This document shows positions 1 through 64,000 of a stretch of 64,000 nt of DNA, piece by piece. Origin of the DNA: Rhizophagus irregularis (taxonomy: Eukaryota); NCBI RefSeq assembly GCF_026210795.1, contig NC_089434.1:3658001-3722000 (forward strand), written 5' to 3'. A model generated the notes under the pieces. It worked only from the letters and a program-made list of their open reading frames with translations. It was not told the DNA's origin and did not search any database. How positions within the stretch are numbered: the first letter of the stretch is position 1; every line of letters begins with the position of its first letter. A program made the position numbers and the translations under genes.

Positions 1-3000
1 TTTACGCCAATAGCTACAAAGCCTACAATGGGTTTATAGCTTTTGAAAACAAAAGAAAACATAAATCATTTACGAACGCCACAAAAAAAATTGATGAGAA
101 TTTTAATTTTCATTTAACCAAAATAAGCGGTTGATCGTACCAAATATAAATATTTCCCAAGAACAAAGGTCCTGCATGTGCAGGTCTTGTGGTCCAACAT
201 TTTCAGTTTAAATATAAATGCTATTTTATTTTTAACAATTGGTTATTTTCCCTTTTTTTTTTAAAATGAAATGAAATACATTAAAATTTGTGGCTAGCAA
301 AATCAATTACCTATCTAGTTAAATCATCTTTCTTCAACTGAACGAATATTCTAAATATTCCAAGAATATTTACCAAATGATCAGAGGTGATCAGCGTGTT
401 GCTTTATCGATACCGTTCTAGTCCCAATAATGATAGTTTAAACAACAAAGTTTGTCTTTCATTAACAAACAAGAACACGCTCTTAAATAACAAACTTCTA
501 ATCATGCTTTACGAATGGGAAGAGTGCTTCTATGTGTAGTCAAATTTAAACTCAGGGATGAATTGAGTAAACCATTGATAAAATTTATAACTGAATCGTT
601 TCATTTAAACTCAATATAATTCTTTATCAATATGTGAAAAATCCATAATAGTCACCATTATTTAGAGATAGCGATTCTTTTATTTCGAAAAATATTAATT
701 TAAATATTTGGTCAGTACCACCAAGGTAGAATAATAAAAGAAATTTCAGAAACGACAATCAAGATAATTTACTGAACCTGAAAAAATGATCAAAAAGTGT
801 AATGAACCAGATGAAATATCTTAATAGATACTATACAATTAACTTAATAACATTAAAGAAATTGATAAAGACAGTATATTCAGTAACGTGGAATTATTTC
901 ACCATTGTAAGTGAAGTTTAATCTTAAACTCTTAAGTTACAGTATCCGTATCAACCAATCTAACATATCTCTCTATAAGTTTGATATCCTTTTGGAACCT
1001 TAACTCGATGATCGATCAGTATGTAAAAGAAGAAATATTGGAACAAGTGAATTACCTTATTTCATGTTTTCTTTCATAACAAAATTCTCCTCTCATATCA
1101 ACCTCCGGTTTGGGATACTTCTCAAGAAAAATTAATTGTATACCCATGAAAAATAGAATCATCAGGATCAAAAGTTGCACGTGAACCAATTTGTTCTTTT
1201 AGGCTTCAGGAATATCCAAGACCAAGACTAACGGACCAACCGGTTCTAAAATTCTAAAAAAAAAACAATATATGATATTTCGTGGTATATATTGGTGTAT
1301 ATTAATTTTCAAGATCAACTAATTATCGAGGATCAATATATAAAAGAAGTTTGTTTATGAACTGAGCATTGAAATTAGAATCTGATAGTATGATAAGGTT
1401 CGAATGTTATCGTCCACCATTTAGAGGGGCATTTAAACATATGTGTTGACCAAAATTTAGATTTAAAAAATAGAAGGGGGTGGGGTACGTTAAACAAACA
1501 ACCATGTTGGAACGGCCTAGCAATATAGCAATATTTGTGGGTCAAGTAAAATACTCAAATTTAGAGATCTTACTACTCATAGATGCAGAGGCAATGAAAT
1601 CGTTTTACATATTTCGTCAAACTTATTTTAAGGGAAGACTACAATCACACTATTCAGAAATCGGCTCTAAAACAACTTCTATCGCCAACCTCAAAAATTA
1701 TCCAAGTAATCCAACGAATTACCTTTGTTAATAGAGTACTACATGCAAATCTCATGATATGAATTCCTTGGTGCGAGAATTTTTTATTATAATGAATTTA
1801 TTTTGTGATAATTAAAGCAGTGTCTCTTGTTGCCAAAGGTTTAACATCGTTTATACAAGATCGGCTATAATAAGTGAAGTTCATCCCATCAGTATTTCTT
1901 TAGAAAATTGGGCGATAGCACCACAATGTATATTAGGGATTTATTAATTAGAACAACCTTTCTAATTCATCTAATGGAAAAACTTTACGTGAGTGCATAT
2001 ATGAATGATGAATGGATTTTATATCAATATTATTCAAAATATGAATCATTTATTTCTAAATTTTTAGTATATGAATATTATTAACCATTCATTCTTTCCA
2101 CCTATGATGGCAGATTGGGCTATCAAAGATCTTTTGATCAAGCACGCATTTATGGCGTGATTATTGAACCAAAAAAGAAAATAGATCAAGAAATTTTATA
2201 GTCTTGCTGTCTTTATCAATGGGAATCAAACTTATGCTAGAATATATGAACCTATTGTAACATTGCTTTACGGTAACATGTGATTATAATTGTTATTAAT
2301 TTACAAATGTACTTTGTAAATATTTATCAAACGCCACATTAATTGTTTCTCTTTATTCTCCCATTTTAATAAAGGTTCAGTAACGACCGTAATCAAGTAA
2401 ATATATCAAAATGGATCTTATAATTTGGATGACAGGAAGTGCACATTGCTAACATAATTGTGATGTGTGCGATTAATCACTTCTTGCCAAAGTTATTAGG
2501 TAAGCATTATTAGTGGAATCGAGGTTCAAGAAAATATTATTATTATTATTATTCAACATAATTATTGATCTTTATTTTCCTTTAGTATATCAAAGCCCGC
2601 GTGCTAATAGGTATACCAATTTTCTTGCTCCAAAAGATTATGGAGATCCACTAGCATATTTACATTTATTAAAAATATCATTGGACAGATAGAAAATAAA
2701 GAACAGGATTAAGAAAAATTTCTTTTGGGGTACGTGATTTTTTTCTCTCGAAACTGTTGAATTTTTTTTTGAAGCAAGTTCCTCAACATGGCGATTTACG
2801 GCAATGAAACTTTTCTAATATTTCCTTATACAATATTCTTTCTTTTTCACGATTCTTTATCTAAATTAAACGTTCAAACTCCAGCTTCAAGATTTTCCTT
2901 CAAAAAAAAAAATAATAATAATACTGAGAGTGCACCACCTCTTCTTCAATAGTAATAGTAGATATCTAAAGAAAACAAAAATTTACCTCAAGAAGAACAT

Positions 3001-4398
3001 GTGAAACCGATCAAGTATCTTCACAAGAAAAAGCCACATTACGTGATGGAGAATCACGAGGCATATGCTAACAAGCTCGCGCTAGTAAATACCAAATCTA
3101 GAAGTAATATTTCATCCGATATATTATTAAGTAACATGCCCAATTGCCCTATCATTCATGAAATACAAAATTAAATAAAGTTTTGTGATGTAATTCAAAT
3201 TTCTTCTCTATTTAATATTTTTGTTCTAAACACAATGATTTTCAGAATTTGTTTGATAAAATGTATAAAATACTGTATGATCAATGAATGTATCAGATAA
3301 ATCTTTTGATCTTTATAAAAAAAAATATAACCATATATTTATTAAGTTCATCTTAATAACTTATTATAAAAGTATAAACTATATAATAATTTATATTAAT
3401 TGTTATCATTGGTAATTTTTACCAAACTGATTTTTTAAATTTTATAATATTAAATTAAATAATTACACATATTAAACAGTTATTCTATATATAAATTTAC
3501 AAGAAAAAATTTAAAAAGGCTATTTTTCAGATAATTTTTTCAAAATTTTGATTTTAATTTTTTACTTTAATAAAATTTTTTTTTAACAAAAATTTCAAAA
3601 TTTATTATAATAATTAATAAGATTTTGAAAAATATATATATATAACAGATAAAGGTAAAATCCAGTTAAAAAAAATTTACTATGAATTTTAACAATTAAC
3701 ATTTTAATACCAACTACTTTTTTTTAAAAAAAAAAATAAAAAAATTTATTCTAAATATTATATCAGATCTTAAAAATCTTATTAATTTAAGAATTTTCTA
3801 ATTATTATTTAAATTAAAATTTTTGTAATTAATATTTTTTAATTTTAGCTAAAATTAAAAACTAGTATTTTAATTTTGGCCAAATTATAATTTTTAGTTG
3901 AAATTAAGTGGTAATAATTACTAATTGAATAATAATTACTACGCAATATCCATTTATATATATATAATTATAAATAAAAAATTTATTAAAATTAAAAAAT
4001 TTTATTATTTGCATTAGTTAAAATAATTAATTAATTAAAATAATTAAAAACTATTAAAAAAAATTATTAGTAAAAATATAAAAATTGGAAAAATTTTTTT
4101 TTAAAAAAAGAAATACAAAAAAAAATACTAAATAGCTTTTGAATTAAAAATATTATATAATTAATAAAAAAAAACTGAAAAAAAATTTTATTAAATAAGT
4201 TAAAAATGATATTTAAAATTATTTTTGATACTTTAAATAAAATAAAAATTTGTATATTAAGAAATTTTTTTTACTTTATTATAAAATATAAAAATATAAA
4301 AATCTTAAAGTTGTAATATAAATTGCAAATTATATTTTAATTAATAGGAATTAATTATAATTATATTTTTAAGTAAAATATATATGAAAAAATGTATT

Positions 4399-4711
4399 TG
4401 TAACAGCCTGTTACATATCTTATTTGTAACATCCTTTTTTTATTTTTTTTTAATAATAAATTTAATATGTGTTTCACAAATAAAATTTTTATATGCAAAA
4501 TTTAATTTGGAAAACTTTTACTTAATGTATTTAAGACAGTTTCATAGACAAAATTTTAAGTTATAAGCAGTTTCTTGAAATTTTTTAAAAAATTCTTTTG
4601 TCTTAGTTACACGACTGATCTTTTGTTTTTGTTTACATTACGCCTGATCTTAAATTTTAATTGGATAAAATTGGGGGTTGTTACAAATAAGACGCGTAAC
4701 AGGCTTTTACA
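4399..4711. repeat. Inverted-repeat element (MITE-like)
   Basis: tgtaacagcctgttac..tcttatttgtaaca versus tgttacaaataaga..gtaacaggcttttaca. Confidence 0.6.
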
Positions 4712-5250
4712 ATTAGATTTATCCAATATATATTTATTTTTAAAATAAAATATTAGTAAATAAATATTAAGATTTGGATTTTTTTTTTTTATTTTTATAT
4801 ATATTTTAATAATTTAAAATTTAAATATTATATTAAAATAGCTCTATTTATAAAGTATAAAAAAATAATTTTTATTTTATTAAGCAATATTATTTAAATA
4901 TAAAAGTGATTTTATTTAATTAAAATAATAAAAATCTAAATAAATATTATTATAAAAATTATAATATAAAATATTATAATAAAATTTTTGAATATTTAAT
5001 ATATAGATTTTAAAATTATTTTTTTTGTTAAAATTTAAAAAAATTATTTTGCAAATTTCTTAGCATTCAAATTTAGTAATTCAATTTTAATGAATTTTTT
5101 TTTAAATAATAAAGATTAAAATTATAAAATAAAAAAAAAATTTTTTTTTTATTTAATTTTTTATTTATTATTAAATTATCTAAGCTGATTTTATTTATAT
5201 AATAATTATAATTCATTTTGCAATATTTCATTTTACAATATATACTTTAC

Positions 5251-5407
5251 TATATATGCCACCCAAATTATTTTGGGCTGCCATAATTATAAGTAAAATC
5301 CCAAATTCAATTATAGCATCCCAAAGTAAATTATATATAAACTGAATGAATTACGGCATCCCAAATTATAATTATGGCATCCCAAAATAATTTGGGCAGC
5401 ATATATA
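5251..5407. repeat. Short inverted-repeat element (MITE-like) in TA context
   Basis: tatatatgccacccaaattattttggg versus cccaaaataatttgggcagcatatata; internal gcatcccaaa repeats. Confidence 0.6.
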
Positions 5408-8400
5408 TACTTTACATATATTTTTTTTTATTTTTTATTTATATTTAAAAGAAGCAGTATATATAAAAAACAGAAAGAATTACAAAAAAACTAAAAAGAC
5501 TACAATTTAAATTTAATTAATAGTACCTTATCTGCTGAAAGCAAATTTATTCTATAATCTATATATTTTTATAAGTTTTTCAAAATTTTTTTTTTTTTTA
5601 CAATATTTGCAATATAAAAAAATAATTATTTTTAAAGTATTGAATAATTTTAATTAGTATAACTTATTTGGTTTAAATTATAGTTTTTTGAAAAAATATA
5701 TATTATAGTATTAAGTACTATTAATTATAAATATAAGTAGTATTATTTAATAAAGTTAAAAATATTTATATATTTATATAAGAATTCTTAATCTAAAATT
5801 TTTAATATTATTTTAATTGGAAATGCAAATTTTAATAAATATAATTTTTTAAATAATTTAAATTGGATAAAATTCTTTTAAATATATAATATATTGCTAT
5901 ATATAATAAATTATTTTGATTTTTATTTTGTAAAAAAAATTATATAATATAGATAAAAAAATATAAAAAAATTGCAATTTGCGTTTATTAATATTTAATT
6001 TAATTGAATATTTATAAAATTTACAGAAAGTAATTTATAATTAATAATATTAAAAAAATGGCCTATAAGTATTTGAATAAAAGTTTATAAATAAATTACA
6101 ACTAAATATTCAGAATTCTAAAAAAGTTTCAACTGAAAAAAATTTACTATTAGTTTTAAGTATTTTTTTTAGAGCTAGAATTATAATAATATCAGCCAAT
6201 AATTAAAAAAAGGAAATAATTTTCTTACTAGAATTACCATATAATTATTTTAGCCTATTTAGTTATTTCAATATTCTCTTTTTATAAAATTCATACGAAT
6301 ATGGTTTAATAACCTGCTGAATCAAAAAATATTCAAAATTTTATGATAATTTATTTTCCCGTCAGATGTACAAACTACGACAACAGCAGGTCCGTGAATT
6401 GTCATGTGACCAATGAGGGTTATCATAAGATTTATATATAATAAAGATAATAAAGGATAATTTATCAGAAATCTATATATATTAGTTAAAAAAGTTTAAT
6501 ATTTTAATGAAAATGGAATTCTTATTTTAAAAAATTTGTGGCATTTGGATTACAAATAATATTTTTTTTTAAATGTAATTTTACATGCTTTACAAGTTTA
6601 CTTAGGGTAATTTTTGGCTTTTTAATTTTTATATATATTTTTTCAAAAATGATGAATTTTGCAAAAATAGCATTTAAAACCCTCTTTGGTATTTTAAGTA
6701 AACTTGGCCATCTTGCAATTTTGGGGCTGTATAAAGTATATATTAAGTTTTATTTGAAATGTATCACCAAAATTAATTAGCTATTTTAGGAAATGATCAG
6801 CAAAAATTATCACGTGAACGAAGAATTTTCTGGCATTGGCCAGTTTATCACGTGACGTTAAACAAATTCTATATGCCGATCATATAATTCCAGCAACCAA
6901 TCCTGGTGCTTGTTCGGATATTAAAAAAAAAAGCCACCAATCCTGGTGCAACAAGTATATTATTAATAAAAAAAAAATATTAATATAAAAAAATTGTTAG
7001 GTTTAAATTCTTTGAATTTATTGATTTAATAATTTGCTTAACAAATTTCTATAAATTAAAAATTAAAGTGCCATGTCATTTTTTTTTATTATTGTTAATA
7101 AATAGACGAGATTGAACATTCTTTTTTTCTTTCGATTAATTAATTATTTATGCAATGCTAAACCTTGCTAACACATTTCCTGCATAAGATTATTCAACCA
7201 TTTTATGAAAGGCATTTTTGGCGTATTTCTGTTAATATTCTCAAATTGATTATTTTTTTATTTATGTTTAAAAAACCATTTTGATTGATGAAATCTGCTG
7301 GTACTAATTGCATGTGGATTCTTGTAATTAGAAAGTAAAGTCAGAATTAGCAAAAGGTAAATGATTTTGGATTTTAAAAATTTTTCTCAAGAAAAAAAAA
7401 ATTTTTTCTCAGCAATTTAGCATTATAGAGTATGTCAAAGTAAAATAAGTAAAATAACTTGCAATAGTTTCAAAAAAAAAAAAATCTAAATCATCAACAG
7501 AAACACTTTCATCAAAAAATTTAAAATGAAAATGAACTAGCCCTTAATCTCTCCGTTTTGATTCTTCTCATAATCGTCTCCATTGAGAGTTCCCTTTCGG
7601 TTCTTGTTTCAATGAATTCAAAGTTAAGTTTTTGACCGCTAAGTCATTTTTTACTCTTGCTGATACAAATAGAAAGCAGATCGCAATTCGAAACGTTTAC
7701 TTTTTTTTGAGAACTTCAAGTTTTATCGTCATCATGGCATAAAGAACGTCCATATAAGAATGTTCGTTGTTTCCGAGTATTTGTTACCATATGTTTTTAA
7801 TAGCTTTGGTGTTTTGAATGTTTTTAAAAAAAATTTCCTTTTCTGCTCGTAATAGTGTGATGTAATCTTTCCATCTTTATTATAAGGTTCTATAAAATAT
7901 AAGCTTCATCTGCATGTCTTTTTTTGCTCTAGATGAAGCGAAATATCATACAATAATAATCCTCCACCGAATTTCCTCGATTCCCTTGTATCAAGCTCTT
8001 GCCCCAATGGAATGGCAAGAGTATTGGTAATATAATTTGAGAGCAATATAAAATATACTATTATAAGAATCAATATCCTAATTTATTCGAGTATCAGTAC
8101 AAACGAGGTCTTTATACTAAATAATCATAATTGACACATCCAAAGAATCCTTTCAATGACATTCATTACATTTGTTGACAAAGTGTTAACAAAATTTCTC
8201 GTTTTATGCTATCATCTAATTAATGAAAACCATGAGGTAGATGCAAAGATCCGTCTTATTTCTTCTTTCTTTATGATGGCGAACTTAAACTTTGATGTTT
8301 AAAATACTATTCTGCTATAAAAATCATTACAAATTATTTTTCTTTTATAATATTAAAGACGCTTGAATCACTAAGTGATTTTCTAAGATGAAAGTTAGGA

Positions 8401-8578
8401 GAAAAAACTGAACGGGGAAAGTAAAATTCATGAGGTTTATATATATGCAAAAGCGCGTGAAAACCAGAGTGTAGTACTTAATTATCAACATCCAATCAGC
8501 AATTGCCCCATTTAGATTAAATGAAGTAATAAAAAAAATAGACAGTTTAACAGTATTTTCATTCTTATTCTGCCAAAA

Positions 8579-11500
8579 ATGCTTGATTTCTTTACAATTC
8601 TAACGAAAGGTGGAATTGTTCTTTGGTCTAAATCTTTTACTCGTATTACTTCGTCACCGGTTAATTCTTTAATTGGAGATGTATTAATTGAAGAAAGGGC
8701 TGGAGAAAATAGTTATACTAAAGATTCTTATAGCTTAAAATGGACATTCGCAAATGAACTAGATCTTATTTTTGTGGTAAATGTCTAATAAAGTGAGTTG
8801 ACTTAGTGAGTTTGTCAACTACGGCCCTTAGTGTTTTTATTATATATACATATATATGTATATTTCGATACTTTAATTTATTATAACGAATATTTATTTA
8901 ACTAGGCTGCTTATCAAAAAATTCTTCAACTTGCATATATTGAAGAACTTCTTGCTACTGTCAAGAAATTCTTTTGTGATAAATTTGCCAATTTTATTAA
9001 AGACTCTGGTAAACTTCACAAATTCGATTTCGATGAGGATTTTGGCGCAATATTAAATAAAATCGAAGAAAAGGATTCCAAGGTTTAAAATATTCTTTAA
9101 TATTGTAAAATGAGGATAATTATTAATCTAATTATTTAGTTTATTATTATTTTTTTAGAGTCATGAGAAGTTATCTAAACCACGACCATTTGAAAAAACT
9201 AAAAAATTTAAAGAAACTGCAGAAGGATCGAAAAAACTTAGTTAGTAAATTCAACATAATATTATCTTATCGGTTTATTTTTTTAAGGGATAAACTTTTA
9301 TGATAAAAAAAAAAATCTTTTTTATTCAGGTGTGAGTGACATATCAAAACCTCCTACGAACCCAATTATCAGTGAAGACGAAATTGCTCGTAATATTGAA
9401 GAACTTCATCGATATAATGGAAAGCGTGGACGTGGTGGACGAAAACAGTCTGGAACTGGTAGACCTAATGTTTCATCAGAGTAAGTATAAGAACAAAAAC
9501 GGATTTATTTTAAATAAGTTTTATTTTGATTAATAATTGTTTATTATATAATAAAGCGAAAAGAAGCAAGCTAGAAAGAAAACAATGCGTGTATGGGATG
9601 ATAAAGTGTCAAAAGCAGAAATGGAAAGTTTGGATTATAGTGGAGATAAGGGTGATAGCGATAAATCGTCATCAGTAGATCCACAAAATTTGGTTGACCA
9701 AAATCAATTGGGTCAGTTTCAGGATGGGTATTATGAAGTACAAGATATAGGTCAAGATGACGACGAGGATGAATTTGAAGAGGATGATTATAATGAAACA
9801 AACGACACTTCAGTCGAAAATAATAGCGGATCTAGCATATTGTCATTTTTTAAAAGTATTACCGGACAGAAAGAAATTACAGAACAGGATCTCGTTCCAG
9901 TATTAGCGAAAATGAAGGAACATTTAATTAAAAAAAATGTTGCAGCTGATATTGCAGCTCATTTGTGTGATTCCGTTGCAAGAAATCTTGTAGGACAAAA
10001 GACCGGAAGTTTTAAGAGTACGTTTATGTTATGAATAAATTTTATAAAATTTCGTCATTAAATTAATCAAAATCTTCTCAACTCAAAAAGGCATTCAGTC
10101 AACTGTGAAACAATCCATGGAGATGTCATTGAAACGTATACTCACACCAAAGACATCGGTTGATTTGCTACGTGATATTGCGCAAGCTCAGTCCGATTCA
10201 CGTCCTTATACGATTTGCTTTATTGGAGTAAACGGTGGGTTAAATTTGTAAGATAGATAATAAAAATAATGATATGCTTATACGTTTATAATTTATATAG
10301 GAGTTGGTAAATGTTTTGCAAAGGGAACCAAAATTTTAATGTATGATGGTACACATCAAAATGTCGAAGAGCTCAATGTGGGAAATCAAATTATGGGAGA
10401 TGATGACAATCCGAGAACTATTCAGTCTACTACGAAAGGTGAAGGTATAATGTACCGTATTATCCCGAATGATAAGGGTCCAGCAAAATTTTTCGAATGT
10501 AACGATCAACATATTCTTGTACTTAAATTTGCTGCTGAACCATACATGCGAAGTGAAGAAATTCCCATCATAAATCGTAGTCCAAGGATTCGCCTCTTTT
10601 GGTATGAATATGACACACAGAATAACATGATCGTTAAAAAGAATGATTCTTTCTATTACGGCCCTGGCGAAGATTATCCTAAAAAAGAGGTAGCCAAGAG
10701 AGCAGCGATACGAGAAATGGCGAGAAGACCCAATCTTGTATCATCAGATTTCATTTGGGAGATACCAATTAAAGATTTCTTGACTGCGTCGGATGAAATA
10801 CAACGAAGTTGTCTTATGTTTAAGCCAAATCAAGTTATTTTTAAATCGGTACAAGGAAGGTTTCGCGTTATTTTAAGCAAAATTCTTGGAGTCAGCCCTA
10901 CTAATTCTCAAATTTCGGCTGCTTCATGGCTTGTTGGTGTTTGGATCGGTGGTGGAATTGTAAAATCACCCATTATTTATGTTAATGAAAATGAAAAGGA
11001 GATTTTAAGAGCTATAGAGCAATACAGTGAAATGTTGAATTGGAGATATATGAAAGAATTACATAAAGCTAAATTAGATGATTCAGAATGGAAAATTTCA
11101 TTTATGAGCGATAATGATATTGAAAACGGGTTCTATGTCCTTCTTCAAACGTTGGATATTTTGGACACTAAAAAAGTGACACCAGTTATTATGACTGATG
11201 AACTTGATCAGGTTTGATTAATTTTGTTTTTATATAATAATTAATTCGTTCAAGAGAAAAAATTGTGAATTAACTTTTTTTTTAATCTAATAGGTTCGCT
11301 TGCCTCTACTCGCTGGAATTTTAGACATTAGTAGCCATTTACTAGAAGAGAACAGAAATTACAGATATGTTTACCGGTCCCTTCACGAGCGATGTGAACA
11401 AATCTGTAATCTGGCAAATTTATCAGGGTTTTATTCTACAAACATAGTTTCAAACATGAAAGAGTGTTCAGATAATATAACGACCCCATCTTGTTGTACG

Positions 11501-12593
11501 ATTATCAGTGGCAATAAGTTAGAAAAACTTCCTTTAGTTATCTCACGTAAGAAAGTATTCAGAAATCGTGATCATCCCAAATTTAATCGCGATATGGTAT
11601 GGGGATTTAAAGTAGAAAAAGTTGGCCTTGGGTCATATTATGGGTTCAAGGTTGATAAAAACGAGCGTATTTTACTAGCAGATTTGACAGTGAGTCATAA
11701 TGTGAGTCTTTTTATTTTTTTTTAAAAAAAGCATGTGCTTTTTTTTGATTTATTATTAATTAATTATGTATATCCTCTCTTATTAGTCCACAAATTTATC
11801 AAAGACTTGTTTTTGGTTATTACAAAACGGATTAAAGGTCCTTATTGCAGCATGTGATACTTTTAGATCAGGTGCCGTAGAACAATTAAGAGTACATGTT
11901 AGGAATTTGAATGCTTTAGGTCAAAATTCAAATGTTGAATTATATGAACGTGGATATGGAAAAGATGCTGCTGGGATAGCAAAGGATGCTATTAATTACG
12001 GTATGTATAAAATTGACTACGGTGGAGACTTGTTGTTGACATATTTTTACATTTTTAGCCAAAATAAACAAATTTGAGGTTGTATTGATCGATACGGCGG
12101 GACGTATGCAGGACAACGAACCATTAATGCGAGCGTTAGCTAAGGTATGATACTGATCGTATTATATATATATTTTACGCGATCTTTTTGAACTAATTTT
12201 AATTTACACTATTAGTTGGTTTCGGTGAATAATCCCGACAAGATTATATTCGTCGGTGAAGCATTAGTTGGCAATGAAGCCGTTGATCAACTCACGAAAT
12301 TTAATCAAGCTTTGAAAGATTTTTCAGGGTTACAAAATCCAAGACATATAGATGGAATGATTTTGACGAAATTTGATACAGTTGATGATAAGGTTTGGCG
12401 GAAATGATATTAAAGACTAACATATGGTAATCAAACACTAACTAAAATTTTTTATTTGGAACAGGTTGGGGCAGCCTTATCAATGACTTATACAACCGGA
12501 CAACCGATTTTATTTGTTGGAACCGGTCAAACGTATACAGACTTAAAGAACATGAGAGTTGGACATATCATTCACTCTCTTCTTAAAGAATGA
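8579..12593 (+). CDS. SRP101: Signal recognition particle receptor alpha subunit (SRalpha), 12 exons, intein-containing. Exons: 8579-8776, 8906-9082, 9159-9240, 9330-9480, 9557-10017, 10091-10234, 10301-11211, 11294-11701, 11787-12000, 12059-12144, 12216-12392, 12465-12593
   Basis: N-terminus [16 protein letters not shown]...[30 protein letters not shown] matches the SRX/longin domain. SRP-GTPase motifs [37 protein letters not shown] and [11 protein letters not shown] appear in order. All GT..AG introns I traced keep the frame through to TGA at 12591-12593. Confidence 0.95.
10312..11701 (+). mobile_element. Intein (436 aa, class-1 C...HN/S) with degenerate LAGLIDADG homing-endonuclease domain, inserted in the SRalpha P-loop; coding sequence split by intron 11212-11293
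   Basis: Block [14 protein letters not shown] follows GVGK directly. Block B-like [12 protein letters not shown]. Endonuclease-like [10 protein letters not shown] and [13 protein letters not shown]. Block [24 protein letters not shown], then Ser as +1 residue. 300 + 136 codons. Removing it restores GVNGVGKSTNLSK. Confidence 0.93.
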
Positions 12594-15500
12594 AATTTGA
12601 GGCTCACAAATCAGTCTGATTTAATGATGAACGTGGTTGAACACTTTGAACATTTAATATTTAATCAAAAATCACATTATTACTAATAAGAAATTTTTTT
12701 TTAATTTAATTTTTATTTATTTAAAAATTTGGGGAACTGAGAAAATCAATAATTATTTTATTTTATTTTATATATGTTTTGATTGATTTATCATTATTAA
12801 TTTAACATCATTTCTGATCAAAATCAATGGTTTAATGATAGAGAATACATGTCAGAGAGAATACGCGTGATAGAGAGAACATTTGTGATAGAAGAATATG
12901 TATAGTAATGAGAATACGAATGTAGAGAATGTAGTACGTGTATTGAGAATACTTGCTGAATAAAAAAACATAAAAAAAAAATAACAACAGATATAATAAA
13001 TAAAAATAAAAAATCAAAATCAATCAGATCAAATCTAATAATCATTTCTCATTATTCAAGTTATTAGTAATTGGTCTTGAAACGTGTTTTTTTTTTAATT
13101 TAGTTTAGTTGTCTTCCCGCCGTCATAAAGATAGCACTTTGAATCTCCAATAATCCATTATTAAATGGAGTTCCTTCAGCTAATTCAGAATTTCATATAC
13201 TAGAAACTTAAATTAAGCATTGCTATTTGAATATTTATATACAACCTGAATTTGTAACAATAATGAATAAAATATATGTTTATTATATATGTTTATTAAA
13301 TAACAATTTATTTACAAATATAATTTAGTAGATTCTATATTAAAAAATAATAATAAAACATGAAATAAATAAAAAATAAACTAACTAGTTCGTAATAGAA
13401 TTTCTGGTAATGGTAATTTGACCCTGTATGAACCCTCCTGTATGAAACACAATATATGCGGATCAAGAAGGTAATATGCTAGTTATTGTGTAAAATAAAT
13501 AAAATAAACAGACCACCTTCATAAAAGGCGGTGGCACAAAAGTCAACTTTATCATCATCATCTTCCTCATCGCGAGACGCGCTAATTGGTAATACCTCTG
13601 CCAAGCTTCTATACCTCCAGAAAGGGATATAGAGTATAAAATGATCTGCTTATAGTAAGATATTGTAGAAATGATAATACTTCTCCATCGCCATTATACA
13701 GTACAAAGCCGTATCGTAATTTCTGATATCGATTTAAAAGACAGAACTGTAATTTCTGGTAACGGTCCTGTCCTGCGCAGTTGACACAACGTACATCTTT
13801 TTAAATTTCCGCGCCGAACTGTAGGATTAGGCCAGACCCGTAATTTCTGGAAGCGGATTAGGCCCAGCGTATATCTTTTTAAATTTCCGCGCATATGTTT
13901 GAAAGTAGATAGGCATAACATTTCATAATGACTCTTTCCGATAACCGTAATTTCTGACAACGGATTAGGTCCGAACTTGTCATTTTTTTTTGGTTTTTTT
14001 TTCATTTCACCTTTATAAATGGTAACGGTCTTGTTTCACTTTAAATTTCTGCGCGTGTGATTGAAAGTAAATAGGCGTGATATTTCATAATGGTTATATC
14101 TGCATATGGCTTCGTATGTTGCGCACAAACTTTTTTGAATAATGTGCGCTTTGTACGTATAAAGATAATCTGAATTTCCAACACTGGCGCCAAGTATTAG
14201 ATGTTTCTTTTAAAATATATATTCACGTAATAATTATTGATTTGGCGAAGGTGCGGTTGTTAAGGGTTTGAGATAATAAGGTTCTTGAAGTATTGTAATG
14301 TGAAGTTCAGAGGTTCGTGAGTTTTTTTATGAGGTTCGTGAATTTTTGTAAGGTGAAGCTCGGAGGTTTGTGAGGGTGAAAGAAACAATAAAAAATTTTT
14401 TTTGGGTTAAAAAGAAAGCAATGAAAACGAAAAAAAATAAACTCTTATAATTGATGGCACGACACGTCAACACGTCTACGTGCTATCTTATTGCACTTAT
14501 TGCACTTCTAAAAATAGTAAAATAATTAAAAAAACGCGTCCACCTGATCAACAATATTGCCTAGTATTTTCTGCACCCCCTTTTTTTTAGATGATCTGAC
14601 TTTTATTTTGATATACAGTATTATAATTTAGGTTAATCACCGGGGGTTATCATCACCGTTGGCCGGAATTATCAATTTTGTCATAATTTTAGTCACCGGT
14701 GATCATTACCCCCGGTGATAGTTAGGAAAATTCAATAATTAACACTATTTTAATAGTGATATTTCGTGATTGGTTGTTATGCTAATCGGCTATCCCAGAA
14801 AGGAAGGAAAAATTTGCTATATGAATTGATATTGAGTTGATAATTGATATCTGATATTGAGTTGATATTATATGATATCAATATTATGGACAATATAAAA
14901 AAAAAAAAATTTTGATCATGATCTGTGATCCGAGTTGATCAAAAATCTGAAAGCTAACCATATATTAACATCAAGGAATTATAAATTGGCTGGTCAAAAA
15001 TCTGTAAGCTAATCATATATTAATATTAAGAAATATTTATTATTCATATACATTGTTCAGGAGGCTGATTTTTTGTGATTAATTATAATATGAATTGAAG
15101 GAAGTTAAATATATATATCCGAATTTTATTAAAAAAAAATACTATATATATATCCAAATTATATATATAAATGATAATTTTCCAAATTTTATTTAATATA
15201 TATATATGTATCCAAAAAATATATCCGAATTTTATTGAAAAAAATATATACCGAATTTTATTAAAAATTTATTTATTAAAAAAAAACATTATATGAATTT
15301 ATTTATTAAAAAAAAAACATTACATGAATTGATTTATTTAAAAAAAATTATATATATTACATATTAATATTATAGGATATTTCAAATCAAATTTAGATGT
15401 TCCTATGTCCACATATTTTTTTTAATAAGTTTTTAATCTTGTGAAATAAATTTTATTGAATAATTTTATTTTGGATAGAAATGAAAAAATTTTTTTTAAA

Positions 15501-18500
15501 AAAATTAAATGTTGTTTTTTATAAATTTCAAAAAAAAATCTTCTTTTAAGACCAATTATAAGATTATTAAATCGAAACGTAAAAAACAATAAATTAAATT
15601 ATTTTAGATGAAAAAAAAATAAAATAAATTATTTATTTATTTCAAATGAAAATTAAATTATATCTTACCAATACTTTGTTTCTGCAAATAAGTGTTAAAA
15701 TTTATGGTATATATCATACTCTTTAGGGCCCTAGGGTATGACTCTAGTTTATATATGAAAAAATGATTTATTTTATTGTTATTGTTATCACCGATTTGGT
15801 CTGGAGTGATAACTAACATCAGAGAAGACTGATCAGTTGTGGCAAAAGGTCAAATAATAAGATTATAGGTGTTTCAATAATTTGTAATAAAATATAAGAG
15901 TATCACTAATAATTCCTAATAGAAAATTAGCAATAAAGGTGTAATTCTGGTAGATAATGTAAGAGTCTCTTAAGAATAAAAATCTATCAAACAAATAATG
16001 ACAAAACACGCAGGTAAAACAAGTAAAACACGCAAAAAGTTTACTGTAAAAAAAAAGAAACTAACAATCAAATCAAACAATACTTCGGATAACACAATCT
16101 AAACTCTCTGTTAGATCTACTCAGATGTTAACCACTTTTATTCAAAAGAAAATATTGCCCTATATATGTTTACATTTTCATACATGACAGTTTGAACTTA
16201 TCAATTTTATCCTATTATACTAATATGATTAATCAATCAATTGTCCTTTTCTCATTGCAATTATCTGCAAAAACCTTTCTATTGCCATTTTGTATAAGTT
16301 TCCATATGTCTATATGATTCATCAACTATGTAAATCTCAAGAAACTTCTCTAGCTAACTAATAAAGCAATTTTACTAATGTTATAATAACTAAACTGATA
16401 CTTATAATTGATATTTATGAGTCAAAAGCAATAATAATACTAAAAGTGGTTAATTAATGTAAATAACCAATAAAACTAAAATATGTTATAGAAATGTAAT
16501 AAACTCAGCCATAATCATGGGATTTCTGCGCGCTACATCATGTGACTTGTTCGATCAACAACTATTTCCATGGGTAACCCTAACAATAATTTTAAATAAT
16601 TCTTTCTGCATTATACTATTAAATAAAATAAGCAATATATATATTTTTTCTTTTACTAAAAAATAGTAAAAATATTAATACAATTAATTCTGTTACAAAA
16701 TATAAATAACTTTTCCAGATTTACTGAACAACTTTTTCTAAATGCTCAAAACTGATTTACTTTGACCAAAGTATTCAAATTGTATTGTGAATTAAAAAAA
16801 GTGTATTGTGATTATTCTTTTGTAAAAAAATTCATAACTTTGCAAGTATCTACTAAAACTTTGTATGCAAGTAGTTTCAAATTTACTAAACAACTTTACC
16901 TAGATTTTGACTAAAGTGCTAAAATTTCTCTAGTTTTTACACAAAATTTAGAAAAAAATAAAATAAAAACAATACTATTAAAATATAAAATAAAATATAT
17001 GTATCTTGTTTACTAAAGTTTATTTATTATTTTAAATAATATAGTTTATGTTAGTTATAAAATTTTAATAAGAATAAACATCTAATAATATATATTGATT
17101 GTGTAATATAAATCACTGAGATTACATACTTAAGCTTTTTTGATGGTAATGCTAGGAAAGATTGGCTTTAGATAACCTTGTCTTAGTTCATTATAAGATT
17201 TTTTTACAAACAGATTTGTTATAACCAGTAGCAACTGTACTATTACTTTTTTGTAATTAATTTGATTATCTATAAAAATGTAAAATAGGTTATATTTCAG
17301 GAATAAGAATTTAAATCAAATATAAAATAATTATTTACTTGCTATTATTTGATTATTATAGCTTAAAAATCAGATGGCTATAAGTACATAAAAAAAACTA
17401 TATATTTAAAAATGTTGCAGTCAAGTGGTGTTATATTTAATAAGAACTCATAACTGACTTTTTGCCAAAATTGACCCAATTTGCTCTTTTTTTATTTTTC
17501 GTTTTTTGCAATTATCTCAGCATATAGTGATCCGATACAAATTAAAAACAAGTTTATCAAAATCGGATCACTGATGCTGGGAAAATCGCAAAAAACTGAT
17601 TTTTCAATTTTCTAAAAAGGGATGAGTTGTTTTAAAGATGTCTGGTCACTCACTCCTTAAGTTCAAACCACTAGGGGCGCTAACAACTATCCCTGTAAAA
17701 AATCTGATCCGTGTTTTATCTTTCCATGTTTTTTCCGTGAATGTATCATTTTCATGGAATTAATAGCCTTAAATCATGGAAATTTTCATCTCGCTAACAC
17801 GGATATCCGTGAATGTATCATTTTCACGGAATTTTTACGGAAGACACGGAGAAATAATGGAAATATTCGGATAAAAATTTTTTATAGGGTATGGTGGTGG
17901 TGTATGAGAGTCGCAGGCTGTAGTGGCCTTTGAGTGAGCTTATATACCTAATATACGACCATAGAAGTGAGTGCTAGATGGTTGTAAGCCTGAATAGTTG
18001 GCATGCTTCAATTGCTTCATGACTAAAAATGAAAAATTATCAATAAATATTCCATAAGATTCGAGTGCATAATTGCATATAGGACAGATATAGGTGTATA
18101 CCATTCGGTATATAGTGTAACCATAACAGTTAACAATATATTGGCCAGTACTAATCCCATAAAGTTGGCCAAATTTATTTTATTTATTTTTGACTTAAAT
18201 TTACTATTAAATCTTAAAATTATATAACATATATAAATGGTATATACCGGCGGTATATACTCCTAAATATTATTTATCATCCTTACTAATTACATATAGT
18301 TAAATAATTTTCTTTTATAATATACTGTATATATATATTTAATAAAAATTATAAATAATTATAATAATTTGATAAGAAACATGGTTTTCTTTTAAAATTG
18401 TTATTTTATTTATTCCATAAATATTAGTTATATTTTAAATAAAAACCATTTTTTATTAAATTCTTTATCTTATATGTAAATTATGTAAATTTTGTAAAAA

Positions 18501-18548
18501 TAAAAAAAAATTAATTTTATAATTTTAAAAATAATAATTAAATATTTA

Positions 18549-19861
18549 TTATTTATTTCTTCTTTTTTTACCTGAATATTTTTTAATTATTTTATCTATG
18601 GCATGTAATAGATGCCTCCATTCATAAATCTTGATGTCTTTTTCCGCATTTCTTGGTTTTGCAAATGAATAAGACATCAAATCTTTATATATATCATCAC
18701 TATCATTCTTATTTTTACCAACTGTTATTGGTTTATATTCTTCAAGATTACGACGAATTCGATTCTTTTCATCTGAAGTAAGTCTAATTCCTGTTAGACT
18801 TTCAAGTAAATTTAGATAATCCGTTGAAGTGAAATACCATTTATCACATTGTGTTTTCTTATCATACCAATAAAGGCAGGAAACAAAAATACCATTTTTA
18901 GGCCGTTCAATTGGATCAACAGCTTTAAAAGAAGCCATAATTCGTTTTTTTGCTCTAGTTTTAAAAAATTGAACCACTCTTCGTCGAACATTCAACTCTT
19001 CTTGAGACCACAACTGTGTCATATCATTATGATTTCCATCAAAGGAAATTTGGACACCATTAAGCAAATCGGTCAAACTTTCCAAGGTAAAGATTCGAAT
19101 CTTGTGTTTACGATCTGTAGGATGGCTTGATGGTACTATGGGTTGTTCTGTGGATACATTAATAAAAGAAAAAAATAATAATTTAATAATGTACTATAAG
19201 ATAAATTATAAAACTTTTTTATACATACCAGGTTTGCAATCCAATGTTGCATCTGAAATTGCGTCTGAAATTGATGCATCTGAGATTGATGCATTTGAAA
19301 TTGATGAAATTGATGCATCTGAAATTGATGCATCTGAAATTGTTGACAAATCTGAAGTTATTGGATAATAACAATAATTATCGTAAGGAATCTTAGATGA
19401 ATTGTTATTATCGCTTAATGCATTCGAAATTGATGAAATTGATACATCTGAAATTGTTGACAAATCTGAAGTTATCGGATAATAGCAATAATTATCATAA
19501 GGAATCTCAGATGAATTATTATTATCGCTTAATGCATTCGAAATTGATGAAATTGATACATCTGAAATTGTTGACAAATCAGAAGTTGTTGGATAATAGC
19601 AATAATTATCATAAGGAATCTCGGATGAATTGTTATTATCGCTTAGTGCATTTGAAATTGATGAAATTGATACATCTGAAATTGTTGACAAATCTGTAGT
19701 TATTGGATAATAGCAATAATTATCGTAAGGAATCTCAGATGAAGTTAATGAATAATCTAAATAAAAAATTTTTTAAAAAATATAAATTAATTTTTTCAAT
19801 TTGAGAAGAACATAAATTTATATTACATAAAAAAATATATATATATACCAATTATATTCAT
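18549..19861 (-). CDS. Medusa/MedA-like fungal developmental regulator (C-terminal MedA-type domain) with Ser-rich tandem-repeat N-terminus. Exons 19861-19849, 19756-19229, 19147-18549
   Basis: C-terminal WSQEELNVRRRVVQF...SCLYW...TSTDYLNLLESL...EKNRIRRNLE...KPRNAEKDIKIYEW...IIKKYS resembles the conserved MedA/Ren1 domain as I recall it. Two GT..AG phase-1 introns join the ORF-track pieces in frame from ATG at 19861. Confidence 0.75.
19250..19745 (-). repeat. Coding minisatellite: about 3.5-4 copies of a 114-nt (38-aa) unit followed by 15-nt (ISDAS) units
   Basis: STISDVSISSISNALSDNNNSSEIPYDNYCYYPxTSDL repeats with a 114-nt period (e.g. ggaatc at 19501 and 19615). Confidence 0.9.
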
Positions 19862-22699
19862 TGTTAAAGGAAAGAGAGAGACTTTATTACTTTTGTCAAC
19901 GGATAGGAACAAGGATAGGAAGGGATATCACGGATAGAAAGAGGTTTATTACAGATAGGAAGTAGGTTTTAATACTTTCACCATCACGAATAAAAAAGAA
20001 AAAATAAATAAAGGATAATGAACCTTTTTATATACATTATATAATCAAGCATTTTATCTATATCGATATATTATTATATGTTATATATTGTAATAATTAC
20101 AATATTGAAAAAAATGTTTGTGTGACTATAATTTCATCATGCAATATTTTACTCGAAATTACAAACCTAGGTTCATTAGATCAATTTAATACGTAAGCAT
20201 AAGCATATGAGAAAAATAAATAAAACGCTTACAACATCAAAATTTAATTAATAATATAATTAAATTAAAAACATAAAAAAAAAATAATATATTCATCCAA
20301 TAATTTTGAAACTTTGAAGAGATTCCGTAAATGGAATAATAACGACACAGACCATATAATTATCAAATAAAAAAAGTCAATTTTTTTTTTTTAAAAAAAA
20401 GAAGTTAGCCCTTTTTTCGATCTACGATCTGGTAAATCAAAAAATCCAAATTATTGTTTTACAAATTTAGCTTCTAACCGTATTACAAATGTAATCATTG
20501 CTGCACTTTGAATTTTTAATAGCAAGTTCATCTATAACAGAAAAAAAACTCCAGAAATTTTCAATAAACATTTGAATCGTGATTTATATAGATCAAGGGA
20601 GAATTATCTATTTTTTTTATTACTTGAAATGTTTTACAATCGAGAAAACGATAATAAAAAAAAAGATGAAAATATATGAAACTAACAAGCCACTTTTTTT
20701 TCCCATCTTTTACTAAGTAATAAAACCTGTTTGATGAAAAATGAGATGGAAACTATCCTAAAAGATATAAAGCTAAACTTAATTTATTAAAAATTTAAAT
20801 TATTATATACAATATGATATACATATTTATATATACATGACATATAAATATGAATATAACAAAATTTTCTGCGGTCATCTGGAATAATGAGTAGATGTTA
20901 TATTAACAATAGTTATGTAGACAATATGAATTACGAATATGAATTACGAGTAAAAATGACTAATAACAACAAATTCGCAATACATATAATAATTTGCATC
21001 AATCTTACTAAATATGATTAGATCTCATGGTGTGAGAGTTTTATTAAACTTCTAAATTGCGTATATTTAGTTAAAATGTTTAAGAATTTTATTTATTTTC
21101 TTTATTAAACAAATGTTTCTCACGTGATTAATATTTATAGCCAATTAAATTAAGTTAGATCACGTTTCTTAATTGTTTGTTCCTTTACGCGTTGAAATTT
21201 GAAAATTATTGTTTTTCATAAAAAAAATTTTTTAATGGTACGCTTCTCTGTTTACCTACAAATTATAAAAAAAATTTTCAACTCCCTTCGAATGCTGTAC
21301 TTTATCGTCTATATATTATGAAGTTGGATGATAGGGAATTTGTAACCATGTAGCGATTGTAGCGTGTACCAAGTTCACCATCACGGCGGACTATAGGGGG
21401 TCTCCTTATATAAATATACTAGTCCATTAACCTAAGTGATGGTAGTCGGCCATAGGTACAGCGATGCTACTTTGGTTGAGATATACCATTGCCATGGTTG
21501 GGTGTATTAGAGATGTCTGGGATCCTTATTTAGACTAGTTATATAAATAAATCTGTAGCACTATTTTCATTTGTTCAATAATCGAGCATCCTTAGTGTAC
21601 AGTAGGAATATATAATTAACATACAAGTTATGTGACAAATAGTGACAACAAATAAATTTTCAAATTTCAAGTGATCATTTTTATTTTATTTATTTTATGT
21701 AAAGTCGGAAGGACTATTCTAAGAGAGCATTAATTACAAGAATTGCGCCCAACTTTTAGTCCATCATCTATCCCGAGGGGCAATTTCAAGTGATCAAGTC
21801 CCAAGGATAAAGGGATGATATGGATATTATCAAATCACATGATCGAACACGTTCCCCAAGTTATGGTGCGATTATCAGTGATTTTTTTGAAAAATTTGTC
21901 AAACGAAATTATAATTCTAGCCAGCACTATAACTTTAGTCTAAATTATCCAGAAGTTATACTGTATAACAAATTCATTATATACCGAATTAAACCTCCTG
22001 GAACAAAGGATTCATTATATCCGCCGGTGGTAACCGTATTTTCATATTACTTTTATGTTTTATATATACAGTATATTTGCAAGAGAAATGCCGGAGTTCT
22101 TGACGAAAATGTTATTCTGAAATATTAAATATCATCATTCTTTTTTTTTGTTTCATTTTTTTTTAACATATCAACTATTATTATTATCAATAATAAATAT
22201 TCTTTTATCCAAATTTACGTTGAATAAATTTTTTTTACTTAAATTATAAAATTTTAAATTTTTATATTTTACATCCTCTCACTCCAAAATTAAATGATCC
22301 TTTCTCTTTTTTTATAAATTTTAGAGTATTCGATTGACTATTAGTGAAAAATGTGAGCAATTTTTATGTTCGAATTATTAATGCAATTTACCTGCTGTCA
22401 GCAGATGCTCAGTAAATCTGCTTAGTGAAATTTTTGGATGTTTGTTTAAGACTTCTCATATATCAAATTATCCATCAATTTTCTGATCCGAATCTTTCTC
22501 TTGAAGTTCTTTAGTACGTGGATAATTATAAAGCGTAAGATGTAAATAATATTGCTTTATTTATTATTATTATTTATGTGATTTAACTAATAATGTTTTA
22601 GAATGTAGATATTAATTTTACATTATTATAATAGCATGCAAAAGTACTGTAAAATTATTTATTTATTTGAAGTTTAATAAATAAAGTTTGGCAAAATCT

Positions 22700-23723
22700 T
22701 TTACTATATTCTTACAAATTATGTCACTTATCAATCAAAACAAACAACCAATTTTTGAAAAAATTCGTTATTTCCAACTCAAACTTGATAAGTTATATTA
22801 TAAATTCAAATTCATACAAAGCAGAAAGTAATAAATAATTAAAAAAGTGAAAAAATCTAATTTCTCTTAGGTTAGTTAGTTGGTGCTGATTTAGTTATTA
22901 TTTTTGATAATTCTTCAGTTTTTTTCTTATCAATATATTGTAACTATTAGTAATGAATATTGATCTCAATTTTTGGCAAGCTTTTAATAATGAAATGTTC
23001 TAATAATAGTGATAAATTTTTAATCAAGATTTTCGTGGATTTTACAAATAAAGATGAGAAATTCTTCATTATAATCATTTTCAACAAACCAACCCCATAA
23101 CCGTCAAATCGTAATTAAATTTCTCTGAGGCGTCCACCACTATTTTCAATTATAATAGAAGCATCAATTAATGAAATGAATTAAATCAATTAAAGATGCC
23201 AACATTTGATACTTTTAATTTATGAAGTTTTGTGAGTAAATCTTGTATACAATAAATTAAGGGACATTATTAAATGATTAAGAACATGCTAATACAAGAA
23301 AAATTTCCTTGTAGAAATCAGATGAGCTTTAGCTTCTGGGAAATAAAACATTTCATGTTTGTTTGATTTAATATTCAAATATTTCAATTCACATTTACTC
23401 ATTAAAAGATTGTAAATTTCTTGTGCAAAAGAAATTGATTATATGAGTTTAAAGCTCCTATAGGAATTATAAAATTCATAAATATCTATATCAATATTCT
23501 TGCAGAACAAATAAAAATGAATTGTGTAAAATTTGGGGTACTAGAATTTTTAGGTATTCTTTACATTGACACAGCTTTTAAGTGCTCAGACATTCATATC
23601 ACCCTGTGTAGAATTATAAAGTCCTTCGTCACACTTCGGACTAATTAGGAATGAAAAGAGAGATTTTGAAACCTCTTTCAGTTCTTCTAAATCAAAAAGA
23701 ATATCTTTATTAAGCTTTGGCAT
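22700..23723 (-). pseudogene. Decayed tandem paralogue of the adjacent F-box/LRR gene
   Basis: Starts ATGCCAAAGCTTAATAAAGATATTC (MPKLNKDIL; the intact gene has MPELNKDIL). Shares further blocks (taattatgaagttttgt, ccactattttcaattata, aatctaatttctcttagg, ggtgctgat) but has deletions, frameshifts and no long ORF. Left end approximate. Confidence 0.8.
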
Positions 23724-24649
23724 TTTCTTCTATTACATTTTAACAAGGATATTTATAGAAGTGATATTTTATATGGTATTGAGACAGAAAAAAACTAAAA
23801 GGAACAAAAATTTGAAAATTTATAAAATCCTCACCTTCGTCGGATTATTCTGTGCGACTTAAAATGCTGTTCAAATAATGTTTAGCAACATTAATAGATT
23901 ATTTAATGATCATTGGTGGTGAGTGAGCGTTAAAATTATAATTTCTTTCTCTTTTTTAATTCATAATACATAATAATCTGCATATTTACATTTTTACATT
24001 CCACTCATTCTACCTTTTCACAAAAAAAAAATTGCTTAATAAATTAGATTGGGCACTGAAATTATTTATGCAGTTTTTCTGTACGATATTTGTTGAATGA
24101 AGTGTTAGTGGAATATGGTTTGACTTATGTATAATATATAGAAGTTATGTTATATTTGTAATATAACTTATGCAATCAAATTGAGAATAAAAATTCATAT
24201 AATAAAACAAGAAATCTATAAATCTTGATCAGCAGATGCTCAATAAATTTCCCATATATTATTATCCTAACAAAACTCTTTCATTTGAAGCACTTTATTA
24301 TTGTGATATATATGACCAGTATGACATATTAGAAAAAGGCGTAAGATGTAAATAGCCGTATTATTTCTCATTTACATTATACATTCGATATGAATATTTA
24401 TATATAGTTATTATTCCAAAATATAGAATTGTTAATGGAATATTAAGCTTTATCGCAAAAAGTTCAAATTCTCAATTTTACGTATATATATATAGATAAA
24501 ATTCTGGTAAACATTTTTTATTTGTAACTTATAATACGATTCTTACAAACTTAATATTACATACAACGCAAAGAAATAATACAAACATATTTAATAAATA
24601 TAAACATATGATATGTGATAAATTATGACTGAGCTATTTTACTTTAAAT

Positions 24650-26107
24650 TTAATAGTATATATTATTTCTTCCAGGATCACACCTAAATTCTCTAATTAC
24701 TCCATTTTCTTTATATTTATCGATCAATTTCATATAGTCATCTCCCTTATATATAGGATCAGATGTAAGTATAGTAAGTGCAGGCCGGTCCTTCCAATTT
24801 TTAAAGAATGTCTCCAAATTTTTCAAAGAAAATTGAAATTCTTTAAAAAATCTAATTTCTCTTAGGTTTTTCGGTGCTGATCTAATCAATATTTTTAATA
24901 ATTTTTCTCCAGTTTCTTCTTTATTAATACTTGGTATACTTAATAATAATGATTTCAAAGTTTGACAACTTTTTAATAACGTTTCAAATTCAGTGAAATG
25001 ATCCGCTGTTGATAGAAATAGTAATGATAAATATTCAACTGAAGGACAATTTTGATGGACTTTACAAATAAAATTAAGAGAATCTTCACCAAGGTTATCA
25101 TACCAATATCCGTAATCAATATATCTTAATAAAATTCCTCTGAGATGTCCTCCACTATTTTCAATTATAGCAGAAGCTTCATTTAACGAAGTGAAATCAA
25201 TATTAAAGGCCTCAAGTTCATGATATACCAACATTTTTAATTGGATTTCAGAAAAATAAACATAAACATTATTAATTATTAACGTTTTTAATTTATGAAG
25301 TTTTGTAAGTACATCTTGTATGATTGTGTGTTCATAACAATCAATAAAATCAAGGAACAATATTAAGTGATTAAGAGCGTCAGCTTTTTGTGCTAATGCA
25401 AGAAAAATTTCTTTATAAGGATCTTCTATAAAATCTTCATCGTCAAAATCATCCTTCAACTCAAAATATTTTAGATTTCTTTGATTTTCAATTAATTTGA
25501 CTAATCCATGATTAATTTTCATTTTTCTGTTTATAATAATAAGTCTTTGTATATTTTGACAAATACGGGCTAATCCATGAAAGTATGAAGAATCAATATA
25601 TGTATCACATTCTAATTCGCAAAGTGATTCAAGTCGAGTCTTAGCTCCTGGAAAGTAAAATATTTGATGCTGAAGTGATCTAATATTAATATACTTAAAT
25701 TGAGAACATTTCCTCATTAAAAGATTGTAAATTTCTAGTTGTAAAAGAAATTGATTATATGATTCTGAAGTTCCTATAGAAATTATATCATTCAATATGT
25801 CTACATCTATACTTCTGCAAAAAGATAAGTAATCAAATAAAAGAGGTTGATGTAAAATAGGAGGTAAGAAGATTTCTTGACTTATTAGAGATTCTTTAAT
25901 ATCATCTGATAGATAGGAAATGATAAAAGAGTATAATGAATTTTTATTACGATAATTAATATTATAGCACCAAGGGTTTTTCCATAAGATTGGAATAACA
26001 GTTTCGCACCAAAGCCTATTAACCATTAGGCATGAAAAGAGAGATTTGGAATCTTTTTTTAATTCTTCAAAAATTAAAAAAAGAATATCTTTGTTAAGTT
26101 CAGGCAT
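24650..26107 (-). CDS. F-box / leucine-rich-repeat-like protein (485 aa, intronless)
   Basis: N-terminal F-box-like LNKDILFLIFEEL...LFSCLMVNRLWCETVIPILWKNPW followed by LxxLxL-type repeats. This architecture is typical of a family expanded in Glomeromycotina. Confidence 0.85.
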   Translation of the reverse strand: MPELNKDILFLIFEELKKDSKSLFSCLMVNRLWCETVIPILWKNPWCYNINYRNKNSLYSFIISYLSDDIKESLISQEIFLPPILHQPLLFDYLSFCRSIDVDILNDIISIGTSESYNQFLLQLEIYNLLMRKCSQFKYINIRSLQHQIFYFPGAKTRLESLCELECDTYIDSSYFHGLARICQNIQRLIIINRKMKINHGLVKLIENQRNLKYFELKDDFDDEDFIEDPYKEIFLALAQKADALNHLILFLDFIDCYEHTIIQDVLTKLHKLKTLIINNVYVYFSEIQLKMLVYHELEAFNIDFTSLNEASAIIENSGGHLRGILLRYIDYGYWYDNLGEDSLNFICKVHQNCPSVEYLSLLFLSTADHFTEFETLLKSCQTLKSLLLSIPSINKEETGEKLLKILIRSAPKNLREIRFFKEFQFSLKNLETFFKNWKDRPALTILTSDPIYKGDDYMKLIDKYKENGVIREFRCDPGRNNIYY

Positions 26108-27899
26108 TATTTATTCAATAAATAAAGAAAAAACGTTTAATAATCTGTTATAACTAGAAGCCTGGGAATATATAATTACAGAAGTACAAAATAAAAGAAA
26201 CAAAAACCCCCTAAAATTTATGAATGGAACTAAATTTATATAACAAACCCGAACTCCGAACCAATTGGGTTTGTAAAAATAATATTTCACAAATGTACGT
26301 TAATTACCTGATTAGTCCGAAATGTAACAAAGGAATATATACTTCTACGCTTGATGACGACATGTCCATCCGACACGTGATGATGTATCAGCAATAAGAC
26401 TTTAAATGGCACCTCGGACTTTATAAAGGTTGCCCCGAAGAGAATATGCCCGCGATTGTGCGTGAAGATTTAGGCAGTTTAATATAATGAATTTCATGTA
26501 TTTGCATTTGCTTACTTGTAGCCAATTCATATAATTTCTTTAATAAAAAAAAAATAACGGTTTCCGCTTCCTAGTTTACTAATTATTAATAATAAATTAT
26601 ATTAAAACTTGTTCAAAAAAATAATAATATATGTAATTTTTATAAAAAAAGTAATGTTTTATATGAAATATAATTTTTCAAATTAAATGATAATCTAATT
26701 AAGGCATAATCCATCAAATCTCAAGTTATGAAAATTTGACAAGATTCTAACTTCTAAGCCAATCCCGTTAATAATAGCAATCGTCTAACATCTTAATAAC
26801 GCCAAAATCCTGATTGAGATTCAACCGGATAAATTTGAGATTGGTTAATTTTTAATTGAGTTATTTCTAATTTTAGAAAAACAATTGATGAACATTTCAT
26901 TCTTATGCTATGGCGTTTATTTACCTTTCATTTTACCTTCATAACTGCGTTTAATTAATATTTTAAAACCGAGAATACCTCCTAGTAAAGCGGATGTAGC
27001 TCAATGGTTTAAAGAAACTTATATTTATGGAAAATAGGACGAGAAATATGTAGTTCGCGATGATCACTATTTCCACCAGCATTATGATCAATTTCGTTAA
27101 TATTAATAAAATTTATTAATGATTTGTGTTTAGAAATAATTTAATATACAGTATGTGATAAATTACGACCCGTTACTGCACCATAACATTTTTAAAATTA
27201 TACGCTTAATTGGCTTATTTTTTTAAAAAAAAAAACTTCAAGAATTAGTTTGGCTGTCAAGATTTTTTAGTTGTCAGAATTTTGTGGTTGTAAAAGAACA
27301 AAAAATATCAAACATGGAACGATTGTGAATAAATTGATACCTTATGAGCATATAATGCATGGAACAGGAATTGTTGCCTAAAGGTTAACGTAACAAACGG
27401 CATCATTAAAATTTTTAATAAATATTTTCTATGCCATGATATAAATGTTGTTTTTATTATTATTTCTCTTCGTTGTACCTATTATTTCATTAATAATAAA
27501 TTAGTTCAATGCACTTATTTAAGAATCAAGCGAAAACATTTTGAATTATTTATTATATAATATGGATACATGAGCAGCGTGTGATTTTCAAACTTAAACA
27601 TGCGGATGGCGCACACCGTATGGGTGCGGTAGTACGCAAATGCCGCAAAGCGACACGAATAATTTTTTAACGATGCGCAAAAAATTTTATCTCCGTATTA
27701 TGTAAATTTAATTACTAAGTTCTTTTTAAAAAAGAGGTGCAATGTAATAATTATAGTTATACAATGCTTTTATTTTCTTATAAAATTGAATGTTCTTTAT
27801 TAATTGAATATTATATTAATTACATATTAATGAATTATGAATAAAATTATAAAATCCATAAAAAAATTATAAAAATGTTCAAGATATGAATATTTCTAT

Positions 27900-29590
27900 T
27901 CATTAGCTCACCACACATATTGATTTACCCGTGTTATTCCAATCAAAATTATGAAAATCATTAGGTCCGTTTGGTTTGCAAATATCATTAAATGTATATT
28001 CAACGTGTCATAGTTCATCCGATTTTTTACCCGTTCATCATGGGCATTAGAAAGAGGAATTATTTAATAGGCTAGTTTAACAAGCTTAGAAATTAACGGA
28101 TAATCACTAATAAAATGAGGTTTCGTGTTCCAAATATGCTCCCATCCCTTAACAAAATCAAAATCACGGATTGATTTCATTATTTGCTTAACGATTCCCA
28201 TTTTTGATTTAATTCTGTTTCATTAAAATATGCAGAGAAATTCTCGCCAGTAGTAGTTGAAAAACGATCATTTACAAAATATTCTGCTAAAATTTTACTA
28301 TCGCCACAATATGCAATATCACTTTCTCTTTGAGGTAGAAATTTGGGATCAAAAATTCTAGTGAATTATAAATTTCTGAATCCGGAAATCGATTTTTTGG
28401 AGCATTAATAATTGCTTCAGATTTTAAAATAAAAGAAGGTAAATTTACAGGATCGATATTTTTTTACCATATATTTATATAAAATAGTTCCATATATTGA
28501 AAAAACTTCTTCAGTTCCAATAAATTATTCTTTGATAGCTGAAATTGTTGTTTCTAAAGAATGTTTCAATTCTGAAAGATCTATATAATCGCGTTGATCA
28601 TCTTTGATAAAATGTACATTAAATCTGCTAAGAGCATCGTTGATATAATAAATTCTGTATCGAGATTATTAATTAATTGAGTAGCCCAGATTCTATCTTT
28701 AGGATTTTCTGCATTGATTGCATCATCATTAAGAGCATCGATAACAGAAAATAACTTGATGGAGATTATGTACAACATTTGACATAGATAACCATCGGGT
28801 ATTAATAATACAGTCAACTCTTAATATAACGAAGTTGGCGATCAGGCCTTCGTTATAGGAATATTCGTTAATATGATGGGAAAATCTGGTATAACCCGGA
28901 AAATTTTTGTGTATTATGGTATATTGTCGTATAATAATTGTATCTTATAATGCAAAAACGCAAGTTACACAAAATATCTTCATTATATTGAAAAAAAATT
29001 CGGTATAAAAGAAAATTCGTTATTAAAAGGGGCATTTTTCATATACGGTTTATAAAATTTACTTCGTTAAACGGTATACAGCATTTAATTAGTAAAATTC
29101 GGTATAATGAGATTTTTTTCATATGTTAAAATCTGTACCATACTGAAGATCCGTTATATTGTAAAATTCGTTATATCAAAATTCGTTATAAGAAGAGTTG
29201 ACTGTATTCAATATTGTGGATCATTAATATCTTGCATAAGCTTCAGGTTTTGCATTCGTTTGTATGATCCTATAATTGTTTGCAAATAGCTTCATATTGA
29301 CATATTCTTTAAAATATACCACTTCTTTCGCAACATCTTGGCCAGCTAAATGAAGTCTATGAGCAATACAATGAACAGAAGTCATTAATAGATTTTTCTT
29401 CTTTAATTGTGCCACTACACTATTAATTTTTCCTAAATAAAAAAAAAAGTAATCAATACAGTTAACTATTAAATTATTTCTATTTTAATTAACCTGTCAT
29501 AACAGAAGTGCCATCGCTTCCAAAATGAGCAACTGAATGTTTTTAATTTGTAAATCTTATTTGGTTAAAAAACTTTTATTTGTATTGTAA
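27900..29590 (-). pseudogene. Degenerate hAT-family (ZNF862-like) transposase remnant
   Basis: Minus-strand fragments HFGSDGTSVMTG, SVHCIAHRLHLAGQD and NIINTRWLS (the last interrupted by a MITE) match hAT catalytic-D, CxxH and TRW motifs. Many stops and frameshifts; ends approximate. Confidence 0.75.
28811..29204. mobile_element. MITE, Tc1/mariner-pogo type, inserted in the hAT remnant
   Basis: TIRs CAGTCAACTCTTxxTATAACGAA at both ends, TA on each side (28809-10, 29205-06). The transposase reading continues across the site. Confidence 0.85.
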
Positions 29591-30752
29591 TATTATTAGC
29601 GCTAAACCGGCTATACTAATTTTCTCCCCTAGTTCCATTGATTCTGCGGGTCCGATTAATCAACATCTGGAATTTTTTGATTTGTAATCATTTGTAATAA
29701 TCCCGGACCCATCATTACATGGAATCCGAGCTATCATATGACCTATATGACTTGATTTGTCATAAGTCATTTGTCATTTGCCAATGACTTTGTCATAAGA
29801 TTCTTAATTCCGACCGACATTTATAAATTTGGCCAGAATTATTGTTATTAGATTGGATAAAATTTTAAATAGACTTTATTATTATCAAAAATAACTATTT
29901 TTCTTTACTTTCTATTCATTTATTAATTAACTTTACAGCGCTAAATTTTGGATCCCCTCCATCCATCATAATAAAAGCTTTTCACAGTTTCTCTCCCAAT
30001 CTTTTTTCCAGTGAGTGAGTTGGTGAATTTCGCATCTCACTGTTTTAAATACATAATCCATAGTATCCCCTTCCTCTTTATTTGAATTAATAACTTCCTT
30101 AAAACGAATACTAATTTCAATCGGACGATGGATAGCTACTGGTACTTCCACGTGATCAGTTTGAAGCTTTGGATTATTAGTTAGCCATAATCTCGGTCTG
30201 AAGTTTGCATGACTTCATTTCGGAGTAATGCTAGTTCAGCCTGTATTGATGTACTAACTACTAACTTTTTCGTGGCACTGAATTCAGATTTTATTCTTCC
30301 AAAATCATTATGGCATGCTTCTTAGAAATTATTTGTGGTCATTGACGTCACCATTATCTGCCATAGCAGCATCACGTGAACTAGTCATCACGTGAATTGA
30401 ATTTAGCAAATTTACTATTAATTTCATTTTTTTTTAGATAATAACGCTTGATATTTTTCATAATGTCAGTTATAGAGATGGGAAGTAGCTCATCGGTTCA
30501 ACTCCGGCCCAATAGAGCCGTTAAACTGACTTGGAGCGGCTCAGTCTAAACCGACTTAAACCGACTTGAACTATACTTGCCGCCCATTTAAAATCCCATC
30601 CCCTCCCCTCCTCTCCCCTCCCCTCCCATCCCATATCCCATCCCATCCCAAATCCCAATCCCAAATCCCATCCCATCCCAAATCCCAAATACTTGTGTAA
30701 CATTTCTCCAATTGGCCAATTATCACGTGACGTTACACAAACTTCCAAAAAA

Positions 30753-31167
30753 GGAGGTCGTCTAAAGCGGGGGCAAATCACGTGATTCGGTGTAATTTTA
30801 ATTAGATTAATTTTTTATAAAGAAAGATTAATAGAAACTTTAAAATCATAATATAAGCGTATTTTTATCTGCTTTGCAAGTTTACTTAAGGAAAAAAAGT
30901 GGATTATGAATATTGTTTTTGACTTTACATATGAATGAACAAAACTTTGCCGATCATATCCAAAAATGGATAACGAAATTGAAAAAGTCAAATAAATCAA
31001 AAACAGCATTCAAAACCCTACTCTGCGCTCTAAGTAAACTTGCAGAGCAGGCAAAAATGCATTTAGAATGTGTGTTTAGAATGGTTGAATATATGGTGAA
31101 AAGTTTTATTTTATGAAAACAATTTTTTTCGAAGTCACGTGATTTGCCCCTGCTTTAGACGACCTCC
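30753..31167. mobile_element. MITE nested in the hAT element
   Basis: About 33-bp TIR GGAGGTCGTCTAAAGC(G/A)GGGGCAAATCACGTGA. The flanking ccaaaaaagg is duplicated; the exact TSD/TIR boundary is ambiguous. Confidence 0.8.
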
Positions 31168-31312
31168 AAAAAAGGAAATTTTGCCTCCCGCAAAAAATGG
31201 GCAGATTTGGTTTCACAAGTATTCCAAAAAAGGAAATTTCTATGCCGATCACATAATTCCGGCCGTAATGTTTTAGTTTTCGAAGTCTAATGTTAATTCA
31301 GGTCAGAATTTA

Positions 31313-32013
31313 GTTTAAATCCTTATCTTACATACCCAATTTTTAAGAGATTTACCGATCAGATTTTAATGAAATTTATATCATTGGATTTGTCTCGATG
31401 CAAGGAATTTAATGGCAGTGAAATTATATTCCCAACATTAATATTGAATAAGTTATTATAAAAAATGTATTTTATAATATATATTATTAAATAACATGTA
31501 TAAAGCAAGCAATAATTGGTTACTTTTAATATAAAAAGTTTTTAAAATATATTTATTCAATTTATTATTTTATATTTTTTATTACAATTTAACTTTGAAT
31601 TAACTTAAACCTATCTATTAATTCATCAAAAAAAGTTTGATTATTTATTTCTAATATATATAATTTGATAGATATTATTATTATTGCATAAATATTTAAT
31701 AAAATAATATTTACAAACCAGGAATTAATTTACTGTTAATCTAAAAAAACAATATCAGCAGATATCATCAAAATTATTAATTCAAATAAAATAATCAATA
31801 TATTACTGAATACTAACTGCTAACATGTTACTTTCAAATAATATATAGTATAAAAATACATTTTTTATAATAAATCAGTCAATATTAATTTTAGAAATAT
31901 GATTTCACTACCATTTAATTCCTTGCATCAAGACGAATCCAAAGATATAAATTTCATTAAAATCTGATCAGTAAATCTCTTAAAAATTGGGTTTGTAGGA
32001 TAAGGATTTAAAC
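31313..32013. mobile_element. Long-TIR (about 150 bp) foldback/MITE nested in the hAT element
   Basis: gtttaaatccttatc...ccgatcagattttaatgaaatttatatc...gatgcaaggaatt at the left end is mirrored as its reverse complement at about 31860-32013. Confidence 0.8.
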
Positions 32014-34594
32014 CTTTATAATTTGTAATTCCGGCCGGAGTTAAAATATAAACTTCGTAAATCTGTTCGGGATCTTAATTTTGCTCATATTCTGGTAATG
32101 GATGCAATGCTGGCCAGAATTATATGATCGGCGTAAAAATTTCCTTTTTTGGAATACTTGTGAAACCAAAATCTCTCAATTTTTGCGGGAAGCAAAATTT
32201 CCTTTTTTGGAAATTTGTGTAACGTCACGTGATAATTGACCAATGAGATTATTTGGGATAAGGGATGGGACAGGGACGATGATTTTTTGCGGCGGTATAA
32301 AGTAAATTTTGTGTGTGATAAAAGTAAATTTTGTGAAATTTTGTGATTTGGCCAGAATTATGCAAGGTTGGCCAACATTACGATTCGTAAATTCTGGCCA
32401 AATTTAGTGTCTGCCGGAATTATAATAATTTCAAATCCTAAATCAGGCCAAAAACTTGAAAATTATCAACATTTTATAGCCAAATTTTGTGATTTTCTGT
32501 GAAATTCTGTGATCACAAAAAATCATCGTCCCTGGGATGGGATAAGGGATATGGGATATGGGTGGGATTGGGATTTGGGATTGGGATGGGATTTTGGCAA
32601 ATGGGAGGGGATTTTGGCAAAAGGGATGGGATATGGGATGGGATGGGATAGGGGATTCTCCTATCCCATTTAATATGGGTGGCAAGTATAACTTGAACTG
32701 CTCAAACCGACTCAAACCAACTTGAGCGGTTCAAGCAGCTCAAACTGACTCAAACCAACTTGAGCGGTTCAAGCAGCTCAAACCGACTCAAGCGACTCAA
32801 ACCGACTTAAAGTGACTCAAACTAAGTTTTTTGTAACACTAACCGGCTTTAATAAATCCTTAATTCCGGCCGGAATTAAGTGATCGGCACGGGGGTTTCC
32901 TTTTTCGGAATACAGTACAACATGATTTTTCAAATTTTTCGCAGGTGACATTTTCCTTTTTTGGAAATTTGTGTAATGTAACGTGATAAAATGGTTCAAG
33001 TCGGTCAAGTCGGTTCAAAGTCGGTTCAAGTTTGTTCAAGTCGGTTTGAGTCGGTTTGAACCGAACCAAGCTGGGAACCATAAGCTGACTCCAAAACCAT
33101 ACTCGAGCTGCTCCTTTCTCAAGTTTTCCCATCTCTAGTCAGTTATCTTGCGTAAATGCACCGGAAAAAAAAAGATTCTTTATATTTTATTACTACTGCG
33201 CGTGGAAATGGGAATTTAAATTTAAAGAATTACTTTTTCATAATTGTGAAACTTCGTAGGGAGTATTTTCCGCATACAGTACTGTAATTATTGAAACAAC
33301 AAGGCGAGCACCAGCATTATGATCTTTAGCAATACTCAATTATAAAATATTTGAGAAAGTTCTCTTTTCAAACATGAACAAAATTATTTTAACTGATAAT
33401 TTTAAAAAAGAGCGTGTAATTTTGCACTTATTGTATTATTAACGGAATAAAGAAAAATTCAGTCTATGTGTATGTTGAAATTTGAAAAAATAAATGAAAC
33501 TACAATTTTTGCATGACTACACATAAACTTTTTTTTTAAGTGTATCGTGTATCAAAATTTTATTTAAGATTTCTTGATTTCTTGATTTAACGTTAAATAT
33601 TTGAGAAAAATTTTCGGTAACATGACATGATAAATTTTATTGGTCAGATTTATTTTGTACAACCTTTTCAGAGAAAAAATTTCACATTTTAAAAAAAGCA
33701 AATAAACATTTATTTGAATATTTCTCATGATTATTGTTTGTTTGTTTTTTTCTAGTAAAATAAGTTGAATATACAATTTAACAAATTTGACGTCAAATCT
33801 TTATATTGTTTAATTAATATTTATATAAGTTGTAATAAAAAAGATAATTTTTTTAATTATATTAAATAAAAAAGTCTTTTCAAAACTTGATAGTTTTACT
33901 CCTAAAAAATCTTTCAATATTATTTATTTTTAATAAAAAAATTATATTTTTATTTTCAAAACAAAGTAAATTACAATAAAATTAAAAAATAAATGTAATA
34001 TGTAAGCCACTTATAAGCCCCCCGGCTTATTTTAATTAATCATTAGTATCATAAGTATTTGTCATCAATAAACATATAATGTAAATCTAATGCATAATAA
34101 ACAAGATTTTTAAATTTTTGGTGCTTTTATGAACACAAGCCATAAACTTTTATCATGTGGTAATATAGAGATAATTGTGTAAAATAAGAATGTTTTTGCA
34201 GAAAATATTTAATTTTTTCATAAGAGATTTGAACGCGAACTTCTCCAGTTACAGAAAATCCTTGATTTTCATAATCATGTATTAATAGTACTAAAGCCAC
34301 TTATAAGCCACTATCCAATGTTTTGTCACCAGATACCATGATAATTAAATGAAAACTTTGTGTTTATATTTGATTAAGACAAACACAAAATATGGTTTCC
34401 ATAATCTTATATGAAATTATTTTTTTTTTTGAATACTACATATCATCTTTTACACTGTACCAATGGATGGAATGATACTCACCAATTCAATTTCGGTTAA
34501 TAAAGCTTTTGATATTGTGGCCGTACTTTATTAAATATTCTTCGATATAAAGTTGTTTCGTTAGAAATTTGACTTGGTATGTATTGGTTGTATA

Positions 34595-34827
34595 AGGACC
34601 AAGAAATATATATATAGGGGTCAGGTGATGAAAAAAATTTTTTACCATGAGCTGTACGCATTTTTTCAGGGCCGGAATTATGATAATGTCAGTCGGTTAC
34701 TATAATAGGAAATAAAATTCTGACTGGAATTATCAAAAATTATCCAAAAAAGGAAAGATTTTCATGATTTTTTTAGTTCAAAATACGCAAACTCAAACCT
34801 GACCCTTTATATATATTTCTGGGTCCT
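34595..34827. mobile_element. MITE with 8-bp TSD
   Basis: TIR AGGACC(A/C)AGAAATATATAT...GGGTCAGG. TSD GTTGTATA at 34587-34594 and 34828-34835. Confidence 0.8.
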
Positions 34828-36954
34828 GTTGTATATCGTTTATTTAAAAATTCATTATCATTCTGTTTATAATATCCAGTAAGTACAGTATAAACGGCTG
34901 ATGATGAAATATTTTCTAAGCGTGTTGAGCGAGCTGTTTTAAATAACAGTTATAAATGATAACACTTGGTCGATACGAACAAATTATTTCTTTTTTTTTT
35001 TTGTTTTTTCAATGCGTCGTCTCCTTGCTGAAAATTTTTGTCCAACTGAAGTCGATCAAATACAGTGAGTGATCTTGTATAGTCTTATAACTTAACAACA
35101 AAAATATTCACAAATATTATAAAAGCCCTACGAACATTAACCTATTAAAACTTTACAATACTTTAAAACTTCTAAATCACTCTCATAACTCGCAAACTAT
35201 ATAATAATCATAAAATACTAATATTTATGCATTCAAGTTCAATTTTTATATCCGCCGAAAATGTGAAAATTCTTACTTTTATTGGATTTTTTTTTAAAAC
35301 GATGATATTTAAGTTATTTATCAGAATTCAATTTACTGAAGTTTGTTTACTCACTTTACTGCCACCTGCATCAATGCCAACAACTGAATTAAAAGAAAAT
35401 TATATGCAATCACCATCTGAATTACCGTAAAGACATCTTATTGAAATAAAGTTCTAGTGTTAACGTTCATGACAAAATTGAGAAGTTTCTTAAATCAACG
35501 ACATCATAAACTTTTCAACAATATATGTATGAAAATTAGATAAAAGCGAAATCCTATGAATCAGACTACTTTCGAATTTCAAGTGTAAATTTATACTTTA
35601 TGTTTTATCCCATATTCATTTCAAATTATCAAATGTTCCGTGGTCATTTGCCAGGTGGCTTTAACAATTTTATTTTCTTCATATATTTTATCAGTTCATA
35701 TTTTATATATTTTAGTAGAAATCTACGAAATTATATTTGTACGATAAAACAAAGTTGTTATTTTATATTGGTTATAATTATAACAAATTACTTGTCAATA
35801 AAAATAGCTGAATAAAGATAAAACTTTCAATCGTTAATATTAAACGCGCGTAATGATTATTTTAATTTTTGAGTGATAATATAGTTTATATCCTAAGGAA
35901 TGTTAAATTTTCGTTATCAATAAAAATCAGGATTGTTATGGATTAATCTAAAGGTTAGATATTTAATACTGGAATTAGTACGACGGATTAATAGCTGCCA
36001 AAAGTATAATACTTTACGATGATATATTATTATGAGTTTGTGCTGATGTTCGTCAAAATACACTCATATTCATATATTAATCCATTTGCCAATCGTGCGT
36101 TAAGGAAAATTTTGAGTCCAGATCACGTATGATTTTTGCCAAAATGGATTTTATTTTATTTTAAGAGACTGGTAGAATAAATTTAAGGTACAAAGACGTC
36201 GACTTGGAGCTTTGGTTTTGTCGCGTGAGTCCTTTTTACTCGAAGATGAAGATTTCTTTTTTTCTTTCGTAGGTCCGGAGGATAATTTTTTCTTTTGATT
36301 TCTCAGATTTCTGACGTTTGGATTTGCGATTAAAAGGGAGTTCAGGGGCGGCCATTAATTTAATGACTTAATTCTTGGCTAGGGAAATGAACAATTTCTA
36401 GTAGAGTTTATGTTGATGATCACGTGTTTGCAGTATATCAAGTGCTCTTTAAAATTTGAAAGTGAAATAAAATAATCTTGAATTAAAAATGAAAGTTGGA
36501 AAATTGTGTAATTTGGCCGGTATATATTTTCATTGGTAAACATGAAATCAAATGAAATCAATTTTACTAAAAGTATAAATTTTTTTTTTTTACTTTAATA
36601 AAAAAATTATAAACAATTTGAATTGTATAACATGGAAACGCGTGATATGCCTGCGCCTGATCTATTCCGGCAGTGAACGGAAAGTTATGCATTACGGCCG
36701 CAGCAGATCGCATCAACAAAGCTGACTTTAAGAAAACATCCCTATTTTTCTGGTCCTTATATAAAATTTTTTTCACCAAAAAAAAAAATTGATTTATTTT
36801 TTTTCAATTACTCGAAAAAGAAAAATATTTTTATTTTTTCAGTTTTTTAAGTTGAATTTTAAGACAAAAATTTATGATTCAGATTAAATAAGTAATTATT
36901 CTTTCCATTCTTTTATATTTAACGAAAAATTACTCATTATTAAATAAAGATGCT

Positions 36955-37327
36955 TAACGGTCCTGAAAGACCACGGTCCTAACGGTCCTACACCTCAAAA
37001 AAACGGACCAGTCCGTCTTAACGTAGGACCGCAGTCTTTCGGTCTCGCGTCACGTGACATAAAATGTGGAACCATAAAGACCGTTTAAATTTTTAGGCTT
37101 GAAGTGTCAAAGGTTTACTTTAAGTTTTTAATAAAAAACGCCAGTAGGTCTTTATAATTTTTTGCAAGTTGTGCAATAGTTATAAAACTTTATTTAGTAA
37201 ATATAAAATTTTCAATATAAAGACATGCTGTATGAGGACTGTATCGGTCCTAGGACCGGTACTAAAAAAAAAAAGGACCACGGTCCGGTCTTACAAAGTC
37301 CTAGGATCGGCCGGTCTAAGACCGTTA
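36955..37327. mobile_element. Probable MITE with GGTCC/GGACC subterminal repeats
   Basis: Ends TAACGGTC / GACCGTTA; clusters of cggtcc/ggacc motifs at both ends. TSD not confirmed. Confidence 0.55.
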
Positions 37328-38839
37328 TTCTTAAAGGAGGTTTTTTAATTCACTCAAAATCCTTTACATATAGTTAATCAATTAAAATCATTAAATATTT
37401 TAGCGAAGTTCAAAACAATGAAATTAATAAAGAAACAAGAAAAAGACAATAATAGTGAATAATATCAAAATGTTGTTAAAGAAAACGGCAAAAAGAATTT
37501 GAAAGATCAATGAAGATAAATAAAATTAATATTATTATATGTAATTGATATTTATGATAATACTGAATAAAAACATAAAATCCTGAAATCCTTTAAAATG
37601 GAAGGATATTTTTGCAAGCACATATAAAATTCAAAAAAGAAAAAAAAAGAAAAAAATAATGAATTGAAATAACAGATTATTAAAAATTAGCAAAAAATAT
37701 ATTTGTTACATATGATAATGGCGTAGTAAAATTTAATTAACGTGATTGTAGATCATCAATCATATGGTTTATTACAGGCGCCTATATCAGATATGTTTAA
37801 TGATACTGGATAAAAAAATAAGCCAATAGTTTATAAAGTAAATAAAGGTTATAAAAATATTTACCATTATTTCTAATACAGTATATGAAATATTATTATT
37901 AAATGCAAATTTTATTTATCACACGAAACAAATGTTGCAGTACTGTGAAATTTACAAATTCATTACAAAAACAATTTTGTATAAGTAGTTTGTTGTTATA
38001 TTGTTACGAAAAAAATCTTTTTTTTTTATCCTCTAGAAAAAAAATATCTTAATATTGTTACAAAAAATAAATAAATAAGTAATTATGTTAGTCTATTATT
38101 GAGCTTGATAAAAAAAACAATATTATTATTAATAATAAGAATCGGGAAAAAAGGCAATTTCCGTGTCGCCGCAACATTGATCTGATCACCGGTCTAAACC
38201 TAAAGAATGTATTCGAAAATAAGCCAACCCGAAAAAAGAAAGGGAAAAATTTTCGGATTGGAAAAAGTCAACTGAAAAAAAAAAGAAAAAAAAATTTGGA
38301 AGTATAAGAAAGAAATCAGTTTTAAAAAAAAATAAGTACCGAAAAAAATTCTGAAAAAAAAGGACAATAATAATTCGGTCCAAAAAGACCAAAAAAAAAT
38401 TTTTAAAAAATTAATAATATGGTCTAAAAAAAAGACCAAAAAAAAAAAAAAATATTAATAATTTTCGGTTTTGGAAAAAAAACCAAACCTAAACGGTGAA
38501 AAGAAAAAAAAAATGAGGAAAAAAATTTTATTAACCGGAATTGAATTAGATGTACAACATTGACTTGCCGATCAAGAGGGTCTTAACTATAAAGAATACG
38601 AATCAGCAATTCAAAATTAATTTATACAGGCTAATCTAAACGTTAGTATCAAAAACACTATTTTTTTAATTATATAGATAGATATAGATGTGGGCCAATT
38701 TTTAGATTTACATAATTATCTAATTATATAATTAAGACTTTCGTTAAAATAAATAATATTTAGCTTTAAATATATATATATATATATAATGAATTTTCTG
38801 AAAATTTGGATATGTAGTACATTAATATTTCATTTAGGA

Positions 38840-39130
38840 TATTTTAAAAAGAAAATTTCTAAGTTTACACGGGGTGTTTGTACACAGGTCATATAAATAT
38901 CATTTTTAATAGACTAATTTTTTGTTTTTTAATTTGAAATTGAATGCTACCGACATTATACTCTTTTATTTTTTATTCTTATTATATTACAGATAAATAT
39001 ATGTATTTTCACCTGCTCTGCAAGTTTACTTAAGGCATTAAAGGAGGGTTTGAATGCCGTTTTTAATCTACTAATATGACCCGTGTTTAAACACCCCGTG
39101 TACAAATAGAAATTGCCTTTTAAAAAATAG
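38840..39130. mobile_element. Probable MITE (about 50-bp imperfect TIRs)
   Basis: aatttcta..tacacggggtgttt..acac.ggtcat is mirrored by atgacccgtgtttaaacaccccgtgta..tagaaatt. Confidence 0.65.
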
Positions 39131-39592
39131 TTTTTTGCTTATTAAAATAGTTTAGAATAAAAATTGATTATAATTCGTTATTTCAGAATTTCTTGTCATT
39201 GATCGACAATCTTTATTTATTTATTTTATGTGAAGCTGGAAAGAGTATCACAGAGAACATATGACTCTCCATAGGAAGGTACTCGTCCTACATTTAATCT
39301 ATCATCCATTACTAGAACGGACCCTAACTTCTAATTATATAGACTATTCCTAAACCACGACCGATAAAGGAACAGGTAGCCAAAAAAAAGAAAAAACTAC
39401 CTATCAAGAATGAAACAAAGCTATATATGTATAGAAGAAGTGGCGAACTGCACATTATAATATAAACAAATAGTAGAATTAGAGGGAGAAGAATAATCAA
39501 TAAAATATTGATCGACAATCATCAAATATCATTTAAGAACGTTTGCGTGTCACGACTGTCACGTGAATATTATGATGATCAGATTAATACAG

Positions 39593-40235
39593 TGTAACAC
39601 CTGAGCCCATAGAGAATTATGTTTGCCACCTCAGGTATTAACAAAATGACTCTTTATTAATAATATAAATAAATACAATAATATGCTTGGTTTAATAACA
39701 TTAAATAACAAAACAAATTTCGTCTAATTTTTCTCCCTTTTCCAAAAGTTGATCTTCACGCCTTTTTATGTTTGTTTTTGTGTAACTAAATTCATAATCT
39801 CGATTCATGGATTTAAATTATTAAAGTATTTCCATTGTTTTAAAGTATTTCCATTATCTTAATTTTGTATCCATTTGATCATCATAAACTCCTGAATTAT
39901 GATTTATAATATTAACGCAGTGATCAACAAATTAATCACTTGACACCTCGGATCACTTGATTTCATCCAATTTAGTATCTTACGGATCTTCATTTATCCT
40001 TAAATCTCGTGACTAATAGTTTAAGGTCATCACGGACCAATTACCTCAATCCATGTGATTATTAGTTTAACGACTTCTCGGTCCAATTATCCTTGATTCT
40101 CATGACTAATAGTTTAACGACTTTTCGGTCCAATTAAAATAAAAATAAAAATAAGTTAAAATTTTATACACTAAGACTAAATGTAATACTGCGCCTCACA
40201 ATTAATAAATTTACTAGATATACTACGGCATTACA
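39593..40235 (-). repeat. 3' LTR (643 bp)
   Basis: TGTAACACC...GGCATTACA; I found no difference from 49963-50605 by eye. Confidence 0.97.
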
Positions 40236-40245
40236 ACTATCCCCC
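40236..40245 (-). other. Polypurine tract
   Basis: GGGGGATAGT immediately before the 3' LTR on the element's sense strand. Confidence 0.7.
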
Positions 40246-40278
40246 GCATAAAAATTTAATGCCCACATTAAATTTATT

Positions 40279-40340
40279 CTAAGAATCGAACTCGTGTCTC
40301 GAAGTGGTAGGTGCGAATTATACCACTAAATCAAACATGC
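40279..40340 (-). other. Degenerate tRNA-Gly-like sequence inside the retrotransposon 3' UTR
   Basis: Minus strand GCATGTT TG ATTT AGTGGTA TAAT T CGCAC CTACCAC TTCG AGAC ACGAG TTCGATT CTTAG is collinear with eukaryotic tRNA-Gly, with A-box-like TGATTTAGTGG and B-box-like GAGTTCGATTC. Stems are imperfect and there is no contiguous 3' acceptor strand. Confidence 0.65.
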
Positions 40341-40572
40341 ATTGTCACTTGACTCAGCTGCATTTTAAATATTCCTTTTTGCTGCGTCTACATCTGCGGT
40401 TTATCATGTGTTTGTTAAGTCTACGGTTTTCCTGTACCGGATTTCACTTCGGTCTTTCTTAGGAAATTTTCATTAGTTTTTCCTATTTTCGAAAATTATT
40501 TTTATGTCATGTGATTTTATTTCACATGATTATAAATTATCTTTATTTTTCTAAGTCCATTGATGATAGTTA

Positions 40573-42354
40573 TCATTTACTCATCGGTGTATGGTAAGTC
40601 TTTAATAATTCTCCATTTACAGGTATCTTCTTGATGACACCTTTAATATTTTTAATTCTATAAGCTCCATTCGGTAGTATTTCATGAATGTAAAATGGTC
40701 CCAACCATTTTGATTCTAATTTTCCCGATAGTTGTTGTGCTTTGGCTTTATCATAGAGTAGTATTTTATCTCCAATTCCAAAGGTGTGTTCTTTGATTAT
40801 TTTTCTGTCATGATACTCTTTTTGTTTTGTTTGAGATTTCAGTATTTGTTCTTTGGCTTCATGTCGGATTTTTGGTAGTTCTTCTAATAATCCAACTATT
40901 CTATCACTTAGGTTAATTTCTTTGATATTTTCATCCATTATTGTCCGTACATTTCTTCCGTATGTTAAATAAAATGGTCGAATTCTTGTTGAACTATGCT
41001 TTTTATTTCGGTAAGCAAATAATATGGGTGCTATCCTTTGATCCCAATCATCTTTGGTTGATAATTTTGCTAATGCTTGACCTAATGTTCGGTTGAATCT
41101 TTCAACAAGTCCGTTTGTCTCTGGATGATAACTTGTAGAAAAATTCCATTTAATTTTGAATTTTTCCATTAATTCCTTAATCATTTCATTATTGAAATGA
41201 CTTCCTCTATCACTCAATATTTTCATTGGACATCCATGTCTACAAATGATGTCTTCATAAATAAATTTTGATACTTCTTTGGCAGTTGCTTCTTTTACTG
41301 CTTTGGCTTCTGGCCATTTTGTAAAATAATCCATTGCTACTATGATGTATTTATTACCATTTGTTGTTGTGTTCAATGGTCCCACAAAGTCAATCCCGAT
41401 TTGATACCATGGTTCTACTACTTTAATTGGGTGTAATTCATTTTTCCCTTGTGGTTTTCCTCTTCTTTGACATTCATCACATGTCCTTACATATCTTTCA
41501 ACATCATTCAGCATATTTTCCCAATAATATTTATCTTTTAAATTATCATAAGTACTTTTGATTCCCATATGTGCCGATAATTCATGACTGTGAGCTAAAT
41601 ATAGTGCTCCCATCTTTTCAAAGTCTTCTATTATTCTGATGTTTTTACCATTTTTCTCAATATGCTTTTTACCATCAGTTACTCTGATGTTATCCTTAAT
41701 CTCAACATTTTTAACCTCTATTGGTGGTTTATCTCCATCTAATTCTATTACTTTATTATATACTCTTTCCCAATCTGTGTCATTATTCGATATTTTAATA
41801 TTAGCATATTTTTCTCCTTCGTAAATATCTTGACATTCTTTAAATGATTTCACCATCTCCATATATCTTTCTTCATCTAATAATGGATATGATGTTTTAT
41901 GTCCTTGATCCTTTTTCGAATATTCTCTACCTTTGTAATTTTCCCAACATTTTTCATTTTCTAAAAATATCACTATTGATTCATCAATTATCCTTTTGTT
42001 CCTAAATACTTCCTTTTCTAATAGGTGGTTCTCATATCTTGTTATGTATCCTCTGTCGAATGATGGTGTATGTTGATAAAAGTACTCACTATAGGGACTT
42101 TTATCTAATATTAACCAATCCTCATTATCATGTTCTTCCATTCTCCTGTTGATTTGTTCGACAACTTCCTTCCTGAATTCCCATTCTATACCTTTCTTTG
42201 GTATTTTATACTTATCATTGTCCTCTCTTCTCCTTTTAAAGGTGTTAAACCTCACACTTTGTCCTACTTTTTCAAATTCTTTTATAAGTTTATTTACAAT
42301 GAATGTTTTTCCAGTACCATCAACTCCACATATGATTATTATTTTAGGTCCCAT
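40573..42354 (-). CDS. Fusion ORF: thymidylate/dNMP-kinase-like P-loop domain (about aa 1-205) + Gypsy integrase (HHCC, DDE, GPF/Y)
   Basis: KIIIICGVDGTGKT (Walker A) and WLILDKSPYSEYFYQ (compare TMK DRxxxSxxAYQ). Then HSHELSAHMG...CDEC, GIDFVGP, ILSDRGSHF, HPETNGLVERFN and KWLGPF. Confidence 0.85.
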   Translation of the reverse strand: MGPKIIIICGVDGTGKTFIVNKLIKEFEKVGQSVRFNTFKRRREDNDKYKIPKKGIEWEFRKEVVEQINRRMEEHDNEDWLILDKSPYSEYFYQHTPSFDRGYITRYENHLLEKEVFRNKRIIDESIVIFLENEKCWENYKGREYSKKDQGHKTSYPLLDEERYMEMVKSFKECQDIYEGEKYANIKISNNDTDWERVYNKVIELDGDKPPIEVKNVEIKDNIRVTDGKKHIEKNGKNIRIIEDFEKMGALYLAHSHELSAHMGIKSTYDNLKDKYYWENMLNDVERYVRTCDECQRRGKPQGKNELHPIKVVEPWYQIGIDFVGPLNTTTNGNKYIIVAMDYFTKWPEAKAVKEATAKEVSKFIYEDIICRHGCPMKILSDRGSHFNNEMIKELMEKFKIKWNFSTSYHPETNGLVERFNRTLGQALAKLSTKDDWDQRIAPILFAYRNKKHSSTRIRPFYLTYGRNVRTIMDENIKEINLSDRIVGLLEELPKIRHEAKEQILKSQTKQKEYHDRKIIKEHTFGIGDKILLYDKAKAQQLSGKLESKWLGPFYIHEILPNGAYRIKNIKGVIKKIPVNGELLKTYHTPMSK

Positions 42355-42583
42355 TTTTACATAATTCTGATAATTCTAGCTTGTTTACTTTACTTAATAT
42401 CACCTCTATTTGTAATATTTCCTCTTGAGTTTCCAATATTAATGGTCTTTCTTCACTATCTTCAAAATTTTTGGCTTTGAATTTATAGTTATAATTTATC
42501 CTGTTTAATTCCTTTGTTATACCTTCTAAATTTTCGATTATATCCTTTATTTTATGATTTGTATTTCTTACCACTTGTTCCAT
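42344..42583 (-). CDS. Small hypothetical ORF (79 aa, helical/coiled-coil-like) between RNase H and kinase-integrase
   Basis: AAAATGG start context. Fills the gap after the RT stop and overlaps the next ORF by 11 nt. No recognisable motif. Confidence 0.5.
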   Translation of the reverse strand: MEQVVRNTNHKIKDIIENLEGITKELNRINYNYKFKAKNFEDSEERPLILETQEEILQIEVILSKVNKLELSELCKNGT

Positions 42584-42618
42584 TTTATTTTTGAAAAGTA
42601 ACTCTTTTACCCCTCTAT

Positions 42619-44100
42619 TTATATTATTCTTGATAAGGCATCTGCATTTTTATTTTCTTTTCCTGGTCTATGGGTTATTTCAAAATCATACTGTTCCAAT
42701 TCCATGACCCATCTTGATCTCTTTCCTTTTGGTACTTTTGCAGTCATTAATCCCTTCAAAGCTGCATGGTCTGTTACTACCTCAAATTTTCTATTGATCA
42801 AGTATTTATGGAAATGTTGTATTCCCCATACAATTGCATAACATTCTTGTTCGGTTATTGGCCATCTTTGTTCTGTCCTGTTTAAACTTTTACTGGCATA
42901 TTCTATTACATATTCTTGACCTTTATCATCTTTTTGAGCTAACACTGCCCCTAATCCTATTCCTGAAGCATCTGTGATTAATATAAATTTCCTTAACCAA
43001 TCTGGTTGTCTTAACACTGGTTCTTCGGTTAATTTCCTTTTTAATATTTCTAATGCTTCATGTTGTTTGATGCCCCATTCAAACTTTTCATCTTTTCTCA
43101 ATAAAGATGTTATTGGTTTTACTATTTTTGAAAAATCTTTAATAAATTTTCTATAATACGTACATAACCCCAATATTGACCTTACACCTTTTATATTTAT
43201 AGGTGCTGTTAATTTTTGTATCTTTTCAACCTTTCCTGGACTTGGTTTTAATCCATTTTTACCAACTACATGTCCTAAAAATTCTATTTCTGTTTTTCCA
43301 AATATACATTTCTTTAACTTTAGTATTAAACTGGCTTCCTTTAATTTTTCTAACACTAACTTTATGTGTTTTAGGTGGTCTTCAAAATTTTCCGAATATA
43401 TCATTATATCATCAATGTATACTATCACAAATTCATTTAGGTACTCCTTTAATACTTTATCCATTAACCTTTGAAAACTTGCAGGTGCATTTGTTAACCC
43501 AAATGGCATGACATTATATTCATATAATCCTGCTGAGCATATGAATGCTGTTTTCTCAATATCTTCCTCAGCCATTTCTATCTGATTAAACCCTGATGCT
43601 AAATCTAGACTGGTAAACCATTTTCCTGAACTTATCCTTTCTAATTGTTCATCAATCCTTGGTAATGGATATGCATCTGTTATTGTAACTTTATTTAATT
43701 TTCTATAATCGATGCAAAACCTATAATTTCCAGACTTTTTCCCTGCTAAAGTCACTGGTGAAGACCATGGACTTCTAGATTCTCTAATTTTTCCCAATTT
43801 TAACATCTCGTCAACCTCTTTTCTGATGAATTTACCTTTTTCATCATTTTCTTTGTACCTCTTTTGGGCTATTGGTTCAGTACCCCCTTTTAATCTGATT
43901 TCATGTTTTACTAGGTTTGTCCTATTATATTTTTCACCATCGTACTCAAATATATCCTTATATTTTTCTACTAATACTTTTAATTTACCTTTTTGTTCAT
44001 TGGTTATGTCCCCTACTTTAAATTTTTCAGTAAATTTTTCATGGTCACTTTTGTGCTTCTTTATCGTCTCTTCAGTATCATTCTGACCAAGACTTATACT
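42619..44100 (-). CDS. Reverse transcriptase + RNase H (frame open from 44100; first Met at 43806)
   Basis: RFCIDYRKLN, LDLASGF, MPFGLTNAP, YIDD, TDAS, VTDH and NADALSR. The upstream open frame encodes the usual pre-RT segment (KHEIRL...PIAQKRY...EVDEML). Confidence 0.95.
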   Translation of the reverse strand, partial: SISLGQNDTEETIKKHKSDHEKFTEKFKVGDITNEQKGKLKVLVEKYKDIFEYDGEKYNRTNLVKHEIRLKGGTEPIAQKRYKENDEKGKFIRKEVDEMLKLGKIRESRSPWSSPVTLAGKKSGNYRFCIDYRKLNKVTITDAYPLPRIDEQLERISSGKWFTSLDLASGFNQIEMAEEDIEKTAFICSAGLYEYNVMPFGLTNAPASFQRLMDKVLKEYLNEFVIVYIDDIMIYSENFEDHLKHIKLVLEKLKEASLILKLKKCIFGKTEIEFLGHVVGKNGLKPSPGKVEKIQKLTAPINIKGVRSILGLCTYYRKFIKDFSKIVKPITSLLRKDEKFEWGIKQHEALEILKRKLTEEPVLRQPDWLRKFILITDASGIGLGAVLAQKDDKGQEYVIEYASKSLNRTEQRWPITEQECYAIVWGIQHFHKYLINRKFEVVTDHAALKGLMTAKVPKGKRSRWVMELEQYDFEITHRPGKENKNADALSRII

Positions 44101-44621
44101 TTAAAATTTTCATCTTCCTGACCTTCATGGTCATCTTCATATATGTTATACAATTCATCCTGGTATAATTCTTCTAATATTTCCTCTTCATCAAATGTTT
44201 CTTCAAACCCTTTAATGGTCCTTTGTGTGTATTTTACTGGTATATCCATAGTTTCATCATTCATTCTAATTATTATTGTTTTATCTGTGTAATCTATATT
44301 TGCTTTGAACATATCTAATACTCCATTTCCTAACACAATTTCGTTTTTTCCTGAATCAATTACTTCAACCTTAATGGGTATTTCTTTATCCCCAAATTGT
44401 ATGTATATTGTCGTGGTACCCCTAGATGCTAATTTATCCTCATTTATCATCACACATCTTACTGTACTCGGTTCCTCAATTTTTAGGTCCATTTCATCCA
44501 TTATCTGACTAGTTATTACATTTACTGCTGCTCCTGTATCAAACATTACGTCCTTTAATTCTTGGTTTATTATTAATTTACCTCTTAATGCAGTTAAATG
44601 CTCTGCTTCAATGTTGTTCAT
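44094..44621 (-). CDS. Retropepsin-like aspartic protease, in frame with gag across a single TGA
   Basis: VMFDTGAAVNVI catalytic motif and IVLGNGVL. Confidence 0.9.
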   Translation of the reverse strand: MNNIEAEHLTALRGKLIINQELKDVMFDTGAAVNVITSQIMDEMDLKIEEPSTVRCVMINEDKLASRGTTTIYIQFGDKEIPIKVEVIDSGKNEIVLGNGVLDMFKANIDYTDKTIIIRMNDETMDIPVKYTQRTIKGFEETFDEEEILEELYQDELYNIYEDDHEGQEDENFKV

Positions 44622-44633
44622 TGATTCTTGTAG

Positions 44634-47600
44634 TCAATCTGTTTGTGGATACCTTCTCATACCATCATAATATATTTTTCTTTGTTCTGGGCTCATATCT
44701 ATAATTTGTGAAAAAGTTGCATTTGCTCTGGTACTTTTCATATCCTCTAATACGTTATATTTTGGTATATTTCTTTGAAATGCGCTTGTCCTATGAATAC
44801 CTTCAACACGTTCATTTTTACATTGTTTTGCATAGTGACCTCTTTGTCCACAATTTCCACATGTATTATTATTTCTCCTTGCTTCTTGTGCTTTCCTCAG
44901 ACTTTCATCAGTGAATCCCCTTTTTGGTAATGCTGCTGCCCTTTCCTCTTGGCTTGCATATTTATTATTTCTTCTTCGTGTTTGTTCTTGGTCAATTTCC
45001 ATATCTATATCTCGATCACTTGACCTATTTTTTATGTTACTTCTCGTTTGTCTTTCACCTATATAAAAATCTTGATCAACATGGTTAAATGTTACATCAT
45101 TATCTTGATAATACGGGTCGTCATAACTATATCCTTGATCATAATTATCCTGATAATCCTGACTATCATAATCATATTGGTCATATTGGTCATTATAATT
45201 ATCATATTCCACTACATTGAATCCTCGATTATTGTTTTGGTGGTTTGGTGGTCTGTTATAGTTATTTGGTCTTCCATTATAGTTATTTGATCTTCTATTA
45301 TAATTTTGATTATTTGGTCTTCCATAGTTTCTTTGACCATTATTTACCCTACATTCATTTGCATAATGTCCTGGTTGTTTACAATTATAACATGCTCGAG
45401 GTGGTGGTCCTTGTCTATTATTATTGTTTGGTGGTCTCTTTTGCCCTCCAAGTTGATTTACTAGTTTTACCTCTAATTTTTTAAACATGTCGGCAAGGTC
45501 ATCCTCATAATTTTTCTCCAATGGTTTTTCAAATATATTCTTTGGTTTGTCATCTTGTATATCGATTCCTTTTCTTTGGGTACTAACTGATATACCATGT
45601 GTCTTTCTTATTAATTCATTAGTAGCTTCCTCTTCTCTTCTTGCTGTATTCACTGCATCATTTAAATTTGCTGGGTTTTGTCTTCTGACTTGATATCCCA
45701 ATGTTGGTGTTAATCCTTCGATATAATTATCCACTTGTAATTCATCATCTAATGCATGGCCTCTGGTAGCTATCCTTAATATTTGTCTAAACCTTATCGT
45801 ATATGCCTCAACATTTTCATTTACTCCTTGTGTTATTTTCCTTAATTCTAACATTTTCCTTTTTCTAACATCTTCCCTGGTAAATCTTTGTTTAATCCTA
45901 TGTTTTAAATCATTATCATTATCGTTATCTTGCCAATTTACCAAATGACCATTGTTTGCTTCCTTCTTTTCATTATACCATTGTGCTGCTGCACCTTTCA
46001 AACAGGTAGCTGCCATTGCTGCTTGTCTAGCTCCATTTACTCCTGCTGCTTTTCCTATAGCAGTAAATGCTGTTTCAAATTGTCTTACCCAATCGTTTAC
46101 GTCTTCTTCTTCCCTTCCATAAAATTGTGGCATACTAATTATTCCTCCAGCTACATTTCCTGCATCCTCAATTGCATTTGCTAATGGGTTGGCTGCGACT
46201 AATCCAGCCCAATTACCTCCTATATCATGTCCCGTTGCTGCTAGTAAAGCCGCTCTAAAATCTTCCCTTACTTCAGCTCTTGTTGCTCCCATAATTATTG
46301 GTACTATTGGTAGAATTGGTGGTATCGGTGGTGTTAAAGGTGTTTCAAATAAATTTTCTATATTATAATCAGATATTTCGCTTTTATTTTCAGAATTTGA
46401 TTCTGAACTTTCACTTGAGTCAAAACCAGGTCTATTTATAATGTTTTCTTCATAAGGTTCTTCAAAATTTTCATTGTTATCAGTATCATTTGGATTTAAA
46501 ATTTCTCCGTCTTTTCCAGATCCATCTGATTCTTTTTCAGATCCATCAGATTTTTCATTATCAGATTCATTTCCACTACTTTCACTATCCTCAATTCCAG
46601 CTTGCTGTTTTAGAAATTTATCTAATATTCGCCTTAAATTTTTCTCCATTTCATTTTTATTTCCTTGGAATATTTCAATAAATTCTTGATCCAATATTTC
46701 TCCATCAGTATATCCCATACTGATTAACCTCAATAACTCTCCATTAGTTATTCCTATTTTATTATCATCACATACTTGTTTCAATCTTTTAACCCTGATA
46801 TCAATTTCATTTTCGTCATTCTCACAATCCCTACACTTGGTTTTTCCTTCGTCAAATTTATTGTTCATCCATCTTATTCCACATTCATCACAAAATGTGG
46901 TATTTTCATTTATCCATTCATATAATTTTATCCTTAATTCTTTGTCATTCGTATTAATTTCCTGGAAATATTTTTCCATAAATTCCGTTGTTAATATTAT
47001 ACTATTGCTTATCCTGAATTCTCTTATTCTCCCTATTTCTGACACATTTAATTCGTATCCTAGTTTTTCTAAGTCATCCTTTAATTCTAATAACTCTTTT
47101 TGTTCACAATTTTTACATTGTCCAATGTCTGCTATCATATCAGGTAACTTTCTATTTCTACAATTTCCACATCTTAATGTTTCTTTTGTTAACCATTCAT
47201 TTATTTCATCCTTCAATTTTTCATCACTTAATCCCATTAATTCGGAAAATGTACCTAAAAAGTCCTCTGTTAATATCAATTCTATCCTTATCCTTAGGTC
47301 CCACATTCTTTGTATATCTTTGTCAGTGAACCCTCCACCCATTTCTTCAATTTTTCTTTTTAATGATTCTACTGTCCATTCGACATCATCCTCTATTTTT
47401 ATTTCATAATGTATACTACCATCACTGTCCTCCAATTCATAACTTTCAGGACTAGCACTTTCTGGGTCTTCAGGTTCCCTTGTAAATTGTTTGGTGTCAA
47501 TAAATCTTTGTAACACTTTCCGTATCAATCTTTCCCATTCTTGTTGTTTTGATTCTTCCTTTCCTAATGAGTTTCTGTAAACAATTGTATTCGTTAAATC

Positions 47601-48218
47601 AATTACTTCTCTTATTTTTTTAGTTATGGTTTCTTCCATGTATAATAATTTCCTGAATATTACTATCGTTTCTGGTGTCGCATGGATTACTTCCACCCCA
47701 AATTCTAATATTGAACCGTACCATTCCCAAAATTTTTGAAATCTGTTTTCAATATCCCAATCTTCCAAAATATATCCATGTTCCATTATTTCTGGACATC
47801 CAATTAACCGGTCAAATACTTCATTTTCCAAGTTTCCTTCAATACAATCCCTTACAATTACTACAATTATTATTCTCAATCCTTTTTCCTTCATTTTTGG
47901 TTGTTGTCTGTACCTTATTGATTCAATTATTCTATCTACTATATTCCTACATTTTCCCTTATGTATTGTATCCTCCCTTTCTCTATTGTCCATACTTAAT
48001 AAATTCAATAATTCTTTATGTGTTACATTATTGTACATTAGTATTGTATCCTCAAATTTAAATAAAGCATCCCAAAATTTCTTGAATGCCGCTGATACTT
48101 CTCTTTCTATTGGATTACATATTTCACATGCTAAACATTCCTCTGGTTCTATCACTCCTAGGTCATGTTCTTGTTTATGGTTTATATATTCAGCGTTCCA
48201 AACATGGTACCATTCCAT
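44634..48218 (-). CDS. Large Gag-containing ORF (1194 aa) with about 640-aa N-terminal extension, capsid-like domain and two CCHC knuckles
   Basis: PQFYGREEEDVNDWVRQFE...CLKGAAAQWY...ITQGVNENVEAYTIRF (retrotransposon gag). Knuckles CYNCKQPGHYANEC and CGNCGQRGHYAKQC. Confidence 0.92.
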   Translation of the reverse strand: MEWYHVWNAEYINHKQEHDLGVIEPEECLACEICNPIEREVSAAFKKFWDALFKFEDTILMYNNVTHKELLNLLSMDNREREDTIHKGKCRNIVDRIIESIRYRQQPKMKEKGLRIIIVVIVRDCIEGNLENEVFDRLIGCPEIMEHGYILEDWDIENRFQKFWEWYGSILEFGVEVIHATPETIVIFRKLLYMEETITKKIREVIDLTNTIVYRNSLGKEESKQQEWERLIRKVLQRFIDTKQFTREPEDPESASPESYELEDSDGSIHYEIKIEDDVEWTVESLKRKIEEMGGGFTDKDIQRMWDLRIRIELILTEDFLGTFSELMGLSDEKLKDEINEWLTKETLRCGNCRNRKLPDMIADIGQCKNCEQKELLELKDDLEKLGYELNVSEIGRIREFRISNSIILTTEFMEKYFQEINTNDKELRIKLYEWINENTTFCDECGIRWMNNKFDEGKTKCRDCENDENEIDIRVKRLKQVCDDNKIGITNGELLRLISMGYTDGEILDQEFIEIFQGNKNEMEKNLRRILDKFLKQQAGIEDSESSGNESDNEKSDGSEKESDGSGKDGEILNPNDTDNNENFEEPYEENIINRPGFDSSESSESNSENKSEISDYNIENLFETPLTPPIPPILPIVPIIMGATRAEVREDFRAALLAATGHDIGGNWAGLVAANPLANAIEDAGNVAGGIISMPQFYGREEEDVNDWVRQFETAFTAIGKAAGVNGARQAAMAATCLKGAAAQWYNEKKEANNGHLVNWQDNDNDNDLKHRIKQRFTREDVRKRKMLELRKITQGVNENVEAYTIRFRQILRIATRGHALDDELQVDNYIEGLTPTLGYQVRRQNPANLNDAVNTARREEEATNELIRKTHGISVSTQRKGIDIQDDKPKNIFEKPLEKNYEDDLADMFKKLEVKLVNQLGGQKRPPNNNNRQGPPPRACYNCKQPGHYANECRVNNGQRNYGRPNNQNYNRRSNNYNGRPNNYNRPPNHQNNNRGFNVVEYDNYNDQYDQYDYDSQDYQDNYDQGYSYDDPYYQDNDVTFNHVDQDFYIGERQTRSNIKNRSSDRDIDMEIDQEQTRRRNNKYASQEERAAALPKRGFTDESLRKAQEARRNNNTCGNCGQRGHYAKQCKNERVEGIHRTSAFQRNIPKYNVLEDMKSTRANATFSQIIDMSPEQRKIYYDGMRRYPQTD

Positions 48219-48384
48219 TTTTAATAAAATTCTCTAAAAATTTTCACGTCTTTTACTTTTTATCCTTCTTTTATATTTTATTTGACCTATACTGGGCTTG
48301 CCTTTACCTCATTTGTTCATTACTGAGTATGGTAGTTTACAGGTTTGTACAAATAATTTTATATTTTTCCTTAAAATTCCCAAC

Positions 48385-48912
48385 CTAAGGTTGGAGTGTG
48401 AATCCATATTTGATTTGTCCGATTATTTGTTGTATTTCCGGATTTGTCAATTTTATAATAGTCGTTACAAATGTTTCCTTTACTCTATATATCTTATCTT
48501 GACCAATTTCAGTAAAAAGTTTATATATTTTTATAGCTCCTTGCATCCTTTTCCTTAATGCTTCCTTTTTCTTTCGTTTTTCATCAGTACTTTCATTAAC
48601 TATAAATTCCATCATTTCATCATATAATTCTTCTCTAGCTGTCTGGTCTGGCTTTGTTTGATTTATTCTTGCTTTAATTTCTCGTTCAAAAATTTGTCCA
48701 ATATTGTACCATATTAAGATGTTTTTACCATTTGTATTTCCAAGACTGATGTATCTTTCTACTAATTTTTCAACATCATGAATTTCTACATTTTGTATTT
48801 CTGGTATCAATAGGTCTTCCACATTTACCGGTGTCAACAATTCATTTATAAATCTTTCCACTTTATTCTCACTTTTGGTCCTTTTCACATGTTCTCTATT
48901 ATCACAGGTCAA
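48385..48912 (-). CDS. Accessory ORF upstream of gag (function unknown); probably starts at ATG 49067 across a -1 frameshift at an A10 run
   Basis: 175-aa protein-like open frame. An upstream AAAATGG-initiated frame of about 50 codons joins it if one A is added at about 48920-48929, giving KKKKKRCLTCD. Confidence 0.7.
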   Translation of the reverse strand: MTCDNREHVKRTKSENKVERFINELLTPVNVEDLLIPEIQNVEIHDVEKLVERYISLGNTNGKNILIWYNIGQIFEREIKARINQTKPDQTAREELYDEMMEFIVNESTDEKRKKKEALRKRMQGAIKIYKLFTEIGQDKIYRVKETFVTTIIKLTNPEIQQIIGQIKYGFTLQP

Positions 48913-49181
48913 ACATCTCTTTTTTTTTTCTTGGGTGGTCTAACATCATAGATGGTCTTTAGACTGATGGCCTTATTATCTTCATTATAAATTTTTAATT
49001 TAATTCCTTTTCCTTTACACAAATATTTTTCTGAATCCTCTTTTGTTAAATTGATTTTGTATTCCATTTTATGGGTGAGAGATCGAATTCCTCACCTTTT
49101 TATAACTTTCCTTGAATATATTTGTCCAGCAAATATTATTTTTAATAAAAATTTTTAATCATGATTTTTCTTGGGTACCCT

Positions 49182-49370
49182 CACACAGAATTGTTTTTGA
49201 AAGTTCACACAGAACTATTCTCAATTGATTACACAGAATACCTCAATTGAGTTCACACAGAAAAAGCTCACACAGAACTATTCTCAATTGATCACACAGA
49301 AAACCTCAATTGAGTTCACACAGAATTATTCTCAATTGATCACACAGAAAACCTCAATTGAGTTCACAGA
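49182..49370. repeat. Tandem repeats in the retroelement 5' UTR
   Basis: Repeated cacacagaa(c/t)tattctcaattgat / cacagaaaacctcaattgagtt units. Confidence 0.85.
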
Positions 49371-49942
49371 ATTACCCTACCATCGTATTTATAGTGTCGG
49401 TTTTTGGGTACACTTTTTATCCTTAACTTAACCTCAATTATTTATAAAAATTATTTTTAATCCTTAATTCATGGAACTTATTTACAATATTCTATTAAAA
49501 CCCCTTCTAACTTGATTAGCCTCGCATTTCCCTTGATAATCAATTACTACCATACATATTTGGTTCATATGTATGAAAATTATTATAATAATAATTTTTC
49601 ATTGACTTATCAGCCGGTGGTCAAGTTAGATCAAAAATTTAGTTTTCAACATTATTTCTTCATACATTTATGGTCATACTTACCCAAATTAATACTTTTT
49701 ACATTGGTAACCATTATTTTCACGTATCCTTTAAAATATTTGACTTTATTTTATTAAAATTTAACATCAATACACCTTAAATTCTTTCCAACCAAGACTT
49801 AGAACTTTTAATTTTATAATTCCTTAACTTCGTCGATCCTTTATTTGTAACTTCTAATGATCACGTGGGGGTGATCATTTTCTTTTCTCAGAGATCCTGT
49901 ACTTATAACCTGTAGTGATCATGTGAGGATGATCACCTTCCT

Positions 49943-49960
49943 TTCTCGGAGCATGCACCA
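49943..49960 (-). other. Primer-binding site, 18 nt, probably tRNA-Gly
   Basis: TGGTGCATGCTCCGAGAA lies 2 nt inside the 5' LTR. Its complement TT-CTCGG-AGCATGC-A-CCA parses as T-loop end, T-stem, acceptor stem, discriminator and CCA. The ...ATGCACCA ending is typical of eukaryotic tRNA-Gly. Confidence 0.8.
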
Positions 49961-49962
49961 CT

Positions 49963-50605
49963 TGTAACACCTGAGCCCATAGAGAATTATGTTTGCCACC
50001 TCAGGTATTAACAAAATGACTCTTTATTAATAATATAAATAAATACAATAATATGCTTGGTTTAATAACATTAAATAACAAAACAAATTTCGTCTAATTT
50101 TTCTCCCTTTTCCAAAAGTTGATCTTCACGCCTTTTTATGTTTGTTTTTGTGTAACTAAATTCATAATCTCGATTCATGGATTTAAATTATTAAAGTATT
50201 TCCATTGTTTTAAAGTATTTCCATTATCTTAATTTTGTATCCATTTGATCATCATAAACTCCTGAATTATGATTTATAATATTAACGCAGTGATCAACAA
50301 ATTAATCACTTGACACCTCGGATCACTTGATTTCATCCAATTTAGTATCTTACGGATCTTCATTTATCCTTAAATCTCGTGACTAATAGTTTAAGGTCAT
50401 CACGGACCAATTACCTCAATCCATGTGATTATTAGTTTAACGACTTCTCGGTCCAATTATCCTTGATTCTCATGACTAATAGTTTAACGACTTTTCGGTC
50501 CAATTAAAATAAAAATAAAAATAAGTTAAAATTTTATACACTAAGACTAAATGTAATACTGCGCCTCACAATTAATAAATTTACTAGATATACTACGGCA
50601 TTACA
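49963..50605 (-). repeat. 5' LTR (643 bp)
   Basis: Direct repeat of 39593-40235, adjacent to the PBS. Confidence 0.97.
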
Positions 50606-50710
50606 ACAGTACGTACAGTACGATCACTGTCAAACTAAATAAATATGTTGTGTAAATTGTGGGCGTTTCAGCCGTTTCATCTTCGCTTTTTTTTTTGAAA
50701 TAATAAAAAA

Positions 50711-53700
50711 ATGTCACAAATTGATATAGATTGTGAAAAATGTGGCGACACATACACATATGTAGAAGATGGATGGTGTAGACCATGTCAAATAGATAAT
50801 TTTAAAAAAAATCTTACAAATTGGACAAGCGGAAATGAAATCATTGATAATTTAATTCAAAAAAAAAATCAAGATATTTATGGACCAAATGATATAATAT
50901 TTGAATGGATACCATACAATCAATTGAATGATATTAAAGAAATAAACAATGTTTTATATTTGGCAATATGGAAAGATGGTCCATTATACTATTGTCATCA
51001 CAAAAAGGAATATGTAAGGAAATCTAAGAATGAAAAAATCATTATTTTCAGTTTGTATGATTTACCAATTATTACCAATGAATTTTATGATAAGGTATGA
51101 AATGATTTTATTTAATCCAAAATTTTAATATATAAATATATATTTAATTGAAATATTTTTTTTTATTATTTATAATAGGTTAAATCATATTTTTCAGAAT
51201 ATTATTATTTATCAATACATGGAATATCTCAAAATCCAAATACAAAAGAATATTTTATGGTTTTTCAAGATGATCATTGTGAAAAATGTGGTAAAAAATA
51301 TACAACAGTGAAGTACAAATGGTGTGAATCATGTCAAATAAATTATTTAGAGAAAAATTTTACAAATTGGACTAGTGGAAATGAAATAGTTGATAATTTT
51401 ATTCAAGAATTTCAATTAAAAATTAATGATTACAATGATATAATAATCGAATGGATACCATATGACCAGCTTAATAATATTAAAGAAATAAGAAAAGATG
51501 GTTTTAGTACAATATATTCAACAATATGGGAGGACGGTCCTTTATATTATTGTCTTTATAAAAAAGAATATAAAAGAAAGTTAGGAAAAAAACAAGTTGC
51601 TTTAAAATATATGCATAATTCACAAAATATTACCAACGAATTATTAAGCAAGGTATGAAATTTAATATAAATATTTTTTTTTATATTGTTTTTTATACTA
51701 ATTAATTTTCAAATAAAGGGACGTAATAGTAATGCTCTTCCGATATATGGAATATCACAAAATCCAGATACAAAAGATTATATAATAGTTATTCAAGATG
51801 AATATTGTGAAAAATGTGGTGAAGAATATACAAACATATTTTATAAATGGTGTAAACCATGTCAAATAAGCAATTTAAAGGAAAATTTTATAAATTGGAC
51901 TAGTGGAAATGAAAAAGTCGATAATTTCATTCAAGATAGGCAACTAAATCATATTGATCGCTACAATGATCCAATACTTGAATGGATATCATACGAACAG
52001 TTTGACAATATTAAAGAAATAAGCAAAAATGGTATTATTACAATATGTACAGCAATATGGAAAAGTAGTCCATTAAATTATGATATAAATAAAAAAATAT
52101 ATAAGAGAGATTTTATAAATCAAAATAAAAAAGTTACTTTAATATGTTATAATACACAAGATATTATTGAATTTTTAAGCAAGGTAAGAAAGTTTCTTAT
52201 AAATTTCCTTTATATTATATTATTTTTTAGTAATGTTTTTTTCTTATTTTTAATAGGATAATTCAAAGTTATATAGGATTGATAATATATATGGATTAAC
52301 TCAAAATCTAGATACAAAAGATTATATAATGTTTCTTAAAGATAAATATTGTGAAAAATGTGGTGAAAAATATACAAATAAATTTTATAAATGGTGTAAA
52401 CCATGTGAAATAAATTATCTAAAGAAAAATTTTACAAATTGGACAAGTGGAAATGAAAAAGTCAATAATTTTATTCAAGAATTTCAACTAAAAATTAATC
52501 GTTATAATAATATAATAGTTGAATGGATACCATACAATCAGTTTGATAATATTAAAGAAATAGGTAAAAATGATTTATTTACAATATATTCAGCAATATG
52601 GAAAAATGGTCAGTTGATTTATGATAAAAATGAAAGAATATATAAAAGAAATTTAAAAAATCAGAATGAAATAGTTACTTTAAAATCATTTAATTCACAA
52701 AATATTACTGAAGAATTTTTTAATAAGGTATAAAATTTTTCTTTATTAATTTATTTTATTTTAATTATTTTGGTAATATTTTATTTTATTTTATTAGAGT
52801 AACAACTCTGTATACAGTAATAAAATATATGGAGTATCACAAAATCCAAATAATCCAAATACAAAAAATTATATTATAGTTATAAAAGAGATATATTGTG
52901 AAAATTGTGGTAAAGAATATACAGATACATTTCACAAATGGTGTAAACCATGTCAAATAAGCAATTTGAAGAAAAATTTTACAAATTGGACCAGCAAGAA
53001 TGAAAAAATTGATAAATTTATTCAAGAAATGCAATTAAAAAATTTTCATTTTACAAATATAATAGTTGAATGGATACCATATGAACAGTTTAATAATATT
53101 AAAAAAATAAACAAAGATGATTATATTACAATATGCTCAGCAATATGGAAAAATGGTCAGTTAAATTATGATCAATATAAAAAAATATATCAAAGAAATT
53201 TAAAAAATAAGAATCAAAAAATTACTTTAAAATTTTACAACTTGCAAGATAATGCTGATAAATTTTTTAATGAGGTATAAGATTCAGTTCTTTAATAAAT
53301 TATTTTATTTTATTTTCTAATGAAAATATTTTTCTAATAGGCTAATGATAATAAAATAATATATGGAATATCTCAAAATCCAGATACAAAAGATTATATT
53401 ATGGTTATTGAAAATATATATTGTGAAAAATGTAGTGAAATTTTGCATGATTCTTGGTGTAAATCATGTCAATTAGGTTATTTAAAGAAAAATTCTATAA
53501 ATTGGACCAGTGGAAATAAAAAAATCGATGAACTTATTCAAGAAATGCAATTAAAAATTAATGATAAATCTGATACAATATTTGAGTGGATACCACACAA
53601 TCAGTTTAATAAGATTGAAGAAATAGGTAAGGGAGGATTTGCCATAGTTTATTCAGCAATATGGAAGGACGGTCCATTATTTTACAAAGAAAAATTTAGA

Positions 53701-54715
53701 AGAATGAGTGGTAATAGTAGTAAAGTCGCTTTAAAATATTTGCTCAATTCATCACAAAATATTATTGATGAATTTTTAAATGAGGTAAGAAATTATATAT
53801 ATATATATATATACTGTATATAATTAAATTTTATTTTATATAAAATAATAAATTTTTTACACATTTTAATAGATTAGAGCATATTCTCTTAATTATAATG
53901 AAAATATTATCCGAATATATGGATTGTCTCAAGAACCAAATACAAAAGATTATATTATAGTTCTAGGCTATGCACGCGGAGGAAATTTATATTATCAGTT
54001 AAATAAAAATTATGATAAATTTAATTGGACGCATAAATTAGATTTAACATTGAATATTATTACAGGACTTATAAATATTCATCAAAAACAAATGGTTCAT
54101 CGTGATTTTCATGTAGGAAATTTATTAGTTGAACAAGAAACTGTATCCTTATTTAATAAAATATTTATTTCAGATATGGGATTATGTGGAGAAGTCAGTA
54201 ATATAAAAGATGAAAGCAAAATTTATGGAGTTATGCCTTATGTAGCCCCTGAAGTGTTAAAAGGTAAACCTTATACTCAAGCAGCAGATATATACAGTCT
54301 TGGCATGATTATGTATTTTATAGCAACTGGAAAACAACCTTTTGCCAATTGTGCACATGATGAGTTTTTAGTATTAAATATATGCAATGGAATTAGACCT
54401 GAAATAAACGAGTCAGAAATACCAAAAATTTACATTGATATAATGAAAAAGTGTTGGGATTCAAATCCAAATAATAGACCAAGAGCTATTGACTTAGAAA
54501 AATCAATTAGATCATTTTATTTTGGTATTGATATCTTTAATGATGAGGAAATTAAAAAGCAATTTGAAAAAGCAGAAGAATATAGAAAAGTAAATCTTTT
54601 ATCTATTAAAAGTAATCAATCAACTACTCATCCAGAAGCTCATTACACATCTCGATTACTTAATCCATTTACAAAAAATCTTTATTCAATGGAAGTTATT
54701 GACTTCACAAAGTAA
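50711..54715 (+). CDS. TKL-like protein kinase with six tandem Cys-motif/N-lobe modules. Exons 50711-51094, 51179-51652, 51719-52183, 52257-52727, 52798-53274, 53341-53784, 53873-about 54711; possibly further small exons to about 55120
   Basis: Six copies of CEKC...WCxxC...WTSGNxxIDxFIQ...EWIPY...AIWK. The last has GKGGFAIVY and VALK, followed by HRDFHVGN, DMG, YVAPE and DIYSLG. Phase-0 GT..AG introns. AA|GTAAGT at the apparent stop and downstream NLHSKEQDELEIPE suggest a spliced C-terminal tail. Confidence 0.9.
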
Positions 54716-57700
54716 GTTAGTTATGTTTATTTATTTATTTATTTTTTAATTAAAAATATTTAAAATTTATACATAACAAATTTATTTATTAATTTGTTTC
54801 CATTGTCTAAAATAAAAGACAAGCCTAAATCTAAAGGTTATACAATAATAAAGGTAAGTACATAATTTTGTTTTTAATAATAATAAAAAAATTATTTCAT
54901 AATCAATCTTTTTTTCTGTAAATTGATGTAAATTAGTAAATTATGATAATAATGAAGCTGAGTAAGTAAATAATTTTTTTCCTAATGATAATATTTATAC
55001 CTTCATAATCTTATTGGATAATAATTATATATAGATGATTATGAAACATATAATTCTTCAAACCTTCATTCAAAGGAGCAGGACGAATTAGAAATTCCCG
55101 AGATTCGGATGAATTAAACGTTAAAATAATGTATTTTTTATATAAAATATTTTTTTACTCAATTCTGAAAATCAAAATAATATTTATTTTTTTAACAGAT
55201 GTTTGCTACACTCATAATTATTAAATCAATATTATTTACTATAGTTTACTCATTATAAAATATTTTTCGTAAAATTTATCTTGCAATCTTGCAATTATTG
55301 AATAATTTTGCTAAATAAATGACAAAAAAATGGAATCATTAAATTTTATAACTAACAATGAATATCAAGTTCTGAATCATCAGTATTTTTATAAATTATA
55401 ATATACCTAAAAAAAATACAAATTCAAGCAATGATTAATTTAATATCGAAAAAATTGATTTTTGATATAAACTTAACTAGTTAGTAATTTGATTTTATTG
55501 TAATTATACCCACTATCAAATAATTTATACTAGCTTATTCAATAAACATATTATTAGTTTATTACAAAAGAACACTCTTTTAAATCAAAAATATTTTTAG
55601 ATTAAAACTAGATTATGGAAACTGCATCACAATTGTGTTTTTTTTTAATAAAGTCGCATATTTGATTTAAATTACATAATGTTTTGAGCAAATATCGTAA
55701 GAACCAAAGAAGTACATTTACTGGAATACATCCTTATCTTGTACACTGTAGTATAAACTCTGAATTAACACAACTTCCAGTTATAAACTAAAGTCCATAT
55801 TATATAATTTATTTTTACTTCTTGAAAATTTTTCTCGCATAAAGATAAAGAACCTTTAAAAATGTTGTTAATGATGAAATATGTAATATACCAGAAAATT
55901 AATAAATTATATTGCTACTACTTCGCTTAATAGTGATTGAGATTTTATTTAAATAAACTGCAATAAATTTGTATATCTCAATGAGCTAACATTCATTATT
56001 CTTTATTTGTAAATAGTATAATTATTTGTTAAGGTTTTGCTCTTATTATCATTACTAAATAAATTAGTCAACAACTCTATGTACCAATTTCGCTATAATT
56101 TAGAAAGTAGATTTGTAAATATATTTTTGCCTAATTTATAATTTATTATAGAATTTGTATTTCAAAATACATTCATCTAGCTAATACTGTAGTTGGGTTA
56201 TACTATATACTGATTTAATAGTTAAAACCATTTACTTAGTTGACATTTTTTTTTGTTCTTAATATATGGAATTTGGATTTACTAAATTCTACGCTCTATT
56301 GGAAAATTTGTCTAAACGTCATAGTAAAGAGTTAGACGCGATCATAGCGATAATTTTACTTTTTAGTTATCTTTAAATGAAAACATAATACTTTATTTAA
56401 ATCCAAGTAAGGTTCGGTAAAACTATTTGTTGTAGTTTTATGAACATTTGTTTTAATAATTTACGTCATTGACATGTTTAATAGCTTACATAAAGTGATT
56501 AGTGATTGAAAATGTAAATTTTAAAGTTTTTGTATTTTATGAATTTCGCATAACAGAACATATGATCGAAAAAAAGAACTCTTTACGCCTATCATTATGT
56601 ACACAAATTTTAGGACGGAACAAAGGTGGAAAGTTCACAAAGTCCTTGAGGAAAAGTTTTTTTTCAACACCAGACATAATACAAACTTATTTTTCACTCC
56701 TTTATCTTCGGTTTGAGACTTTTTTTGTGGGTTGTCGATAAGAAGAAAAGTATTTTAGGCCTTTTGCAAGAGTTTTACTTACCTACGGTCAAAACAGCGT
56801 TTTGAACCTATCAAAAGTTAAAGGTTTCGTTGAATCTTAAAGTACTGACGGTGAACTAGAAGTTTTGAACGGGGACTGACACTTTTTTTCCTTTAACTAT
56901 TTGCGGACTTGGACTGGACCATCTTTGAGCTTCGGGTTTCTTTGGCTTCCGGGATTTTTTTTTTTTTTTTTTGTTCTGTGGCGCAGTACAAATTCAACAC
57001 GTGCTTAGAACGAGTTATTGGGGTCGAAATTAGATTTATGGGATTTTTTTTCAGTTGGATCCAGCTCGCAATCCTGGATTTGGAATCAGGACGGGGAGAG
57101 AAGGAACAGGAGATGAATCCTGAGCGATATGGGGCGACACCGGGAATACGTCCACTAGTTATAAAATAAATTTATTTAATAATAAAGATCCTTGTTTTTG
57201 AATTATAAGAATGGTGAATGGGATATTGTATGATTTTGTTCTATTTTTTTAAAAAAGAATATTCAGCAATAAAAAAACATATTGCTTATATTCTTTCAGC
57301 TACAAAAATAAGGCTTTTGTACTATAAATATTTTAGTGCTACATGTAGCTGTTCAATAATAATTTCACTATTATCCGTGTAAACTTGTTCAATACTTGAA
57401 AAATAATAAATTAATTTTTCTTAACCAAAAAGTATAAACATTCTAACAAAAAGATCACCATAGGTATTTTCCATTATTGATATTATTATTTAGGTTTTTA
57501 TTAATCATTTTTCAAGCTGCTTATAAAGTCTTTTGTCAGAATTACCTTACTTGTAATATCTGACGAGTGACAACTAAGACATTAATTAATTAGAAAAAGG
57601 TTTACAGGTATTCATTCAGTTCAGAATCTGTTTTCAACGCCAAAGTATGTTTAATACTTAAAAGAAAATTTGAGTAATAATCTGATAGATACTGTATCTG

Positions 57701-60149
57701 ATGATTAACAAATTTTAATTTTTTTTTTCCTTTTTTTTAAGAGATTGTTATCTCTTAATTTTTCATATTAAAGAATCATGACCTGATGACAAATTTCAAT
57801 TGCAGTAAAACTAAATTAAAAAGAATTTCATGCATTCTAATTTTTGTTAATACAAATTATTGTTAATGGTTCTGTTTATATATTTGTTTTTTTTCATCCT
57901 ACTTCATTTAAGAATTTTTTTTTGATGTTTATTAAAGTGAAAAGAATGTAGGATACAAAGGACTCTGATATTTTATGATATCATATTACAAATAATTCAA
58001 ATTATTGTTACCACAAATTAAAGGTCTATTTAATAAAATGAATTTATGTATAATTGAAAGTTATAACTAAGATAATGTTGGCTAGTTATTCACTAACTTG
58101 ATTATTATTGATTAAGTTTTGGATAAAGCTTAGACTGCACCACAGGCTTATTGTTTATTTTTTCCTTTACACAGAATAATAAGCCACTTCAAAAAGAATG
58201 TTATGATGATCATATTATCAAGATATAAAATGCAATAGAATTATAGTCTATAAAGAAATAATTATTATACTTTTAATATAGGAAGAAGATTCTGTTCAGA
58301 GTGAGATTTATATTTTAAGTTATTATTAAAAATTAATTACAATTTAGAATTGAGTATATAAATTATTCCAGTTACCACAGTACATGTGGCTTTATGTGAG
58401 TACAATTAAACAAATCTAAGCCTAGAATTTTCTTTTTAATAGAAAATTTACACAGCCATTATTATTTTTTTTTATTTAAATACATTCATCAGAAGTTTCC
58501 CCTCACTAAATAGGGTTTATGGATCATTTTTTATATCCATCTTGATCAAATGATAAAACTTACTATAACCAATAAATAAGTATTTATTTATAATGCAAAC
58601 AGGGTCCAACATATTGACAAGTCATATACTCTTTACAGTAAATATAGAGATTTACCATAATATTTGAATAGAATTTTTACAAAATACTATGAATTCAATA
58701 ATTTGGGTTATAAAATTTGTAAATATTACTTTTACCAAAAATCATTGAATTGTATTAGAGAATATGCATTACTTGCAGAAAAATTGATAGTTTACTGAAA
58801 ATCTTATTTATCTCACACAATCAAAAATGTAAGAAGTATAAATGCAAGAAGCATAAAACTTTAAATAAAAGAGCTGCCTTTGACTCAACTCATATTGTTT
58901 ATACATGATATGATTTCAACCCAGAGAACTACTGGATGATGGAGCTATTGAAAGAATTATCACCAAAATATTTAACTATATATTATATAGTAATGAAGCT
59001 CATCTACTCCTACACGACCTACATCTGCAACAATTGCTGGTCGTTTTCAGATTTCTTATCAGAATTCCTTTCAACTTTTTCTGAGAATGCTAAAAGAAAT
59101 GATTTAAAAAATGTATCAGCATCGATTTTCATACCAAAAAATTCGATTTCATACATTATATTTGTAATATTTTATCATTATTACAAAATTATCATTAGTA
59201 ATTAATACTAGAAAGTACATAATTACATAATAGAAGAATAATAAAATAATATTAATTCTAAAATAATACTATCAATTCTGTAAAATCAACAATTCTCATA
59301 TCACAACTGCTTTTAAAAAATGTATTAGTTACTAATAAAACTTAAGGATTGATAGTAACATGACTGAATGACAAATATGACAGTAGTAAACACATACATG
59401 GCATATAGATCTTTATTTTACAGAATGCTCTAAATACAGAAATGCATAAAAAGTAATTAAATTGCTACTATGACTACCATTTTTGTATAAAACTAAATTA
59501 GCAATTGTTTGTAATTTATACAGTTTTATATCATAGAATCAGAATATTTTATGAATCCAGACATGAAGAAGAAAATATAGATAGACTTATTAGATATAGG
59601 AGGTCTATTACAGTCTAAATATATTAAATATTGAGTGGCTGGAGTTAATACTATAATTATTTGCAAATACAGTTTTACTATAGATTGAATATTCAAAACA
59701 TTTAACATTTACATATACAATAGAAATAAAATGTGAAAAACAAATAAAATTAAACTAGACTAAAATCAATATTATAAACTATTTTAAATAGACTGCTGTA
59801 GAGACAGTATAACAACTATCTGATGGAGACCAACCAGTTAGTTATAACAATATTTTTTTTGTCATAAAAATTTTTAATTCAATATAAAAATCATAAATTA
59901 TTTCAATATAAAGCAACATTATCATTATCATTGTTGCTATTATCTCAATTCTATTAACTTTCAATTAAGAATGGAAAAAAAGAATTGAAGAATAGATAGT
60001 GGTAGAGTAATTAATTTATAGTCTTCCTACTTTCAAAAATGATAAGAAGAGTCTTGATAATCTCAAAATTCAAGTAATTGATATTTCATCAAATATTAAA
60101 CTCCTTTGGTGGGATCTATTTTCTTTAGACTGACTACAGTAAACATCCA

Positions 60150-60312
60150 AACTGTTAAATATTTACAGAAAACTTGTCAAGATAAATAGGAAATAAATCG
60201 GCGTGTTGAGCCTTTGCACCCAATTAAAGTTGGACAACCCTTCAATAGGATAGGTATGGATATCGCCTATGACAAAGAACAGCAATAGATATATAGTGGT
60301 TGCTACCGAAAA
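60150..60312 (+). pseudogene. Gypsy integrase relic
   Basis: Translates EPLHPIKVGQPFNRIGMDI and NSNRYIVVATE, paralleling ELHPIKVVEPWYQIGIDF and NKYIIVAMD in the intact element. Confidence 0.75.
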
Positions 60313-60428
60313 TATAAATCATCCATAAGAACAAAGTTAATATAAAGATATAATAGGATAAGCTGTTAAAGAAGAAAAAGAAAAATAATAATTTGTAGAT
60401 TATTTACTGCTAATTTTTAGTTTTACTT

Positions 60429-60584
60429 AAATATTAATTAATCATAAAAGTTATATTAATGAGGCCCTTTTGGTTATAGAACAAGTTTAATCTAGAACTT
60501 ACAAATATTAATTAATCATAAAAGTTATATTAATGAGGCCCTTTTGGTTATAGAACAAGTTTAATCTAGAACTTACAAATATTA
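60429..60584. repeat. Perfect 74-bp tandem duplication
   Basis: aaatattaattaatcataaaagttatattaatgaggccc...agaacttac starts at 60429 and again at 60503. Confidence 0.9.
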
Positions 60585-60779
60585 TTCATACAAATAGATT
60601 ACAAGATGATGTAAAGGAAGAGGTTAAAGGGAATGGGAAGACAATTTACTAAACTGTTGCATACTGGATTTATAAAAATCAGGAGCTGACTATATTCCAC
60701 TATCTGACTATGTAAAATTATCAGATAAACACCATCAAAGGCAAAGATGACACTAGAAAGCCATAAATTGAAGGAAGAG

Positions 60780-61190
60780 CAAAAAGAAGCTACTTTTATT
60801 CAAGTCGATTCTTCAATTCGAAACCATGTTATTTCCCATGGCTTTTTCAAGGCTAAAATAGGAAGAAGCTATGATAATGATAGAATAAAGCTTTTGTCAC
60901 ATATGCTTTATTATTAATACTTATTTTTCAATGTTTCATGAGCAATGATTTTTTCTTTTACCCTTCTAAATTCAAAAACACTGGTTATTTCAACAGCCTA
61001 GATTCAGACAATGCAAATTGGTGTACTATCAAATACATTAGTACCTTTGGAAAAATCCACATTTAACTGAGTGAAAATTGGTTACATCATTTTGAGCATG
61101 ATAAATTTCAAAATCGTGGAGCAATTCATACACATGGTATTGCTTATTTATCCAAATCCATTCCAGAATCCAATGTTATTAGAGCAGATA
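60780..61190 (+). pseudogene. Helitron Rep (HUH endonuclease) relic
   Basis: 61082-61189 reads LHHFEHDKFQNRGAIHTHGIAYL, matching the Helitron EFQxRGxxHxH motif. Upstream ETMLFPWLF fragment. Confidence 0.65.
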
Positions 61191-64000
61191 GATTGGAGAC
61201 TTTATATTACCTAGATGAAGTTTTGATCTTAAAGCGATGGTTAAAGGCTAATATTTAGAGGATTAGAAAGGTATAAGAGTAAAGACAATGTAAATAAATA
61301 TACAGCCTTTAAATCTATAAGAAAAATATCACATAAAAATCTATTACTGTTACATTGCACAACTCTTACAGGACATGGTAATGAAGGCCTGCAAAAATTA
61401 TATTCTAATTATATAATAAAAAGTTGGAATAAGAAAATTTTAAAAGATATTGAAAAATATATACAGTATATATAAAAAAAAATCAAAAAAATAAAAATCC
61501 TCATCAAAGAAAATATCCTTATTGGCAGTTCAATTGACCTTAATTCATATTTATAATATGTGAACTCTATATTGAATTAAAATATTTTGAAGGAAAAAAA
61601 ATTAGCTGAAAGATGAATAAGAGAAATGAATTACTTGCACCATTAATCAACATAGTAATGAATGAAGTAAAAATAAATGGAAAATATTTCTATATTTAAA
61701 CGTTTGGCTTATCTTCACTAGTAATAAAGGTCTAGAATTTTCAGCTAATACCTGTTTAAAGATGATGTTTCACAAGTGGGAAAGAAATACCCGGATTATT
61801 CTATTAATAGAACCATTCAGATGACTTCCACATTAATTCAACAATTGAGTCAAACTGAATTCCAGGATTTGGTGCTGAAATTGATTGAAATTTTCAACAG
61901 TGTTGAAATTTGGAAGGAATAATATTACTAGTATTTTGACAACTGATGATGAATTATTGTTAGGAAATAATAATATACATATTAGTAAAATCTTCCTATA
62001 GTTGTAATAGTGATTATTATTTAAATGAAAAAGGGTCTGTTTTCAGTATGTTAGAAATAGTGCCAAAAAAGTAAAAGCCAATTTTGCTTGGGAAGAAGTA
62101 ATTATTATTAAAAAAATAAATGCAAGAAGAAATTGAAAATGATAAGTATAAAGAAAAAAAATAGAAAAAAAGTACTACTATGTTTAGACTATTTGACTCC
62201 TTTGAAGAACTAAGTAAAGTGAAAGAATGGAATGATTCTCTTCTAGAAGAAAATCTTTGATATTTGAACGGAAATTAGAGGATCAAATCGAAGAAATGGA
62301 AGAGAAAATTAAAATTCTTGAACAAGGTTTCAAAGTACAATATCAGATCTTCGCTCCACTAAATTAAATCTTGGATGCTGAAATCTCAACATTTAGAATT
62401 TAATACATAACCACGAAATTTTTTCAAACATAATTAGTTTGAATTTTTATGATACCAAAATATATTTTGTTACAGATGTTGTCTCGTATTTGGATTGATT
62501 ATGCCTTCACCAAAAAAATTTGTAACCAAGCCCATTAATTTATTTATATACTATAACAATAGATATATTTCTCTTAATTAAAAAAATAATATAAAAAATA
62601 AAACAACTAATAATTGAACTACGCATATTTTTTTTTTTACTTTAGTTTATATGATATATGTATATAATATCCCTCATATATTTTATATATGATATATATA
62701 ATTTAGAACAATATTTAATTATTTCATACACTAATTAACTCTAGTATACATTTTAAAACTCAAGAAGAGAAAAAGAGAACTATATATTTTAAAAGTTAAA
62801 TTTCATTGGAAAAATAATTTCAACTTTCAAAGACACTGGCTGTATATTAGTAATAGTAGTCAACCAACATACACATTTGTTCTGTTGGGAATTGCATACT
62901 CTTTATTATCTAATTAATTATATAGACTTTATTGATATCCTTCAAAAAAAATTTTTCAAGATTGGCTTACAAAACAAAGCATAAATAAAGTAATACTGTA
63001 AATACATAGAATATATAAGATGGATTTAGTTTTCATGAGGAAATGTTAAATAGAATTGATGCATAAGTTTTTCAACCTTTTTATTTAATTGAAAAATTAT
63101 AATAGAACAAATAATTAAAAGAAATTTATTAATAAATTTAATATAGTTTAGATAAATAATAGAATTATAGTCAAAATAGCAAACATGAGGAAAGGAAAGA
63201 CATTAAAAATTTAGACCTAAGTGAATGCCACTTGACGATGAAAAAAGTCTTGAGAAGTAGAATATAAAACTTAAAGTTGAAGAAGATTCCATAATAAACT
63301 TTTGGAATTATAGAAACATAAAGTGGCCTTAACTCATTGCAGACTTTGGTGCTCAAACTTTCCCTCAAATATGGAACGAAATTTTTTATAACATCCTCTG
63401 TATCATGGGAGACGATCCTACTGTCCAAAAAGTTGTAGTAATAGTTTAAGATTATGAATCTGATTTATTATATATATTCTTAAAAACTTGATATTTCAAG
63501 TCAGGCATAATTAAGAGTAAAAAATTAGACCAATGTTTTTCCTAAATGAAAAAGTAAATTTAGTAAATAATATATTATCCTAATCCTATGTCCATACCTT
63601 AACTATGGTATTATATTAGTTTAGTTAATCAATAAATTCTTCAACAGCTATTCCTTCATTTAATTGAAAATATAATAGAACCAAATAACTGAAGGAAAAA
63701 TTATTAATATATATATTTTTAATAAATAATATAGTAAAAAATATATATACAATTACAAACCTCAGTAAAGGAAAGAGATTAAAAACAAAGAAATAACCTA
63801 AGATTATAGTTCTAGAAGAATTGGTTATGATAGATATTCTTTTATTTTGACTATAAACTTAAATAATATACAATTATAAATATTATTGTTAAATCATATA
63901 TATTTCTTTATTATTAAGATGTCTTATAACAATATTTTGAGAAGTTTCAATCATTATAGTAATAATAGCAAATATACTCCATATATATAGATTATATACA

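What the first reader, a model, noticed from the sequence alone, without database searches (positions are those of the whole stretch)
10312..11701. Intein in the GTPase P-loop of the SRP receptor alpha subunit
Seen: a 436-aa insert splits Walker A GVNGVGK|ST, beginning [13 protein letters not shown] and ending TVSHN before Ser, with a block B His and LAGLIDADG-like blocks. Known: these are class-1 intein hallmarks, closely resembling the yeast VMA1 intein, which also sits in a P-loop. The fungal nuclear intein hosts I recall are VMA1, PRP8, GLT1, CHS2, ThrRS, RNA polymerase and IF2/eIF5B, not SRalpha. Inference: a possibly undescribed eukaryotic intein host. ER protein targeting would then depend on protein splicing, because the unspliced P-loop should not bind GTP.
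Basis: partly seen in the sequence, partly recalled or inferred. Interest (0 to 1): 0.92.

Follow-up and report, generated by a model that had tools for sequence, protein, structure and literature searches.

The report
Known intein in fungal SRP receptor
This is a real but already catalogued intein, a 436-residue insert in the GTP-binding loop of a mycorrhizal fungus's SRP receptor, which likely cuts itself out of the protein and has probably lost its ability to spread as a DNA-cutting element.

Summary
A 12-exon SRP receptor alpha gene (8579-12593, +) encodes 1045 aa, with a 436-aa insert splitting Walker A as GVNGVGK|C...HN|ST. The insert scores as Pfam Hom_end_hint (1.9e-20). Its predicted fold matches the yeast VMA1 intein PI-SceI (pLDDT 88; Foldseek E 6e-29). 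RNA contigs keep the insert's exons and splice only ordinary introns.

The novelty claim fails. Green et al. 2018 list this intein (Rhizophagus irregularis SRP-alpha, ESA14846, 436 aa) and note the P-loop site. A 2023 PNAS legend mentions it too.

Added here: both LAGLIDADG catalytic aspartates are lost. Among 120 SRalpha hits only Rhizophagus and Funneliformis carry the intein. One spliceosomal intron lies inside it and another sits exactly at its C-terminal junction. Its sister in my trees is an intein in Paraglomus ABC-F proteins, a host I did not find in print. Protein splicing itself is untested.

The parts
8579..12593 (+). SRP receptor alpha subunit gene, 12 exons: 8579-8776, 8906-9082, 9159-9240, 9330-9480, 9557-10017, 10091-10234, 10301-11211, 11294-11701, 11787-12000, 12059-12144, 12216-12392, 12465-12593; 1045-aa precursor, 609 aa without the intein
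   Evidence: Open frame; identical to P0001; Pfam; 10 of 11 introns bridged by RNA contigs, intron 1 not bridged
10235..10300 (+). Intron 6 (66 nt, phase 1), splitting the P-loop codon for the second Gly of GVNG, 11 nt upstream of the intein
   Evidence: joint in 1 of 4 RNA runs (X15), fitting loose ends in X17
10301..10311 (+). End of the N-extein: Walker A ...G-V-G-K, Lys at -1
   Evidence: sequence
10312..11211 (+). Intein aa 1-300: Cys1 (10312-10314), block B N64-x-x-H67 (His at 10510-10512), an extra beta/helix subdomain, first LAGLIDADG helix with Gly214 (10951-10953) where PI-SceI has Asp218, block D Lys287
   Evidence: Pfam Hom_end_hint 2.1e-17 for this exon alone; alignments
11212..11293 (+). 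Intron 7 (82 nt, phase 0, GT-AG, 16% GC, stops in all three frames) inside the intein, just before the second LAGLIDADG helix
   Evidence: spliced in RNA contigs of 3 of 4 runs, one of which (X16 record 11) probably comes from a decayed copy
11294..11701 (+). Intein aa 301-436: second LAGLIDADG helix with Ser313 (11330-11332) where PI-SceI has Asp326; blocks F and G ending His435-Asn436
11702..11786 (+). Intron 8 (85 nt, phase 0) exactly between the intein's last codon (Asn436) and the +1 Ser codon
   Evidence: bridged without a gap in contig coordinates by X16 record 12 and X20 record 23 (table 8)
11787..11789 (+). +1 Ser of the C-extein (the S of Walker A GK-S-T); predicted splicing nucleophile
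   Evidence: role inferred from the class-1 mechanism (recalled)

Best explanation
The gene encodes an SRP receptor alpha precursor whose Walker A loop is split by a VMA1/PI-SceI-type intein that likely excises itself after translation and probably can no longer home. Shown: the mRNA loses its introns but keeps the intein's two exons, so the 1045-aa precursor is what is encoded. Inferred from the standard class-1 pathway (recalled): Cys1 forms a thioester with Lys-1, helped by block B His67; Ser+1 attacks it; Asn436 cyclises, helped by His435; an O-N shift joins Lys408 to Ser845 and rebuilds GVNGVGKST in a 609-aa receptor. Until then the P-loop would not bind GTP. Inferred: the LAGLIDADG domain keeps its fold but lacks both metal-binding aspartates in all four species aligned, so the intein passes down vertically. 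It entered once in a common ancestor of Rhizophagus and Funneliformis and stays because only an exact deletion would leave a working essential gene. It has since been treated as ordinary nuclear coding DNA and gained at least one spliceosomal intron.
For: Junction residues C1, N64, H67, H435, N436 are invariant in 16 aligned inteins. Profile match to PI-SceI over the whole length, E 2.7e-46. AlphaFold model pLDDT 87.8, pTM 0.84; the top 11 Foldseek hits are all PI-SceI structures, TM 0.69-0.79. RNA contigs join intein exon to intein exon and intein exon to C-extein; none of the 9 listed joints skips the insert. With a donor at 10302-10340 and an acceptor at 11690-11799, only two joins stay in frame and both spoil the P-loop. 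Identity between this protein and Funneliformis: G domain 96%, Hint ends 83-85%, endonuclease region 59%, below even the acidic linker at 68%, as expected if splicing is selected and homing is not. Blocks C and E read GVWIGGG/GAWISNG and LAGILDI[S/N/G] against GLWIGDG and LAGLIDSDG in PI-SceI and intact relatives. The four SRalpha inteins in the tree form one clade (100/100) in the order Funneliformis, R. clarus, then R. irregularis with R. diaphanus. 5 of 120 SRalpha hits carry the intein, all Rhizophagus or Funneliformis.
Against: Protein splicing was not observed: no assay or proteomics was available, and I found none in the passages read. Endonuclease death rests on two residues whose catalytic role in PI-SceI (D218, D326) is recalled; the fold, the block D Lys and the length (435-438 aa in four species) are kept. 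Absence in other Glomeromycota rests on predicted proteins, and 2 of 120 models (Ambispora, Paraglomus) are garbled at the P-loop. In the DNA-type runs 13 of 28 joints were not shown, so an empty allele is not fully excluded. RNA evidence is from contigs of four metatranscriptomes of non-identical strains, not raw reads.
Confidence: 0.88

Rival explanations
1. Domesticated switch: the intein is kept because its splicing is conditional (redox, metal or temperature), so it gates ER targeting in the fungus, or the freed intein has a DNA-binding job.
For: Full-length fold and near-constant length are kept although the catalytic aspartates are gone. Related inteins sit in two other translation-linked P-loop NTPases of Glomeromycota, eIF5B and ABC-F. 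PMC10710043 mentions conditional splicing as a known idea (passage).
Against: The endonuclease region is the least conserved part of the precursor (59%). Six other named Glomeromycota species have no intein in their SRalpha models. Related eIF5B inteins have lost 40-60 aa of this domain (364 and 388 aa against 427), which fits slow decay. No functional data.
Confidence: 0.08
2. The intein is still an active homing endonuclease that spreads to empty SRalpha alleles.
For: Two-helix LAGLIDADG architecture is predicted and matches PI-SceI and I-DmoI. Green et al. group it with HEN(+) inteins by size (supplement legend passage).
Against: Both acidic positions are replaced in all SRalpha inteins aligned. 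Pfam finds neither Hom_end nor LAGLIDADG_3 in P0001 or P0005 at E up to 0.5, but finds both in the related eIF5B intein P0010. The tree follows host relationships.
Confidence: 0.03
3. The insert is removed from the RNA (alternative splicing), or the locus is a dead copy and another gene supplies SRalpha.
For: Introns lie 11 nt before the intein and right at its end. Rhizophagus genomes hold many other copies of this region.
Against: No RNA join restores GVNGVGKST, and skipping both intein exons breaks the frame. RNA contigs keep the exons. The other copies are deleted and frameshifted. The G domain here is 96-99% conserved across species. No intein-free Rhizophagus SRalpha is among the 120 best hits.
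Confidence: 0.01

Closest known systems
R. irregularis SRP-alpha intein, ESA14846 (Green, Novikova and Belfort 2018, PMC5784728, Table S8 and supplementary sheet 'OTHER nDNA and cpDNA inteins')
   Same: Same host, 436-aa intein, 408-aa N-extein, C-extein starting STNLSK. The 400 letters shown of the intein match by eye. The authors' comment places it in the P-loop with GK-S as +1.
   Different: Nothing in identity. The word 'intron' does not occur in their four supplementary files, and they list one species only.
Saccharomyces cerevisiae VMA1 intein PI-SceI (VDE)
   Same: Hom_end_hint family, CFAKGT start, NxxH block B, YYG block F, HN end, two-helix LAGLIDADG domain, overall fold (TM up to 0.79), insertion in a nucleotide-binding protein (P-loop site recalled).
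   Different: About 20% identity. Host is a GTPase. +1 is Ser (Cys in VMA1, recalled). Both catalytic Asp positions are lost. The coding sequence contains an intron.
Glomeromycota eIF5B/IF2 intein (R. irregularis ERZ97405 in Green 2018; Acaulospora P0139, Racocetra P0142)
   Same: Same wider subfamily, same GK|T-type P-loop site, shared insert and 'VRLPLL' motif, decayed endonuclease.
   Different: Not the sister in my trees: a clade of SRalpha plus these eIF5B inteins is rejected (AU p 0.0004; with P0010 p 0.003). PMC10710043 suggests a transfer between SRP receptor and eIF5B in a Rhizophagus ancestor. The R. irregularis eIF5B intein itself was not in my set.
Aspergillus PRP8 inteins with a 'C-terminal intron' (Butler et al. 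2006, PMC1508164)
   Same: A spliceosomal intron just downstream of a fungal intein (Table 1 and Table 4 passages).
   Different: There the intron is 'almost immediately downstream' of the site. Here it is exactly at the junction, and a second one lies inside the intein.
Anaeramoeba cluster 1 P-loop inteins (PMC10710043)
   Same: Intein spread between Walker A loops of unrelated proteins (section read).
   Different: Different organism and network cluster; the paper puts the Rhizophagus inteins in the cluster 15 tree.

Membership tests
Class-1 intein | In-frame insert absent from orthologues, at a conserved host site | tested here: met
   113 of 120 relatives have the unbroken motif, 5 have the insert, 2 models are garbled; 80 of 80 metagenome loci unbroken
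Class-1 intein | Cys/Ser at position 1; His-Asn at the end; Ser/Thr/Cys at +1 | tested here: met
   C1, H435, N436, S+1, conserved in five SRalpha proteins
Class-1 intein | Block B His | tested here: met
   CNDQH67, aligned with CNATH of PI-SceI
Class-1 intein | Hint fold formed by the two ends | tested here: met
   Pfam Hom_end_hint over aa 409-843; predicted model matches PI-SceI and Prp8 intein structures
Class-1 intein | Insert is kept in the mature mRNA | tested here: met
   RNA contigs bridge intein exons and both junction introns; no skip among 9 listed joints
Class-1 intein | Self-excision and extein ligation | not testable with these tools
   needs a splicing assay or proteomics
VMA1/PI-SceI-type intein (Hom_end_hint) | Full-length similarity to PI-SceI in sequence profile and fold | tested here: met
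   E 2.7e-46; Foldseek E 6e-29
Active LAGLIDADG homing endonuclease | Acidic residue at the end of both LAGLIDADG helices (positions of PI-SceI D218 and D326; role recalled) | tested here: not met
   Gly/Asn at the first, Ser/Asn/Gly at the second in four species
Active LAGLIDADG homing endonuclease | Two-repeat LAGLIDADG fold | tested here: met
   predicted model; I-DmoI matches at E about 1e-4
Active LAGLIDADG homing endonuclease | Cleavage of the empty allele | not testable with these tools
   needs an in vitro assay
Hedgehog-like or GIN1-type Hint autoprocessing domain | Terminal Hint domain without a C-extein that completes the host fold | tested here: not met
   The domain is internal and the C-extein holds most of the GTPase domain; Pfam Hint scores below cut-off

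The most novel reading that the evidence does not exclude
A P-loop-hopping intein lineage colonised three translation-linked NTPases of arbuscular mycorrhizal fungi (SRalpha, eIF5B and an uncatalogued ABC-F/GCN20-like host in Paraglomus). The SRalpha copy was then domesticated: homing-dead, intron-bearing and fixed in Rhizophagus and Funneliformis, with its splicing acting as a conditional switch on ER protein targeting.
Probability: 0.08. Interest if true: 0.7.

Novelty: already known. Interest (0 to 1): 0.2.

Why it matters
As a discovery it matters little: the intein, its host and its P-loop site have been in a published supplement since 2018. It is still one of the rare nuclear inteins in a secretory-pathway protein, and nobody in the papers I read has shown that it splices. 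The small additions are useful to intein specialists. An intron inside the intein and one exactly at its junction show long residence in a nuclear gene and bear on the idea that introns block homing. The related intein in Paraglomus ABC-F proteins may be a new host and questions the published SRalpha-eIF5B transfer.

Tried and rejected
No genome is held for the window, so the eIF5B gene and the decayed copies could not be read as DNA. RNA-level removal: rejected. Hedgehog/GIN1-type Hint: rejected (the family is described in passages of PMC8778642). Is intron 8 older than the intein? The metagenome scan kept the best 80 of 367 matches; all 80 (16 duplicates) lack an intron or intein at the P-loop, but they are unnamed, none is recognisably Glomeromycota and some may be transcripts, so the question stays open. 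The garbled Ambispora and Paraglomus models break right after GVNG(V), a weak hint that intron 6 is older than the intein. Empty alleles: none of the 15 shown joints (of 28) in four DNA-type runs removes exactly the intein. No second copy of the gene lies in the window. Searches for earlier scan findings returned nothing. Paper searches for introns inside inteins gave no such report in the listings or in the passages of PMC1635734; this is weak evidence because most subscription papers are missing. Searches for an ABC-F or Paraglomus intein (PNAS main text) found none; one search listed only 20 of 214 papers. The PNAS SI Appendix and datasets S1 and S2 could not be read and may list the ABC-F host or show the tree in more detail. 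Runs with no share of the words (X21-X24) were not used.

Full report
Observation. The region is AT-rich eukaryotic DNA with short GT-AG introns. Twelve exons from 8579 to 12593 give one 1045-aa frame with a single stop. It is identical to P0001, which its source names as a Rhizophagus irregularis protein. Pfam finds SRP-alpha_N (26-269), SRP54_N (294-366), Hom_end_hint (409-843, E 1.9e-20) and SRP54 GTPase (843-1043). The best solved relative is an SRP receptor alpha subunit, 5l3q_B (E 7e-145). The insert is 436 aa, from Cys at 10312 to His-Asn at 11701, between GVNGVGK and STNLSK.

It is an intein. Of the 120 best SRalpha hits listed (465 passed E 1e-90), 113 have an unbroken GVNGVGKSTNL[SA]K, 5 have the insert and 2 are garbled models without it. 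All 80 metagenome loci kept (of 367) are unbroken. A profile of five related inserts aligns end to end with PI-SceI (E 2.7e-46). A model built from 16 aligned inteins is confident (pLDDT 87.8, pTM 0.84), and its 11 best Foldseek matches are PI-SceI structures (best E 6e-29, TM 0.69-0.79). C1, N64, H67, H435 and N436 are invariant in those 16.

It is not removed from the RNA. With donors at 10302-10340 and acceptors at 11690-11799, only two joins keep the frame, and they give GVNG-STNL or GVGKCF-STNL, neither a valid P-loop. Skipping both intein exons shifts the frame. I laid four of the six runs recorded as RNA, from four studies. Nine joints were listed, all modelled introns; none skips the intein. 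Intron 8 is missing from the joint table because a repeat there was skipped, but two contigs bridge it (X16 record 12; X20 record 23, which runs 10896-11209, 11292-11701, 11787-11999). Intron 1 was not bridged. These are contigs of related strains, so they show presence only.

How it likely works. By the class-1 pathway (recalled, not tested): Cys1 thioester, attack by Ser+1, Asn436 cyclisation, O-N shift. This joins Lys408 to Ser845 and yields a 609-aa receptor. Lys and Ser are the two residues of Walker A that contact phosphate and Mg (established knowledge), so the precursor should not bind GTP. Selection fits this: against Funneliformis the Hint ends are 83-85% identical and the G domain 96%, while the endonuclease region is 59%, below the acidic linker at 68%.

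The endonuclease is probably dead. PI-SceI has GLWIGD218G and LAGLIDSD326G (the catalytic role of these residues is recalled). The four SRalpha inteins tabulated have GVWIGGG, GAWIGGG or GAWISNG, and LAGILDI[S/N/G], while relatives such as P0137 and P0154 keep both aspartates. Pfam detects no endonuclease family in P0001 or P0005 but does in P0010. Against this, the fold, Lys287 and the length are kept.

Distribution. The intein occurs in R. irregularis (two clusters), R. diaphanus, R. clarus and Funneliformis caledonium. It is absent from the predicted proteins of Diversispora eburnea, D. epigaea, Gigaspora rosea, Acaulospora colombiana, Ambispora gerdemannii and Paraglomus occultum, the last two being the garbled models. 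The SRalpha inteins form one clade in host order. One gain followed by vertical descent is the simplest reading; without DNA for the other species, loss or mis-annotation is not excluded.

Introns. Intron 7 lies inside the intein, intron 8 exactly between Asn436 and Ser+1, and intron 6 eleven bases upstream of Cys1. They look like the gene's other introns in length and GC. An unnamed relative's open frame (P0135, 87% identical) stops at the same DELDQV, which suggests that intron 7 is shared. An intron just downstream of fungal PRP8 inteins is known (PMC1508164, passages), and introns at empty intein sites are discussed in PMC10710043 (section 9). I found no report of an intron inside an intein, which is weak evidence.

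Relatives. From all proteins held, 135 full-length inteins were cut out automatically. The 40 best by BLAST, minus two near-duplicates, went into a 38-row tree. Of the 15 best, 13 follow a Walker A GK; the other two are eIF5B models damaged at that loop. The sister of the SRalpha inteins is an intein in the first Walker A of an ABC-F protein (GRNGIGK|C...HN|ST) of Paraglomus occultum and P. brasilianum, at 96/96 in the large tree and 93/94 in a 16-row tree. eIF5B inteins from Acaulospora and Racocetra group with eIF5B inteins of other, unnamed organisms. An AU test rejects SRalpha plus these two as one clade (p 0.0004; p 0.003 with P0010). The ABC-F stem is long (1.4), so attraction between long branches is possible, and the R. 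irregularis eIF5B intein was not in the set. The result questions but does not overturn the published remark of an SRalpha-eIF5B transfer.

What is known. Green et al. 2018 (PMC5784728; I saw main-text passages, part 1 of supplement 1, part 25 of supplement 2 and term searches) list in Table S8 'SRP-alpha, KOG0781, 1 intein, Glomeromycota'. Their sheet gives R. irregularis ESA14846 with a 436-aa intein and 408-aa N-extein and comments that it is in the P-loop with GK-S as +1. PMC10710043 (passages, section 9, two of five supplements searched) names the Rhizophagus SRP receptor intein in the Fig. 4B legend. Of 16 papers holding 'intein' and 'Rhizophagus', the 15 listed show no dedicated study in their titles (listing only).

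Verdict. Real, correctly read, already known. Membership of class-1, PI-SceI-type inteins is met on every sequence and structure feature tested; splicing is untested; membership of active homing endonucleases fails on the catalytic residues. Interest 0.2. The leads worth a separate look are the Paraglomus ABC-F intein and the intron arrangement.

Noticed in passing
P0009 aa 98-532 and P0285 aa 226-659 (Paraglomus occultum CAG8611873.1, P. brasilianum CAG8477636.1): Related full-length intein in the first Walker A of an ABC-F (GCN20-like, name inferred) ATPase; 35-36% identical to the SRalpha intein and its sister in two trees. Not in Green 2018 Table S8 or supplements; 'intein' plus 'Paraglomus' finds 0 papers. 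Possibly an uncatalogued eukaryotic intein host.
   Followed up: partly
window 9900-12200, seen in runs X4, X6, X9, X10; proteins P0140, P0144, P0155, P0290-P0293 and others: Many diverged (85-95%), deleted and frameshifted copies of the SRalpha-plus-intein locus; most listed deletions recur in three or four of four runs, and short Rhizophagus 'hypothetical proteins' map onto extein and intein pieces. They keep intron sequence, so they look like DNA-level duplicates, perhaps carried by a transposon (untested).
   Followed up: partly
window 11064-11539, run X16 record 11: An RNA contig splices intron 7 but begins with letters that match a deletion junction seen in X9, so at least one decayed copy seems to be transcribed and spliced.
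   Followed up: no
Green 2018 sheet, R. irregularis eIF5B ERZ97405; P0139, P0142: The authors asked where the +1 nucleophile is. Their sequence runs ...LLGDFT-TKLL and lacks VTHN, while Acaulospora and Racocetra orthologues end VTHN|TKLL. A gene-model error at an intron near the junction is likely; not checked in DNA.
   Followed up: partly
P0157, P0160, P0177, P0179, P0180, P0183, P0186 and about ten more (unnamed library): A well-supported intein clade sits after GK in many unrelated P-loop proteins and a kinase DFG motif; in many the residue after His-Asn is Val (VS.., VR..), which may be read-through into an intron placed right at the C-terminal junction, as in this gene. The source organism is unknown.
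   Followed up: no
P0020 (Ambispora) and P0084 (Paraglomus) SRalpha models: Both are garbled right after GVNG(V), hinting that intron 6 is older than the intein.
   Followed up: partly
window 40576-48233, minus strand: Ty3/gypsy-type LTR retrotransposon: gag with zinc knuckles, protease, reverse transcriptase and RNase H, integrase. The integrase frame continues into about 250 aa with a weak P-loop (AAA_28, E 4.6e-05) match at the frame's start, which is unusual.
   Followed up: no
window 50699-54712, plus strand: Multi-exon tyrosine-kinase-like gene with tandem Cys-rich repeats (CEKC...WCKPC) before the kinase domain.
   Followed up: no
window 18552-19772 and 24653-26110, minus strand: A DUF7082 gene with a repeated segment upstream, and a 486-aa frame with an F-box-like start (by eye) and no Pfam match at E 0.001.
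   Followed up: no

Follow-up and report, generated by a model that had tools for sequence, protein, structure and literature searches.

A thymidylate-kinase-like domain as a selected cargo in the pol region of a Rhizophagus Ty3/Gypsy retrotransposon clade

The 64,000-nucleotide stretch of Rhizophagus irregularis DNA analysed here (contig NC_089434.1, positions 3,658,001 to 3,722,000; hereafter the window) contains a Ty3/Gypsy retrotransposon in which the integrase is preceded, within one open reading frame, by a domain of predicted nucleoside/nucleotide-kinase fold. This domain is a genuine cargo of a fungal Gypsy clade, kept under selection and apparently undescribed, and extends the theme of dUTPase capture with an odd active site.

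The ORF runs on the minus strand from an ATG at 42354 to a stop codon ending at 40573 and encodes 593 aa with no internal stop. The kinase domain occupies aa 1-209 (41728-42354), as delimited by alignment, an AlphaFold model and fold searches, with IIIICGVDGTGKT as the P-loop at aa 5-17 and ILDKSPYSEYFYQ at aa 82-94. Its landmarks are the P-loop core G10-T17 (GVDGTGKT), a K40-R43 patch, F60-R61, the motif DKSPYxExxYQ at 84-94 (DKSPYSEYFYQ in the window kinase) and R143. A linker and the integrase follow in frame (40573-41727), with Pfam matches to Integrase_H2C2 at aa 251-299 (E 1.6e-17) and rve at aa 318-411 (E 9e-11), the HHCC residues H257, H262, C292 and C295, the triad D322, D382 and E418, and GPF at 552. 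The whole protein is 98-99% identical to proteins of R. irregularis DAOM 197198. A preliminary description of the locus, made from the sequence, had proposed an N-terminal P-loop domain and a complete Gypsy integrase in one uninterrupted 593-aa frame within identical LTRs; the ORF, the Pfam matches and the LTR alignment confirm this arrangement. The N-terminal domain also goes beyond a chance P-loop, with a pLDDT of 88, TMPK and dNK as top folds over residues 3-208, and motifs invariant in 24/24 relatives.

The element spans 39593-50605 on the minus strand (~11.0 kb). Its LTRs, each 643 bp with TG...CA ends (5' LTR, 49963-50605; 3' LTR, 39593-40235), are identical, with 0 mismatches over 645 aligned bases, and are flanked by the 4-bp target-site duplication ACAG (39589-39592 and 50606-50609), so the insertion is recent. 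A putative primer-binding site, TGGTGCATG (49952-49960, minus strand), which we take to be of the tRNA-Gly type, and a putative polypurine tract adjoining the 3' LTR (40236-40250, minus strand) were also located. Just before this tract, a segment with tRNA A-box/B-box-like motifs begins with GCATG (40275-40340, minus strand); it was rejected as a tRNA, with no ARAGORN or Rfam call and a folding z of about -0.6. The 5' leader has tandem 24/63-nt repeats (49176-49373). All ORFs of the element lie on the minus strand. Two accessory ORFs (48385-49067; 52 aa from the ATG at 49067 and 184 aa from stop to stop), for which a Pfam scan returned no family above cut-off, lie 5' of a 1194-aa gag (44634-48218) with Pfam matches to Retrotrans_gag and two zinc knuckles; its long N-terminal extension (~700 aa) has CxxC pairs and no Pfam match. 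The aspartic protease (44094-44633) shares the gag frame behind a TGA stop followed by CTA (44631-44636) and would be reached by readthrough; TGA-CTA is a context known from stop-codon readthrough. RT-RNase H (42619-44100) has its own frame, -1 relative to the protease, with no ATG near its start, and the closest solved RT is that of Ty3 (E 1.5e-97). A slippery-looking A-AAT-TTT behind the protease (44070-44125) would shift into a TAA. Then come a 79-aa ORF (42344-42583), whose stop overlaps the kinase ATG, and the kinase-integrase ORF.

The element thus has the TG...CA LTRs and target-site duplication, the order gag, PR, RT, RH, IN, the Ty3-type RT and the HHCC, D-D35-E and GPF motifs of a Ty3/Gypsy retrotransposon. 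A pol encoded as one polyprotein ORF, the usual though not universal Ty3/Gypsy layout, is lacking: PR, RT-RH, the 79-aa ORF and kinase-IN each occupy a separate frame, a split that the preliminary description had overlooked, and the integrase is likewise a separate ORF in three related loci (L003, L005 and L007). The insertion lies just upstream of about six repeats of 520-560 bp, behind which comes a protein-kinase exon (50687-54715, plus strand). Elsewhere in the window, an SRP receptor alpha-type exon precedes an ORF that matches a Hom_end-associated Hint domain (E 2e-17) and may represent an intein (9555-11217, plus strand), and long inverted repeats nested at 30538-33067 (up to 161 nt, 91%) are likely DNA transposon remnants.

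Four ORFs of the element start with aaaaATGG (49067, 48218, 42583 and 42354, minus strand), a pattern also seen in loci L002 and L006, and ORFs started in this way often overlap the preceding stop, as in the case of the kinase-integrase and the 79-aa ORF. This layout suggests that the LTR element may be translated polycistronically by reinitiation. Contigs from two of four runs skip 228 nt of the 79-aa ORF, between two aaaaATGG starts; we interpret this joint (42354-42583), which is flanked by two AAAATGG repeats, as a deletion variant and reject splicing, and the sparse raw RNA reads showed no GT-AG splice joint. The dominant contigs in three of the four runs have one extra base at 42582, which would disrupt any frameshift out of RNase H; we infer that the kinase-integrase is probably translated from a start of its own. 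Three raw RNA runs (24-30% read), from strains that may differ from that of the window, gave a depth of 0 over 41744-42117, and the depth elsewhere in the coding part was at most about 1, save for a 33-nt match to an unrelated transcript.

On its own terms, the preliminary description would have been refuted by a non-kinase NTPase, or by a domain confined to this copy and evolving neutrally; neither was borne out. The domain is multi-copy: at least nine near-identical full-length copies lie on separate R. irregularis contigs, and the protein cluster of the window kinase has 47 members, nine of the 15 listed being 593 aa long and lying on contigs of nine different lengths. Relatives at 55-65% identity are spread over related Gypsy subfamilies; those with a named host come from R. 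irregularis and R. clarus, the others from metagenome or read assemblies, and JGI automatic names already label several members 'thymidylate kinase'. In a metagenome scan, the matches listed comprised at least 598 stretches, at least 26 loci, at least six of them clear family members. Nor is the domain neutral. Codon models of the window kinase and five loci (six sequences; L006 was excluded as saturated) gave ω values of 0.039 (GY) and 0.072 (MG), with lnL -2529.3 when ω was free versus -2722.7 at ω = 1 (2ΔlnL about 387). The corresponding values were 0.10-0.16 for RNase H and 0.02-0.05 for integrase (four sequences each). Among kinase pairs, the best resolved were L003/L005 (ω 0.094) and L004/L007 (ω 0.154), deep pairs being near saturation. 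The kinase, at ω 0.04-0.07, is therefore under purifying selection. Kinase and RT-RH distances were correlated across 18 elements (Mantel rho 0.46, 1 of 2000 permutations); P0016 and P0023 switch group between the kinase tree and the RT-RH tree, suggesting either recombination or chimeric gene models.

The partner of the kinase varies. Among 33 matches of 326-1038 aa, 26 also matched RNase H families, four integrase families, one NUDIX and two no family, and BLAST placed the kinase behind RNase H in most of the long matches; 30 shorter matches include stand-alone kinase ORFs of 220-265 aa. In raw DNA, RNase H and kinase share one frame in L002 and L004, a free kinase ORF is followed by a separate integrase ORF in L003 and L005, and the kinase of L007, whose start is outside the sequence seen, stops ahead of a separate integrase. 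A contiguous kinase-integrase fusion was demonstrated only in the subfamily of the window element; P0011 and P0031, considered as further independent integrase fusions, were rejected because they are NCBI gene models without parts of the kinase. The sister of the window kinase in the kinase tree is a stand-alone ORF (support 99/93). With relatives located behind RNase H or encoded as separate ORFs, the link to integrase is incidental, and the initial emphasis on the integrase fusion as an essential feature is not borne out.

An AlphaFold model of the kinase domain was built with 24 sequences (pLDDT 88, pTM 0.85). Its best VIA-align matches were S. aureus TMPK (Z 16.1, rmsd 3.2, 182 aligned), human dGK (Z 16.0, rmsd 3.2, 195 aligned) and Giardia dAK (Z 15.8, rmsd 3.4, 196 aligned), so that TMPK and dNK folds are tied within 1 Z unit; the top Foldseek rows were the same two families, and the viral matches were also TMK/dNK, at 10-20% identity and with no clear winner. 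NadR (Z 14.9), AbmG (Z 14.9), 2plr (Z 14.4), a complex I subunit (Z 13.7) and PPK2 (Z 12.8) ranked lower, and polynucleotide kinases were absent from the top 50 VIA-align rows. Identity to solved kinases is 8-20%. A profile-profile comparison with a TMK-like alignment gave a probability of 99% and E 4e-18, the P-loops coinciding and DKSPY..YQ aligning with DRY..YQ. All 24 family members match PF02223 weakly, the cut-offs of PF02223 (20.1 versus 27 bits) and TIGR00041 (20.8 versus 83.25 bits) were missed, PF01712 was absent among the Pfam matches of the window domain (its L006 relative scored 22 against a cut-off of 27 bits), and the best Pfam score of the window domain was that of AAA_28, at 27.1 bits. 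An FtsY identity offered by sequence searches was rejected, the alignments mainly covering the P-loop. Collectively, Foldseek and VIA-align support a predicted nucleoside/nucleotide-kinase fold rather than a generic NTPase. To this extent the thymidylate-kinase-like label given earlier holds, but dTMP specificity is not supported, with Lys at the DRX arginine and the family cut-offs missed.

A general-base Glu after strand 2 and a GNI-type P-loop are hallmarks of dNKs, and both are absent from the kinase family. After strand 2 the family has FKRRR, versus REP in TMPKs and EP in dNKs, and in the columns where the dNK-type P0130 reads EGNIG and EPV it reads GVDG and FKRR. The TMPK-type P-loop aspartate, D12, is present in at least 90% of the 24 members; this residue is said to be unique to TMPKs, and a Gly after it to mark type II (PMC3169407, in part; for motif nomenclature see PMC8679000, in part). 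Judged by its motif, the P-loop is the bacterial/viral type II form and not the eukaryotic type I form; with Gly after the Asp as in type II enzymes, the kinase looks unlike a eukaryotic type I gene. The position of the DRX arginine is Lys (K85) in 24/24 relatives, and in 18/18 sequences of another alignment, versus Arg in 9/9 TMK-like controls. DK for DR, first remarked on in the window copy, is thus a family-wide trait. The DRX arginine has been described as essential, and its replacement accounts for an inactive PPK3 subunit (PMC12995831, in part).

Nine basic residues (K40, R41, R43, R61, R71, K85, R101, K120 and R143) are invariant in the near family, and several of them vary among NUDIX-fused members. 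G15/K16, D84, R143 and Y93 are invariant or nearly so in 24-30 sequences, down to about 25% identity. R143, invariant in 24/24, lies in helix 136-149 of the model, where it is a candidate for the catalytic LID arginine of type II enzymes. R61 lies 23 residues before D84 and E90 six after it, and by this motif spacing they presumably correspond to R104 and D133 in dCK; the base-binding residues look more dCK-like. Mutating R104 and D133 of dCK broadens its specificity to thymidine and deoxyuridine (PMC3851323, in part). A homodimer prediction of the kinase scored 0.00 and gave no verdict either way.

A profile search of 1.84 billion proteins returned 86 matches, 27 of them with E below 1e-30, and ordinary TMK/dNK proteins appeared only at E about 1e-5 to 1e-3. 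The nearest relatives outside the family are NUDIX-kinase fusions, roughly 25-41% identical in the kinase. Locus L006 (13.9 kb, 29% GC) carries a NUDIX-kinase ORF at 6650-7846, with a divergent RT-RH upstream on the same strand; no integrase was found on this locus. The NUDIX-kinase ORF is followed by a Mrr-like nuclease (7821-8573) in a tightly packed string of accessory ORFs, both upstream of a zinc-knuckle gag-like ORF (9538-11331). Positions 1-11745 of L006 are possibly an undescribed complex retroelement. Compared with the window element, the L006 kinase is 41% identical and its RT-RH 30%, which suggests that, if the RT belongs to the same element, the kinase module may have moved between lineages. 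The best solved sequence match of the NUDIX partner is NUDT15 (E 2e-5), with which Foldseek agrees; VIA-align puts other NUDIX proteins ahead of it. Some stand-alone kinases have an N-terminal stretch resembling the NUDIX C-terminal helix: in what is a weak test, 5/23 extensions scored clearly above shuffles, at most 4 of 200 shuffles equalling the score. The root position of the kinase tree is ambiguous, and the tree is silent on NUDIX loss versus gain. P0212 is an unrelated-looking canonical NUDIX-TMK fusion with DRY, so the pairing also exists outside the family.

The proposal that the domain was captured from a DNA virus or bacterium fared unevenly. The type II P-loop agrees with it, but no donor emerged from phage, viral or prokaryotic searches: tblastn of phages with the kinase gave no match, and kinase patterns, which being short miss distant relatives, occurred in 0/102 viral contigs, 1/9 candidate stretches and 0/115 prokaryotic genome contigs. 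The sole viral match was a distant phage TMK-like gene at 25% identity.

In our preferred reading, to which we give an even chance, the domain of this Rhizophagus Ty3/Gypsy clade is an ATP-dependent deoxynucleotide salvage kinase that raises the nucleotide supply for reverse transcription. It would be translated from its own aaaaATGG start in the polycistronic layout and would enter the particle with whichever pol protein carries it (RT-RH or integrase), or as a free protein. Since the P-loop carries the TMPK Asp, and a basic patch stands in for the dNK general-base Glu, the acceptor would be a deoxynucleoside monophosphate. R61 and E90 presumably take the places of R104 and D133 in dCK, so that C, A or G, and not T, may be the base. 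K85 would take over the role of the DRX arginine as phosphate clamp. The domain may derive from a pairing of NUDIX and kinase, with the NUDT15-like hydrolase supplying dNMPs for the kinase to recycle. The phosphorylated dNMPs would feed cDNA synthesis. Packaging in particles, and a benefit in dNTP-poor spores or hyphae, are conjecture.

It is also conceivable, though unlikely, that the domain binds nucleotides without catalysis, or with slow turnover, and serves as a sensor, scaffold or nucleic-acid/NLS adaptor in particle assembly, translation reinitiation or integrase import. The replaced DRX arginine, the conserved FKRRR patch and the shared fold of the complex I accessory subunit (Z 13.7), whose role we take to be non-catalytic, would all fit, but G15/K16, D84, R143 and Y93 persist to about 25% identity, the partner protein changes freely, and the lysine, itself invariant, fits a catalytic substitution better than decay. 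A kinase active on another small substrate, be it nicotinamide riboside or a related nucleoside, a nucleotide that is damaged or modified, or the 5' ends of nucleic acids, seems rather improbable: NadR and AbmG (both Z 14.9), the top Pfam score of AAA_28 (27.1 bits) and a NUDIX partnership that points to pool editing speak for it, but no base-modifying enzyme was found among the eight element ORFs or 12 L006 ORFs scanned. Arbuscular mycorrhizal fungi are rich in polyP. That the TMPK fold was exapted, in the manner of PPK2/PPK3, into a nucleotide kinase driven by polyphosphate, which would use these stores for (d)NTPs, is a reading that we consider very unlikely. The structure 2plr (Z 14.4) is ST1543, which by its locus number we equate with the PPK3 homologue STK_15430; together with PPK2 (Z 12.8) and the nine invariant basic residues of the near family, it favours this reading, as does the finding that proteins of TMPK fold named thymidylate kinases proved to be PPK3 (PMC12995831, in part). 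However, TMPK and dNK score 1.5-3 Z higher, F60-R61, E90 and Y93 fit a nucleoside pocket, and several basic residues vary in NUDIX-fused members. That the domain is neutral cargo, or that it reflects an error of gene prediction or assembly in a single copy, has a negligible probability; one of the nine full-length copies does carry G15E in its P-loop, but the frames are contiguous in raw DNA, and the reading is refuted by an ω far below 1 and by at least nine copies on distinct contigs. Returning to the salvage kinase, its boldest extension is a long shot: a new lysine-clamp nucleotide kinase family would stem from a pool-editing NUDIX-kinase module, would have been exchanged among distant retroelement lineages, and would make dNTP precursors in the particle, possibly from polyP and not ATP.

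The open-access literature searched yielded no report linking a thymidylate kinase domain to retrotransposons, although the TE libraries and tables of PMC11075540 and PMC8647823 could list the domain. In the accessible parts of these two R. irregularis TE surveys 'kinase' means host protein kinases, and the word is absent from those of PMC3248453 and PMC2864245. It is believed that retroelements rely on the dNTP pools of their hosts, and dUTPase is the nucleotide-enzyme cargo of fungal LTR elements in the cited papers, as far as their accessible parts go. That a kinase is selected as strongly as RNase H would mean that retrotransposition in this symbiont is limited by nucleotide supply. The family also offers a natural change from Arg to Lys in a motif that has been called essential in the superfamily, and its kinase is a marker of a recently active transposon family in a model arbuscular mycorrhizal fungus.

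Among known systems, dUTPase-bearing fungal Gypsy elements (PosPlaTy3 of Postia; Phanerochaete and Tuber), in which dUTPase has been proposed to aid replication in non-dividing cells (PMC2864245, in part), likewise carry a nucleotide-metabolism domain in pol at positions varying between families; in Rhizophagus, by contrast, the cargo is a P-loop kinase between RNase H and integrase, and pol is split. Baculovirus tmk-dut fusions (pelu112 and op031), which speed viral DNA replication, pair a kinase with a (d)NTP pyrophosphatase, as the deeper relatives of the Rhizophagus family pair kinase and NUDIX hydrolase; they differ in belonging to a DNA virus, in having dUTPase and not NUDIX, and in a TMK reported with all catalytic residues, versus DK here (PMC4895240, in part). 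Type II TMPKs (S. aureus 4dwj and M. tuberculosis 1g3u) share the fold (Z 16.1 and 13.8), GxDGxGKT with Asp then Gly, and DxxxxSxxxYQ, whereas the Rhizophagus kinase is only 12-17% identical to them, has Lys for the DRX Arg, FKRRR for REP and an acidic residue at DRX+6, and falls below their cut-offs. The dNKs (human dGK 2ocp, Giardia dAK 8puu, Mycoplasma dAK 2jas and dCK) are similar in fold (Z 14.3-16.0), and DKS resembles their ERS/DRS; unlike them, the family has the TMPK Asp and not GNI in its P-loop and lacks the EP glutamate after strand 2. PPK3 (Saci_2019/STK_15430) is likewise a TMPK fold mis-annotated as thymidylate kinase with conserved basic residues, but it is an archaeal heterotetramer encoded in a polyP operon, and its catalytic subunit keeps DRX (PMC12995831, in part).
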